Source of the DNA: Dehalococcoidia bacterium | Lineage (GTDB): Bacteria; Chloroflexota; Dehalococcoidia; Dehalococcoidales; E44-bin46 | Reading direction: 5' to 3' | Length of the DNA: 51,183 nt | Assembly: GCA_030605575.1 (NCBI GenBank) | Contig: JAUWIC010000071.1 | Coordinates: 1 to 51,183 of the forward strand | In this document: piece by piece, positions 1 to 51,183 of the stretch | Layout of the letters: each line of letters begins with the position of its first letter | Numbering within the stretch: position 1 is the first letter of the stretch | Notes under the pieces: generated by a model | What the model saw: the letters and a program-made list of their open reading frames with translations, nothing else | What the model was told of the DNA's origin: nothing | Databases searched by the model: none | Position numbers and translations under genes: made by a program

Positions 1-180
1 GGGCAGGCCCTCTCCGAGGTGACTCGTCAGGTATTCACCTGGTTCACCATCGACAAGCGGGGCTATGGACTAACTCAGAAGGCATGGGTATCAGCCTATG
101 AGTTTCGGGAAGAGTTCAAACAGCTACTGGCTCAGCGTATCACAATTGATACACACGCCCCAGCATTGGAGATGGTGTAG
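1..180 (+). CDS. 3' end of an unidentified ORF entering from the left window edge and terminating inside antisense comM sequence
   Basis: Frame 1 is open from nt 1 to TAG at 178-180 (...FTWFTIDKRGYGLTQKAWVSAYEFREEFKQLLAQRITIDTHAPALEMV*). No family recognised. Only 59 codons are visible. Confidence 0.3.
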   Translation, partial: GQALSEVTRQVFTWFTIDKRGYGLTQKAWVSAYEFREEFKQLLAQRITIDTHAPALEMV

Positions 181-1001
181 TGAGGCGAACGGAAGGGACG
201 GTGTCTAAGTATGGGGGTATCTGCGGGAAGCAGACCGCTGACACTATAAATCTTGGTAGTCTCCAGCGCTTCTTCAGTGGTCATTGGTGGCAATATTGAA
301 GGCAGCGAACGTGCCAGTAGCGTTTTACCGCTTCCCGGAGGTCCTATCATTATTACATTATGTCCTCCAGAAGCAGCTACCTCTAGGGCTCGCTTAACAT
401 GCTCTTGTCCTTTGATGTAAGCCAGGTCAGTAATTGAACCGGCAGGTGGGGTGTATTCCTGAATTTCCCCAGGCTGATATTCTGGTATCGGTATTTCCTG
501 CCGCAGATAACTAACCAGCTGCGATAGTGAGGCGGTAGGAGTGATTTTGGTGCCTTCTATTAAGGATGCCTCTTTAGCATCAGCCTCAGGCACAATAACG
601 GTCGGGAATCCTTCCTGGTGAGCTAGGGCAACCATAGGTAACACACCGTTGGTGTGGCGCAGGCTGCCGTCCAGGGACAGCTCACCAAGGATAATAGTTT
701 GGGAAACATCGGCATATATTTGTTCCGAGCTGAGAAGGATACCAACGGCAATAGGTAAATCATAAGCTGGGCCGGCTTTTTTAAGGTCGGCAGGGGCAAG
801 ATTAACTACGATGCGCTTCATAGGGAAGGTACAGCCGGAATTTCGGATGGCGGCGCGGACTCGCTCTCTGGCTTCCTGGACAGCGGTATCAGGCAAGCCA
901 ACGATAGTCATTGCCGGTAAGCCACTGGAAATATCTACCTCAACATCAACCAACCGACCCTCAAGGCCTACCACGGCGGCAGTTTTTACTGTGGCTAACA
1001 T
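132..1001 (-). pseudogene. comM: comM/yifB (Mg-chelatase-like AAA+ competence protein), 3'-truncated after about 280 codons
   Basis: The N-terminal Lon-like domain (MLATVKTAAVVGLEG...VNLAPADLKKAGPAYDLPIAVGIL) and Walker A (GPPGSGKT) are present. Homology runs to RPFRSPHYTISNAG, then breaks (ACVSIVIR*) around nt 150-158. The expected LVGGG and Walker B (LFLDE) segments are absent. Confidence 0.75.
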
Positions 1002-1142
1002 GATACCTAACTTAATGGCTAATTACAGCTCGCACCAATAATAACACATGTTTGCCATTAGGCAAATAATGAAAGACTGGAGAAAAGAAGTCCTCACATT
1101 AGTAGTCAACTGCCTGGCTAGGCTTTTAGGGCAAGATTTCAT

Positions 1143-2579
1143 CTATGGCTCAACATTGCATATGAAGCTTTCCGGCATATCAAGGTAGGTGATGCTGCAA
1201 TCTTTGCCCATTAGGTTCTCCGCCTCGGATACTGCTTCTTCCACTGAGGCGAATGGCTCGAAACCCACCCTTCTGGCGGCTTCAAAGTCGGTGGCTCCGG
1301 CTAGAAAGACGCTACTAAGATAATTGAGACCATAGATTCCCTGCCCATACAGGATTAGGGGGTGAGAACCATGGAAGGCATAACCATATCTATACCTGTG
1401 AACGAACTCGGGGCGATGGGCGTATTCCTCAGCATAAAGGTCCCAGAGCTCAACAGCATCCTTAGTATGGGGGAGAACCTTTTCGTAGAACTCAACATAG
1501 GAGGGATACTTAAGTGCGTCGAATTGTTTCGGGCAAGGGTGACAAACTATGAGTATTCCTCCTGGCTTCACCAGAGGAACATTCTGGAAGAGGCCGTAGG
1601 TGTAAGATAGCGCCAGATTTCTTACTAGAATGGGATTAATAGTGGATAGTTTGGAATAAGGGTCTCTTTTACTGTCCATACCACAGACCACCACATCAGA
1701 CTGCCCCTTTACATCCACTACCAACTGTTGGTCCATTATTTCCAGACCTTTCTCATGAGCTTCTGGCGGGTGACCGGCCACAACCTGAACTAACTCCTGT
1801 GGCGCTGCGTTATTCATCGTGCCTTCAATGACGAGAACACGGCGTCCCTTCTTGGCTAATTCATTTTCGACAACGGCACCCATTTCATTGAGCAGTTTGG
1901 GGAAGGCTGAGCGTTTGGGGTCCAGTACCGATCTGCCTGAGGCCTTAGCGAAGGGACGATGATGGTGTCGCATGAGTCTCCAGCTGCCCAAACCGACGAC
2001 AACCGTCTTCCAGCCGCCGTTGAATTGACACCAGGGATGGCTTACATATATGAGCTGGTCGGAATCGGTAACTAAGCGGCTTACCTCCACTTCCTGACCT
2101 CGCTTGGTCTCGCCTAGGAATACCAGGTTATCTTTGTCCTCGGCATCGAAATTGAACAATCTGCTTGCGCTAGTTCGGCTAACTAGCTCCTCACCTAATA
2201 TGGTGGCTAGCTCGCTTGGAGTCCACATCCGGTGCAGGGCTATAGCGCAAACCAGACGGATATTGCCCGAATCTACGCCGAGTTTACTGAGTTCCTCCAG
2301 CAGCACCTTAATGGCTACCTCCCGAAAACCAGGCTGCTTCTCGGGGGGAACATAACCGATAAGGTCATCAAAGGCAATGGTAACCTTGGATTTGGAGTTC
2401 ACCAGCTTGGATAAAGGCTCATGAGCAATCGGTGAGTTCAAGGCGTCACGCACCGCCTGAGCAGGGTCAGGGAGAGCCGGGAGTGGCTTGTTCGTTTGCT
2501 TTATGACCCTGGTCCTCTCCGGTAGCTCTGCCCGAATGGTATTATCTCCGTATGGTATCTGGAAAACACTCGCTGACAT
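1143..2579 (-). CDS. LarA-like (DUF2088, lactate racemase family) protein
   Basis: 478 aa. The N-terminal IPYGDNTIRAELPE and AIALHRMWTPSELATILGEE match the LarA-family layout as I remember it. This is a family-level call only. Confidence 0.55.
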   Translation of the reverse strand: MSASVFQIPYGDNTIRAELPERTRVIKQTNKPLPALPDPAQAVRDALNSPIAHEPLSKLVNSKSKVTIAFDDLIGYVPPEKQPGFREVAIKVLLEELSKLGVDSGNIRLVCAIALHRMWTPSELATILGEELVSRTSASRLFNFDAEDKDNLVFLGETKRGQEVEVSRLVTDSDQLIYVSHPWCQFNGGWKTVVVGLGSWRLMRHHHRPFAKASGRSVLDPKRSAFPKLLNEMGAVVENELAKKGRRVLVIEGTMNNAAPQELVQVVAGHPPEAHEKGLEIMDQQLVVDVKGQSDVVVCGMDSKRDPYSKLSTINPILVRNLALSYTYGLFQNVPLVKPGGILIVCHPCPKQFDALKYPSYVEFYEKVLPHTKDAVELWDLYAEEYAHRPEFVHRYRYGYAFHGSHPLILYGQGIYGLNYLSSVFLAGATDFEAARRVGFEPFASVEEAVSEAENLMGKDCSITYLDMPESFICNVEP

Positions 2580-2648
2580 TAGCCGTAACCTCCCATCTTA
2601 ATTACTCTAGCTATATTAAAATCCTTGGCTAACTAGCTGTCAAGTTGT

Positions 2649-3203
2649 CTAACTGCCCAGGCTAAATTCCCATTGACAGCAAATATCATCCTTGCTCTTT
2701 CTCGGGGGTGATTTAAGGCACTTTACTTCTATATCAGGGTTGAAGAAAGCGGCATAAGCTTTCATGATTCTGGGGTCAACTATGTTACAAATCTCGTCCT
2801 CTCTCCCCTTACCCTCCGCCTCTAAAGCGTCTAGAGTGGGACAATAGGTAACCGTGAACAGGGCGTTATTTTTACTCTTAATTTCTATGTTGAATTTCAT
2901 CACCAGGCACCAGGGGCATATCTGGAAAGCCTTCATAAGGGCAATGACATCATTTCCCCGGATTTTCAGTTGCCTCTTAATCCTCGCCATTTCATATTTA
3001 CAAGTGCTTTCCCAAGCTTGTATATCGCAGGCTAAAGCCTCTTTGTCGCCCAGCCTTTCTTTCACGGCAAGATACCAGAGCCCATCCAGGGCTATGTATA
3101 GTTTGGCGTATAGCTTTAATAACTCGACAAGTGTATCCGGGGAGAAATCGCTGAGTTTTAGATTGGGCAGGAATTCACCACTGTAATTGCTCAGTTTTTT
3201 CAA
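2649..3203 (-). CDS. hypothetical Cys-rich protein
   Basis: The ORF is open to GTG at 3218. However, AAGGAGG lies inside codons 2-4 and is followed 5 nt later by in-frame TTG at 3203, which is the more likely start. Cys motifs are CPWC, CPT and CCQWE. No family assigned. Confidence 0.5.
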   Translation of the reverse strand: MKKLSNYSGEFLPNLKLSDFSPDTLVELLKLYAKLYIALDGLWYLAVKERLGDKEALACDIQAWESTCKYEMARIKRQLKIRGNDVIALMKAFQICPWCLVMKFNIEIKSKNNALFTVTYCPTLDALEAEGKGREDEICNIVDPRIMKAYAAFFNPDIEVKCLKSPPRKSKDDICCQWEFSLGS

Positions 3204-3447
3204 TATAACCTCCTTCACGGTAGATTATCTTGACTTTTGATTTGATTGGTGGGCTAATAGTCTATGTGCGTTTACCATAGCATTTACTCTTGCTATGTTA
3301 AGGGTTCTGGTGGGTGGTCGTCAAGGCCTCTAACCAGCTCGAAACCAACTCCTATTTTACCGCGAAGTTTATGGGTGTCAACGGAGTGGACGCTTGTTGT
3401 GTTTTGGGTCTGGTGCTAAAATACAGTTGTCAAACACGGAGGGGGAC

Positions 3448-6303
3448 ATGCCATTAGATTCCATAGTTGTCAAAGGGGCTCGTGAGCATAACCTCAAGAA
3501 TATAGATGTAGTTATCCCGCGGGATAAGCTGGTAGTTATTACCGGTGTCTCGGGCTCGGGTAAGAGCTCATTGGCGTTTGATACCATTTATGCTGAAGGT
3601 CAGCGCCGCTATGTGGAATCGCTATCGGCTTATGCCCGTCAGTTCTTGGGCAGGATGGAAAAGCCCGAGGTTGATTATATTGAAGGGTTGAGCCCAGCCA
3701 TTTCTATTGACCAGAAGGGTCCGAGTCGGAACCCACGGTCTACGATGGGGACGGTAACCGAGATTTATGATTATTTGCGGCTACTTTTTGCCCGGGCGGG
3801 TCATCCCCATTGCCCCAAATGTGGACGAGAGATTGCTATGCAGACGGTACAGCAGATTGTTGATGCTGTAAGCGCCCTCCCCGAAAATAGCCGGATTATG
3901 GTTCTGGCACCATTGATTAGAGACCGTAAGGGTGAGTATCAAGCGGTGTTTGACGATTTGCGCAAGGAGGGCTATGTCAGGGTTCGAGTTGATGGGCGTA
4001 TCCGTGACCTGTCTGAAGAGTTTCAACTTGATAAGAATAAAAAGCACTCCATTGAGGCGGTGGTAGACAGATTGGTAATGGGGCAAAGCGGAAGTCAAAG
4101 CCGTATTGCTGATTCAGTTGAAACTGCCCTCAAGCTCGGGGCGGGGGTAGTTCTGGTGTCTATTATTGACGGTGAGGAATTACTGTTCTCGGAGCACTTT
4201 GCTTGTGTGCGTTGTGGCATTAGCCTGGGTGAGATTGCTCCCAGAACATTTAGCTTTAATTCTCCTCACGGGGCTTGTCCCGCCTGCACCGGATTAGGGG
4301 TCAAACTGGAGATAGCCCCCGAGCTGGTTATCCCCAATAAGGAGCTCTCCATAGCTCAAGGGACGATTCACCCCGGGTGGTGGTTCTCTTGGCACGCTAA
4401 CGAGTTAGAAATTTTAGCCCGACGCTATGGCTTTTTTCTTCATACCCCGGTTAAGGAGCTTAGTGAGCGTCACCTTAAGCTTATACTTTATGGTGAAGGA
4501 GGGGAGCTGGTAAGGTACAGGAATCGCTATGGTCGGGTCAGGGAGTATTTTACCGGGTATGAGGGGGTTATTCCTTATCTGGAGCGTCTAGCTCATGATA
4601 CCCAGTCAGAACGTACCCGGGCTGAGATTGAACGCTATATGGTGTCCACACCGTGTCCAGTTTGTCAGGGTAAGCGGCTTAAACCGGAGTCTTTAGCCGT
4701 AACCATTGATGGCAAAAATATTGTTGAGGTTAGCTCAATGTCGGTTACTCAGGCGTTAGACTGGGTGGCTACCCTCGGTGATGGTAAGAAGGCGATACTT
4801 ACCGGGCGTGAGCAAATAATAGCCCGTGAGATTCTCAAGGAGATTCAAGCCCGCCTGAACTTCCTTAAAGATGTAGGTCTGGATTATCTTACCCTGGACC
4901 GCCCCTCGGCTACTTTAAGTGGTGGTGAGGCACAGCGAATTCGCCTCGCCACTCAGATAGGTAGTGGGCTAATGGGTGTGCTTTACATTTGTGATGAACC
5001 GACAGTGGGTCTGCACCCGGCCGATGACTATCGTTTAATTGAGACCTTGAAACGGTTGAGGGACTTGGGTAATACTATATTGGTTGTTGAGCATGACGAG
5101 GCGATGATGCGGGCGGCTGACCATATTATTGATATGGGACCCGGGGCTGGGGAGCATGGTGGCTGGATTGTGACCACCGGGACTTTAGCTGATATCATAA
5201 ATTGCCCGGAGTCAATAACCGGTCAGTATCTCAGCCGGGTGAGGCAGATTCCTTTACCCCGGGAGCGTCGCTCTGGCTCAGGTGAGGAGCTGGTAGTGAA
5301 CGGAGCCAGGCAGAATAACCTGAAGAATATAGATGTCCATGTTCCCCTGGGCAAGTTTGTTTGTGTCACCGGGGTTTCGGGTAGCGGTAAGAGCACCCTT
5401 ATTGATGAGATTATGTATAAGAAGCTGGCACAGATGTTGTATCGGTCGAGGGAGAGGGCGGGTAGCTGTGATGGTATCATCGGGGTCGAGCATATTGACA
5501 AGGTGGTTAATATTGACCAGTCGCCTATTGGGCGTACCCCGCGTAGTAATCCAGCGACCTACACCGGGACCCTTACCCCTATTCGTGAGCTTTTCGCCAC
5601 TGTTCCCGAGGCTCGAATGAGGGGCTATGCTCCGGGTCGATTCTCGTTTAATGTCAAGGGTGGGCGGTGTGAAGCCTGTCGTGGTGAAGGATTTATTCGG
5701 ATTGAGATGCAGTTTTTGCCTGATGTCACCGTTCCCTGTGAGGTGTGTAAGGGGAAGCGCTATAATCGTGAGGCTCTGGAGATTAGATTTAAGGGCAAGA
5801 ACATCGCCGAGGTATTAGATATGACCGTGGAGCAAGCCCTGTCTTTCTTTGACCATTTCCCCAGGGTTAAGGGCAAACTGGGGACCCTGCGCGATGTAGG
5901 GCTGGGCTATATTCGCTTGGGTCAGCCGGCGCCTACCCTTTCTGGCGGTGAGGCACAGAGGGTGAAGCTAGCCACTGAGCTGTCACGGCGGTCTACGGGC
6001 AGGACATTATATATCCTTGATGAGCCGACCACCGGTCTTTCCTTTGAGGATGTGGCGGCACTACTACGAGTATTACAGCGTCTGGTTGATGCTGGTAATA
6101 CGGTGATTGTTATTGAGCATCATTTGGATGTGATTAAGAATGCTGATTATATAATTGACCTCGGACCTGGGGCTGGTGACCGGGGTGGCTATATTGTGGC
6201 GACAGGAACACCCGAGGAAATAGCTCGGGAGAAGTCTTCAATTACCGGGCGGTATCTCGGCAAAGTGCTGGCTAAGAGTATTGAGTATGCTTTAACCAGC
6301 TGA
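3448..6303 (+). CDS. uvrA: excinuclease ABC subunit A
   Basis: Two ABC ATPase modules ([14 protein letters not shown]; [11 protein letters not shown]), LSGGEAQR signatures and zinc-finger CxxC pairs. The start is set at ATG 3448, preceded by GGAGGGGG, rather than the ORF-track start 3394. Confidence 0.97.
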
Positions 6304-6333
6304 CTTTTTGCCTGGCAGTGAAGGAGGGGACAA

Positions 6334-6885
6334 TTGACTCGAAAAGAAGTGCTTAATTCTGTTAACGAGAATGTAGAGAATAAGAATCTGGTAAAGCATA
6401 TGTTAGCCACCGAGGCTATAATGCGGGCTCTAGCCAGGCACCTGGGTGAGGATGAGGAGGAGTGGGGGCTTACCGGTCTGTTACATGATATAGATGTTGA
6501 GCTCACCGGGGGAGATATGAGCAGTCATAGCAAGTTGGGGGCTGACCTGGCCAGGGAGCTGGGGGCTAGTGAGGCTGTGGCTCATGCTATCCTGTGCCAC
6601 AATGAAGCCCATGGTGTTCCCCGGGAGACCAAGCTGGATAAGGCTCTATTCTGCGTTGACCCGCTGACTGGCTTAATCACCGCCGCGGCTTTGGTTCGTC
6701 CCGATAAAAAATTGGCTGCTCTTGAAGCTAAATCAGTGCTCAAAAGGTTTAAAGAGAAGAGCTTTGCCGCTGGGGCGAGTAGAGAACAGATTTCTCTATG
6801 TAGTGAAATCGGGCTTGAGCTTGGTGAATTTATCGAGCTCGGGCTGAAGGCAATGCAAGAAATCAGTAGCGACCTTGGACTCTAG
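6334..6885 (+). CDS. HD-domain phosphohydrolase
   Basis: 183 aa with LLHDID and HNEAHG motifs. The ORF-track start is TTG 6334. Confidence 0.7.
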   Translation: MTRKEVLNSVNENVENKNLVKHMLATEAIMRALARHLGEDEEEWGLTGLLHDIDVELTGGDMSSHSKLGADLARELGASEAVAHAILCHNEAHGVPRETKLDKALFCVDPLTGLITAAALVRPDKKLAALEAKSVLKRFKEKSFAAGASREQISLCSEIGLELGEFIELGLKAMQEISSDLGL

Positions 6886-6900
6886 ATTTAAGGAGATAAG

Positions 6901-7350
6901 ATGTACCAAAAAATATTAGCTCCGTTGGATGGCTCAGAGCTCGCCGAGCGCGCTCTGGGACACATTAAAATCGTCACTGAAGGCTCCCGTGCTTCCAAAG
7001 TAGTTCTGTTACAGGTAATACCGTGGCCTGCCCACCCCGCCCATACCCTATCTGACGAGCTTATACGTAGCGAAGGCGGGAAGGCTGAGGCTGGCGCCAG
7101 GGACTACCTTGCCCGAGTGGCCGATAGCCTGAAGGCTGATGGTATAGCTGTTGAGATTGACATAGCCCATGGCGGGGCAGCCGAAGGAATACTGGACTAC
7201 GCTAAGAAGAATAAGGTGGACCTAATTGTTATGAGCACTCACGGAAGGTCAGGGGTCTCCCGTTGGTTCTTCGGTAGTGTGGCGGAGAGGGTTCTACGCC
7301 ACTCTGTCATCCCCGTGCTCATAGTCCCATCATTTGGCGTCGGAAGGTAG
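6901..7350 (+). CDS. universal stress protein family
   Basis: MYQKILAPLDGSE...DLIVMSTHGRSGVSRWFFGSVAERVLRHSVIPVLIV, the typical Usp ATP-binding motif. AAGGAG lies upstream. Confidence 0.85.
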   Translation: MYQKILAPLDGSELAERALGHIKIVTEGSRASKVVLLQVIPWPAHPAHTLSDELIRSEGGKAEAGARDYLARVADSLKADGIAVEIDIAHGGAAEGILDYAKKNKVDLIVMSTHGRSGVSRWFFGSVAERVLRHSVIPVLIVPSFGVGR

Positions 7351-7382
7351 CCGGTGAGGTGCCCGGCAAAGTCTGCGGTTAG

Positions 7383-9953
7383 TTAACTCACTTCAAGGGT
7401 TGAGCCGGCGGCGGTTTTGACCACATTAATGCGAGTGGGAAAGGCGTCTCTAAGCTCCTCAATATGAGTGATAACCAGTATCTTATCAAAGTCATCTTGA
7501 ATTGAGTTTATCGCCTCTTTGAGTTTTTCTATGCCAACACTATCTTGAGTGCCAAAGCCTTCATCAATGACCAGAGTCGGCAGTGGGGCTCCAGCTCGCC
7601 TGGTCAGTAGCTTGGATAAAGCAATACGAATAGCGAAGTTGATGCGGAAGGCTTCACCACCGCTAAACATTTCATAATTTCGCGTCCCTAGCTCATCAGA
7701 GATATTAATATCCAGGGTTTCAATAACATTCCCTTTCTTTGTTTCCCGTTGCGTTTCAATTTTTATATGCATTCTATTGTCTGTCATGCGTCCTAGTAAT
7801 TTATTGGCTTCAGCTTCAATCTCGGGCAGTGCCCTTTCAATGAGTAAGGCTTGTATTCCTTTTTTGCCGAAGGCTTGAGCCAGGTCTCGGTAGATTTTCT
7901 CCTGTTTTGAAGCTTGAGCCAGCAGCTTTTCCTTTTCCCTACTTTTTATCTCCAATTCAGAGCAGCGCTGTAGCTTTGCCTTCACGCTCCATATTGTCTC
8001 CTGGGCTTGCTTCTGTTGTGTTACCAGCGCTTGGTGTTCAGTTTCAGCCTGGGTTAAATCATTAACCAGTTGTGGCAGTAGATTAAGCTCTTCACTTAGC
8101 TCTTGCCGTTTTTGATTATCAACCCCCAGGCTGTGGTGCAGCTCTTGAGCCGCCTCCTCAGCTCTTGATGCCGCCTCCTTTTCCTGGCTGATGAGCCGGT
8201 CAGCTTCTTCCAGCTTCCGCTTAAGACCTTCATACTGTTCCAGGTTAGTCAGGCGCTGGCGGACCTGTTCGTGCTGCTGGGCATCGTAGCCAAGTTTAGC
8301 TAATTCGCCCTCAAGCTCTCCCAGTGCTTCTTGTTCCGTAGTGGCAAAGTCCTTCCTAGCCAGATGTTCTTCAATCTCAGCTAGCCTTTTTCTTTCCTCG
8401 TCTAGCTTATGGCTAGCCTCCTCAGCCTCGGTAATCTCTTGGCTGGTGAGGCTGGCTTTGGTCTGGAACGAGGCTCTATCTTGATTTAGCTTTGTTTCTA
8501 ACTGGACTATTTCACTTTCCCACCGCTCAAGCTCCATTCTCCTTTGAGCTAGCTCGGCTTGATTTGACTTCAGGCAATCAAGTTTGCTTTGCCTGTCGGC
8601 GGTATACTTTGTCTCAATGAGCTTTAGACCTTCTGCCTCTAGCTCTGTCTCACATAGCGGGCACTTATTGCCACTTTGAGTCGTTAGCAAGTCAAGCTTT
8701 TCCTCTATTTCTTTTATGTCTCGTTCTAGTTGGGCTTTAGTAGATTCCAGGTAGTTGACCTGAGTTCGTAGTTCCTGGCTGCTTTGTCTTTTCCGGCTTA
8801 ATGTTTCTTCAGGCTCAGCTAACTGGTTTAGTTGAACCTGTATTTGCTGTAGTTCTTTCTTAAGTGAAGGTAGTTTTTGTGAGCTAATTTCTAATTCATT
8901 GATTCGGCTTTGAGCTACAGCGTGGTCTTTAACTAGGGCTTGTCCCATCTGCGTAATGCTCATCTGTAACTGGTGTTTACGCTCGTTTAGAGTGGTGGCT
9001 AGCCTGAACGTTTGGTCGAGTTCATCACTTAACTTCTTGGCTTCACTAAATTGGGCGTAGCCTTCTTCTATTGTGGAACGCTGGGCTATTAGCTCTTCAT
9101 ACTCTTTGAGCCGGGAGAGGTGTTGTTTAGCCTGGTCATCCCAGCGCTCTAGCTCTCTCATCATCTCGGCTATGTGCTCCTCTAGCTGAGTTAGTTGCAA
9201 CTTCTTATTTTCCAGGGATTCCTTTTCCTGTCGCAGGCTATTAAGTCTGGCTTCCTGCTCTTTTACTACTTTTTCTATGTCGGAGAGTTGACTCTGCCCC
9301 TGTTCCAACTCAGCCTCGTAGGCTGGCTTTTGGGTTAATTCATCACTGATGTCTTTGATAGCGCTCTCAAGCTGTGCCTTTTCTGTTTCCTGTTGTTTCG
9401 CCAGGTCTTTAGCCTGCTCTTCTAGTTCGTCGTAGAAGAAAAGCCCCAGAATATCAGCCAGCACCTGCTTGCGCTCGACCGGACGTTTGACGGTGAACTC
9501 GTCAGCCCGACCTTGTAGTAGGAGGGCACTGTTAACAAATGTGGGGTAATCCATGTGTAGAACATCAGTAATCTTCTGCTGGGTCTGGGTCATACTATTG
9601 CCCGTAATCGACCTGAAACCGTTCCCGGTAGCTATCTGAAATTCCAGGATAGTTTGTCCCGAGCGCCCTCGTCGTTTGGGCTTGGAGTGCTTGCGTATGA
9701 TGCGATATGGCTGTTGACCTACGGCGAAGTCAAACTCCACTTCCATTTCTGTCTGACCCAGGTGAATGAGGTCGTCATCACTCTTGGCTCTGGTTCTTCC
9801 CCATAACGCCCAGGTCATGGCATCAATTAGAGCCGACTTACCGTTGCCGTTATCACCTGAGATACAGGCGGTATGAATGCCATCAAAAGAGAGTGGCGGC
9901 ACATTCTCGCGGTAGCACATAAAATTGCGCACTGTTAGCTTAATGGGAATCAT
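7383..9953 (-). CDS. sbcC: SbcC/Rad50-like SMC-type ATPase
   Basis: Walker A GDNGNGKSALIDA, a long coiled coil with a CPLC zinc hook, signature FSGGEAFR and Walker B LVIDEGFG. Confidence 0.85.
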   Translation of the reverse strand: MIPIKLTVRNFMCYRENVPPLSFDGIHTACISGDNGNGKSALIDAMTWALWGRTRAKSDDDLIHLGQTEMEVEFDFAVGQQPYRIIRKHSKPKRRGRSGQTILEFQIATGNGFRSITGNSMTQTQQKITDVLHMDYPTFVNSALLLQGRADEFTVKRPVERKQVLADILGLFFYDELEEQAKDLAKQQETEKAQLESAIKDISDELTQKPAYEAELEQGQSQLSDIEKVVKEQEARLNSLRQEKESLENKKLQLTQLEEHIAEMMRELERWDDQAKQHLSRLKEYEELIAQRSTIEEGYAQFSEAKKLSDELDQTFRLATTLNERKHQLQMSITQMGQALVKDHAVAQSRINELEISSQKLPSLKKELQQIQVQLNQLAEPEETLSRKRQSSQELRTQVNYLESTKAQLERDIKEIEEKLDLLTTQSGNKCPLCETELEAEGLKLIETKYTADRQSKLDCLKSNQAELAQRRMELERWESEIVQLETKLNQDRASFQTKASLTSQEITEAEEASHKLDEERKRLAEIEEHLARKDFATTEQEALGELEGELAKLGYDAQQHEQVRQRLTNLEQYEGLKRKLEEADRLISQEKEAASRAEEAAQELHHSLGVDNQKRQELSEELNLLPQLVNDLTQAETEHQALVTQQKQAQETIWSVKAKLQRCSELEIKSREKEKLLAQASKQEKIYRDLAQAFGKKGIQALLIERALPEIEAEANKLLGRMTDNRMHIKIETQRETKKGNVIETLDINISDELGTRNYEMFSGGEAFRINFAIRIALSKLLTRRAGAPLPTLVIDEGFGTQDSVGIEKLKEAINSIQDDFDKILVITHIEELRDAFPTRINVVKTAAGSTLEVS

Positions 9954-10179
9954 TCAATAAGTCCCTCAGATAGCCACCTTTTTATTTATTTTACCATAAT
10001 TAAGAGATTACTTATCTCTGCCCCTCTCCTTCAAAGGGGGGGATATGAACCTAAAAGGAGAGGTTATTGACAGGTGAAAATGATTGTGATAGATTTTGTG
10101 TAATACTTTTGCCAAATGGCAAACATGTGTGATGTTGTCGACGCCTACAACCCCAGCTCCCCTGAGAGGAGGACGAGCC

Positions 10180-11739
10180 ATGCTCAAAAAGATTCCGGTT
10201 ATTGTTTTCATCGCTGCAATCCTGACGGTATTACCAATTCTAATCCCACCGTGTACGCCAGTCCATGCTGAAGAGTCCGAACCCGAATGCTGGGCTGTCA
10301 TGGTGGGCGTATCACATTATAAGAGCCCGAAAATAGGGGATGCCCCGGGTTGTGCTGAGGATGCCGGGGAGCTTTTTCAACTGTTGTCTCCTACCTGGGG
10401 TGACGAGCACATTAAACTACTGCTAGATAGCGAGGCGTCTAAATCGGATATTCAAGCAGCTGTGGATTGGCTGGTATCCAACGAGGATGCCAATGATACT
10501 GTCCTCTTCTATTTCTCGGGGCATGGTGACCCTGACGGATACTTAGCTCCCTACAATGCATACTATGCAAGGACTTGGATATCCTCTCGTGAGCTAAGTA
10601 GATGGTTGAGCCCACTGGAGTCGAAGAGAGTCGTCATTATTCTGGATACCTGTTATGCCGGCCAATACGAAACGGATCTTAGCGGTAGTGGACGAGTAGT
10701 CCTAATGTCCTCTCGCGCAGACGAATTATCCTACTCTGGGAGCGATGGTGGTGTTTTCACTGTTTATCTTCTCGAAGCCCTTAGTGAATTCAGTATTGCT
10801 GATGCTAACCGTGATTATGAGCTCTCGGCTGAAGAATTGTTCCAATATGCCGAGCCTGAAACCGTATGGGAGAATACCGATATCTATGTCGATGATGAAT
10901 TTCAAGAAGGAGAGATGCAGCATCCAGTAATGTCCGACCAATATTCTGACGAGCTTAGCTTGCTCATCAAATTCATCTTCAACACTGAACCTAGCTTGCC
11001 GCCTGGTAACGAAATCCTGGTCCTGGACAATAAGACATATTCATCAACCCCGCCTGAATTCACCTGGGCACCGGACTTGGTCCACGACCTTACCATCCTT
11101 TCCTTGCTGGATACCGGGAGTGGCACCAGATATGTCTTTACTTCATGGAATGATGGAGATACATCAGTTTCAAGAACAATTTCACATGGAGGAGTTTACA
11201 CGGCAAACTACAAGACGCAACATGAGTTGACCATTGAATCAGCCTATAGTGTGCCTGAGGGACGAGGGTGGTATGATGCCGGCTCAACCGCCACCATCTC
11301 AGTGGCATCTATTGAAGAACCAACAACCAGGCATATTTTCACCGGATGGGGTGGAGACTACTCTGGGGATACAGAAATAGCCTCGGTAACTATGGATTCG
11401 CCGAAGGCAATCACCGCCAACTGGCGGACTGATTACCTGCTGACCATTGAATCAACTTATGGTGAGCCTGAGGGAGAAGGGTGGTATGAGTCAGGTTCAG
11501 CTGTTACCATCTCGGTAACCCCAAGTGAAGGAATGCTAATCAGGCATATTTTCACCGGGTGGAGTGGAGACTACTCTGGGGATACAGAAGTAGCCTCGGT
11601 AACCATTGATTCGCCGAAGGCAATTACCGCCAACTGGCGAACCGACCACACACGGCTCTATATGCTCATAGGGATAATAGTTTTAATTGCCGCCATTAGC
11701 GGGGGTTTACGTATGCGCCGGAGAAAGCAGGTTGTGTAA
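10180..11739 (+). CDS. secreted/membrane-anchored caspase-family (peptidase C14) protein with three C-terminal B-repeat-like modules
   Basis: The start is moved to ATG 10180 (GAGAGGAGGA upstream), giving the signal-like peptide MLKKIPVIVFIAAILTVLPIL. The His/Cys dyad context is FYFSGHGD and IILDTCYAG. There are 71-aa tandem repeats and a C-terminal TM helix plus RRRK. Confidence 0.8.
   Translation: MLKKIPVIVFIAAILTVLPILIPPCTPVHAEESEPECWAVMVGVSHYKSPKIGDAPGCAEDAGELFQLLSPTWGDEHIKLLLDSEASKSDIQAAVDWLVSNEDANDTVLFYFSGHGDPDGYLAPYNAYYARTWISSRELSRWLSPLESKRVVIILDTCYAGQYETDLSGSGRVVLMSSRADELSYSGSDGGVFTVYLLEALSEFSIADANRDYELSAEELFQYAEPETVWENTDIYVDDEFQEGEMQHPVMSDQYSDELSLLIKFIFNTEPSLPPGNEILVLDNKTYSSTPPEFTWAPDLVHDLTILSLLDTGSGTRYVFTSWNDGDTSVSRTISHGGVYTANYKTQHELTIESAYSVPEGRGWYDAGSTATISVASIEEPTTRHIFTGWGGDYSGDTEIASVTMDSPKAITANWRTDYLLTIESTYGEPEGEGWYESGSAVTISVTPSEGMLIRHIFTGWSGDYSGDTEVASVTIDSPKAITANWRTDHTRLYMLIGIIVLIAAISGGLRMRRRKQVV
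11221..11646 (+). repeat. two tandem 213-nt (71-codon) repeats inside the caspase-family gene
   Basis: 11328-11432 and 11541-11645 are nearly identical at the nucleotide level (caggcatattttcaccgg.tgg.gtggagactactctggggatacagaa...). A third, more diverged unit lies upstream. Confidence 0.9.
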
Positions 11740-11777
11740 GACTCGTCGGTAACTGTCGGCGCAGGCTGTAGTTGTTA

Positions 11778-13214
11778 TCACTCCAGGTAATCTTTTAATC
11801 TTCGGCTTCGGCTGGGATGGCGTAGCTTGCGAAGTGCTTTAGCCTCAATTTGGCGGATTCGCTCTCTGGTTACATTAAACTCCCGTCCCACTTCCTCTAA
11901 GGTGCGGCTTCGTCCGTCCTCAAGACCAAATCTAAGTTGAAGCACTCGCTGCTCACGGGGGGTAAGGGTGGACAGCACATCATCGATTTGCTCCTTAAGC
12001 AGTTGCCTGGAGGCGGCATCGGGGGGTGGCAGAGCATTGCGGTCTTCGATAAAGTCACCTAAATGGCTGTCCTCCTCCTCACCTATAGGTGACTCCAGCG
12101 ATATTGGTAACTGGGCAACCTTGGCTATCTCCCGGACCTTTTCCGGGGGCATTTCCATCCCCTCACCAATTTCTTTAGGGGTAGGCTCGCGCCCATATTC
12201 CTGAGCCAGGCGGCGGCTTACTCGTAGTAGTTTGTTAATGGTCTCAATCATATGCACCGGGACGCGAATAGTACGGGCCTGGTCAGCTATAGCTCGAGTA
12301 ATAGCTTGACGAATCCACCACGTGGCATAGGTGCTGAATTTATAGCCTCGGCGATAATCAAATTTCTCCACGGCTTTGATTAGTCCGATGTTACCCTCCT
12401 GAATGAGGTCAAGGAGCGACATACCTCGTCCAATATGTTTCTTGGCCACGCTGACTACCAAACGCAGGTTGGCTCTGGTAAGGTGGCTTTCTGATTTTCT
12501 AGCCTCGCGCTCAATATACTCTAGGTAAGCTTTGAGTTGCTTCTCGTAAGCCTGAATGGAATTAACAAACTTAGACTTTGTCACCAGCTTCTCTATGTCG
12601 GCTGGAGAGGTGTTATCTCCGATAACATTAAGGACTTCCTTTGGTAGCAGGTTGCTGTTTAACGCCATATTAATAATAATTTGCTCTGTTTCAGGTAGGG
12701 ACTTATCTAGCCGGTAAGCAGCGGCCTGGATTAGTCGTTGATTTACTTCACCATCAATACTAGCTCGCAATTTAGCATTGAAGATAGTCTCTATAAAGCT
12801 GGCGGTAGGTGGTAAATTAAGTTGTTTTTGTATGAGATGGATGATGGGAGCCGCTTGCCCTAGCTCCTTGAGCATAGTAAGTACTGTCTCAGTGTCTGAC
12901 GGCTCCCTGCCATATTGCTGTAGGTAGTCTTGTTTAATTTCAGTGATGCGTTTGCCGGCTTCTATCTTTTTGGCTAACAGCTGTTCATCACTAGCGGTGA
13001 GAAGGGGGACCCTACCAATTTCGTGAAGGTATATACGAACCGGGTCATCTACTATCTCTTGCTCCCCCAGTTGGGCTAGCGGTATTTCTAACTCGTGGAC
13101 TTCGGGGGGACGAAACTCAGTGTTTAGCCCTTGATGTGTAGTTGTAGGCACTTCTTCCTCATTCTCATTTTGGAGTGGAAACTGTGTAGATTTCCCGTTG
13201 TTTTCTGAGGTCAT
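11778..13214 (-). CDS. rpoD: RNA polymerase primary sigma factor
   Basis: Regions 1.2-4 are recognisable: [48 protein letters not shown] and [27 protein letters not shown]. Confidence 0.95.
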
Positions 13215-14998
13215 TTCTCAGCTCCTTTGCTCCTGACCCTCCGACTTTTTTGAGTAAAAACCTCTCCTAGTTGAAGGCTAACTTCTATTCCTTGCTCCTC
13301 AAGCTTAGCCAGCTCAGCGGCAGTACCGCCTAGCTCGGCTTCTAGAGCTAATGCTGCCTCTCTTTTAGTCGCTAAACTGCGGAGAAATCCTTCTCGGAGG
13401 CGGAGGACAGCATCGGCACATTTCTCCTCTATTTGGTTAGGGGGTAAGCTCTTGGTTAATAGGTAATCCAGATGCTCCCCAATTGCCGGGTCAAGCTCAG
13501 CCTTAAGCGATGATAGGTCGCTGGCTTGCTGCCAGGCAACAAATATTTCGCGGTTTTCGCTATTCTGGAAATATTCAGGCGAGGGATGCTGGCTTAAAGC
13601 TTTAAGCTCAGGGTGCTGGAGGAGCAAAGCCAGGCAGTATTCTTCAAGGGGACTGGAGAAAACTGGACGCAGAGCCTGGGCAACGGCTTCTGGCTTGGGC
13701 TCTTCAGCTCGGTATCTACCCTGGCTTGGTTTAATTTTTGGTAAAGCAGCCTCTAGCTTGCGTTCAGTGACGTTGACCAGGCGAGCCAGTTTCTGTAAAT
13801 AATGAGCTTGGCGCACGGTGTCCTTTATCTCAGCGATAATGGGTAGCAGCTTGTCTACGGCTAAAGTCTTATCCTTGGCTGTGGTCAGGTCAAGGTTAGC
13901 GGTAACCATATTGGAGGTGTAATCTACTATAGGTAAAGCCTCTTCCAGCAGTTTTTGCCAAATTTTAGCATCTTCTTTGATAACATCATCCGGGTCTTTG
14001 CCTTCGGGCAGGATGATAACCTTCACCTCAGCATCCAGGGTATTTTCATAGCCTACACCCCGGAGCATGGCTTCCTCGCCTGCAGCATCGGCATCCAGGG
14101 CTAGAGCCATATTTTTGGTTAGCCTTTTTACCGCACTGACCTGCCTCTCGGTAACTGCGGTGCCCATAGAAGCGACCACATTGTTGAAGCCATTCTGGTG
14201 GGCGGTGATAACATCCATATAGCCCTCTACAATCACTGCCATATTTTGCTGCCTGATAGCTGCTGTTGCCAGGTTTATACCATATAGACTGCCGCTTTTA
14301 TCAAAGACTGGCGTCTGGGACGAGTTGAGATATTTAGGTAGTGAATCGTCAAGGGCTCTTGCCCCAAAACCGGTAATGTGTCCTCTGACATCAGATATCG
14401 GAAACATCAGCCGATTGCGAAATCGGTCATGGCTTCCTCCCCCTTCTCCCTCTATTATGAGGCCGGCGGTTAATAGTTCACCCTCGGTATAGCCCCTCTC
14501 CATCAGATATTGCTTTAGCGCTTCCCAGCTATTGGGACTGAAGCCCAGTTGAAAGCTGGTGATGGTCTCCGGTGATAACCCCCGGCTGGCAACGTAACTG
14601 CGTGCTTTTTCTCCAGCCTGAGAACTCACGAGCAGATTATGGAAGTATTGGGCTGCAGCCTCATTAACTTGATATAGCCTTTCCTTCTCCTCTTTCTTGG
14701 CGCTCGGCTCAGACCTTGAGGGTAGGCTAACCCCTGCCCTCTGGGCCATAAGACGCAGCGCTTCCCCGAAGTCAATGCCCTCTTTTTTCATTATGAAGGA
14801 GAAGACATCACCGCCGGTGTTACAGGCACCGAAGCAGTGCCAGCTCTGCCGCTCAGGATAGACGAAGAATGAGGGGTGCTTTTCGCTGTGGAACGGACAC
14901 AGCCCCCTGAAGGTTCGCCCCGATTTGGTCAGTTTAACGTACTGGCTGACAACCTCTACAACGTCAATTCTCTGCTTTATCTCGTCAATAACACTCAT
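13211..14998 (-). CDS. dnaG: DNA primase
   Basis: Zinc-binding [11 protein letters not shown]...CFGC and a TOPRIM domain ([10 protein letters not shown]...DADAAGEEA). ATG 14998 gives the typical [17 protein letters not shown]-terminus. Overlaps rpoD by 4 nt. Confidence 0.93.
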
Positions 14999-15047
14999 GT
15001 TATTACTTTGTAACCCTATCCCCTTCACCCCACCTTATAAACAAGCT

Positions 15048-16103
15048 CTATCTAGCCTTGCTTTTGGTTAATGCCAGCTCTTCAGCTATTCTTAGGGCAT
15101 ACTGGTCGGTCATGCCGGCGATATAGTCCACTACCCTCTGTTCTGTCTCATCACTGTGAAGACAATACTCCGAGGGCAGCTTGTCTTCGTGCTCATTGAA
15201 GTATCTATATAATAGGCGAATCACTTCCCTGGCTTTTTCCGTTTCCTGCTGGACTGCTTGCAGGTTGTATACCCGGTCAAAAAGAAATTTACGCAGGGTA
15301 TTGGTTGCCTCCAGAATCTGAGGGCTCATTCCTATCTTTGTGCTGTCGGTAGTATCACGACCACTGGCTGCCCACGAGTAGCCGATAATATCACAGACCA
15401 TAGTATTGATGCGCTGCGAGTGGGAGAGACCTAATACCTTAACCGCTGGCAGTGGCAAATCGCCCTCAGTGATGATGTCAGCCCTTATGGCGTCACCGAT
15501 ATCGTGGTTGATATAGGCTACGGTATCGGCAATTTTACATACCTCACCTTCCAGGGTATTTACCTTTCCCCAGTCTTGTCCCAGGATATCTATCCTTGTC
15601 TTAGAGTGATTAACAATACCGTCTCTCACCTCCCAGGTAAGATTGAGCCCGTAACCATTATTTTCTAAAAGGTCAACAACCCGCAGGGATTGCTCATTAT
15701 GCCTGAATCCCTGGTGGTAGAGCTCATTTAAAACATCCTCCCCCACATGACCGAACGGAGTATGCCCCAGGTCATGACCCAGGGCGATTGCCTCAGTCAG
15801 GTCTTCATTGAGGTTTAGGGCTCGGGCTATGGTGCGAGCTATTTGAGAGACCTCCAGGGTGTGGGTGAGTCGGGTTACATAATGGTCACCTAAGGGGGCA
15901 ATGAAAACCTGTGTTTTATGCTTGAGGCGGCGAAAAGCCTTGCAATGGATGATGCGGTCTCGGTCACGCTGGAAGGCGGTGCGTACCTGACAGGGCTCTT
16001 CGGGCTTAAGCCTGCCCCGCGACAATCTGCTTTTGGTGGCGTACGGTGAGAGGCTTTCTTCCTTTTCTTCAGCTAGCTGGCGAATATTAAGCTGATTAAT
16101 CAT
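15048..16103 (-). CDS. dgt: dGTPase-like HD-domain triphosphohydrolase
   Basis: RTAFQRDRDRIIHCKAFRRLKHKTQVF, HTLEVSQIARTIA and GHDLGHTPFGH. Confidence 0.85.
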   Translation of the reverse strand: MINQLNIRQLAEEKEESLSPYATKSRLSRGRLKPEEPCQVRTAFQRDRDRIIHCKAFRRLKHKTQVFIAPLGDHYVTRLTHTLEVSQIARTIARALNLNEDLTEAIALGHDLGHTPFGHVGEDVLNELYHQGFRHNEQSLRVVDLLENNGYGLNLTWEVRDGIVNHSKTRIDILGQDWGKVNTLEGEVCKIADTVAYINHDIGDAIRADIITEGDLPLPAVKVLGLSHSQRINTMVCDIIGYSWAASGRDTTDSTKIGMSPQILEATNTLRKFLFDRVYNLQAVQQETEKAREVIRLLYRYFNEHEDKLPSEYCLHSDETEQRVVDYIAGMTDQYALRIAEELALTKSKAR

Positions 16104-18360
16104 TAAGTTTCAATTTCTCTTCTACTTTAGCAATTATTTCTCTGGTCTGGTCAATCATATCCGGGCTGACTGAAACTGAGGTAATACCCCACCCCACCAG
16201 CTTTTCCGTAAGTTCAGGGTAGACTGAGGGTGCCTGCCCGCAGATAGAGGAGGTGACCCCCATGCTCTTGGATACCTTGACAAGCCGTTCCAGAGCTATC
16301 ATCACGGCTTCATTTCGCTCATCAAAGGTATCGGCTAATTTTTCGCTGTCCCTATCAATGCCCAGGATGAGCTGGGTTAGGTCATTTGAGCCGATGGATA
16401 TGCCATCAATACCAACCTCAAGGAACTTTTCCAGGAGAATGAAATTAGACGGTACCTCAGCCATCATCCATAGTTTGAAATCTTTAGCGCGCTTTAGCCC
16501 CTCTGACTCCATAATTTTTACCGTTCTAGCCAGCTCGTCAACGGTTCGGACGAAAGGAATCATCACCCAGAGGTTGGGATATTTCTGCCTCACTTTCTTA
16601 ATAGCTTCTAATTCCAGCTTGAACACCTCAATGTCAGTAATGTACCGGGAAGCACCCCGGTAGCCAAGCATGGGGTTCTCTTCAACAGCTTCGTACTGTT
16701 CCCCACCTTTGAGCGCTCGGTACTCATTGGTCTTGAAGTCATTGGTTCTATAGACTACGGGTCGGGGGGTGAATGCCTTGGCGAATATAGTTAACCCTTT
16801 GGCAAGCTTATCGACAAACTCCTGCCCTCGGTTTTGGCTAATCATGTAGTTGGGGTGCTCACCAATCCCGGCAATAATGAACTCGGCTCGAAGTAACCCC
16901 ACTCCGTCGACATCACGAGCCGCCACTCTATCAGCCGCTTCGGGTTCAGCCAAGTTTACATAGACTCTCGTCTTCGTCTTAATCTTTTTCTTGGGTATAG
17001 CCGCCGGCAGAGCCGCTTTTTCCTCGGCTACTTTCCCTTCGTAGACCTTGCCCGTTGAGCCGTCTACGGTAATTACCTGTCTATTTTTTAGGGAAGAGGT
17101 GGCTTGCTCGGTGCCAACCACACAGGGTATGCCTAACTCACGGCTGATGATAGCGGCGTGGGCGGTTCTACCCCCGCGGTCGGTAACGATAGCTACCGCC
17201 CGTTTCATTGCCGGCACAAAGTCAGGGGTAGTCATTTTCGTCACCAGGATATCCCCGGTTTTTACCTTGTCTATAAGCGAGGCTTCAAGTACTATTCTGA
17301 CCGGTCCCGAAGCTATACCAGGGCTGGCCGGTGCCCCCGATAGAAGCACCGGGGCGGTAATTTCAGGCGTAACCTCAACGGCTGCCCCTTCCTTTATCGT
17401 GGTTACCGGGCGGGTTTGGACGATAAAGATTTTCTTATCTTCTTTGGCCCATTCTATATCTTGAGGGAATTGATATAAATCCTCGATGTATTTTCCCAGC
17501 TTGGCCAGAGCAATTATGTCATCATCGGCTAACTTTTGCTGAGTTTGAAGTGCCGGTGGGAGAGACACCTTAATATTAGGTTGCTTATCATCGCCAGTTG
17601 TATTCCGTATTATTTGCCATTCTTGTTTGCCAATTTGCTTACTGGTAATCCGTAACCCATCTTTATCCACAATATAGGTATCAGGGGTAACATAGCCTGA
17701 GACAATGGCTTCGCCCAGCCCAAAGCCGGCTTCAATAGCTATCTTGCTGGTATCATTAGACACCGGCTCTAAAGTAAACATAACCCCGGAAGTCTCAGAT
17801 TGCACCATTCTCTGAACCGGGACGGCGATGCCCACTTCAAGGTGGTCAAAACCCTGTTGTTCCCTGTAGAAAATGGCTCGTGGGCCGAAGAGGGATGCCC
17901 AGCACTCTTGAACAGCAGCTGTCACCTTCTTCTCACCCTGGACATTAAGAGAGGTGGTTTGCTGCCCGGCAAAGGAAGCTGTAGGCAGGTCTTCGGCAGT
18001 AGATGAGGAGCGCACCGCAACCAGGCCTCTACCCATTTTTATATAAGCCTCTTGAATCTCCTTAGCTAGTTCCGGAGGCATAGTAGCATTTAGGATTATA
18101 TCTTTAACCTTATTAGCCACTTGCTGAAGTCGTTTACTATCATCAATGTCTAGAGACTCTAAAAGTTTACCAATTTTATTGGCGATTTTTGACCTTTGCA
18201 GAAAATCGTAATAGGCATTAGCGGTTACAATGAAGCCGGGGGGGACGGGTATTTTGGCGTTGGTCATTTCACCTAGATTGGCTCCTTTACCACCGGCAAG
18301 GGGGATATCCTTTTTGGTGACTTCTTTGAACCAAACAATAGCCTTTGGACCTTCGCCCAT
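16096..18360 (-). CDS. ppsA: phosphoenolpyruvate synthase (pyruvate, water dikinase)
   Basis: PEP/pyruvate-binding N-domain, phospho-His motif GGRTAHAAIISRELGIPCVVG and a C-terminal PEP-utilising domain (GSNDLTQ). The stop overlaps the dgt start by 8 nt. Confidence 0.9.
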   Translation of the reverse strand: MGEGPKAIVWFKEVTKKDIPLAGGKGANLGEMTNAKIPVPPGFIVTANAYYDFLQRSKIANKIGKLLESLDIDDSKRLQQVANKVKDIILNATMPPELAKEIQEAYIKMGRGLVAVRSSSTAEDLPTASFAGQQTTSLNVQGEKKVTAAVQECWASLFGPRAIFYREQQGFDHLEVGIAVPVQRMVQSETSGVMFTLEPVSNDTSKIAIEAGFGLGEAIVSGYVTPDTYIVDKDGLRITSKQIGKQEWQIIRNTTGDDKQPNIKVSLPPALQTQQKLADDDIIALAKLGKYIEDLYQFPQDIEWAKEDKKIFIVQTRPVTTIKEGAAVEVTPEITAPVLLSGAPASPGIASGPVRIVLEASLIDKVKTGDILVTKMTTPDFVPAMKRAVAIVTDRGGRTAHAAIISRELGIPCVVGTEQATSSLKNRQVITVDGSTGKVYEGKVAEEKAALPAAIPKKKIKTKTRVYVNLAEPEAADRVAARDVDGVGLLRAEFIIAGIGEHPNYMISQNRGQEFVDKLAKGLTIFAKAFTPRPVVYRTNDFKTNEYRALKGGEQYEAVEENPMLGYRGASRYITDIEVFKLELEAIKKVRQKYPNLWVMIPFVRTVDELARTVKIMESEGLKRAKDFKLWMMAEVPSNFILLEKFLEVGIDGISIGSNDLTQLILGIDRDSEKLADTFDERNEAVMIALERLVKVSKSMGVTSSICGQAPSVYPELTEKLVGWGITSVSVSPDMIDQTREIIAKVEEKLKLND

Positions 18361-18489
18361 AGTTGACCTCCTTTTCGGTGAAGGTGAGAAATTCTTGTCT
18401 TTGTTAATTATACCATAATAGAGTAGTTTAGCTGAATGTTATTAGATATTGTTTTAAACTCCATCTCCTATTAAGATTGTTTAGCAACC

Positions 18490-18745
18490 TATCCCTTATA
18501 TAATCGATTCCCCTTCCCCTTGTAGAAGTACACAATTGGCAACAAGTTTGGTAATCAATAGGGGGTTTAAGGGGCGAAGCCCCTTCAAAACCTATTCTTC
18601 CCCCTCCCTTACAAGGGAGGGGGATAAAGGGGGTAGGTTGCTAAGGAAATATAAAGGGGATAGGGTTACCAATAAAAATCTAAAGCGGGTTCCCAGGAAA
18701 AGCGAAGATTTTTCTGGGTGCTTAAAGGGGGTGAGGTTGACCAGT
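18490..18745. repeat. composite array of GC-rich hairpin repeats (types A, C and D)
   Basis: CCCCTTCCCCTT half-site at about 18511. GGTTTAAGGGGC-GAA-GCCCCTTCAAAACC at about 18563-18592. CCCCCTCCCTT-ACA-AGGGAGGGGG at about 18601-18625. The 58-nt unit 18681-18738 recurs at 28154-28211. Confidence 0.8.
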
Positions 18746-18847
18746 TGGGAAATCTAACCGGGTTGGTAAACAATCTCTCCTGTTTCTGGTTGACAGTAGT
18801 AGTAATGAGGAGTAGAATTAAATATGCTAGGCTGACAAATAGGGGGT

Positions 18848-19411
18848 GTGGCTATGATAGAGATGACCATTGATAGTATCCGGGTTAGTCTGATGAACTA
18901 TCAACGGGTGGTAATTCTAAAAGAGAAAGAGGCAGAGCGCTATCTGCCTATCTGGATTGGTCCCGCTGAGGCCGATGCCATAGCGGTAAAACTGCAGGGC
19001 GTTACCGTGCCCCGACCTTTGACTCATGACTTGTTACAATCGGTAATTGATAGCTTGGGAGCTACTGTCAGCTCTATCATCGTCAGCGACCTTAGAAACG
19101 ATACCTTTTATGCCAAGATTATTCTTAATGTAGATAGTGAGGTAATGGAAGTTGACTCCCGTCCCAGTGATGCTCTTGCCCTGGCGGTAAGGGTGGAGGT
19201 GCCTATCTATGCCGAGGAGGCAGTTTTAGATAAAGCCGGTATCATCCTGGACAAGGAGACGGGCAAGCCTATTCCGCGAGAAAAAGAGGCAGGAAAGGCT
19301 GAGGGCAAGGGTAAAGAGGTTAGTGAAGAAGAATTAAAGCGGATGTCGGCTTTCTACGATTTCATTAATACCCTTGATTTAGACGACTTTGATAAGAAGC
19401 GTAAATCTTAA
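18848..19411 (+). CDS. bifunctional nuclease family protein (DUF151)
   Basis: RVVILKEKEAERYLPIWIGPAEADAIAVKLQGVTVPRPLTHDLL is the family hallmark. The start is GTG 18848 or ATG 18854, behind AGGGGG. Confidence 0.8.
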   Translation: MAMIEMTIDSIRVSLMNYQRVVILKEKEAERYLPIWIGPAEADAIAVKLQGVTVPRPLTHDLLQSVIDSLGATVSSIIVSDLRNDTFYAKIILNVDSEVMEVDSRPSDALALAVRVEVPIYAEEAVLDKAGIILDKETGKPIPREKEAGKAEGKGKEVSEEELKRMSAFYDFINTLDLDDFDKKRKS

Positions 19412-19441
19412 GCTAGACTTTTAATATTGGAGGCTGGATTG

Positions 19442-19768
19442 GTGGAGGAGCGTCTTATTAAAAGGTTAATGGCGGTAATAAAGTGTCGTGTTTGTGGGCG
19501 TCACTATGAGGTAGATAATGTTAACATCCTTAGCCATGACCAAGATTTATGGTTTTTGAGTGCAATTTGTCCCGCTTGTCGTACTCGGTGTTTAATAGCA
19601 GCCATAGTTAAGGAGGGTAGGGTGCCTGAGGTTATTACTGACCTCACTGAGGCAGAGCTAGATAGGTTCAGGAATGCGGCTAAGCTAACTGCCGATGATG
19701 TGCTAGATATGCACAATTTCTTAGACAATTTTGCTGGAGACTTCTCTCGGCTTTTCAGTCAAAATTAG
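19442..19768 (+). CDS. hypothetical zinc-ribbon protein
   Basis: CRVCG...CPACRTRC. GGAGG at 19429-19433 favours GTG 19442 over the ORF-track TTG 19427. Confidence 0.55.
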   Translation: MEERLIKRLMAVIKCRVCGRHYEVDNVNILSHDQDLWFLSAICPACRTRCLIAAIVKEGRVPEVITDLTEAELDRFRNAAKLTADDVLDMHNFLDNFAGDFSRLFSQN

Positions 19769-19836
19769 GCTTAGTCTAGTAAGAACTGGAAACATTACAA
19801 AAATTGTTATTGCCCCAATTTTGTGAATCGAAAAAT

Positions 19837-19877
19837 AAAGAACCCTAGAGCTAAAAGCCCTAGGGTTCTTTATTATT
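19837..19877 (+). terminator. intrinsic terminator-like hairpin
   Basis: Perfect 12-bp stem AAAGAACCCTAG / CTAGGGTTCTTT (19837-19848 / 19860-19871), followed by ATTATT. Confidence 0.6.
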
Positions 19878-19905
19878 GGTTAAGGCGTTTATAGGGGTAG
19901 TTCTT

Positions 19906-21141
19906 ATGGAGATGAATCTAGTATTAGCCATAGGAATAATTACAGTTATCGGTTTTTTGGGTGGGTTAGTTGCGGAGAGACTGAGGTTTCCCAGGATTAC
20001 CGGCTATATCGTCATCGGTATATTGTTGAGTCCTTCTGTTCTCAACGTAATATCGGGGACGACAATAGAAAACTTGGGCATAATCACCGATATCCATCTG
20101 GGCATTGTTACTTTTTTGATTGGGGGGAGTCTTCGCCTAGAGTTGCTACGAAAATTGGGCAGAAGTATTGCCTGGATAACCCCTTTTCAAAGTTTAGGTG
20201 CCTGGCTTCTGGTTAGCCTGCTGCTAGCATTTTTATTTCCTCGCCTCGTGTCTATTCCAAACGCGACCTTCGCTCAGACCTATTTCCCGATGGCTTTTAT
20301 CGTAGGTGCGATATCGTGTGCTACTGCCCCAGCGGCAATAGTAGCTATAATCAACAAATATAAGGCTAAAGGCCCCTTTACCACAACTTTATTGGCGGTG
20401 GTGGCACTTGATGATGCTATTGCCGTCATCGCCTTTGCCATCGCTGTAGGTGTGTGCCAACCCTTGGTCAGTGGTGTCGGAGGCTTTTCCTTTTACCAGA
20501 TGCTGGGTGTTCCTTTCCTACATATAGCTCAGTCTATAGGAATAGGTGCTGTCTTTGGCTTCGCCTTAATTTATATCGCCAGGCTGGTAAGAACACGTGG
20601 ATTGCTTTTGATGGTAGTTTTCGGAATGATTATGGCGTGCATCGGCGTTACCAATCTCTTGGGTGTCTCATTAATTTTGGCCAATATGACTGTTGGCTTT
20701 ATCGTGGTGAATAGATTGAAGGAAACTGAGATGTTTCTTGCCCTCGAGGAAATTGAAGACGTAATCTTTGCCATGTTTTTTGTATTGGCAGGATTGCACT
20801 TTGACCTGGGTGTAATGAAAACTGTCGGTATATTGGCATTACTAATTGTTCTAAGTAGGTCCCTAGGTAAATATTTTTTTGCCAGAGCCGGGGCTACGAT
20901 TTCTCATTCCTCAGATGCAGTTAGAAAGTATCTCGGTTTTGCCCTATTGCCAAAGGCTGGAGTTACTCTGGGTTTAGTTCTTCTAGCTGGGCGGATGTTC
21001 CCTACCTTTGGGACTATAATGATGAACGCAGTGCTCGCCTCGGTCATCATAAACGAGATTGCTGCCCCTCCGTTGGCGAGATATGCCATTTTTAAAGCTG
21101 GAGAAGCTCATCCTGCTCCTGAGAAGAGCGAGGTTGAGTAG
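19906..21141 (+). CDS. cation:proton antiporter (Na+/H+ exchanger family)
   Basis: About 12 predicted TM helices. The N-terminus MEMNLVLAIGIITVIGFLGGLVAERLRFPRITGYIVIGILLSP is typical of the CPA family. Confidence 0.8.
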   Translation: MEMNLVLAIGIITVIGFLGGLVAERLRFPRITGYIVIGILLSPSVLNVISGTTIENLGIITDIHLGIVTFLIGGSLRLELLRKLGRSIAWITPFQSLGAWLLVSLLLAFLFPRLVSIPNATFAQTYFPMAFIVGAISCATAPAAIVAIINKYKAKGPFTTTLLAVVALDDAIAVIAFAIAVGVCQPLVSGVGGFSFYQMLGVPFLHIAQSIGIGAVFGFALIYIARLVRTRGLLLMVVFGMIMACIGVTNLLGVSLILANMTVGFIVVNRLKETEMFLALEEIEDVIFAMFFVLAGLHFDLGVMKTVGILALLIVLSRSLGKYFFARAGATISHSSDAVRKYLGFALLPKAGVTLGLVLLAGRMFPTFGTIMMNAVLASVIINEIAAPPLARYAIFKAGEAHPAPEKSEVE

Positions 21142-21176
21142 GACTTCTCCGGTGCTTATCTAGCCGTTTTTTGTTT

Positions 21177-21683
21177 TTAAGCTAATAGCCCCTCAATGGG
21201 CTCGATAACTATGCGCCCTTTATTAGGGTCAATAGATTTTACGACATCGTCAATGGCGGGAATAAGAATCTCTCCTCTGTCGCCACTGACTACATAGATA
21301 TCATTGCTCTCTGCGGTAAGAATTTCGGTGATGTTTCCCAGTAGTTCTCCCTGGGTTGTCTGTACCTCTAGCCCGATAAGTTGGAAATGGTAGTATTGTC
21401 CTTCGGGCAGAGGCTGGAGTTGGCTGTGATGTATTTCTATAGGTTGCCCCCGCAGCCTTTGTGCCTGTTCGATACTATCAATGGTGCTGAGCTTGATAAT
21501 TGCCTTCCCTTTACGCCACTCAGTGGCGTCAATGGTCATAGGCTGGTGGTTAATATAAATCTTGGAAGAGGGGGCGAAACGTTGGGGGAAATCGGTTACT
21601 ACCTTTACCTTTAGTTTGCCCTTGATACCCCATGGGGCTAGGATTTGACCAATAGTTACATATTCCGGCTCAGGTAATTTCAT
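21177..21683 (-). CDS. rimM: 16S rRNA processing protein RimM
   Basis: VTIGQILAPWGIKGKLKVKVVTDFPQRF plus a C-terminal PRC barrel. Lies downstream of rpsP and the KH gene. Confidence 0.9.
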   Translation of the reverse strand: MKLPEPEYVTIGQILAPWGIKGKLKVKVVTDFPQRFAPSSKIYINHQPMTIDATEWRKGKAIIKLSTIDSIEQAQRLRGQPIEIHHSQLQPLPEGQYYHFQLIGLEVQTTQGELLGNITEILTAESNDIYVVSGDRGEILIPAIDDVVKSIDPNKGRIVIEPIEGLLA

Positions 21684-21746
21684 TCCTGATAGGTGGTTAA
21701 TGCGTGGCTTATTTCAAACTTCCTTGAATCTCTTATTGGGTTGTTT

Positions 21747-21974
21747 TTAGATAATTTCGAGGCTGGCTCTGGTGCCTGCCTTGGCTGCTTTTACTCTGAT
21801 TAAGGTGCGCATGGCAGCAGCTATTCGGCCTTGCTTACCAATAACTCTTCCTTTATCATCATCGGCAACCTGCAATTTAAGTATTATGCCTTGCTCGTCA
21901 GTTTCCTCAGTAACTACCACATCATCAGGTGAATTAACAATTGATTTGGCGATGTACTCTATTAAGTCTTTCAT
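21747..21974 (-). CDS. KH-domain RNA-binding protein (UPF0109/YlqC type)
   Basis: 75 aa with [16 protein letters not shown]. Position between rpsP and rimM is conserved. Confidence 0.85.
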
Positions 21975-22240
21975 GTTTTCTCCTTGAGTGCTTTGAATTT
22001 TTCCATAATCCCTACTTTGGATAATAAGCGTGCGGCAGTATCTGTTGGCTGTGCTCCTTGCCTCAGCCAGTGTAGTGCTTTTTCTTCATCTATAACTACT
22101 GTTTCTGGGTTGGTTAGGGGATTATAGTGTCCAATGATGTTGATGAAGGCTCCGTCACGAGGGGCTCGAGCATCAGCTACTACTAGGCGGTAACTCGGCT
22201 TTTTTTTGGTACCTGTCCGTCGTAATCTAATCTTTACCAT
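21971..22240 (-). CDS. rpsP: 30S ribosomal protein S16
   Basis: [30 protein letters not shown] from ATG 22240. The ORF-track start 22273 adds 11 non-homologous residues. Confidence 0.95.
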
Positions 22241-22393
22241 TTTACTAGCCTTGTGTACATTATTATGCCCCATAATTGTTCAACTGTCAAATGGTTGGCT
22301 CTAGTATTTGGCGACCTTACCCCTGGTTTCCTTGGTGAACGACCTCTTTACAATATAGTTGTCAGAAGATTATACAGTGGTTATAATCAAGGT

Positions 22394-23095
22394 GTGAAAG
22401 TGGAGAACTTGCATAGTTGGCAGGTTAGTATCGCTCAGGCTTTAGACCTACAGCGGATGTTGGCAGCGCAGGTGTCTAGAACTGGTGAAGTGGTGACCCC
22501 TCGCTTTATAGCCGGTGTGGATATATCAGCCGACAGAGCACAGGGGGTGGCTACCGGGGCGGTGGTTGTCTTACAGTATCCTGAACTTAGCGTAGTGGAA
22601 ACAGAAGTAGTCAACGGCAAGCTTAATTTACCCTACATCCCGGGGCTTTTGTCCTTCAGGGAGGCACCCTTGACACTGACTGCTTGCCAGGAGCTTACTA
22701 TTACTCCTGACCTTATCCTGGTTGATGGGCAGGGAATTGCTCACCCTCGGCGAATGGGTCTTGCCTCCCATTTAGGGCTCTTTTTGAATTCGCCAACCAT
22801 TGGCTGCGCTAAATCTCTACTATGTGGCACCCATCAAGCGCCCGGTGTCGAGCCAGGTAGCTATGCTGAAGTGGTGGACAACGGTGAGACTATAGGGGTG
22901 GCTCTGCGAACCAAGCTCGGAGTGAAGCCTATCTATGTTTCCATAGGTCATAAGATTGACCTTCAAACTGCTATCTACTGGGTCATAAAGTGCTGTCGGG
23001 GTTATCGCTTACCTGAGCCTACCAGGCTGGCCCATCTGGCGGCGGGTGGTAATCTGGTGGCTAAGGCAGGTTATCAGCGGAAGCTTTTCGGATAA
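22394..23095 (+). CDS. nfi: endonuclease V
   Basis: FIAGVDIS, PYIPGLLSFREAP, DGQGIAHPRRMGLASHLGL and GYRLPEPTRLAH. By comparison with E. coli Nfi the start is GTG 22394 or 22400, not ATG 22253. Confidence 0.9.
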   Translation: MKVENLHSWQVSIAQALDLQRMLAAQVSRTGEVVTPRFIAGVDISADRAQGVATGAVVVLQYPELSVVETEVVNGKLNLPYIPGLLSFREAPLTLTACQELTITPDLILVDGQGIAHPRRMGLASHLGLFLNSPTIGCAKSLLCGTHQAPGVEPGSYAEVVDNGETIGVALRTKLGVKPIYVSIGHKIDLQTAIYWVIKCCRGYRLPEPTRLAHLAAGGNLVAKAGYQRKLFG

Positions 23096-23170
23096 AAGGA
23101 TTACGGTAAATAAGGAGTTAAAAAGTTATTTAGCAACATCAATCAACATTTTGAAAAACGGTGAGGGCAG

Positions 23171-24269
23171 ATGCAGGAGTTAGGGGATAAACTAAAGGAT
23201 TTACAGGCTAGAGTATCAATGGCGCTGGTGCATCTTTGACATTACTGCCAAAGAGAAGGAGATTACCCACTTAGAAGAAGAGTCAGCCCAGCCTGACTTC
23301 TGGTTAGACCAGGCTAAAGCGCAGAGTATAATGCGCCGGTTGGCTGAGCAGAAGAGGCTGGTGCAGCCGTGGCGTGAGCTGGAGAAAAAGGTGGCTGACA
23401 TTGCTGAATTAATCTCCCTGGCGCAGGATGATACCTCACTGTGGACAGAAATTCAGTCTGAAATAGGTGGGGTGGCTTCCCGCCTTGACGAGTTGGAACT
23501 GGAGGCAGCTTTTACCAGTGAGTATGATGCCAGAAGTGCTATTCTGGCTCTTCACGCCGGGGCTGGAGGCATAGAATCCCAGGATTGGGCCGAGATGTTA
23601 CTGAGAATGTACCTTCGCTGGGCTGAGCGGCGCGGTTATAAGGCTAAGATATTAGACATTTCCCCCGGGGAGGAGGCAGGGATAAAGAGTGCCGTCATTG
23701 AGGTTAGCGGCAGTTATGCCTCTGGCTACCTGAAATCGGAACATGGTGTCCATCGCCTGGTTCGTCTTTCTCCTTTTGATGCTGACCATGCTCGGCATAC
23801 CTCCTTTGTCCTGGTTGAGGTTATACCTGAAGCCGAAGCCGATGTTGACGTCAAGATAGAGCCCGATGACTTGAAGGTTGATGCGTTTAGGTCGAGCGGA
23901 CCAGGGGGACAGCATATGCAGAAGACAAGCAGTGCTGTCAGGTTGACCCATCTGCCCACGGGGTTGGTGGTTACCTGTCAGAGTGAGCGTTCTCAGCACC
24001 AGAACAAGGAGATTGCCCTAAAAATTCTTCAATCTCGCCTGTTGGAGTTAGAGCTGGCGAAAAGGACTGAAGAAAGGGCTAGGCTTAAAGGAAAGCGTAT
24101 AACCGCTGGCTGGGGTAACCAGATTAGAAGTTATGTCCTTCATCCCTATAAGATGGTAAAGGACCACAGGACTAATTATCAGACCAGCGATACCGATGCT
24201 GTATTGGATGGGGAACTGGATGACTTGATAACTGCCTATCTTCGGTTTAATGTAGGTGGAGAAGGATGA
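23171..24269 (+). CDS. prfB: peptide chain release factor 2, requiring a programmed +1 frameshift at 23234-23240
   Basis: ORF0 is ATG 23171 ... GTG CAT CTT TGA C. Frame +1 then continues DITAKEKEITHLEEESAQPDFW..., joining the ORF-track ORF 23331..24269. The SPF and GGQ motifs are present (RLSPFD, SGPGGQHMQKT). Confidence 0.95.
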
Positions 24270-25369
24270 TTAACAAGGCTCGTCTATTAGCTTTAGCTGT
24301 TTGTTTACTCCTGGTTTTGTTAGTTCCCAGCTTGGTTCAAGCCCAGGGCGAGCTGACAATATTAGGTAGCTCGGCTCAACCCGAGTTCCCGCATCGGCTT
24401 ACCTTTAGTTTATCAGCCGAGAGTGATGTTAATATTACCGATATTCGCCTCCGCTACCGGGTTGACCGAATAGGCTTTGCCCGGGTAACCAGCGAAGTCT
24501 ATATTGGATTTGCGCCGACTAATACTGTCAATATTGACTGGCCTCTAGACATGGTAAAAATAGGCGGGCTCCCCACGGGGTCTAGCCTGGACTATTGGTG
24601 GACGGTGGAGGATGCCAGAGGTGACAGGGTTGAAACGGCTCCGGCTCGGGTTAATTTTGATGATACCCGCTATTCGTGGCAAAGTCTAACTGAGGGTAAA
24701 GTAACTATGTACTGGTATCAGGGAGACCAGTCCTTTGCTCAGGAGCTAATGGCCACGGCTCAGCAGGCACTGGCTCGGCTGGCCCAGGACACCGGTGCCG
24801 AGCTTGAGAAGCCGGCTAAGCTCTATATCTACGCTAACTCTCAGGATTTACAGGGGGCAATGATTCATCCACAGGAGTGGACGGGAGGAGTAGCCTTTAC
24901 CCGATATGGAATTATGGCTATTGGTATCGCTCCAGCTAATCTTGACTGGGGTAAGAGGGCGACTGCCCATGAGCTAACCCACTTGGTCATCCATCAAATG
25001 ACCCTCAACCCCTATAATGACCTGCCTACCTGGCTTGACGAGGGGTTAGCCATGCGTACCGAGGGTCCGCTGGAGGCGGTATTTAGCGCCTATCTTGATA
25101 GGGCAATAGCTGAAAATGGTCTTATCTCGGTGCAGAGCCTGTCAAGCCCCTTTTCCGCTTATGCCGAAGAGTCTGTCCTTGCCTATGCTCAAAGCTATAG
25201 TTTGGTCGATTTTCTTATCACTAATTATGGACAGGGCAAGATGCTTGAGCTGCTGAATACCTTTAGGCAGGGCAGTAGCTATGACGGGGCTCTGGAAAAG
25301 GTTTATGGCTTTGATATGGATGGTCTGGATAATTTGTGGCGGGATTATATTACTACGTCACCCAGCTAA
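24266..25369 (+). CDS. secreted peptidase MA-like zinc metallopeptidase
   Basis: Signal peptide MINKARLLALAVCLLLVLLVPSLVQA. HExxH plus a downstream Glu (TAHELTHLVIH...WLDEGLA). ATGA overlap with the prfB stop. Confidence 0.7.
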   Translation: MINKARLLALAVCLLLVLLVPSLVQAQGELTILGSSAQPEFPHRLTFSLSAESDVNITDIRLRYRVDRIGFARVTSEVYIGFAPTNTVNIDWPLDMVKIGGLPTGSSLDYWWTVEDARGDRVETAPARVNFDDTRYSWQSLTEGKVTMYWYQGDQSFAQELMATAQQALARLAQDTGAELEKPAKLYIYANSQDLQGAMIHPQEWTGGVAFTRYGIMAIGIAPANLDWGKRATAHELTHLVIHQMTLNPYNDLPTWLDEGLAMRTEGPLEAVFSAYLDRAIAENGLISVQSLSSPFSAYAEESVLAYAQSYSLVDFLITNYGQGKMLELLNTFRQGSSYDGALEKVYGFDMDGLDNLWRDYITTSPS

Positions 25370-25419
25370 GCCAGGAGGCGACGCCCCTGGTGCTGGAGGC
25401 TGGCTATTAAAAGCCGGGT

Positions 25420-26124
25420 ATGGAGACAAGAATGACCAAGAAATCGTTTACCATTCATGATTTGCCCATCTCTGAGCGGCCGAGGGAAAGGTTGCAAAAA
25501 TTCGGGATAGAAGCCCTATCGGCTCAGGAGATTTTAGCTCTGATTCTGGGTCGTGGTGTCGCCGGCGAGTCAGTGATGGTAACTGCCCAGAGGCTGTTAT
25601 CTCGCTTTGGCAGCCTTAAAGGCATTGCTGGTGCCTCAGTTGAGGAACTATCCCAGGTGAAGGGCATAGGTGTTGCCAAGGCGTCTCAGATTAAGGGGGC
25701 TTTTGAGCTGGCTAACCGGGTAGAGGGCTATGTGGAAGCTGGTAGTAAGCCGGTAGTCAAGACGCCTGACGATGTCGTCGGCCTGGTCAGAGGCAGACTA
25801 AAGGGGAAGAAGAAAGAGCACTTCCTGGCACTTCTGCTGGATACCAGAAATCAGCTAATAAGGGTAGCCGAAATTTCGGTTGGTAGCCTGGATGGCAGCC
25901 TGGTTCACCCCAGGGAGGTATTTAAAGAGGCAATATCGGCTACCGCGGCCTCGGTTATCTTTGCCCATAATCACCCCTCCGGCGACCCCACCGCCTCGGA
26001 AGATGACATAAAGTTGACCAAACGGCTAGCCGAGGCCGGAGAAATCGTGGGCATAGATGTCCTGGACCATATCATTATCGGCGATAAAAACTTCCTCAGC
26101 CTGAAGAGAGAGGGGTTATTTTAG
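25420..26124 (+). CDS. radC: RadC-family JAB-domain protein
   Basis: HhH N-domain (SDAELLAIL-like EILALILGRGV) and JAMM motif FAHNHPSGDPTASEDDIKLT. Confidence 0.9.
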   Translation: METRMTKKSFTIHDLPISERPRERLQKFGIEALSAQEILALILGRGVAGESVMVTAQRLLSRFGSLKGIAGASVEELSQVKGIGVAKASQIKGAFELANRVEGYVEAGSKPVVKTPDDVVGLVRGRLKGKKKEHFLALLLDTRNQLIRVAEISVGSLDGSLVHPREVFKEAISATAASVIFAHNHPSGDPTASEDDIKLTKRLAEAGEIVGIDVLDHIIIGDKNFLSLKREGLF

Positions 26125-26129
26125 ATTGG

Positions 26130-26335
26130 TTATCTACCCTATCCCCTATATCCCCTTCCCCTTCAAAGGGGAAGGGGAAGATAAATAGAGGGGCTATCGC
26201 CCCTCTAAAACTCACTGGTTACTACTCTAGTGTAAGGAGAGGGGGGATTAAGGGGGGTGAGGTTAATAAGTAAGTTACGAAGGAGGGAGGTTTGAAGGGG
26301 TAAAACCCCTTCAAACCTCCCTGATAAACGACTTT
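26130..26335. repeat. composite array of GC-rich hairpin repeats (types A, B and C)
   Basis: CCCCTTCCCCTT-CAA-AGGGGAAGGGG at 26152-26178. AGAGGGGC-TATC-GCCCCTCT at 26187-26206. Perfect 16-bp stem GGGAGGTTTGAAGGGG-TAAAA-CCCCTTCAAACCTCCC at 26285-26321. Confidence 0.85.
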
Positions 26336-26394
26336 TGTTTTCAGACGTACGTGGGTGGAATTGGAATAATCGTATGTTTCATTTATAGGGCTTA

Positions 26395-28014
26395 ATGATG
26401 AAAAAAACTTTATATATATCACTTTCAGTAGTATTGCTAGTCAGCCTGCTTATGGCTGGCTGCTGGCCCTCGCCCCCGGTGGAGCCACCACCGGTAGAAC
26501 CGCCACCCATTGTTCCCGGGGAAGGCGGGGTTCTTAATTTATACGGCATTGACCCGTGGACTCTTGACCCGGCTGTTTCCAGTGAAATGACTTCCCACGA
26601 ATATATAATGCAGCTATTTGGTGGCCTGGTTTGCCTTGATGATAACCTGGAGCCGGCACCGGATATCGCCCAGGATTGGCAGATTAACCCCGATGGCACA
26701 ACCTATACCTTTTATCTGCGGGACGATGTGATGTTCCACGATGGCACGGAGGTCAAGGCTGAGGATTTCAAGTATTCCTGGGAGCGGGCTTGTGACCCGG
26801 CTACTGGCTCTCAGACGGCAGCCGCCTATCTGGGAGATATTGTCGGGGTTAGTGAAGTATTGGCTGGTGAAACCAAAGAAATTAGTGGGGTCAGCGTTAC
26901 CGGTGATTATACCCTGGAGGTAACTATAGATGCGCCCAAATCCTATTTCTTGTCCAAGCTGACCTATCCCACCTCCTTCGTCGTTGACGGCACTAATGTA
27001 GCCTCGGGGGGGGAGTGGTGGCGCTACCCCAATGGCACCGGCCCATTTAAGCTCAACCAGTGGGCGGAAAATAGTTTACTGGTTCTGGAGAGGAATGAGC
27101 TTTACTACGGAGAGCTGGCTAAGGTCGATTTCGTTAATTTTCAATTGTGGGGTGGGGTACCCATGAATATGTATGAGACCGGCGAAATTGATGCCACCGC
27201 TGTCTCTATCACTTATATTGACAAGGTTATCGATGAGCGAGGCCCATTTTATCAGGATTTAATCACCGTCCCCGAGCTAAGCTTCTACTATATTGGCTTT
27301 GACACTACTAAACCGCCGTTTGATGATGTTAACCTTCGCCGTGCCTTCTCTCAGGCTATTGATAAGGATAAGCTGGTCTCTTTGGTGTACCGGGATATGA
27401 TGCAGACGGCAGACGGCATCTTACCCCCGGGTATGCCGGGCTATAATGAAGATTTGGCCGGCTTGGACTTTGATGTAACTGAGGCCAGGGAGTTGATTGC
27501 TAACTCAAAGTATGGTGATGTATCCAATCTGCCGCCGATTACCATTACCACTCTGGGCTGGGGCGGGTTAATATCAAGCGACCTGGAGGCTATTGTCTAT
27601 GAGTGGCGCCAGAACCTGGGAGTAGAAGTAGAGGTAAGGCAGCTGGAACCACAAAGGTTCCTTTATCACCTCACGGAGGAAAAGGACGAGATGTTTCATA
27701 TGGGTTGGATTGCTGACTATCCCCACCCCCAGGACTTTCTGGATATTCTGTTTCACAGTGGTACCGAGAACAACTACGGACAGTATAGCAACCCTGAGGT
27801 AGATGCTTTACTGGAGATGGCGAATGTGGAGCCGGATAGCGAAGTAAGTCTAAGCTTATATCAGCAAGCTGAGCAACTACTGGTTGAGGATGCGGCCTGC
27901 CTGCCCTTATGGTTCGGCAAAAATTACGTCCTGGTCAAGCCCTATGTTAGCGGCTATGAGCTAAATCCGATGGGCATTGCCGTGCTGAATACCGTCTCTG
28001 TCGAACCCCACTAG
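26395..28014 (+). CDS. ABC transporter substrate-binding lipoprotein, family 5 (peptide/nickel type)
   Basis: Lipobox LLMAGC, a Pro-rich linker and overall OppA/DppA-like sequence. No permease or ATPase genes are adjacent. Confidence 0.8.
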   Translation: MMKKTLYISLSVVLLVSLLMAGCWPSPPVEPPPVEPPPIVPGEGGVLNLYGIDPWTLDPAVSSEMTSHEYIMQLFGGLVCLDDNLEPAPDIAQDWQINPDGTTYTFYLRDDVMFHDGTEVKAEDFKYSWERACDPATGSQTAAAYLGDIVGVSEVLAGETKEISGVSVTGDYTLEVTIDAPKSYFLSKLTYPTSFVVDGTNVASGGEWWRYPNGTGPFKLNQWAENSLLVLERNELYYGELAKVDFVNFQLWGGVPMNMYETGEIDATAVSITYIDKVIDERGPFYQDLITVPELSFYYIGFDTTKPPFDDVNLRRAFSQAIDKDKLVSLVYRDMMQTADGILPPGMPGYNEDLAGLDFDVTEARELIANSKYGDVSNLPPITITTLGWGGLISSDLEAIVYEWRQNLGVEVEVRQLEPQRFLYHLTEEKDEMFHMGWIADYPHPQDFLDILFHSGTENNYGQYSNPEVDALLEMANVEPDSEVSLSLYQQAEQLLVEDAACLPLWFGKNYVLVKPYVSGYELNPMGIAVLNTVSVEPH

Positions 28015-28024
28015 GCGAGAAAGA

Positions 28025-28215
28025 GAGTTTGAGAGAGGCTTCGCCCCTCTCAGTTAACCAAGGGTAAATTCTCCTTATTAATTAAAGGTGTTTAAGAGGG
28101 CGATAGCCCTCTTTATTATTTAATTCCCCTTCCCCTTATTAAGGGGAAGGGGATAAAGCGGGTTCCCAGGAAAATCGAAGATTTTTCTGGGTGCTTAAAG
28201 GGGATGGGGTTATTA
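28025..28215. repeat. composite array of GC-rich hairpin repeats (types B, A and D)
   Basis: GAGAGAGGC-TTCG-CCCCTCTC at 28031-28051. AAGAGGGC-GATA-GCCCTCTT at 28094-28113. CCCCTTCCCCTT-ATT-AAGGGGAAGGGG at 28126-28152. The 58-nt unit 28154-28211 matches 18681-18738 at all but 3 positions. Confidence 0.85.
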
Positions 28216-28221
28216 ACATAG

Positions 28222-28311
28222 TGGCGGAGGGGGTGGGATTCGAACCCACGCTCGCCGTAAGACGAGAACGGTTTTCAAGACCGCCTCCTTAAACCACTCG
28301 GACACCCCTCC
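28222..28311 (-). tRNA. tRNA-Ser(UGA), class II, CCA encoded
   Basis: The reverse complement is GGAGGGG-TG-TCC-GAGTGGTTTAA-GGA-G-GCGGT-CTTGAAA-ACCGT-(long variable arm CTCGTC/GGCGAG)-GTGGG-TTCGAAT-CCCAC-CCCCTCC-G-CCA. Confidence 0.95.
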
Positions 28312-28388
28312 TGGTTACTTTTTGAAGCTAAATTAGACCTTATAGAGCTTTTACCAAGTAGACATAATTAGAAATAGCTAACGGATAG

Positions 28389-29576
28389 CTAACCAACTTT
28401 TCTAACAGTCTCATTTTCAGCCTCATTATACCTAGCGAGGAATGATTCGTCAAAGCGTTTGGCTGCTGCTTCCTGAAGCCCTGGCGACACGTGCGAATAA
28501 GTATCAAGAGTAATAGCTATACTGGAGTGGCCGAGACGTTCCTGAACAATCTTAGGATGTACCCCTTGTTTAAGCATAAGTGAGGCGTGGCTGTGCCTGG
28601 CATCGTGAAAGCGTATAACCTTGAGACCGGCACGGGTAGCCAATGAAGTCCAGGCACGAGTAACCGTATTAGGGCGTATGGGCTTACCGTCCAGGTGACT
28701 AAATACCAAGTCATTATCGGTTAAGGGTATCCCTAGCATCGCCCTTTCCAATTCCTGTTTCTTGCGGTGCTCATTAAGTACCAGAATAGCGGATGGGGGT
28801 AGCGCAACCGTTCGCCTTCCCTTAGCCGTCTTGGGTGACCTGAAAACAAAGCTGCCGTCTCTCAGTTGATGCAGGCTACGGCTTACATAAACTTGGCTTA
28901 GTATGAAGTCTACGTCTTGCCAGCGCAGGGCCAGAAGCTCGGAGCGCCTCATGCCAGTGAAAAGGGCGGTGTAAAATAGCGCATAATAAGGCGTGGACTT
29001 AGCGGCTTCAAGGAAGCGAGTTATATCATTTTCTCCCCACGTATGCATTTCTGGACGTTCCGCATGTGGCGGTCTAACAGCATCAGCGACGTTTCGTGAT
29101 AATAAGCCCCACTCTACCGCAGTTTGTAAGGCTTTGTGTAAGGCGGTATGGTGGTGTCTTACCGTTTGGGCACTCAAGCCGCATGAACTATCACAGCGCC
29201 CACTACATATCATCTCAGAATAATACTTCTGCAAGTGCTCGGGCTTAAGCTGTGTCAGGGTGATATTACCAAGCTGGGGAATAAGATGCTGGCGTATGAT
29301 AGTCTCATAACCTTCCACCGTTCTGGGGGCAAGGTTAGGCCAAGCATAATCTTTTAACCACCTCTCAAGGTATTCTGTTAAGGTCGTTTTACTAGGCTTC
29401 ATAAACGTGCCAGTGTCGAGCTGGTGAAGTAGCTCGGCAAGTCTCTTTTCAGCTTCTTTCTTTGTGCCCTTTATGCTAACCCATTGCTGCTTACGTTTGC
29501 CTGTGGCCGGGTCAGCCCCCATGTTTAAGACAATGGTGTAGCTATTCTTGTACCTCTTGACGATATGACCTCTCAT
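28389..29576 (-). CDS. tyrosine site-specific integrase (phage type, with N-terminal arm-binding domain)
   Basis: MRGHIVKRYKNSYTIVLNMGADPATGKRKQQW N-domain. Catalytic boxes are TGMRRSELLAL, HDARHSHASLML and LGHSSIAITLDTYSHV. GGAGGG lies upstream. Confidence 0.93.
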   Translation of the reverse strand: MRGHIVKRYKNSYTIVLNMGADPATGKRKQQWVSIKGTKKEAEKRLAELLHQLDTGTFMKPSKTTLTEYLERWLKDYAWPNLAPRTVEGYETIIRQHLIPQLGNITLTQLKPEHLQKYYSEMICSGRCDSSCGLSAQTVRHHHTALHKALQTAVEWGLLSRNVADAVRPPHAERPEMHTWGENDITRFLEAAKSTPYYALFYTALFTGMRRSELLALRWQDVDFILSQVYVSRSLHQLRDGSFVFRSPKTAKGRRTVALPPSAILVLNEHRKKQELERAMLGIPLTDNDLVFSHLDGKPIRPNTVTRAWTSLATRAGLKVIRFHDARHSHASLMLKQGVHPKIVQERLGHSSIAITLDTYSHVSPGLQEAAAKRFDESFLARYNEAENETVRKVG

Positions 29577-29599
29577 GGTGTGCCCTCCTTCTGCATGTC

Positions 29600-29868
29600 T
29601 GCTATTAATCTACCCTTTAAGTTCCGAATAACCCTCTAATAGATTATCTTGACTCCCTTCGAGTTCTGGTATTTAAGTTCTGGATGCAAGTCGTTCCATT
29701 CGTTTCTTACAGACTCCCAAAAGGCCACTGTTCCTTTGCCTTTTGGCGGGCCGCCCCTCTTCTGGACTAACTGGCAGATTTCCCATTGTTACTTGTAGCC
29801 GGACCTCTACCGATATCAATAGAGATTCCCCGCCTACCCTTAGACCGTTGACGAATATATCCTTTCAT
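29600..29868 (-). pseudogene. degenerate N-terminal fragment of a second integrase
   Basis: ATG 29868 gives MKGYIRQRSKGRRGISIDIGRGPAT..., which parallels MRGHIVKRYKNSYTIVLNMGADPATG of the neighbouring integrase, and stops after 33 codons. A shifted frame continues GRPAKRQRNSGLLGVCKKRMERLA (compare GKRKQQWVSIKGTKKEAEKRLA). No catalytic domain follows. Confidence 0.5.
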
Positions 29869-29870
29869 GG

Positions 29871-30308
29871 CTAACTCCCACCCTGAGTACGTATAACTGG
29901 TACCGGAGGTAGGTCTGGTTTTCCTTCCCGCTCATCTAGATATTTATGCAGGAATTGTTTGAATTTCTCACTACCTAAGGTATTTTCCACAATAGAAAGG
30001 AACCATCTCCACCCTTCATACTCTATGTCATCGCCAGCATCCCGGGCTTTCCACAAGCGAGGAAGAAGGTCTTCAGCCACAGTTGTTAGTGCTTGTCCCT
30101 TAATAGCTTCTGTTTCCTTCTTAGCCTTCTCTTTGAGGGCACGGTTGAGGACTCGACGATCTGTTTCCTTTTCCCACTTTTGCATCGATCTTACCGTGGG
30201 AGGATCAATATTAAACCTCTCCTTAATAGCGCGTCTAATCTCGCCCCATCCCTTTCCCTCACTCCGGCTATTAAGAGCAAATAACTTTACCTCGAAACTA
30301 AATCCCAT
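29871..30308 (-). CDS. hypothetical protein
   Basis: GGAGGTGA lies 4 nt before ATG 30308 (MGFSFEVKLF...). 145 aa, charged and helical. No family recognised. Confidence 0.6.
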   Translation of the reverse strand: MGFSFEVKLFALNSRSEGKGWGEIRRAIKERFNIDPPTVRSMQKWEKETDRRVLNRALKEKAKKETEAIKGQALTTVAEDLLPRLWKARDAGDDIEYEGWRWFLSIVENTLGSEKFKQFLHKYLDEREGKPDLPPVPVIRTQGGS

Positions 30309-30484
30309 AATTTCACCTCCATTCATATATTGTTCCGTTGCATTATAGAATTAGATATGTTATAATATGTTATTATGGCAAAATTACTGGTTATTAGCTA
30401 CGAATTTAGTATACCATAGATTTTCGTGTTTGTCAAGGGGGGGCTGTGGTAATTTTATAAAATCGAGCCTGACGGAGCCTGACA

Positions 30485-30706
30485 ATGGGGCAGAAAGATA
30501 ACTTGGACCTAACTAAACCGCTTTGCATCAGTGTCGTTGCCGCCGCGAGACTGCTCGGGGTATCCCGAAATACTGGCTACGAAATGGCGAGATTAGGGCA
30601 GCTCCCAACACTTAGATGTGGCCAGAGAAGATTAGTGGTTCCCAGAGCTGCCCTTATGAAAATGTTAGAGGAGGTAGGCGAACGACATGAAAAAAGGAAA
30701 GAGTAA
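30485..30706 (+). CDS. excisionase/AlpA-type helix-turn-helix DNA-binding protein
   Basis: ISVVAAARLLGVSRNTGYEMARLGQLPTLRCGQRRLVVPRAALMKML is the typical HTH_17/Xis pattern. Confidence 0.7.
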   Translation: MGQKDNLDLTKPLCISVVAAARLLGVSRNTGYEMARLGQLPTLRCGQRRLVVPRAALMKMLEEVGERHEKRKE

Positions 30707-31082
30707 CAAGAAGAGATCACCATCACGAGAGAAGTACGAGAAGGAAAACCCAACGGTAAGTGCCCGGTTGCCAAAGAAAACGCGTGAAAGACTCCGCATA
30801 GTCCTGGTCAAGTTGGGCATGAGTTTAGCGGATGCCCTAAAGGTCCTTGTCGGAGACCTTGAGGTCAAAACAAAACCCATTGACGAAGCAAGGCAGGAGG
30901 CCTATGACAAAGGTTGGGAAGATGGGATTGAGGCAGCCGAAGGTCTCTATGCGGTTTCATGTCCTTGTAGTAAATGTGGCAAAAAGAAAACAGTGATTGA
31001 TGAGGATGAGAAACAGGCCCTACGTAGATTCATGATGGCAAACCGATGGCATCATGCTGATTGTAATGACCTCTATAGCTAA
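30687..31082 (+). CDS. hypothetical protein, possible ribbon-helix-helix N-terminus with a Cys/His C-terminus
   Basis: VSARLPKKTRERLRIVLVKLGMSLADALKVLV is RHH-like. Also CPCSKCG...HHADC. Confidence 0.45.
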   Translation: MKKGKSNKKRSPSREKYEKENPTVSARLPKKTRERLRIVLVKLGMSLADALKVLVGDLEVKTKPIDEARQEAYDKGWEDGIEAAEGLYAVSCPCSKCGKKKTVIDEDEKQALRRFMMANRWHHADCNDLYS

Positions 31083-31119
31083 TTCTAGCTCACAATTGTG
31101 ACGATTGAAGGTTCAGGTA

Positions 31120-31824
31120 ATGAATAAAGCCTACTTAGAAGTTGGTGAGGTACAGAGATTAGAGCAGGTAGCTGACAACCTGCGAGATAAACTCCTTATC
31201 AGGCTACTGTTTCATCTCGGCTGCCGTATTTCCGAGGCTTTAGGAATCACGGTTAGTGATATTGACCTCAATGAAGCCACAGTGACTATTGAACACCTGA
31301 AGTCTCGTATTAGGCTTTCTTGCTCTAAGTGTGGTGCCAGGTTGGGGAAGAGCCACAGCTTCTGCCCCAAGTGTGGGGCTAAGGTAAAGGAGGCAGTGGC
31401 CATGGAGCGGGAGCACCGCAGGATGAGGACGCTACCTCTGGATAGGGATACTTTTGAAATGCTGAAGACTTACATTAAGCGCGGCGGTCCAGTAAATCAA
31501 AAAGGAAAGGTGCTTATCTTTGGCATCAATCGACACCGTGCCTGGCAGATTGTTAGGGAATGTGGTGAGAGAGCAGGATTGGGCAAACTAGTTAATCCCG
31601 AAACAGGCAGACTCCGTAATGTCAGTCCCCACCGGCTAAGGGATGCCTTTGCCGTCCATGCCATAAAGGTTGATGATTCTGGTGATGGGCTTAGACTCCT
31701 GCAGGAGCACCTCGGGCATGTCAGTTTTAACACTACCGCCAGATACAGAAAGGTAGCCGGCGAGGAACTGAAGGACTGGTACGACAGGCTCTGGAAGGAA
31801 GAGGTAAAGGTGGATGGACCTTAG
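31120..31824 (+). CDS. minimal tyrosine recombinase (catalytic domain only) with an inserted CxxC...CxxC zinc ribbon
   Basis: Boxes GCRISEAL (Arg), HRLRDAFAVHA (HxxR), LGHVSFNTTARYRKV (His, Tyr). Insertion CSKCGARLGKSHSFCPKCGAK. No N-terminal core-binding domain. The start is ATG 31120 or TTG 31105. Confidence 0.75.
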   Translation: MNKAYLEVGEVQRLEQVADNLRDKLLIRLLFHLGCRISEALGITVSDIDLNEATVTIEHLKSRIRLSCSKCGARLGKSHSFCPKCGAKVKEAVAMEREHRRMRTLPLDRDTFEMLKTYIKRGGPVNQKGKVLIFGINRHRAWQIVRECGERAGLGKLVNPETGRLRNVSPHRLRDAFAVHAIKVDDSGDGLRLLQEHLGHVSFNTTARYRKVAGEELKDWYDRLWKEEVKVDGP

Positions 31825-32362
31825 ACCAGCAATCGGCGGTTTTCTCCGGCCATTCGGCACTGCCTGGTTCATTATCCAGTTTCTGAAGGGTAATGCGCCA
31901 GAGGATTCGAAGCGGATAGACCCTGAAGTCGGTGCCCCAATGACAGACATTCATTACGAATATAAGAGCGCTCTCCACAGGGCGCATGCCAGGGATTCCG
32001 TAGAGAGGGAAGAGGAAAGGCAGATAATTAAAGGTCAGCCCGCCTACACTGAAGAAGAGTATGCGGCGCGATTAGAGTATTACTTGAGTCGTATCCCCTA
32101 TAAGCTGCTTAAGATGAGATATTCCAGCTTTACCCGGTATTTCGGCCATTTGAAGCGCCTTGGTTGGGTTGAAGAGACAGGCAAGACTGAGCCATCGGCA
32201 ATTCAGGATGACTATCCGCCAGCACCTCCCAGGGTGTACTATCGACTCACCGATGCCGTTAAGAAGGCATCCGCGGCTGAAATATCCGACCCAGTAATGA
32301 CTCTCTACCATTACTCCAGAGCACAGAGAAGTGCCAAAAACCGTTCATATATCAGGGCATAG
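31814..32362 (+). CDS. hypothetical protein overlapping the recombinase stop
   Basis: 182 aa with an 11-nt overlap with 31120..31824. FTRYFGHLKRLGWVEETGK...RVYYRLT may be a winged helix. No family assigned. Confidence 0.5.
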   Translation: MDLRPAIGGFLRPFGTAWFIIQFLKGNAPEDSKRIDPEVGAPMTDIHYEYKSALHRAHARDSVEREEERQIIKGQPAYTEEEYAARLEYYLSRIPYKLLKMRYSSFTRYFGHLKRLGWVEETGKTEPSAIQDDYPPAPPRVYYRLTDAVKKASAAEISDPVMTLYHYSRAQRSAKNRSYIRA

Positions 32363-32446
32363 ATAAAAAATCATTCAATGCCCGAGAACGAACCCCTAGA
32401 TTTATATTTCAGGACTTCATATTATCTCCACAATTCCCGTTCCACG

Positions 32447-32474
32447 AAAAGCCCCCTTTAAGGGGGCTTTTTAT
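32447..32474 (+). terminator. intrinsic terminator
   Basis: AAAAGCCCCC-TTTAA-GGGGGCTTTTT. Confidence 0.75.
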
Positions 32475-32709
32475 TGTCCAAGAAAAGGTCTCTTTCATAT
32501 AGGTAGGAGGGGGGAGGATGCAATTGCTTCCTCACATATAACAAAAGCCTATTTTGTTCAATAATGAAACTACAAAACAAAGCACATTAACAACTGAATA
32601 GAGCCACCAGAAGCCAAATCTGGACGCTTGCCCAGTCTGGGTAAACAAAATGCCCTAGCTAGCGGTAACTAGACTAGGGCAGGTCTAACAAAACGGAGGT
32701 TAGCCGACA

Positions 32710-33186
32710 ATGCTAGACTGGAGCAAGTATATTACAATAGCTGAAAAATTTCAACACAAAGCAAAGCGTCAGGATAGAGACGACTTGAACCACAATATAA
32801 TTGTAAGCCTTGCCAATGTCCAAATCGGGCTAGACGGTAATGGCGGGGGTCAATTATCCGAGTTAGCTATGCTACGGATTGCCTCTTACGAGTGTAAAAA
32901 GTATTGGCGAGCCGAATACCGTAACGGTAGGGTTATAAGTCTCAATACGATTATAGCTGACGGTGAAGGCAACACTACGGAGCTAATAGACACTCTAGCC
33001 GACGACAAGGCGATTGACCTAGAGGCTTGGATTGACGAAGCCACTTGGCGGTTAGGTTGCCCACAAAGGTTAGTGGACATAGCCCAAAAGAGCCTTAAGG
33101 GCATACCGCTAAACCGCAAAGAGCAAACCTATTTTAACCACTACCAAACTAGACACTTAAAAAAGTCTCAAAAAACCCTGTTTTAG
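32710..33186 (+). CDS. hypothetical protein, possibly a small sigma-70-like or late transcription regulator
   Basis: GGAGG upstream. The acidic linker ELIDTLADDKAIDLEAWIDEATW followed by PQRLVDIAQKSLKGIPLNRKEQ resembles sigma region 3/4. Weak. Confidence 0.3.
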   Translation: MLDWSKYITIAEKFQHKAKRQDRDDLNHNIIVSLANVQIGLDGNGGGQLSELAMLRIASYECKKYWRAEYRNGRVISLNTIIADGEGNTTELIDTLADDKAIDLEAWIDEATWRLGCPQRLVDIAQKSLKGIPLNRKEQTYFNHYQTRHLKKSQKTLF

Positions 33187-33387
33187 TGGCGGATTTTGCC
33201 CTCTGAAATGTCCTATATATAGTAGGGACTACTGATTATGCCAGCGGGTTGCGGATAGTCAGCTAGTTACTACTAGGCAAAGCCGATAGCCTTGCCCACT
33301 ATCGGATAGCCAAAAGGGGGTGTTCTAATAGAACAACTGAATATTGAGGGCAAGCGTTCAGGTGAAGGCTTTGTCTGCCATAGGCAG

Positions 33388-34518
33388 ATGCTGGTTAGTG
33401 CCCTGTCAAGGGCAATAGCCGATAGAGTGATGTTAATGGACATTACTCTAGGGCGTAAAGGCTTACTCGGATACCTAAAGGCTTTAGGCGGGTCAAATGT
33501 AGTCAAGGTTATACCGTCTAACGGTAGTGCTAGCGGGTCGCAGGCTACCGATAAGAGGCTTAAAGTTATCTGTGGAGCTAATACCAGCACCATAACCGAT
33601 AGCGACTGGATAGGCGACAAAACGCCTATGACGCTGTGTGAGGTTAGGGTTAGCCCGTCTAATACCGTAACGCCTAATGTCGGAGCTAGTGAGCTAGCCG
33701 AGGCACTTAATAGAGTATTACCGTTTACCTCAAAAGATGACAACCGACCAGTTTTAGCCTGTGTCAACTTTGAGGCAAAAGACGGTAAATTAACTCTGGT
33801 TAGTAGTGATGGCTTTAGGCTAGCGGTAGTTAGCCTTGACTATGCCGACGGTGAGGGTCAAACCTTGATTAACCGTGATAGCCTCAAAGGCGTTGGCAAC
33901 GCCTTGCGAAAGGCAAAGCGGGTTAGGGTCAGCTTTGAGGCTGGCGGTGAGACAATCGGTGGTATGAGCCTCATTATAGACACCGAGCTAGTCCGCTATA
34001 AGTGGCAAGGCGTCAATGGTGATTATCCCGACTACCAAAAGCTGATACCTACCGAGTTTAATACCTTTGCGTCTTTTGACACGGTAGAGGCAATCAAGGC
34101 GGTTAACTCACTCAAAGCCTTATCGGACAATCCGAAAGACTATCCTATTGACCTAACCATTGGCAATGGTAAAATAGTTATGGCTAATCCCGATAATAAG
34201 GGTCAAGCCGAGCTAGTAGCCGATACCAATGGACAAGGCAAGGTAAGGATAGACGGTAGTTATCTGGCTAGTGTCCTCAAGGCTTGTGGTGGTATGGTGG
34301 AGCTTAAGCTCACCAATGCCTACTCACCAATGCTGTTTAGCCAAAACGGTTATCAAGTGGTAGTAATGCCAATGCTAACCAATGAGGCTAATGAGCAGGC
34401 TAAAAAGGATAGAGAGGCTAAACAAGCCGAACCAGTAGCCGAGCCAGCCGAGCCTGTAGCCGATAAGCCTAAAACGGCAAAGCGTAGCCGAGCCAAAGAG
34501 CCTGTCAAAACCGTATAG
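33388..34518 (+). CDS. DNA polymerase III beta sliding-clamp homologue (island-encoded) with a charged Pro/Lys/Glu tail
   Basis: Matches to E. coli DnaN domains II-III: SSDGFRLAV (ATDGHRLAV), GDYPDYQKLIP (GRFPDYRRVLP), IDGSYLASVLKA (FNVSYVLDVLNA) and YQVVVMPMLT (YVVMPMRL). ATG 33388 has no SD. The frame is open from 33310, and AAGGGGGTG-N5-ATA at 33314-33330 suggests a start at 33328. Confidence 0.75.
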   Translation: MLVSALSRAIADRVMLMDITLGRKGLLGYLKALGGSNVVKVIPSNGSASGSQATDKRLKVICGANTSTITDSDWIGDKTPMTLCEVRVSPSNTVTPNVGASELAEALNRVLPFTSKDDNRPVLACVNFEAKDGKLTLVSSDGFRLAVVSLDYADGEGQTLINRDSLKGVGNALRKAKRVRVSFEAGGETIGGMSLIIDTELVRYKWQGVNGDYPDYQKLIPTEFNTFASFDTVEAIKAVNSLKALSDNPKDYPIDLTIGNGKIVMANPDNKGQAELVADTNGQGKVRIDGSYLASVLKACGGMVELKLTNAYSPMLFSQNGYQVVVMPMLTNEANEQAKKDREAKQAEPVAEPAEPVADKPKTAKRSRAKEPVKTV

Positions 34519-34553
34519 AACGCTATAGCCCGAAATGAACAGCCACGCAAAAG

Positions 34554-34578
34554 AGCGGGGGATGACCCCGCTTTTTTG
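34554..34578 (+). terminator. intrinsic terminator
   Basis: AGCGGGG-GATGA-CCCCGCT followed by TTTTTTGCTTTTTT. Confidence 0.8.
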
Positions 34579-34650
34579 CTTTTTTCAGGGGGTTATGCTC
34601 CCCCAGCGTGGGAGTGTAACCCCCCTTTTTTGTGGCTAGAAGGGAGAGAT

Positions 34651-34830
34651 ATGGACATAGTTTACCCGTGTAAAAACACCAGAAAGTGCTACTGGCTTTG
34701 TAGGGGGTGTCTTAAAGGGCACAGCCACCGATGTTCTCCAAAGTGTCCCGATTACCTCTCCATAGCCAAAGTCAAAAATGCTCGGAAAGGAGGTGAAATA
34801 TGGTTATCAAGTGGAGTGCGGTCAAGGTGA
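34651..34830 (+). CDS. small Cys-rich hypothetical protein
   Basis: GGGAGAG before ATG 34651. MDIVYPCKNTRKCYWLCRGCLKGHSHRCSPKCPDY has 8 Cys in 35 residues. Confidence 0.45.
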   Translation: MDIVYPCKNTRKCYWLCRGCLKGHSHRCSPKCPDYLSIAKVKNARKGGEIWLSSGVRSR

Positions 34831-35093
34831 GTGAGGCTATGGATGATGTTGAGGCTCAAATCTCACTAGCTGACCAATTCTTTGCTGAAGCTCGGAAGAA
34901 GGCTAACGAGGCTCGTAATATCCCTGACCTGCCCCAGTATATTGACCATCGCCTCATCGGTCTGGTTGAGGAGATTAACCGAATTGACCGTATCAAGGAC
35001 AGGATTGAATCTGTCCGCCGTGACATCCCTGACGGAGCGATAGAGGCGGAGCGGGAAAGCCAGAAGTATGGTAGCCAGCAGTCAATAATCTAG
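34800..35093 (+). CDS. hypothetical protein
   Basis: AAAGGAGGTGA lies 4 nt before ATG 34800. 97 aa, helical and charged. Confidence 0.6.
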   Translation: MVIKWSAVKVSEAMDDVEAQISLADQFFAEARKKANEARNIPDLPQYIDHRLIGLVEEINRIDRIKDRIESVRRDIPDGAIEAERESQKYGSQQSII

Positions 35094-35165
35094 CTGGATT
35101 AGCTTATCTAAGCGAATCCGAAGGGGTAACTATGCCCAAAATCAAGAAGAAAGGAGGTGAGACAG

Positions 35166-35321
35166 ATGACATACAAACTGATGCTCTTCGTCGCATTCAT
35201 CGGGCTGGGATTGTATTTCTTCGGATACACCCAAAACTCGGTTGCTATGCAGGTCGCCGGGGGCATCCTCACCAGCTCAATGTTTGCCGTCTATATGCTC
35301 AGGAAACTAGTAAGGAGGTGA
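35166..35321 (+). CDS. small two-TM membrane protein (51 aa), below the ORF-track cutoff
   Basis: AAGGAGGTGA lies 5 nt before ATG 35166. MTYKLMLFVAFIGLGLYFFGYTQNSVAMQVAGGILTSSMFAVYMLRKLVRR*. Preferred over the overlapping 35132..35347 ORF, which has no SD. Confidence 0.6.
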   Translation: MTYKLMLFVAFIGLGLYFFGYTQNSVAMQVAGGILTSSMFAVYMLRKLVRR

Positions 35322-35330
35322 CAACTGAAT

Positions 35331-35792
35331 ATGGCTCAATCAATTGAGAAAGGCATCTCCGACATCGTGGGTGTCTTTACCGACCCTATTATTGTCTTTC
35401 CTGGGGGCTGGGGAGACACGCTTCCCGAGTGGCTAAAGAACGCCATCACCCTGGAGAGACTGGAGATGAATATGAGGGCACTCAAAGGCGAGCAGATGAC
35501 CGGGGCGGATGCTGAAGCCTGTGCCTATCTTTACACGGCTGCCTTAACTCAGCCGATGGACCATGACTGGACTCAAATCTACCTTTACATTGCTGGCAAA
35601 ACCTACCGCCGATGGGGTAAGAATGAGATGCCCGGCGATATCGCAGTTGACTCGCTAAGGGATGACCAGCTATCGGAGCTCAACCGTCTCAAGGAGTGGC
35701 TCTACCAGAAGCGAACCCAGGCTAGACTTGACCGGGAGCGAACTGAGCGAAGGCAGAGAAAGGAGGAAGAGGCAGCCGAGAGGAAGGCCTGA
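35331..35792 (+). CDS. hypothetical protein
   Basis: 153 aa with TAAGGAGGTGA upstream. The C-terminal basic/acidic helix is RLDRERTERRQRKEEEAAERKA. Confidence 0.6.
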   Translation: MAQSIEKGISDIVGVFTDPIIVFPGGWGDTLPEWLKNAITLERLEMNMRALKGEQMTGADAEACAYLYTAALTQPMDHDWTQIYLYIAGKTYRRWGKNEMPGDIAVDSLRDDQLSELNRLKEWLYQKRTQARLDRERTERRQRKEEEAAERKA

Positions 35793-35834
35793 GCAGCCCG
35801 CATTGTTTGAGTTCTAGTGGTCGACTAAGTAATC

Positions 35835-35871
35835 AGAGGGTCGAGCCCTTCATCTCGACCCTCTTTTTTTA
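35835..35871 (+). terminator. intrinsic terminator between convergent genes
   Basis: AGAGGGTCGAG-CCCTTCAT-CTCGACCCTCT followed by TTTTTTT. Confidence 0.85.
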
Positions 35872-35919
35872 TCTCTGCGTCTGCACAAAACAAGCTTTTG
35901 TTACCCACGAGTTGGCAAG

Positions 35920-36162
35920 TCATGCCTTATCTTTATCCGAAGGACTTTGTCTGAACTTAGCCTTCAGAGCCTCGATTTCTTGTTGCCTTTGCAACTCTTC
36001 TCTAGAAAGAGGTTGACAAGATTTAAGCTGCCCAGCCTGCACTCTTATAGAGAAAAGCCCGTGGCACTTCCAACATGTGTAGGGACCTTCATAATCCGGA
36101 TTGACGAATGAGACGCGACCTTCAGTGGCACAACTGGGGCATTTTATTGTCAATACTGCCAT
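35920..36162 (-). CDS. zinc-ribbon hypothetical protein
   Basis: GGAGG upstream. CPSC...CWKC in the first 45 residues. Confidence 0.6.
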   Translation of the reverse strand: MAVLTIKCPSCATEGRVSFVNPDYEGPYTCWKCHGLFSIRVQAGQLKSCQPLSREELQRQQEIEALKAKFRQSPSDKDKA

Positions 36163-36293
36163 ACTCTAACCTCCAGGCGACGATTGAATACTATTATGTC
36201 CAGATTATAACACGTCTCTCACTGGATTGTTCATCGCCAAATCCGAGAGGTCCCAAAACAACAAAATGGACTTTTGTGATCTAGGCCACGAGC

Positions 36294-36914
36294 TTAGAAG
36301 CCGTTCTTTTTCTCCAGAAATTGATTAACTATTCCCTCCGCATGATTTTCAATAGATTCAAAGCTACGTGCAGTACCACTCAAGTATTGGATGTAGTGTA
36401 ATGCCTCATGTACTGCTGTTATGAGGTTCTCTCTACGTGAACTCCTAGAAGTGAAGGATGAATTGAGGAGGATCAAGAAGTCCGCATCCTTGTTTTGAAC
36501 CGCAAGTTTGTACATGAATACGCATTTTCCCCTCAACCTTTTTGGGGCTTGTGGTGGTCTCAGGTATGGTTCTACTACCATCATCATAGCAGCAGACTGC
36601 AAATACTCGTCCAGGCTGATCTCTTCCCCATACTCTTTCCCTATTTCCTTTCCTAAACGAAAGACCTCGTGGAGTTTCTCTCTAAGTGCATCGTTCCGTT
36701 CGAGTTCGCTCCGCTCTTCTTCCGTCGCTATAGCCTTTTTCAGCTCATCCTTTATTATCGCGGAGGATTCGTCAAGCAGTGCTCTCTCCGTCGATAGTTT
36801 TTTCCAGCTACCGTATGTTAGTGGAACAATCCGCCATTTAGCTCTAACTCCATGAATTCGTAGAGTAGACTGGACTATTTCCTTCATCTCTTTAAGTAGT
36901 ACTTCAACTGCCAT
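36294..36914 (-). CDS. hypothetical protein with a C-terminal HExxH motif (possible metallopeptidase)
   Basis: AGGTG lies 6 nt before ATG 36914. The only motif is ITAVHEALHYIQY near the C-terminus. Confidence 0.45.
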   Translation of the reverse strand: MAVEVLLKEMKEIVQSTLRIHGVRAKWRIVPLTYGSWKKLSTERALLDESSAIIKDELKKAIATEEERSELERNDALREKLHEVFRLGKEIGKEYGEEISLDEYLQSAAMMMVVEPYLRPPQAPKRLRGKCVFMYKLAVQNKDADFLILLNSSFTSRSSRRENLITAVHEALHYIQYLSGTARSFESIENHAEGIVNQFLEKKNGF

Positions 36915-37251
36915 CGTGTTCACCTATATACTGCCTGTGCCCAGAGCATATACCTAGGCGCTTTCTTCAAGCTGCCTGTTTCACTGTTATGCCGCCCTCG
37001 CGGAGGTCGGCTTCCAACCCGAGGTCCATTGAGGAAGTATAGCCGGGGAGCCTATTATAGCGCAAATGTTATCAACAATACGCCCAAATGTGCAATTCAT
37101 TCTAGCGTTGGGGAAGTTATCCAATCGTGGGTGTTCAGATGGCCTAACAAAATAAACCACAACCAACCGCTATTTACTGTTTCTATTCTATTCCTTGGGC
37201 TGAGTATGACTTTTGACCCAGAGAGGAACCCAATTTTGAGGTGCTCTGTCA

Positions 37252-37506
37252 CTATAGTGTCTCTAAGAAGGCAATGAGCTTCTTATAAAACTCTCTTTGT
37301 TCCTCATAAAATGTTTGACTTGTGGTAGTGTCCAAATTGGGTTCAGCCTGAATCTTTTTCTCAAGTTCAGCGATAATAACTTTTGCTGAGTCTTTCCCAT
37401 GCCCCCAGTCTTCTGAGAGAATATTGCGGTTATTTGAGCCACAGTTTGGGCAGGCTACATCGGTAGCTTTCAATATATGGCCACAGTCCTTACAATAAAT
37501 AATCAT
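37252..37506 (-). CDS. zinc-ribbon hypothetical protein
   Basis: AAGGAGGAGGG upstream. MIIYCKDCGHILKATDVACPNCGS. Confidence 0.65.
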   Translation of the reverse strand: MIIYCKDCGHILKATDVACPNCGSNNRNILSEDWGHGKDSAKVIIAELEKKIQAEPNLDTTTSQTFYEEQREFYKKLIAFLETL

Positions 37507-37578
37507 TTCCCTCCTCCTTACTTAACCTCCTTGCGCTACTAAGAATGGCTCCCACTTCTTCCCGCTGCCTCTGGTCCC

Positions 37579-38181
37579 TTAGACCAACCAGGTTGTGGAC
37601 GGCGGATTGTCAATGCTGATGTTCAGCTTAGTCACCATATCCTTAACGGTCTTACAGGCCCATTCGGCTTTGTCGCAGTTGAACATGTTGATTGTGCCTT
37701 CAGTCCTGCCATACTTTGTCTCCACAACATCGCCAAATTTTGGCTTCATGTGGACTAAATACTTATTGCGTATCTTCTTTAACTTTAGAAATGACTTAAA
37801 TGGCTCTTTTGTTTCACAGAAGATGCTGGTTAGCTTCCCCGCTTTCTTAGAAGCAAGGGCTTCTGACACTACTATCCATTTGGCCTTCGTGGAGCTACCT
37901 TTACACTTCTGCCAATTGCTAATGCTACGCCTATCTTTGCCGACAGTGTTGACATAGGCCTCCAGGCAAGTATATGAAAACAGGATGCTAATCATTGATT
38001 CCTCGATTTCCGCCTTCATATCCTTGTATATGTCTTTGCCTGCCACCTGCTTTGCCCGGTCTCTATGCTCTTTGGCTATCTCATACATGTACATGAACAG
38101 CTCTGTCCGCGTCTTAACTGCGACTGTCGCATTCATACCCACAGCTCCGTTACCGACTTGCACATTTCTAGTTTCTGTCAT
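37579..38181 (-). CDS. HEPN-like protein (putative RNase)
   Basis: AAGGAG upstream. All-helical 200 aa with FKSFLKLKKIRNKYLVH (R-x5-H with RN, within the HEPN Rx4-6H pattern) and an earlier LEAYVN helix. From motifs only. Confidence 0.4.
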   Translation of the reverse strand: MTETRNVQVGNGAVGMNATVAVKTRTELFMYMYEIAKEHRDRAKQVAGKDIYKDMKAEIEESMISILFSYTCLEAYVNTVGKDRRSISNWQKCKGSSTKAKWIVVSEALASKKAGKLTSIFCETKEPFKSFLKLKKIRNKYLVHMKPKFGDVVETKYGRTEGTINMFNCDKAEWACKTVKDMVTKLNISIDNPPSTTWLV

Positions 38182-38241
38182 TTCTTCACTCCTTCTTGGT
38201 AGGGCTAGAGCTGCCCTTACTTCTTTTGCTCATCGGCCTAT

Positions 38242-38433
38242 TTACGCTTCTAGGATGCCTCTGACTAGCCGAATGAGTTCCACCTCTTTGGCGAAATCTA
38301 GTGGGTGTAATTCCAAAACCCTATATAACTCCCCCGGCTCCTTTGGCATTATTGGGACAATCTCTTTGACCTCATCCTCTGAGACACCGAGCAGTCCCAA
38401 GCCCAGTTTTTCAAAGACCTTAAACCTTTTGCA
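38242..38433 (-). other. 63-codon open frame continuing in-frame past the TAA stop of the upstream ORF
   Basis: ...VYVAYPLE-TAA-CKRFKVFEKLGLGLLGVSEDEVKEIVPIMPKEPGELYRVLELHPLDFAKEVELIRLVRGILEA*. No ATG or GTG in the first 30 codons, though TTG codons occur at codons 10 and 12 (KLGLG). Confidence 0.35.
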
Positions 38434-38721
38434 TTATTCCAATGGATAGGCTACATATACCAGTGTTGCAAGCGTCTTCAATATCATGCACTTTCCTATG
38501 GCTTCCATAATTTTGTGCAGGTCGGTTTCTACTTCAACGATGACGGCTCTGCTATCAGCTTCTTTTACTCCCACTATGTCAGGAACCATGTGGACTCTCG
38601 TGGGCAGAATATCCCCTATGGGAATTACCAGTTGCTGCTCATCGCCACCAGTGACAAGGACTTGAAAACCCTGAGTCTCCAGCCACTTCTTAATGGGTTG
38701 ATATAGCTCTTTCTGTCCCAT
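38434..38721 (-). CDS. hypothetical protein, possibly a restriction-endonuclease-like fold
   Basis: GGAGGG lies 5 nt before ATG 38721. VPDIVGV...VIVEVETD resembles a PD-(D/E)xK core, but the Lys is not conserved. Confidence 0.4.
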   Translation of the reverse strand: MGQKELYQPIKKWLETQGFQVLVTGGDEQQLVIPIGDILPTRVHMVPDIVGVKEADSRAVIVEVETDLHKIMEAIGKCMILKTLATLVYVAYPLE

Positions 38722-39095
38722 GTCTACCCTCCAAACGCACCCTTGCACGCAGCTTCGGTAGGACTGTAGCGCCTTCGTTACATGTTGATTATATCACTAA
38801 TGCCTGTTACTTGCTTTTTCGTGTGCTAGTGTGCTTCAAGTAGGTTCAGACTCGCAGGTGGGCATGCAGCATTAAGAACCGAAAACCATTGCTATTTGCC
38901 ATTACTCCTCAATATTAACCCCACAACAAGTGTGGTAGAGAGTTTGTTGGTAGGAACCACTGACTGGCTGAGTTAGACGATAAATACTTCCCATGCGGAA
39001 TGCGGTTGCAACTTTGGAGAGGGAGATGGTGTTATTAGCCAGAAATTAGATTAACAGTTCGCTATATCGTGAAATTATGTACGATTAGGCAGTGC

Positions 39096-39356
39096 TCACA
39101 TCTCAAATTCAGCGTGGGCCAGTTTAAAAACGGCGGATGGCTGGGGACAATTATGCGGTGGTGCTGCATTAGTTTCAATCATGGCTTTGGCTCCGAGGTT
39201 GCAGAGCCTCGTGCCCTTGCCTGGCTCTTTTGTCCAGTCATATCCACCGAGCCATCCAACATTCCACTGGCAACCTTCTTCCTGGCACCTCAGAAACTTC
39301 CTGCCGATAATCTCAACTGTCTCTAACTTCGCCTTCATTTCGCTCCACGCATCCAT
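39096..39356 (-). CDS. hypothetical protein
   Basis: 86 aa with a weak SD. Competes with two + strand ORFs of similar length. Confidence 0.3.
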   Translation of the reverse strand: MDAWSEMKAKLETVEIIGRKFLRCQEEGCQWNVGWLGGYDWTKEPGKGTRLCNLGAKAMIETNAAPPHNCPQPSAVFKLAHAEFEM

Positions 39357-39434
39357 CTTGGGGAAGTCTTCAACAAGATGGATGCGTAATCTATTTATCC
39401 CTTTACCATGAGTTCAGCTTGACTGACCTGTCTA

Positions 39435-39719
39435 TTACTCCGTCTTTTCTTTAACAGCGATCAGCTTTGGACCCTCAGCTGTATCTTGTATATCGAGAGT
39501 CATTCCCTCTACAACAGACATAAGCTCAGATGATACCACCAGCACCTTGGCTCCTTCATGTTCTATCACCTGACCATCTTCTTTTGCCTCGCTCTCTAGC
39601 ACGAAGCCAAGCCGACCGGCTGGCTTTGCTACCAGCCTCAGGCTAAAATCTAGGTCATCACTATGGGCTAGCAATATATTTTTGAGGTGTTCTTTGGCAC
39701 TATCTGTCACAGTTATCAT
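39435..39719 (-). CDS. HesB/IscA-like fold protein lacking the Cys ligands
   Basis: MITVTDSAKEHLKNIL...LRLVAKPAGRLGFVLESEAKEDGQVIEHEGAKVLVV follows the IscA/HesB pattern, but no C-terminal CGC motif is present. Confidence 0.45.
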   Translation of the reverse strand: MITVTDSAKEHLKNILLAHSDDLDFSLRLVAKPAGRLGFVLESEAKEDGQVIEHEGAKVLVVSSELMSVVEGMTLDIQDTAEGPKLIAVKEKTE

Positions 39720-40012
39720 TTCGACCTCCCACTTTTTCTATTTCTTAATAAGAATCCACCATCAGGCTGGTCAAGGTAGTCAAGTTCGTAGTTTCCAAGC
39801 TTAGACGCACTGGCCGGGTCCAGAAACATCTTGATGCTGTGTAGGTCTAAAACCTCATCTCCTCGGGGTTGCTTGGCAATCTTAATATTAAAGTTTTCTT
39901 TACCCGATCCATCGGTTTGGACAAAGACCTTGAATCCGATACCCATGTCAAAACACGTCTGTACCAGCTTCTGTTTAAGCTTCTCTATCGCCCTATTACT
40001 GGCAGTGAGCAT
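39716..40012 (-). CDS. HesB/IscA-like fold protein (paralogue), lacking the Cys ligands
   Basis: GGAGG upstream. MLTASNRAIEKLKQKL...GFKVFVQTDGSG...EVLDLHSIKMFLD. ATGA overlap with the next gene. Confidence 0.4.
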   Translation of the reverse strand: MLTASNRAIEKLKQKLVQTCFDMGIGFKVFVQTDGSGKENFNIKIAKQPRGDEVLDLHSIKMFLDPASASKLGNYELDYLDQPDGGFLLRNRKSGRSK

Positions 40013-40147
40013 GAACTATGTCCTCCTTCCCTATTGCTGAATTTTTGGTAAGCAGTCCTGCTGCCCTTGATTCTGTTGCTGGCATTTAGCTTCGGCTAAG
40101 CTTGAAATCCAAGATGGTCTTCTAGAATGTCTCTCAAGTTGTGCATC

Positions 40148-40363
40148 TTAGCTCAGTTCGTCAATGGAAATATTGAGCCTGACCTTGGTTTTCGTCACCT
40201 CAAGTAGATCTTGGGTTGAAATGACGAGGTTTTTATCGAGTACCTTGCTGCGAACTACGAATTTGCTAATTTCGCCAGTCCAGGTATTGTGCATTAGATG
40301 GTCTACTTTACCCAACAGCTTGCCGTTTTTATCTACTACTTCAGCCCCGTATTCTATCTCCAT
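40148..40363 (-). CDS. small PRC-barrel/DUF2171-like protein
   Basis: AGGAG upstream. GAEVVDKNGKLLGKVDHLMHNTWTGEISKFVV. Confidence 0.45.
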   Translation of the reverse strand: MEIEYGAEVVDKNGKLLGKVDHLMHNTWTGEISKFVVRSKVLDKNLVISTQDLLEVTKTKVRLNISIDELS

Positions 40364-40524
40364 CTCCTATAGCTTCCACTTTCATATAGGCTTGTGGTTA
40401 GGCTCGTCTCATAATTCTACCTCACCTCTGACAAAGCCGACATACTGCATGTGAGTTATTTAGGCAAAGAAAAAGGGTTATCTTGTGATAACCCTTGTGG
40501 GTAGCTCTATATTTATCAGTCTCT

Positions 40525-41199
40525 TTAGCGTGGATTTTCTTCTACATCCTTTACCTCGGTCACCAATCCCTGCTGCACAGCATAGACTGATGCTTGCTGC
40601 CGGTTACGCAACTGCAGTTTCCCCAGTATGTGTTTGACATGAACCTTGGCTGTATTCTCGGTAATAAATAGTGTATCGCCTATCTCTTTGTTGGTGTGCC
40701 CTTTAGCTAATAACTTCAAAATCTCTTGTTCCCGGTCTGAAAGACCATCCTTGACTTCAGCCTCGCTCCGTTTCATTTCGGTGAACTTATCAACAAGCTT
40801 TTCAGCGAGAGGAGGAGATACGACAACCTCACCCTTCCTAATCAAGTCAATAGATTCAATAAGGTCACCAACTTTCATATCTTTGAGGAGATATCCGGTG
40901 GCTCCAGCGTCTATAGAAGAGAAGAGGCCCTCTTCGTTTTTAGAATCAGTAAGCACGGCAACCTTTACCTCTGGAGATGATTCGTTCATCTGCCTAATGG
41001 CTTTAACACCGTCGCATTCAGAGATGTCAGTATCGATTAAAACTATATCAGGCTTAGCCTCTCTGACCTTCTCGATAGCCTCGTTTCCATTAGAGCATTG
41101 AGAAACCACATCAATATGTTCTTGTTCGTCTAACAGTCTAGCTAGTCCTTCTCGGAAGATTTCTTTCTCGTCTGCTAAAAGTACCTTTGTTTGCTCCAT
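40525..41199 (-). CDS. NarL/LuxR-family response regulator
   Basis: REC domain (VLLADEKE...PDIVLIDTDISECDG) plus a LuxR HTH (LSDREQEILKLLAKGHTNKEIGDTLFITENTAKVHVKHILGKL). No kinase is adjacent. Confidence 0.9.
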   Translation of the reverse strand: MEQTKVLLADEKEIFREGLARLLDEQEHIDVVSQCSNGNEAIEKVREAKPDIVLIDTDISECDGVKAIRQMNESSPEVKVAVLTDSKNEEGLFSSIDAGATGYLLKDMKVGDLIESIDLIRKGEVVVSPPLAEKLVDKFTEMKRSEAEVKDGLSDREQEILKLLAKGHTNKEIGDTLFITENTAKVHVKHILGKLQLRNRQQASVYAVQQGLVTEVKDVEENPR

Positions 41200-41375
41200 C
41201 TCTCACCTCCCGTATACGGTGGACTAACATCTGCCCTGCTTCCCCAGCACAGCAAAAGTGTAACATCCTGACATCAACAAGTCAAAAAGGTGGGAGCAAG
41301 CACTACACAGCTTGCTAGTATGATGATAGCGCTTCAAAAGGTATAATAGAAGCCACAAGGGGTCTAGCTTAAGAA

Positions 41376-42041
41376 ATGACTGACGCTTTAATCAAACAGA
41401 GGATTAGGCAGATACTTGACCTCTTGAAGGAAGAATATGGTGTCCCTGAGTGGCAATCCGATTATGACCCGCTTTCGGTGTTAGTCCAAACTATCCTCTC
41501 CCAGAATACATCAGATGCAAATTCAAGAGGTGCCTTCCAATCACTCATGGCTTCTTTTGATAACTGGGAAGATGTAGCCGATGCCGATGTTGATACCATT
41601 GCATCTTGCATTAAATGTGGTGGGTTGGGGAGGATAAAGGCACAAAGGGTCAAGCAAGCGCTTGAAGAAATTATGCAAAAGCGGGGGAGGCTCGAACTGG
41701 ATTTCCTGAATCAGCTTACCTCGTCTGGTGCCGAGGGTTGGCTTCAGCAACTACCCGGAGTAGGACTGAAGACAGCACGGTGCGTATTGCTTTTTTCACT
41801 GGGGATGCCGGTTCTGCCCGTGGATACCCATATCTTGCGAGTGACCAAGCGACTGGGGCTAATCAGTCCTAAAGCCTCACTACATGAGGCGCATCACTCA
41901 CTAGAGGAAGTAGTCCTGCCAGAGGATATCTATCAATTCCACATCCTTATAATAGAGCACGAAAGAAGGCGGTGTCAGGCACGACGCCCGCACTGCCAAG
42001 GCTGTGTGCTGAAAAGGACATGCATGAGCTACAACCTGTGA
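41376..42041 (+). CDS. nth: endonuclease III / HhH-GPD DNA glycosylase
   Basis: HhH motif LPGVGLKTARCVLLF, VDTHILRV and the Fe-S loop C-x6-C-x2-C-x5-C (CQARRPHCQGCVLKRTC). Confidence 0.85.
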   Translation: MTDALIKQRIRQILDLLKEEYGVPEWQSDYDPLSVLVQTILSQNTSDANSRGAFQSLMASFDNWEDVADADVDTIASCIKCGGLGRIKAQRVKQALEEIMQKRGRLELDFLNQLTSSGAEGWLQQLPGVGLKTARCVLLFSLGMPVLPVDTHILRVTKRLGLISPKASLHEAHHSLEEVVLPEDIYQFHILIIEHERRRCQARRPHCQGCVLKRTCMSYNL

Positions 42042-42140
42042 ACATGCAAGGTAGCAAAGGCTATGAAGTGCAATCCAAGGAGATTGTTGACATTCCGGTA
42101 AGGAATGGTTTATTCTCCATGCAAAAAGGAGGTAGCCCTA

Positions 42141-42287
42141 ATGCAAGGATATTGTGTGAAGTGTCGTACCAAAAGGGAAATGAAGGATGCCAAGGCAATA
42201 ACCATGAAAAACGGTAAGCTGGCGACTCAGGGTGTGTGCCCCGTATGCGGGACTAAGATGTTCAGGATAGGAAAGAGTCAAAGCTGA
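42141..42287 (+). CDS. DUF5679-type zinc-ribbon protein
   Basis: AAAGGAGG lies 8 nt before ATG 42141. MQGYCVKCRTKREMKDAKAITMKNGKLATQGVCPVCGTKMFRIGK. Confidence 0.7.
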   Translation: MQGYCVKCRTKREMKDAKAITMKNGKLATQGVCPVCGTKMFRIGKSQS

Positions 42288-42304
42288 CATTATAAGTGTC
42301 GGGA

Positions 42305-42359
42305 GAGTAATAAAGAAGCTGGGTATTTTTATTAAATTTACCCAGCTTCTTTATTACTC
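42305..42359. repeat. perfect 21-bp inverted repeat (hairpin) at the composition boundary
   Basis: GAGTAATAAAGAAGCTGGGTA-13 nt-TACCCAGCTTCTTTATTACTC. No T-tract follows. Confidence 0.85.
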
Positions 42360-42494
42360 GTACAATTCGTCAGAAAGTTGGCAGAACAATACTTAAAACT
42401 CGTGACCGTGCTTTTCCTAGCGATTAATAAAGTGTTAAACTTAGCAAAGAGCAAATATCTGACACTTTGCAAAAATGAGAATTGGGAGGTATAA

Positions 42495-42992
42495 GTGATA
42501 GTGATTCATGTGCCAGGTAAACCTAATTATAAATCAATAAGGATACAGACAAGATGCAGGAACGATATCGAGAACCGACAGGTCTATGATTTCTCTGCGA
42601 GTGAGCTGAGTGCCATACCCGATTATAGTAGGGACTACCGGGGGGCAGAGTTACGAAACAAACCAAACCCAATATATAACTGCTACGGAATGACTTTTGC
42701 ATGTGCACGAACGACGGTAGGTCCTGAGTCTGTTCAAATGATATTAGACGATGATGGATACACTGAAATACAAAATGCGGACGAAGTTCTTCCGGGAGAT
42801 GTTATAATCTATTATAATGATAATGGCGAAATATGGCACTCAGGAATAGTAGTATCAAAACCTTCGGATGAACGAATTAAGATTCCATGGGTGGTCAGCA
42901 AGTGGGGAAAATACAGTGAGGTCTATCATCAAGCATACGATGTTCCATACCGCCCGATTGCACAAGTACGCTACTGGAGAATAACAAAATGA
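42495..42992 (+). CDS. cytoplasmic papain-fold (NlpC/P60- or CHAP-like) Cys/His protein; cassette gene A
   Basis: GGGAGG lies 5 nt before GTG 42495. Candidate nucleophile PIYNC63YGMTFA and candidate His GDVIIYYNDNGEIWH115SGIVV, in NlpC/P60 order and spacing. No signal peptide. Confidence 0.55.
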   Translation: MIVIHVPGKPNYKSIRIQTRCRNDIENRQVYDFSASELSAIPDYSRDYRGAELRNKPNPIYNCYGMTFACARTTVGPESVQMILDDDGYTEIQNADEVLPGDVIIYYNDNGEIWHSGIVVSKPSDERIKIPWVVSKWGKYSEVYHQAYDVPYRPIAQVRYWRITK

Positions 42993-43510
42993 TATCAATT
43001 GATATAGAGGCACTAAAAAGAGAGTATCTTTTTGCAAATACTGTAGAACAGCTTTATCAGCATTTCAGAGAGAATACCTCATTGCAAAACTTAGCAAAAA
43101 CGGAAAAGCCAGAAATCTTAGTTGAAGGATACAAGAAGAGAACAGAGAAGGATGAGAGGAGTATTAAGGATGTAGTTGAAGCATATGCGGTACTAATAGC
43201 TGTTACATTCTATGATTACAAAGAAGCGATAAAAATATTCAAGAAGTTCGACTTATCAAAACTTGAATGGGGTGAAGAACTAAAGGATATTTATAGGCGA
43301 GAGGCAAGAATCACAATCTACATAACTGGGCAAGGTAGAGGACAAGTATTGAAAGAAATTCATACGCGTGGGTCAGGAACTATGAGCTACATAAAGGGAC
43401 AAGTTAAAGGTGTAGTAGGTGATTTTAAGCAGACCAAGTCGGAGACTTCAAATGCAGTTTTAAGTACATTTGTACCGATTAATAAGTCAGCAAAGGGAGA
43501 TAGAAGATGA
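42989..43510 (+). CDS. hypothetical protein; cassette gene B
   Basis: ATGA overlap with gene A. 173 aa with a helical N-part and a Gly/Lys-rich C-part (GQGRGQVLKEIHTRGSGTMSYIKGQVKGVVGDFK). No motif recognised. Confidence 0.6.
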   Translation: MISIDIEALKREYLFANTVEQLYQHFRENTSLQNLAKTEKPEILVEGYKKRTEKDERSIKDVVEAYAVLIAVTFYDYKEAIKIFKKFDLSKLEWGEELKDIYRREARITIYITGQGRGQVLKEIHTRGSGTMSYIKGQVKGVVGDFKQTKSETSNAVLSTFVPINKSAKGDRR

Positions 43511-43908
43511 TAAGACCAAAACTGTTATTGTGTGCTGAAGGAGTAGTAGTCGATCAAAGGACAAATAATGCATCTGCATTCAACATTCTGGAACAGTTGA
43601 ATTTCAAGAGTTTACCTGTTGTATTCCCAAAGATGGTTATATTAAGCATTCTAGAGAGAGAAAAAGGAGACCTCGAAAAGTGGAAGGGTAGACTTCGTAT
43701 TGATATAGCAGGATCGATCATTATAGATCAACCACTAGAGCACAACTTTAAGGGTCTACATAGAAGCAGAAACATGTTGATCCTTGGAGGACTACCAATT
43801 ACACAGCCTGGAACAATGGAGATATCCTTGGTTAAAAATGACAAGAAAATAATATCGTATACAATCGAGGTTATAATTCCGCCAGGGCCCAAAATCGAAA
43901 CAAGCTAG
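43507..43908 (+). CDS. hypothetical beta-rich protein; cassette gene C (possibly DUF6941-like)
   Basis: ATGA overlap with gene B and GGGAGA upstream. PKLLLCAEGVVVDQRTNNASAFNILEQLNFKSLPVVFPKMVILSIL resembles the DUF6941 family as I remember it. Unverified. Confidence 0.55.
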   Translation: MIRPKLLLCAEGVVVDQRTNNASAFNILEQLNFKSLPVVFPKMVILSILEREKGDLEKWKGRLRIDIAGSIIIDQPLEHNFKGLHRSRNMLILGGLPITQPGTMEISLVKNDKKIISYTIEVIIPPGPKIETS

Positions 43909-44109
43909 TCTCGTCAAAAGAGAAGGTACCTCAAGCAATCATCTTTGCAACCGATACAAGCAGTTTGAAAATGATGCTTTTAGGGGAGTAGTTGCAGGGA
44001 TGTTCTATATACCCGAAGTACAATATAGTTCCTTTGAGTTCTCAGCGAGAGTTCTTATCGGTTAACAATTAGCCAGTTTGTTTAGCCAGTCGAACTACTC
44101 CTTGGGCAC

Positions 44110-44682
44110 CTAATTAGAATCAGATCGAATGGGGCGGAAATGTTGGCCGGGTTTTATTTGGACTGGTAAGCCCGCGAGTGTTAAATAAACCTCATCAGCT
44201 TGCTGAGCCAGCAGCTGGTTTGCCTTACCTAGTAAATCACGATACAACCTGCTCATTCTATTAGCCGGCACCAACCCCGTACCAACCTCATTGGTAACAA
44301 TAATGAAGCTGGCCTTAGTGTGGTTGATACACTCTACCAACTCGTTAATTTCGCTGGTAACTTCTTGCTCAACAACAGAGGCACTGGTTTGGGGGCTATA
44401 CTGGCTAAGAATGTTATTGACCAAGAGGGTGATGCAGTCTACAATTACCACCTGAGCCTCACCGATTTGCTGGGAAATCTGGCTACCTACATGGGTAGTA
44501 ACTTCAAGGGTGCGCCAAGCTGATGGCCTTGCCCGCTGATGCTCCTCAATACGCTGCCGCATCTCTTCATCGCCAGCCACCGCTGTAGCCACAAAGAGCG
44601 CTGGTTCACCTAACTTTAGGGCAAGCTCAAGGGCGAAACGACTTTTGCCACTACGAGCGCCACCAGTGATTAAGATGTTTAT
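44110..44682 (-). CDS. cobU: adenosylcobinamide kinase / adenosylcobinamide-phosphate guanylyltransferase, with no canonical start codon
   Basis: The P-loop ILITGGARSGKS is encoded upstream of the ORF-track GTG 44592. The frame is open only back to TAG. It contains no ATG, GTG or TTG before the P-loop. AAGGGGGTGAGG-TC-ATA-AAC-ATC implies an ATA (44682) or ATC (44676) start. Confidence 0.8.
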   Translation of the reverse strand: MNILITGGARSGKSRFALELALKLGEPALFVATAVAGDEEMRQRIEEHQRARPSAWRTLEVTTHVGSQISQQIGEAQVVIVDCITLLVNNILSQYSPQTSASVVEQEVTSEINELVECINHTKASFIIVTNEVGTGLVPANRMSRLYRDLLGKANQLLAQQADEVYLTLAGLPVQIKPGQHFRPIRSDSN

Positions 44683-44704
44683 GACCTCACCCCCTTCTTT
44701 CGTG

Positions 44705-44801
44705 AAATCCTAAACTCTAATTTCTAAATCCTAAATAAAGTCAAAATTTAAATCCCTAAAGTTTAGTGTTTAGGACTTAGTATTTTATTTGAGAGGGGCT
44801 T
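44705..44801. promoter_or_regulatory. cobC-cobU spacer: three AAATCC(C)TAAA motifs plus a type-B hairpin
   Basis: AAATCCTAAA at 44705-44714 and 44726-44735. AAATCCCTAAA at 44750-44760. GAGAGGGGC-TTCG-CCCCTCTC at 44781-44801. Confidence 0.4.
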
Positions 44802-44875
44802 CGCCCCTCTCAAACTCCCCGTTACTCACTCTTCTTTCCCTCCCTCTATCTCGGCTAGGTTTTTAGTCAGTAAAT

Positions 44876-45484
44876 CTATCCCAAATGAGAAATATCGTTT
44901 AACAGGCTCAGTATTGCCCCCGTGGGATATGTCTCTAAGATACTAAGCGAAGCCAAATCAAGGCGAATCTGGTATATATACCGTAGTTCTATCGCCATTA
45001 GCTGACATACGAGGCTACGTAGAACTCCAGCATGAGCCACAATGAGTACCGTTTCCTCAGCCTTACGTTTCTTCAGCCTACCCACGAAATTACTAACCCG
45101 ACTATGAAGCTGGTCAAGGCTTTCACCACCGGGAAATTCTATGTTGGTGCTCCTCTGAGTCTTCCACTTAGCGGCGAACTCAGGAAAAAGCTGGCTACTC
45201 TCCTCAAAATTCAAACCTTCAAGCTTACCGAAGTTAATCTCACGTAGCTCAGCACAGATGGTAACATCCAGCTGGTGTCTAGAGGCAATAGTCTTGGCTG
45301 TTACCCAAGCTCGCTGCAGGTCACTAGAGTAAATAGCATCAATCCTCTGTGCTGCCAGGCGGTCATGCAACCTCTCAGCCTGTCTAAGCCCAAGAGGACT
45401 CAGCTTAACATCACTCTGCCCCCAATACCTCTCAGCACTGTTTAATTCAGTCTCGCCATGCCTTACCAAAAGTAATCTAGCCAT
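44876..45484 (-). CDS. cobC: alpha-ribazole phosphatase (histidine phosphatase family)
   Basis: LLLVRHGETELNSAERYWGQSD, in a cobT-cobS context. Confidence 0.8.
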   Translation of the reverse strand: MARLLLVRHGETELNSAERYWGQSDVKLSPLGLRQAERLHDRLAAQRIDAIYSSDLQRAWVTAKTIASRHQLDVTICAELREINFGKLEGLNFEESSQLFPEFAAKWKTQRSTNIEFPGGESLDQLHSRVSNFVGRLKKRKAEETVLIVAHAGVLRSLVCQLMAIELRYIYQIRLDLASLSILETYPTGAILSLLNDISHLG

Positions 45485-45492
45485 AATGTTCT

Positions 45493-46248
45493 CTAAGCTA
45501 ACCCTAACCAGTGGTTATAGGCCAAAAGACAAACCAGAATAAGCACACTGACCTCAGCCACCTCATTTATCGCCCCGTAGGTATCGCCGGTGAGACCAGA
45601 AAATTTGCGCTTTAGATAGGCAGCCATAGCCACTACTATAACCCAGACACCGAGCATTATAACAAGACCTGCCAATCGAAACCAAGGAATAGCCACCGCC
45701 AAAACTACCAGCGTGGCTATGGCTAATCTACGCCGACTAGCCGCCTGCTTAAATACCTTCCCCAGACCTGATGGTCTGGCATAGGGATAGGCGAAGATAG
45801 CGTAGACCATTGCCCAGCGACTTACTACCGGCATAAGCACCAGGGTGGTCATCATTAGGTTCTCAGGCACACTATTTAGTGAAACATATTTAACTATCAG
45901 CAAGCAGCAGACGCCCACCATGCCCAAAGCACCAGCCCGGCTATCACGCATTACCTGCCGCCGAGCCTCTGGGGTCTTGTGACTAGCTATTCCGTCGCAA
46001 GTATCAACAAAGCCATCAAGATGAAGCCCACCAGTGAGCACCACCAGGCAAACAAGCAACAGCCCACTGACCACCGCCGGAGGTAAGACAAGACGCAAAA
46101 GCCAGTACAATCCAGCCAAAATAAGGCCAATAATAATACCGGCTACCGGAAAACAAACTATAGAGCTTCCTAATTGCTCAGAGCTAACCTCACGCCGCCG
46201 GGGCACAGGTATAATGGTTAGAAAGCTTAGTGCGGCTAAAAATTTCAA
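45493..46248 (-). CDS. cobS: adenosylcobinamide-GDP ribazoletransferase (cobalamin synthase)
   Basis: [16 protein letters not shown], a polytopic membrane protein with [11 protein letters not shown]. Confidence 0.9.
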
Positions 46249-47315
46249 TCGCCTAGCTCATTCCTTTCCGATACTCCGGCTTCAGTAAAGGTAGACATCT
46301 CACCCAGAACCCTGGCGGCAGTCTCAGCCAGAAATATTCCCAGGGCAGCACCCGTGCCCTCACCTAAACGCATGTCCAAATCCAACAAGGGCTTAAGCCC
46401 TAAATGCCTGAGTAAAAGGGAGTGACCTGTCTCAGCTGAAACGTGAGCCGCAATAAGGAAATCCTTCAATCCCGGTGATAGTGCGGTGGCAATAAGAGCT
46501 GCTGCCCCAGAAATAAAGCCATCAATTACTACCGGAATACGGTGAGCCGCCGCAGCCAACATCACCCCGGACAAGCCACCCATCTCAAAGCCACCCACCT
46601 TTGCCAGTACGTCCAACGGCTGGTTAGAGTTAGGGCGGTTCACCGCCAAAGCTCTATCTATTACTTCTATCTTGTGCCTAAGCTGGTTATCGGCTATGCC
46701 AGTGCCCCGACCGGTTACCTCAGCCACCGGTTTTGCCAGCATAACCGCATAGATAGCGCTGCTGGCAGTGGTATTACCTATCCCCATATCACCAGTGCCC
46801 ACTATATCCAGACCCTTAGCCACCTCGCCCGCCACCACTTCAATCCCAGTCTCTATCGCCTTAACTGCCTGCTCGGTGGTCATAGCCGAACCTAGAGCCA
46901 TATTCCGGGTGCCTAAAGCAACCTTCCTAGACAAAAGTCGTGGGTTGGCTTCCATCTCAGTTGCCACCCCCATATCCACCACAATAATTCTGGCTCCTAC
47001 CTGACGGGCGATAACATTTATTCCGGCTCCACCACTAAGGAAATTGTAAACCATCTGAGCGGTTACTTCCTGAGGGTAGACACTTACTCCTTCAGCCACC
47101 ACCCCGTGGTCACCAGCCATAGTGATAATTGCCTTGTGCCTGATTTGAGGAATGGGTCTGCCCTGAATGCCAGCCAGTTGAATCGACAGCTCCTCCAGTC
47201 TGCCCAGACTGCCCTGTGGTTTGGTCAAGAGGTTCTGCCTGGCTCGGGCTTCAGCCATTGCACTTCCATCTAGGGGCTTTATCATCCCAATTATTTTTGA
47301 TAAAAGCTCAGACAT
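46245..47315 (-). CDS. cobT: nicotinate-nucleotide--dimethylbenzimidazole phosphoribosyltransferase
   Basis: [24 protein letters not shown] and [13 protein letters not shown]. Confidence 0.92.
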
Positions 47316-47322
47316 CTCTTCT

Positions 47323-48261
47323 TTAATAAGCAGGTACTTGGTATAAAACTTCGGTTGGAAACAGCTCAGGATGGATGATTTTTGCTATCTCCTCCAAACC
47401 CTGAATAATGCGAGGTCCAGAACGATTGACAAGGTCACCATTAACTATATGAATTCTACCATGCTTCACTGCGGTTACTCCTCGCCAGGCAGGGTGTGCC
47501 ATCAACTCTTCCTCTGATATTACTGCTGTTCCGTGGCTGGCATCAATCATGATAATCTCCGGGTCAGAGCTAACTAATTGCTCAATGCTGAATTGCACCC
47601 AAGCATCCTGAGCCTTAGCAGCAACATTTTCTCCACCAGCCATTTTAATGAGAGCATCAGCAAATGAGCCGGGACCTGCTGTCCAGGGATTGTTTAGGTC
47701 AGTAGCATCAAACACATAGAAGACTCTGACTTTAGGAGCATTCTCCACCTGGGAAACAACCTGAGCCAGGCCGCCATTCATCTCACTAACCAATGCTTTA
47801 GCTTTCTTCTCCACTCCGGTAATCTTTCCCAGTAATTCAATATCTTCAAGGATACCATCAATGTCCTTAGGGTCTATAGCAAAAAAGGTGATGCCTAAAA
47901 CCTCAAGCCCTTTGATGCTCTCGCTATGCCCATCAGTCAGAACCAAATCGGGCTCTAGAGCGACAATCAGTTCAATGGTGGGGTTAAAATAGTTGCCGAC
48001 GCTGGGTTTTAACTTAGCTTCTTCAGGATAATCGCAATAGTCGCTGACTCCAACCACCCTTTCCTCCAAACCAAGAGCAAAAAGGGTCTCGGTTATACTG
48101 GGCACGTGAGACACAATCCGCTGTGGCACCTTATCTATGCTTACCCCTCTACCCATGTCATCAATATAGGTCCCGGGCACGAATTCCGACTGACATCCGG
48201 TAAACATAATAACCAACAGGCTCAATAGAATGGCACTAATACCAAGTCGCATCAGTCTCAT
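47323..48261 (-). CDS. btuF: BtuF-like cobalamin/corrinoid ABC substrate-binding lipoprotein
   Basis: Lipobox [40 protein letters not shown] is typical of the BtuF/FecB fold. First gene behind a B12 riboswitch. Confidence 0.75.
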
Positions 48262-48311
48262 TAGATACCTCCAAACTGCTAAATTATTGTTGGGGATAAA
48301 ACTATTTGGCT

Positions 48312-48550
48312 AAAATAAAATCCCCCTCTGCTTAATACAGCAAGGGGGGATTTCTCACCTAACCTTGGTCATTATCCCACCCCCTTTCTCCGCGGAGGCC
48401 TGAGAATACCCAGAGGTTCGGCGTTCTGGCTTGTGGTAGAAATTATCTACCACTCACAGTAGGCGGGACTGCGTCGGATTCTCACCGACTTGCTCTCCGA
48501 TTATGCCTGAATTATCTCAGGCACCTCTGAGCCGCCTATTAAGTTTTCTA
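48312..48550 (-). promoter_or_regulatory. cobalamin riboswitch with a terminator expression platform
   Basis: The minus strand reads GGTGAGAATCCGACGCAGTCCCGCCTACTGTGAG (B12-box core) at about 48450-48490. It is followed by AAATCCCCCCTTGCTG-TATT-AAGCAGAGGGGGATTTTATTTT at about 48312-48353, 50 nt before the btuF start. Confidence 0.85.
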
Positions 48551-49050
48551 TAGGATACAATAACCCGGTAGCAAATGCAAGTCTACCGTTCATAAAGAAC
48601 CCACGGTATCTCGAAGCTGGTACCCAAAACCGGCCATCATGTTCTGCCCTATCGACAAGCTACCTAAAATGAGGGCCCTGTATCTTATATGTAAAAATGG
48701 GAAACCTGATACGGCAAAGTTGATGTACTCTTCAGTTATTAAAGCCTTACTCTCTAACGACTATACCTTGCATGCTCGTCGCCAACAATCCATCGGATTG
48801 TTTTGTCTTACATATTCCGAAGTGGGCTAAAAGCCAGTTTGTTACCCTGTTCAACATCCGCCTTGTGAACATGCTAACAGCTTCCCTCAGCCCCCAGTAA
48901 GACAAAAGAAAACAGCACTATGAGGTGGGGATAATTACAATATATTCCGCTGAGCTATGGTGCACATTGCCCTTGAAGATATAGGAGACTGGGGACATTC
49001 ATCACACTGGCTAACACCAGGTTTTTCAGCCAGAGACCTAATTTCCCGTT

Positions 49051-49626
49051 TCACCGTTTAATTATGATGTTGCGCTCAACAATAGTATCGACTGAGCCTA
49101 ATGGGTCACCTATCTCTACGATCAGTTTCCATGTGCCAGGCTCAATCGGTTCTCCCTCAGCCGATGTAGGTATAGGCCCATACCACCAGACTTCATGATT
49201 CTCATCCGGTTCTGCCAATCCAATTACAGCACAAGGTATTAACCCCCTTGCTGGCATGAGATATAAGGAATAATAAGGGTCAAGCCAGATTGAATCATAT
49301 TCCTTTCTATTAATTACTTCCTGCTCAAGCCAAGCCCAGAACTCCTCGCTCCCTGTCTTTATTCTCACCGTTATATTCTCCCCGATGTGGGCTTCAGTCG
49401 GCCATTCAAGAATCGTCACTTGGTTACGTATGTCTTGCATCGATAGCTCTTCCCAAGACCATAACTCTTCTTGTGAAGGCTCTGGCGCCTCTTTTTCTGG
49501 TGGTGCTGGTTCTTGCGGCGGTGCTACAGCCGGTGGTGATACTGGCGGGGGTGTTGTGGCAGGAACACACCCGCTAAGTAGAACAAGTGCTACGAGTAGA
49601 AATCCTACAATTCCTATCTTGCACAT
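49051..49626 (-). CDS. hypothetical lipoprotein with a Pro-rich linker
   Basis: MCKIGIVGFLLVALVLLSGC lipobox, then PATTPPPVSPPAVAPPQEPAPPEKEAPEP. Confidence 0.7.
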   Translation of the reverse strand: MCKIGIVGFLLVALVLLSGCVPATTPPPVSPPAVAPPQEPAPPEKEAPEPSQEELWSWEELSMQDIRNQVTILEWPTEAHIGENITVRIKTGSEEFWAWLEQEVINRKEYDSIWLDPYYSLYLMPARGLIPCAVIGLAEPDENHEVWWYGPIPTSAEGEPIEPGTWKLIVEIGDPLGSVDTIVERNIIIKR

Positions 49627-49731
49627 CGTATAGACCTCCGTTTGGTTATTTAATGATACTTATAGTCTGTAGACTCATAGTATACAACAACATATGATTT
49701 AGTCAAGTATCTCGCCTGGCTGAGATAGTAG

Positions 49732-49953
49732 ATGAAGGAAGTAGAACGTCAGTTTGGGAAAAGAGTGAGAGAGCTACGACTGGCAAGGGGATTGTCTCAG
49801 GAGGAGATGGCATTCAAAATAGGTGTCCACCGCACGTATCTTGGTGGTATTGAGAGGGGAGAGCGGAATCCATCATTGAGGAATATCGCAGCCATAGCGA
49901 TGGCTCTTGATATTACTTTGAGGGAATTATTTTCCTTCGAGAGCCATGAATGA
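49732..49953 (+). CDS. XRE-family helix-turn-helix regulator
   Basis: FGKRVRELRLARGLSQEEMAFKIGVHRTYLGGIERGERNPSLRNIAAIAMAL. Confidence 0.85.
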   Translation: MKEVERQFGKRVRELRLARGLSQEEMAFKIGVHRTYLGGIERGERNPSLRNIAAIAMALDITLRELFSFESHE

Positions 49954-50148
49954 ACTAGACGCTTCTAGTGAACCGCTACCGTAGACCGTTATATTGATTA
50001 CCCCCCATCGTCTGCTCTTAGTGTAGCAAGCGCACTCTCTGTACATACCAAGCTTCGTATCTGCTGAACAAATGACAAAATTGTGCAGCGTAGAAGTCGT
50101 ATATTTAGACTGATAGCTTTACATGCCTCATTTAGGTTTTTGATGTAT

Positions 50149-50208
50149 GGATTACCATAGGGATTACCATAGCGTTTACCCTATCGTTTACCATATGGGG
50201 TTTACCTG
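50149..50208 (+). repeat. five tandem 12-nt iteron-like repeats
   Basis: GGATTACCATAG GGATTACCATAG CGTTTACCCTAT CGTTTACCATAT GGGGTTTACCTG. Confidence 0.85.
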
Positions 50209-50899
50209 GTTATTTCACTAAGTTTCTCCCCCGGAATCGAAGCTAACGGCGGGGGGGGGAGCCCCCCCTTCAGTAGATATAAAAAATGTAAAAACTGCAT
50301 TTCAACAACCATTATAAAAAATGGAAATGTAATAGATTTTCAGGTCGGGTAATAATAAAATGGGAGCTTGGTGCTGGTCACCGGGGATTCGGCGGATGAC
50401 TGGTGTCAGGTGAGAGCTATCACACAATTAATCTTTTTGTTGCGTGAAGTTAGCTCCTGAATTAGAAAGTGATAGTGAAAGGCGATAGGCTGAGTTTGAA
50501 CAATATCTTCAAGGTTACGTCGCTCGCCATTATGATGCAGTAGAAACATTTGTCAGACCCTGAGGGAAAAAGCAAAGGAACTAGGTATAGAATTAACTTA
50601 TACTCCAAAGCTTCAGAAACATGACCCCCGGCTATTCCTTCTGATCAAAAATAGTACACTTCTACGGCTTAGCCTGGTGGAAGGTCAAGCCGTTAGGTAG
50701 GGTTTATGCCTTCAATGAATTCGGTTGCTACTACGGATTTTACGTTCAAACTGAAGCAAAAAATAGCTAACATTTAGCTAACGGACAGGCTACAACGGGT
50801 TAACACTGGTTGGTATTCTACGCACAAAACGGGTTTTAGTCAATTGACACAAAAGTTCTAATTTGAACGTAAAAGCACCCTTTGGGACACCTGGTGACA

Positions 50900-50940
50900 G
50901 ATTTCAAGACCGTCACCATAGACCACTCGGACACCCCTCC
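50900..50940 (-). pseudogene. truncated tRNA-Ser copy (5' part only); att-like repeat partner of 28271-28311
   Basis: 36/41 nt are identical to tRNA positions 1 to about 41. There is a 19-nt block at the 5' end and a 12-nt block around CTTGAAA. Downstream sequence has no variable arm, T arm or acceptor 3' strand. Confidence 0.8.
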
Positions 50941-50949
50941 ACCAGTTTA

Positions 50950-50978
50950 AGTATAAAGAGTTGGACTACAAGCGTCAA
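50950..50978 (-). promoter_or_regulatory. near-consensus sigma-70 promoter aimed at the truncated tRNA-Ser copy
   Basis: The minus strand reads TTGACG (50978-50973), a 17-nt spacer, TATACT (50955-50950), then 9 nt to tRNA position +1 at 50940. Confidence 0.6.
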
Positions 50979-50987
50979 AAATTCTCT

Positions 50988-51183
<196 letters not shown>

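Follow-up and report, generated by a model that had tools for sequence, protein, structure and literature searches.

A mobile, AT-rich three-gene cassette with an NlpC/P60-CHAP-like Cys/His protein as a putative conflict module of bacteria

On a contig of a Dehalococcoidia bacterium (JAUWIC010000071.1, of which the whole stretch of 51,183 nucleotides that we analysed is called the window here) we found a cassette of three small genes, A, B and C, for which no function is described in the literature or databases searched. The genes keep a fixed order A-B-C, are translationally coupled, have retained intact catalytic residues in A, and combine a slowly evolving A with fast-evolving B and C. The cassette is also AT-rich compared to nearly every host and lies in unrelated neighbourhoods even where copies are near-identical, which speaks for mobility. 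This combination might indicate a self-contained, mobile module of the toxin-antitoxin (TA) or conflict type with A as putative effector and B and C as putative regulators, a reading that we hold to be possible, if not quite probable.

Layout, limits and genomic setting of the cassette

Both junctions of the ATGA-chained operon of three ORFs that had been proposed for this region by a sequence-only reading were found: A/B and B/C are linked by stop/start overlaps at 42989-42992 and 43507-43510, all on the forward strand. Gene A (42495..42992, 165 aa, GTG start at 42495) encodes a putative cytoplasmic Cys/His enzyme resembling the NlpC/P60-CHAP group, gene B (42989..43510, 173 aa) a protein without known family, in agreement with the earlier failure to recognise a motif in it, and gene C (43507..43908, 133 aa) a protein of Pfam family DUF6941.

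Gene A is preceded by a leader or promoter region of 127 nt (42368..42494, forward strand) that travels with the cassette. It contains a GGGAGG Shine-Dalgarno sequence with the GTG of gene A 7 nt further 3', and in loci L090/L091 it is conserved as well as coding DNA despite their different genomic context. Gene C is followed by a non-coding tail of about 170 nt (43909..44075, forward strand) with 76% identity to L090/L091; L090 carries a 118-nt insertion directly after the gene C stop. The tail encodes no ORF, RNA structure was not significant in either leader (z = +0.28) or tail (z = -0.32), and neither of them contained Rfam families. Homology with L090/L091 stops 35 nt short of the cobU stop codon, and the unit common to the window and these loci spans 42368 to about 44075 (about 1.7 kb). 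No convincing terminal repeats were detected around the cassette.

A hairpin at 42305..42359 (forward strand, 27-nt arms, 93% complementary) had been taken for the left edge of the cassette. Its 21-bp stem is indeed perfect, and its predicted fold (dG -35.7 kcal/mol, z = -8.2) was equalled by none of 200 shuffles. The stop of a DUF5679 ORF lies 18 nt before it, and the DNA shared with the closest relative begins 9 nt after it. Since the hairpin thus lies outside the shared DNA, we assign it to the host and not to the cassette side of the junction. It probably terminates the upstream gene, although a U-tract is missing, for which reason no canonical terminator was called here.

The cassette has a GC content of 38.8% versus 47.0% in its flanks, with local values of 0.36-0.42 inside the cassette and 0.45-0.53 in the flanking genes nth and cobU, whose identities had been assigned correctly. 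On its right the cassette is flanked by the cobUCST operon. It had also been supposed that the cassette sits in an integrase-bounded island among conflict-type genes. This was not the case: the only integrases of the window (28389-29576 and 31105-31824) adjoin a tRNA-Ser (28222-28311) about 13 kb upstream of the cassette, and housekeeping genes (HesB-like, PRC-barrel, LuxR-type response regulator, nth and DUF5679) lie in between. The syntenic relative L095 offered no clean empty site, as its synteny stops right after nth.

Distribution, co-occurrence and neighbourhoods

Members of the A family occurred in 88 of 185,579 species representatives from about 18 phyla, a very patchy distribution, and formed 3,324 clusters at 50% identity in metagenomes (E <= 1e-3). 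Across 88 sources, essentially every sufficiently long locus showed the order A-B-C, so that co-occurrence and synteny of the trio in other genomes, for which a check had been suggested, were found. With our first HMMs, about 75 of 87 loci encoded A, an ORF in the B slot and C in succession on one strand; ATGA terminates A in 42 and B in 26 of 75 loci. Gene C was present in 84 of the 88 sources; of the other four, three are contig ends and one has an IS21 insertion. By iterated or wider HMMs and hhalign the B slots fell into one family in 73 of 79 cases, and a variant B group aligned with the main B family (E 2e-7, prob 93.6%). Hosts include Dehalococcoidia and Saccharibacteria, and among the carriers are the culturable strains Rugamonas aquatica FT29W, Mucilaginibacter oryzae DSM 19975, Chthoniobacter flavus Ellin428 and Mesorhizobium sp. 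AR07.

In 70 of 71 loci the flanks had a higher GC content than the cassette, by 9.4 points on average, which together with the values in the window upholds the earlier view of separate acquisition. The copy in L090/L091 is 87.7% identical to the cassette in the window, yet it is located among different genes. Such differing contexts of near-identical copies, along with the AT-richness, indicate frequent transfer. Three Planctomycetota loci (L024, L030 and L053) have flanks in common and carry the cassette at a fixed place. No match was obtained in 72,556 plasmids and 50,697 phage genomes. Two A loci were found on viral contigs of IMG/VR, namely L088, where we take a large adjoining ORF, by eye, to be a terminase, and L089, whereas IMG/VR held no match to C.

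There is no fourth conserved gene beside A-B-C and no conserved metabolic neighbour. The 119 immediate neighbours matched 112 different Pfam families, most of them housekeeping, and no secretion-system, PAAR, VgrG or Hcp families were among those recurring at this position. The enrichment beside defence genes that had been considered found no support in raw counts, by which only a handful (few percent) of the 119 neighbours at position +-1 and 117 at +-2 gave strong PADLOC matches. Defence-like neighbours comprised LmuB, NsnB/C, mad3/6, MkoA and two OLD/Gabija/PARIS-type ATPases. The Rugamonas cassette adjoins Lamassu-like LmuB, MC3 and CTD7 genes, and some cassettes are occasionally found inside prophage-like regions and defence islands. 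We consider the association with defence islands to be weak.

The expectation that no named system shows this three-gene architecture was borne out. PADLOC-DB v2 contained 0 families matching A, B or C at E <= 1, scans against NCBIfam and PHROGs gave nothing usable, and the literature on DUF6941, DUF7689 and NlpC/P60 in connection with defence or TA contained no description of the trio. Both DUF6941 and DUF7689 are uncharacterised families for which no literature was found, and their family descriptions, as checked, mention no A-B-C operon.

Mean pairwise identity was 0.40 for A, 0.22 for B and 0.26 for C, and divergence was correlated (r about 0.6). A slow A with fast B and C of correlated divergence is expected where regulators or immunity partners co-evolve with an effector. 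Frameshifted or truncated copies affected A, B and C about equally, and many of them stem from long-read MAGs and might be sequencing errors; toxin-specific decay was therefore rejected as an argument, and the equal distribution counts against a conflict module.

Predicted properties of the three proteins

Conservation in A was counted over 48 close and 68 diverse members. Residues Y61, N62, C63, G65, T67, F68, R72, D87, G101, H115, K136, E142 and H145 were invariant, and D102, S116, G117, S135, W137 and G138 were conserved in at least 90%. Cys63 and His115, which had been singled out from the window alone, are thus invariant in all of these members, occur in the non-permuted order Cys then His, and in alignments fall on the Cys and His of the C40 peptidase 6bim and of MepS. 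In the predicted model GD101-102 opens directly into strand 103-107 and His115 lies on strand 113-119; the NlpC/P60-CHAP cluster is characterised by a GD motif on the strand that precedes the one with the His (PMC10318531). A third polar catalytic residue (His, Asn, Glu or Ser) of the cluster is placed on the strand that follows, for which S135, E142 and H145 are the candidates in A. The succession of Cys, about 35 residues, GD strand, about 12 residues and His in A is like that of NlpC/P60 (MEROPS C40) and CHAP (C51) enzymes, and the motifs compare to those of E. coli MepS/Spr as YNCHG to IDCSG and HSGIV to HVGIY. Like these enzymes A is small and single-domain, its best 150 relatives being 103-266 aa long with one matched stretch each. 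Unlike them, it has at its N-terminus a beta-hairpin extension of 55 residues (1-55) that is unique to it, an invariant S-K-W-G ... E ... H block past the His strand (S135, E142 and H145 being placed on two further strands in the model), and it would be cytoplasmic, without cell-wall-binding domain and always accompanied by B and C. As read before, A lacks a signal peptide: no hydrophobic N-terminus or TM segment was found in A or B, and A has no N-terminal trafficking domain.

The papain fold that had been assigned to A agreed with the order of motifs and with Foldseek probabilities, but it was significant in no single test. Protein A of the window matched none of the NLPC_P60, CHAP, Amidase_5/6 or DUF1287 models and reached 16.7 bits (E 0.012) with Pfam DUF7689 (PF24738), below the threshold of 22.6. 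Weak DUF7689 matches were also seen in 16-19 A relatives, and the homologue P0029 is annotated as DUF7689. Sub-threshold Pfam matches among A members were to DUF7689, NLPC_P60, DUF1287, CHAP, Amidase_6, AIM3_BBC1_C and Amidase_5, with CHAP (2.7e-5) and NLPC_P60 (1.7e-3) being the best, still sub-threshold, among the 68 members; the overwhelming majority of these weak matches fell in the NlpC/P60-CHAP group. Foldseek searches with the A model gave Spr 2k1g (prob 0.90) and NlpC/P60 4xcm (0.77) as most probable matches and CHAP proteins and endolysins in BFVD (prob up to 1.0), all at E > 1e-3 and with TMq of 0.29-0.38 across about 80-100 columns. The sole match of a narrow A profile to PDB sequences was a C40 peptidase (E 0.064), and a wide profile matched nothing at E <= 10. 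In hhalign the motifs of A aligned with those of E. coli MepS at a probability of 5.8% and E 0.0065, which we treat as a lead only. The AF2 model, made from the 48-sequence alignment, showed coil at residues 61-76 (mean pLDDT 63 for 61-70), where the cluster would have a helix that carries the catalytic Cys at its N-terminus and packs against the beta-sheet. Sub-significant but consistent, these sequence and model comparisons suggest an NlpC/P60-CHAP-type Cys/His enzyme, which would be cytoplasmic.

Gene B encodes a helical domain of about 110 aa followed by a variable Ser/Thr-rich tail that is probably disordered; labile antitoxin regions resemble such a tail. Only A16 and N17, inside an A-N-T-P motif, and W94 are near-invariant. 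Against PDB sequences a narrow profile matched nothing and a wide profile only designed helical bundles. We also considered B as a RiPP-like precursor with helical leader and variable core, and A as a C39-like leader peptidase. This was rejected because no modification enzymes or transporters are nearby, the tail has no conserved cleavage motif or Cys, and the C39 fold match of A is weak (prob 0.16).

Protein C scored 29.9 bits with Pfam DUF6941 (PF22091, gathering threshold 27) over profile positions 4-124 of 125, which places the likeness named in the earlier reading above the Pfam threshold, and 27 of 35 C homologues carry the PF22091 annotation. Its model is a nine-strand beta-sandwich (pLDDT 91.3), and D16, P37, F81, R88 and G102 are conserved. 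Neither narrow nor wide C profiles matched PDB sequences. The model itself had 43 PDB matches at E <= 1e-3, of which the top ones were all lipid-binding sandwiches of UNC119 or PDE6delta (E 5e-5 to 1e-3, prob 1.0, about 145 aligned columns) with a TM of ~0.47, an rmsd of ~6.8 A and 5-8% identity. Scores about as good were obtained with FnIII-like domains of GH3 glycosidases, and the match may therefore reflect the common Ig-like sandwich only. The UNC119/PDE6delta/RhoGDI sandwiches are eukaryotic, and the likeness is a structural one of the C model with no sequence relationship. The N-terminus of C forms the first beta-strand of the model rather than a signal peptide, and neither signal peptide nor lipobox was found in C and B. 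Neither B and C of the window nor 10 divergent variants of them gave a Pfam or NCBIfam match to DNA-binding domains (HTH/RHH/AbrB).

Possible functions of the cassette

In the conflict module that we favour, the products of A, B and C would act jointly as one cytoplasmic complex. A would be the conserved catalytic effector, a Cys63/His115 hydrolase with amidase or peptidase activity, presumably harmful when unrestrained, and B and C would be fast-evolving partners that restrain A or lend it target specificity. The roles of B and C as inhibitor or sensor, the substrate of A and any part in phage defence are likewise matters of inference. Rather than serving housekeeping, the whole would then behave like a module of the toxin-antitoxin type or of conflict (addiction or abortive infection).

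TA modules include tripartite toxin-antitoxin-chaperone systems, and papain-like proteases are known with beta-fold inhibitors, such as staphopain with staphostatin, or chagasin-type inhibitors. As in TA or protease-inhibitor operons, the genes of the cassette are small, co-directional and stop/start overlapping, with one conserved enzyme and fast partners. Like TA modules the cassette is patchy, horizontally spread and, lacking its own recombinase, inserted among unrelated housekeeping genes. Unlike these systems, it showed no match to toxin, antitoxin, staphostatin or chagasin families in Pfam, NCBIfam and PADLOC. Judging from the profile searches B and C would also lack the DNA-binding domain of most type II antitoxins, and toxicity is putative. 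Further points against a conflict module are the lack of a PADLOC match, the mostly housekeeping neighbours, the absence from plasmid and phage collections, the papain fold assigned to A, which no single statistic makes significant, and a model of A without the expected Cys-bearing helix. A more specific version appears rather unlikely to us, if conceivable: an undescribed, widespread tripartite conflict system with a cytoplasmic NlpC/P60-like effector that would act on an intracellular target and be controlled by two partners, an UNC119-like sandwich and a helical protein whose disordered Ser/Thr-rich tail would serve as sensor or degron.

It is unlikely that the trio forms an accessory complex unrelated to conflict, with A as intracellular amidase, peptidase or deconjugating enzyme, C as substrate- or ligand-binding subunit and B as scaffold; candidate substrates would be peptides, murein-peptide recycling products or thiol-polyamine conjugates. 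Cytoplasmic members of the superfamily exist, e.g. the CHAP-family glutathionylspermidine amidase, and Ig-like domains are target-recognition modules of Amidase_5 enzymes (PMC10318531). The housekeeping character of most neighbours, the lack of PADLOC matches and the fixed place in the three Planctomycetota loci would fit as well. However, no metabolic neighbour is conserved, occurrence in 88 of 185,579 species representatives is patchy, AT-richness in 70 of 71 hosts and the varied contexts of near-identical copies point to frequent transfer, and B and C evolve far faster than A, which would be unusual for a fixed substrate-binding subunit.

Improbable, though it could go together with a conflict as well as a housekeeping role, is a lipid or acyl system in which A would be an LRAT/PLAAT-like acyl-hydrolase or acyltransferase on a lipidated substrate and C an UNC119/PDE6delta-like lipid chaperone presenting or sequestering the acyl chain. 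The top PDB matches of the C model would suit such a function, and the NlpC/P60 superfamily includes LRAT acyltransferases (PMC10318531). Against this stand the low TM, high rmsd and low identity of the C match with its equally scoring FnIII-like domains, and the Cys-then-His order of A, which is non-permuted, unlike LRAT.

Highly improbable is an exported antibacterial peptidoglycan amidase A with C as immunity protein and B as adaptor or chaperone, similar to Tse1/Tsi1, Tae/Tai or polymorphic-toxin cassettes. A matches Tse1/Tae effectors in size, and these likewise have no signal peptide. The missing signal peptide of A had been held against a cell-wall role; its absence stands, but it does not by itself exclude a wall target since secreted effectors and endolysins likewise lack one. 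Tse1 and Tae3 belong to the NlpC/P60-CHAP cluster (PMC10318531), A members show weak matches to Amidase_6 (the Tae3 family), and fast-evolving partner genes would suit immunity. Unlike in the T6SS pairs, however, C is not periplasm-targeted, and C and B without signal peptide or lipobox could not protect the periplasm. Secretion-system, PAAR, VgrG and Hcp families do not recur at +-1, A carries no N-terminal trafficking domain, and the cassette is found in Dehalococcoidia and Saccharibacteria. To our knowledge, T6SS are not expected in either of these groups.

A remnant of phage lysis or morphogenesis genes with A as endolysin-like CHAP enzyme, for which the endolysin matches in BFVD and the two IMG/VR loci could be cited, is largely refuted by the lack of a holin or any TM protein, of A in the phage genomes and of C in IMG/VR, by mostly non-phage neighbourhoods, and by a strictly conserved intact trio that does not resemble a remnant.

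The spread of such a mini-cassette without recombinase, plasmid or phage vehicle, and with a near-universal AT bias, is a small puzzle in itself. Its size of 1.7 kb, precise limits and culturable carriers make the cassette directly testable. If it is a conflict module, an intracellular Cys hydrolase of the NlpC/P60 type would represent a new effector class for immunity and TA biology, with two new partner folds and a new regulatory architecture, and a first function would be provided for DUF6941, for the A family and for a B family that is absent from every database.

Layout and surroundings of the cassette in the window

The window encodes the three chained genes that had been proposed from the sequence alone: gene A (42495-42992, plus strand, 165 aa, with a GTG start 7 nt past GGGAGG), gene B (42989-43510, plus, 173 aa) and gene C (43507-43908, plus, 133 aa). 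ATGA is found at both the A/B and the B/C junction, so that each stop overlaps the next start. The suspected AT-richness held as well, with a GC content of 0.36-0.42 in 300-nt windows of the cassette versus 0.45-0.53 in nth and cobU, and of 38.8% overall versus 47.0% in the 5-kb flanks.

Directly upstream of the cassette lies an ORF for a DUF5679 zinc-ribbon protein (42105-42287, 60 aa, E 3.9e-17), and 18 nt past its stop begins an inverted repeat (42305-42359) with a 21-bp perfect stem (dG -35.7 kcal/mol, z = -8.2). The sequence-only reading had taken this hairpin for the left edge of the cassette; the stem is indeed perfect, but the DNA shared with the closest relative of the cassette (L090/L091) starts only 9 nt beyond it. 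A simple terminator scan made no call since the hairpin lacks a U-tract, despite which it is probably the terminator of the DUF5679 ORF. Further left are nth (41376-42041), a LuxR-type response regulator (40525-41199), a HesB-like gene and a PRC-barrel gene. On the right, and convergent to the cassette, a cobalamin riboswitch (48398-48543, minus, Rfam RF00174, 42 bits) precedes a gene for a BtuF-like binding protein and the salvage operon cobT-cobS-cobC-cobU, which abuts the cassette.

The proposal that the cassette belongs to an integrase-bounded island was not borne out, because the integrases adjoin a tRNA-Ser about 13 kb away and housekeeping genes lie in between. Behind the tRNA-Ser(tga) gene (28222-28311) come a tyrosine integrase (28389-29576, minus), a further, fragmentary integrase joined to a zinc ribbon (31105-31824), an ORF similar to a divergent DNA polymerase III beta clamp (33388-34518) and several more ORFs without Pfam match. 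This region (28222-38450) has the appearance of a tRNA-Ser-associated integrative element that is unrelated to the cassette.

Distribution and mobility of the trio

Some 50 word-sharing homologues of A were found, and on all of their long contigs, among them those of a Dehalococcoidia MAG, Rugamonas aquatica and JGI metagenomes, A was followed by a B-sized gene and then a DUF6941 gene. Scanning a single genome for each species yielded 88 relatives, of which 80 loci were kept. Judging from genome labels they span about 18 phyla: Acidobacteriota, Planctomycetota, Ignavibacteriota, Nitrospirota, Verrucomicrobiota, Bacteroidota, Chloroflexota, Armatimonadota, Desulfobacterota, Myxococcota, Actinomycetota, Gemmatimonadota, Spirochaetota, Omnitrophota, KSB1, Poribacteria and Saccharibacteria, as well as alpha-, beta- and gamma-Proteobacteria. 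When HMMs of A, B and C were applied to every ORF of the retrieved loci, about 75 of 87 showed A, a slot of ~430 nt and C on one strand. This slot holds an ORF at nearly all loci; iterated HMMs placed 73 of 79 such ORFs in one B family, and the others, a 'variant B' group, proved homologous to it (hhalign E 2e-7, probability 93.6%, 111 columns). A wider model detected C in 84 of 88 sources, including four apparent exceptions (L052, L070, L076 and L084) in which C is longer or divergent. Of the four sources without C, three are contig ends; the fourth is L078, where IS21-type istB/istA genes (10652-12985) directly follow A, B and C are missing and the cassette is thus disrupted by an insertion sequence. 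ATGA terminates A in 42 and B in 26 of 75 loci. Co-occurrence of A, B and C, on which the earlier proposal depended, is thus effectively obligate. No other conserved gene was found in the neighbourhoods of the loci. Only in the Dehalococcoidia lineage AB-539-J10 (L003, L092-L094) is A preceded, at a distance of 65 nt and in the same orientation, by an ORF of 194-241 aa without Pfam match (4348-4932 in L092), which may be a fourth component specific to that lineage or else have no connection with the cassette.

Compared across 2,334 pairs of loci, A averaged an identity of 0.40, B of 0.22 and C of 0.26, and the divergences were correlated (r ~0.6). A is the conserved enzyme, and B and C are fast, co-diverging partners.

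At all but one of 71 loci (70) the cassette was more AT-rich than its flanks; the difference averaged 9.4 GC points and reached 32. Its closest relative, L090/L091, is 87.7% identical to it in DNA and has different neighbours (a methyltransferase, an Exo_endo_phos gene and cbiQ/cbiO). Homology begins at 42368, spans through the C stop and continues at 76% identity until ~44075, 35 nt short of the cobU stop, which delimits a transferred unit of ~1.7 kb composed of a 127-nt leader, A-B-C and a tail of ~170 nt. In L090, 118 nt (1659-1775) are inserted right behind the C stop (window 43908/43909) into the otherwise conserved tail. The unit contains no recombinase, no convincing terminal repeats surround the cassette, and no significant RNA structure was detected in leader or tail. 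In L095, the closest syntenic relative of the window, nth is 81% identical and the upstream genes are collinear; synteny is lost immediately beyond nth, and DUF5679, cassette and cob operon are absent from the following 6 kb (6667-12663), which marks the junction as a rearrangement hotspot. This fits a variable junction but yields no clean empty site. The cassette was not found in the plasmid and phage collections searched; IMG/VR held two A loci, one of them with the full trio and a putative terminase (a large ORF) a few kb away.

Predicted properties of the three proteins

Among 68 diverse members of the A family, Y61, N62, C63, G65, T67, F68, R72, D87, G101, H115, K136, E142 and H145 are invariant, and D102, S116, G117, S135, W137 and G138 are at least 90% conserved. 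The cysteine is followed after ~35 residues by GD on a strand and, ~12 residues later, by the histidine on the next strand. For the NlpC/P60-CHAP cluster a GD motif, its hallmark, and Cys-His-His/Ser/Glu triads have been described (PMC10318531); A shares the canonical, non-permuted Cys-GD-His arrangement of this cluster. Statistical support for this placement was weak but consistent. A narrow A profile aligned its Cys and His motifs with a C40 peptidase (E 0.064), a wide one matched no PDB sequence, and hhalign superposed all three motifs on an approximate MepS sequence at E 0.0065 and only 5.8% probability. The window protein matched only DUF7689 in Pfam, below threshold. Family members scanned singly, in sets of 48 and 68, gave sub-threshold matches to DUF7689 (19/48 and 16/68), NLPC_P60 (4/48 and 10/68), DUF1287 (8/48 and 9/68), CHAP (0/48 and 7/68, best E 2.7e-5), Amidase_6 (6/48 and 5/68), the AIM3_BBC1_C cysteine-proteinase fold (0/48 and 3/68) and Amidase_5 (1/48 and 1/68). 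With the AF2 model (pLDDT 86.5) Foldseek returned nothing at E <= 1e-3; the most probable matches were Spr/MepS (0.90), a T. thermophilus NlpC/P60 protein (0.77) and CHAP lysins, and BFVD matches were CHAP, NlpC/P60, 'hydrolase' and 'protease' entries (0.9-1.0). Structural matches covered ~80-100 core columns. The Cys-GD-His order agrees with the papain-fold hydrolase suggested earlier for A, but the matches stay below threshold and residues 61-76, the expected Cys helix, are modelled as coil (pLDDT ~63). In our view A very likely belongs to the NlpC/P60-CHAP superfamily as a divergent member with intact catalytic residues, and it lies outside every defined family. The A family is large: thresholds of E <= 1e-3, <= 1e-10 and <= 1e-30 retain 3,324, 1,696 and 331 representatives, respectively. 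The best 150 of the 3,324 have 103-266 aa and a single matched stretch each, so there are no large multi-domain fusions among them. A has neither a signal peptide, as had been noted, nor a transmembrane segment.

B, in which no known motif had been recognised, is indeed without family in Pfam, NCBIfam, PHROGs and PADLOC. It had no PDB relative, only weak matches to designed helical bundles, which fits an all-helical domain. Near-invariance is limited to A16 and N17, which belong to an A-N-T-P motif, and to W94. The tail beyond W94 has 7-79 residues and is probably disordered; past its first 30 residues it has a high content of Ser (16%) and Thr (9%), and it is unalignable across lineages.

C passed the DUF6941 threshold, in agreement with the resemblance noted earlier. 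Its model is a nine-strand beta-sandwich (pLDDT 91.3) with 43 PDB matches at E <= 1e-3, topped by UNC119 and PDE6delta at a TM-score of only ~0.47, an rmsd of ~6.8 A and 5-8% identity; FnIII-like domains of GH3 enzymes match about as well. Conserved positions are few (D16, P37, F81, R88, G102). C proteins of Actinomycetota and Armatimonadota carry an extra C-terminal domain of ~100 aa. In these phyla long C genes occur in L052 (11021-11725, ~235-240 aa), L070 (3972-4697, ~235-240 aa) and L076 (10828-11421, ~197 aa), loci that also carry the divergent variant B. The extension had no Pfam match in L052 and L070, where it shares the motif RG-x-GG-[FY]-QS-[FL]-[FL]-RRLQ.

Defence linkage and possible function

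PADLOC models matched neither A, B nor C. The 119 immediate neighbours belong to 112 different Pfam families and are housekeeping genes nearly throughout; two IS1595 transposases, a phage portal protein and a PDDEXK_2 transposase are also among them. PADLOC matches among first neighbours were LmuB, NsnC, mad6, MkoA and a kinase, and among second neighbours NsnB, mad3 and two OLD/Gabija/PARIS-type ATPases. The linkage to defence genes, for which a check had been proposed, comes down to these few neighbours, and raw neighbour counts indicate an association that is mild at most. A clear exception is the defence or conflict island of Rugamonas aquatica (L002/L014, WHUG01000006), with an integrase on one side, LmuB_C (Lamassu-like), MC3 and CTD7 genes on the other, and a faint Colicin_Pyocin-like gene and a PTS_2-RNA gene upstream.

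We tentatively regard the cassette as a self-contained mobile accessory module of toxin-antitoxin or conflict type. That the trio is obligate, coupled, mobile and AT-biased, has unrelated neighbours and combines a conserved catalytic effector with fast partners favours this over a metabolic operon; the missing DNA-binding antitoxin domain and the weak defence linkage speak against it. A would be the effector, and B and/or C might restrain or direct it. Chagasin and staphostatin are Ig-like proteins that inhibit papain-fold enzymes, and the proposed restraint of A would resemble such a pairing. A cytoplasmic amidase complex without a role in conflict is rather unlikely. A lipid- or acyl-directed system, prompted by the UNC119-like fold of C, appears improbable. 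An exported peptidoglycan amidase with its immunity protein seems quite improbable. A phage lysis remnant is barely credible.

As the sequence-only reading had supposed, the trio is undescribed in the family libraries and literature searched. A truly new tripartite conflict system is less likely than not. Of the three parts, A is a divergent enzyme of a known superfamily, C belongs to a catalogued DUF and B to a family not yet filed, and we rate the trio as similar in kind to small mobile modules of an enzyme plus partners.
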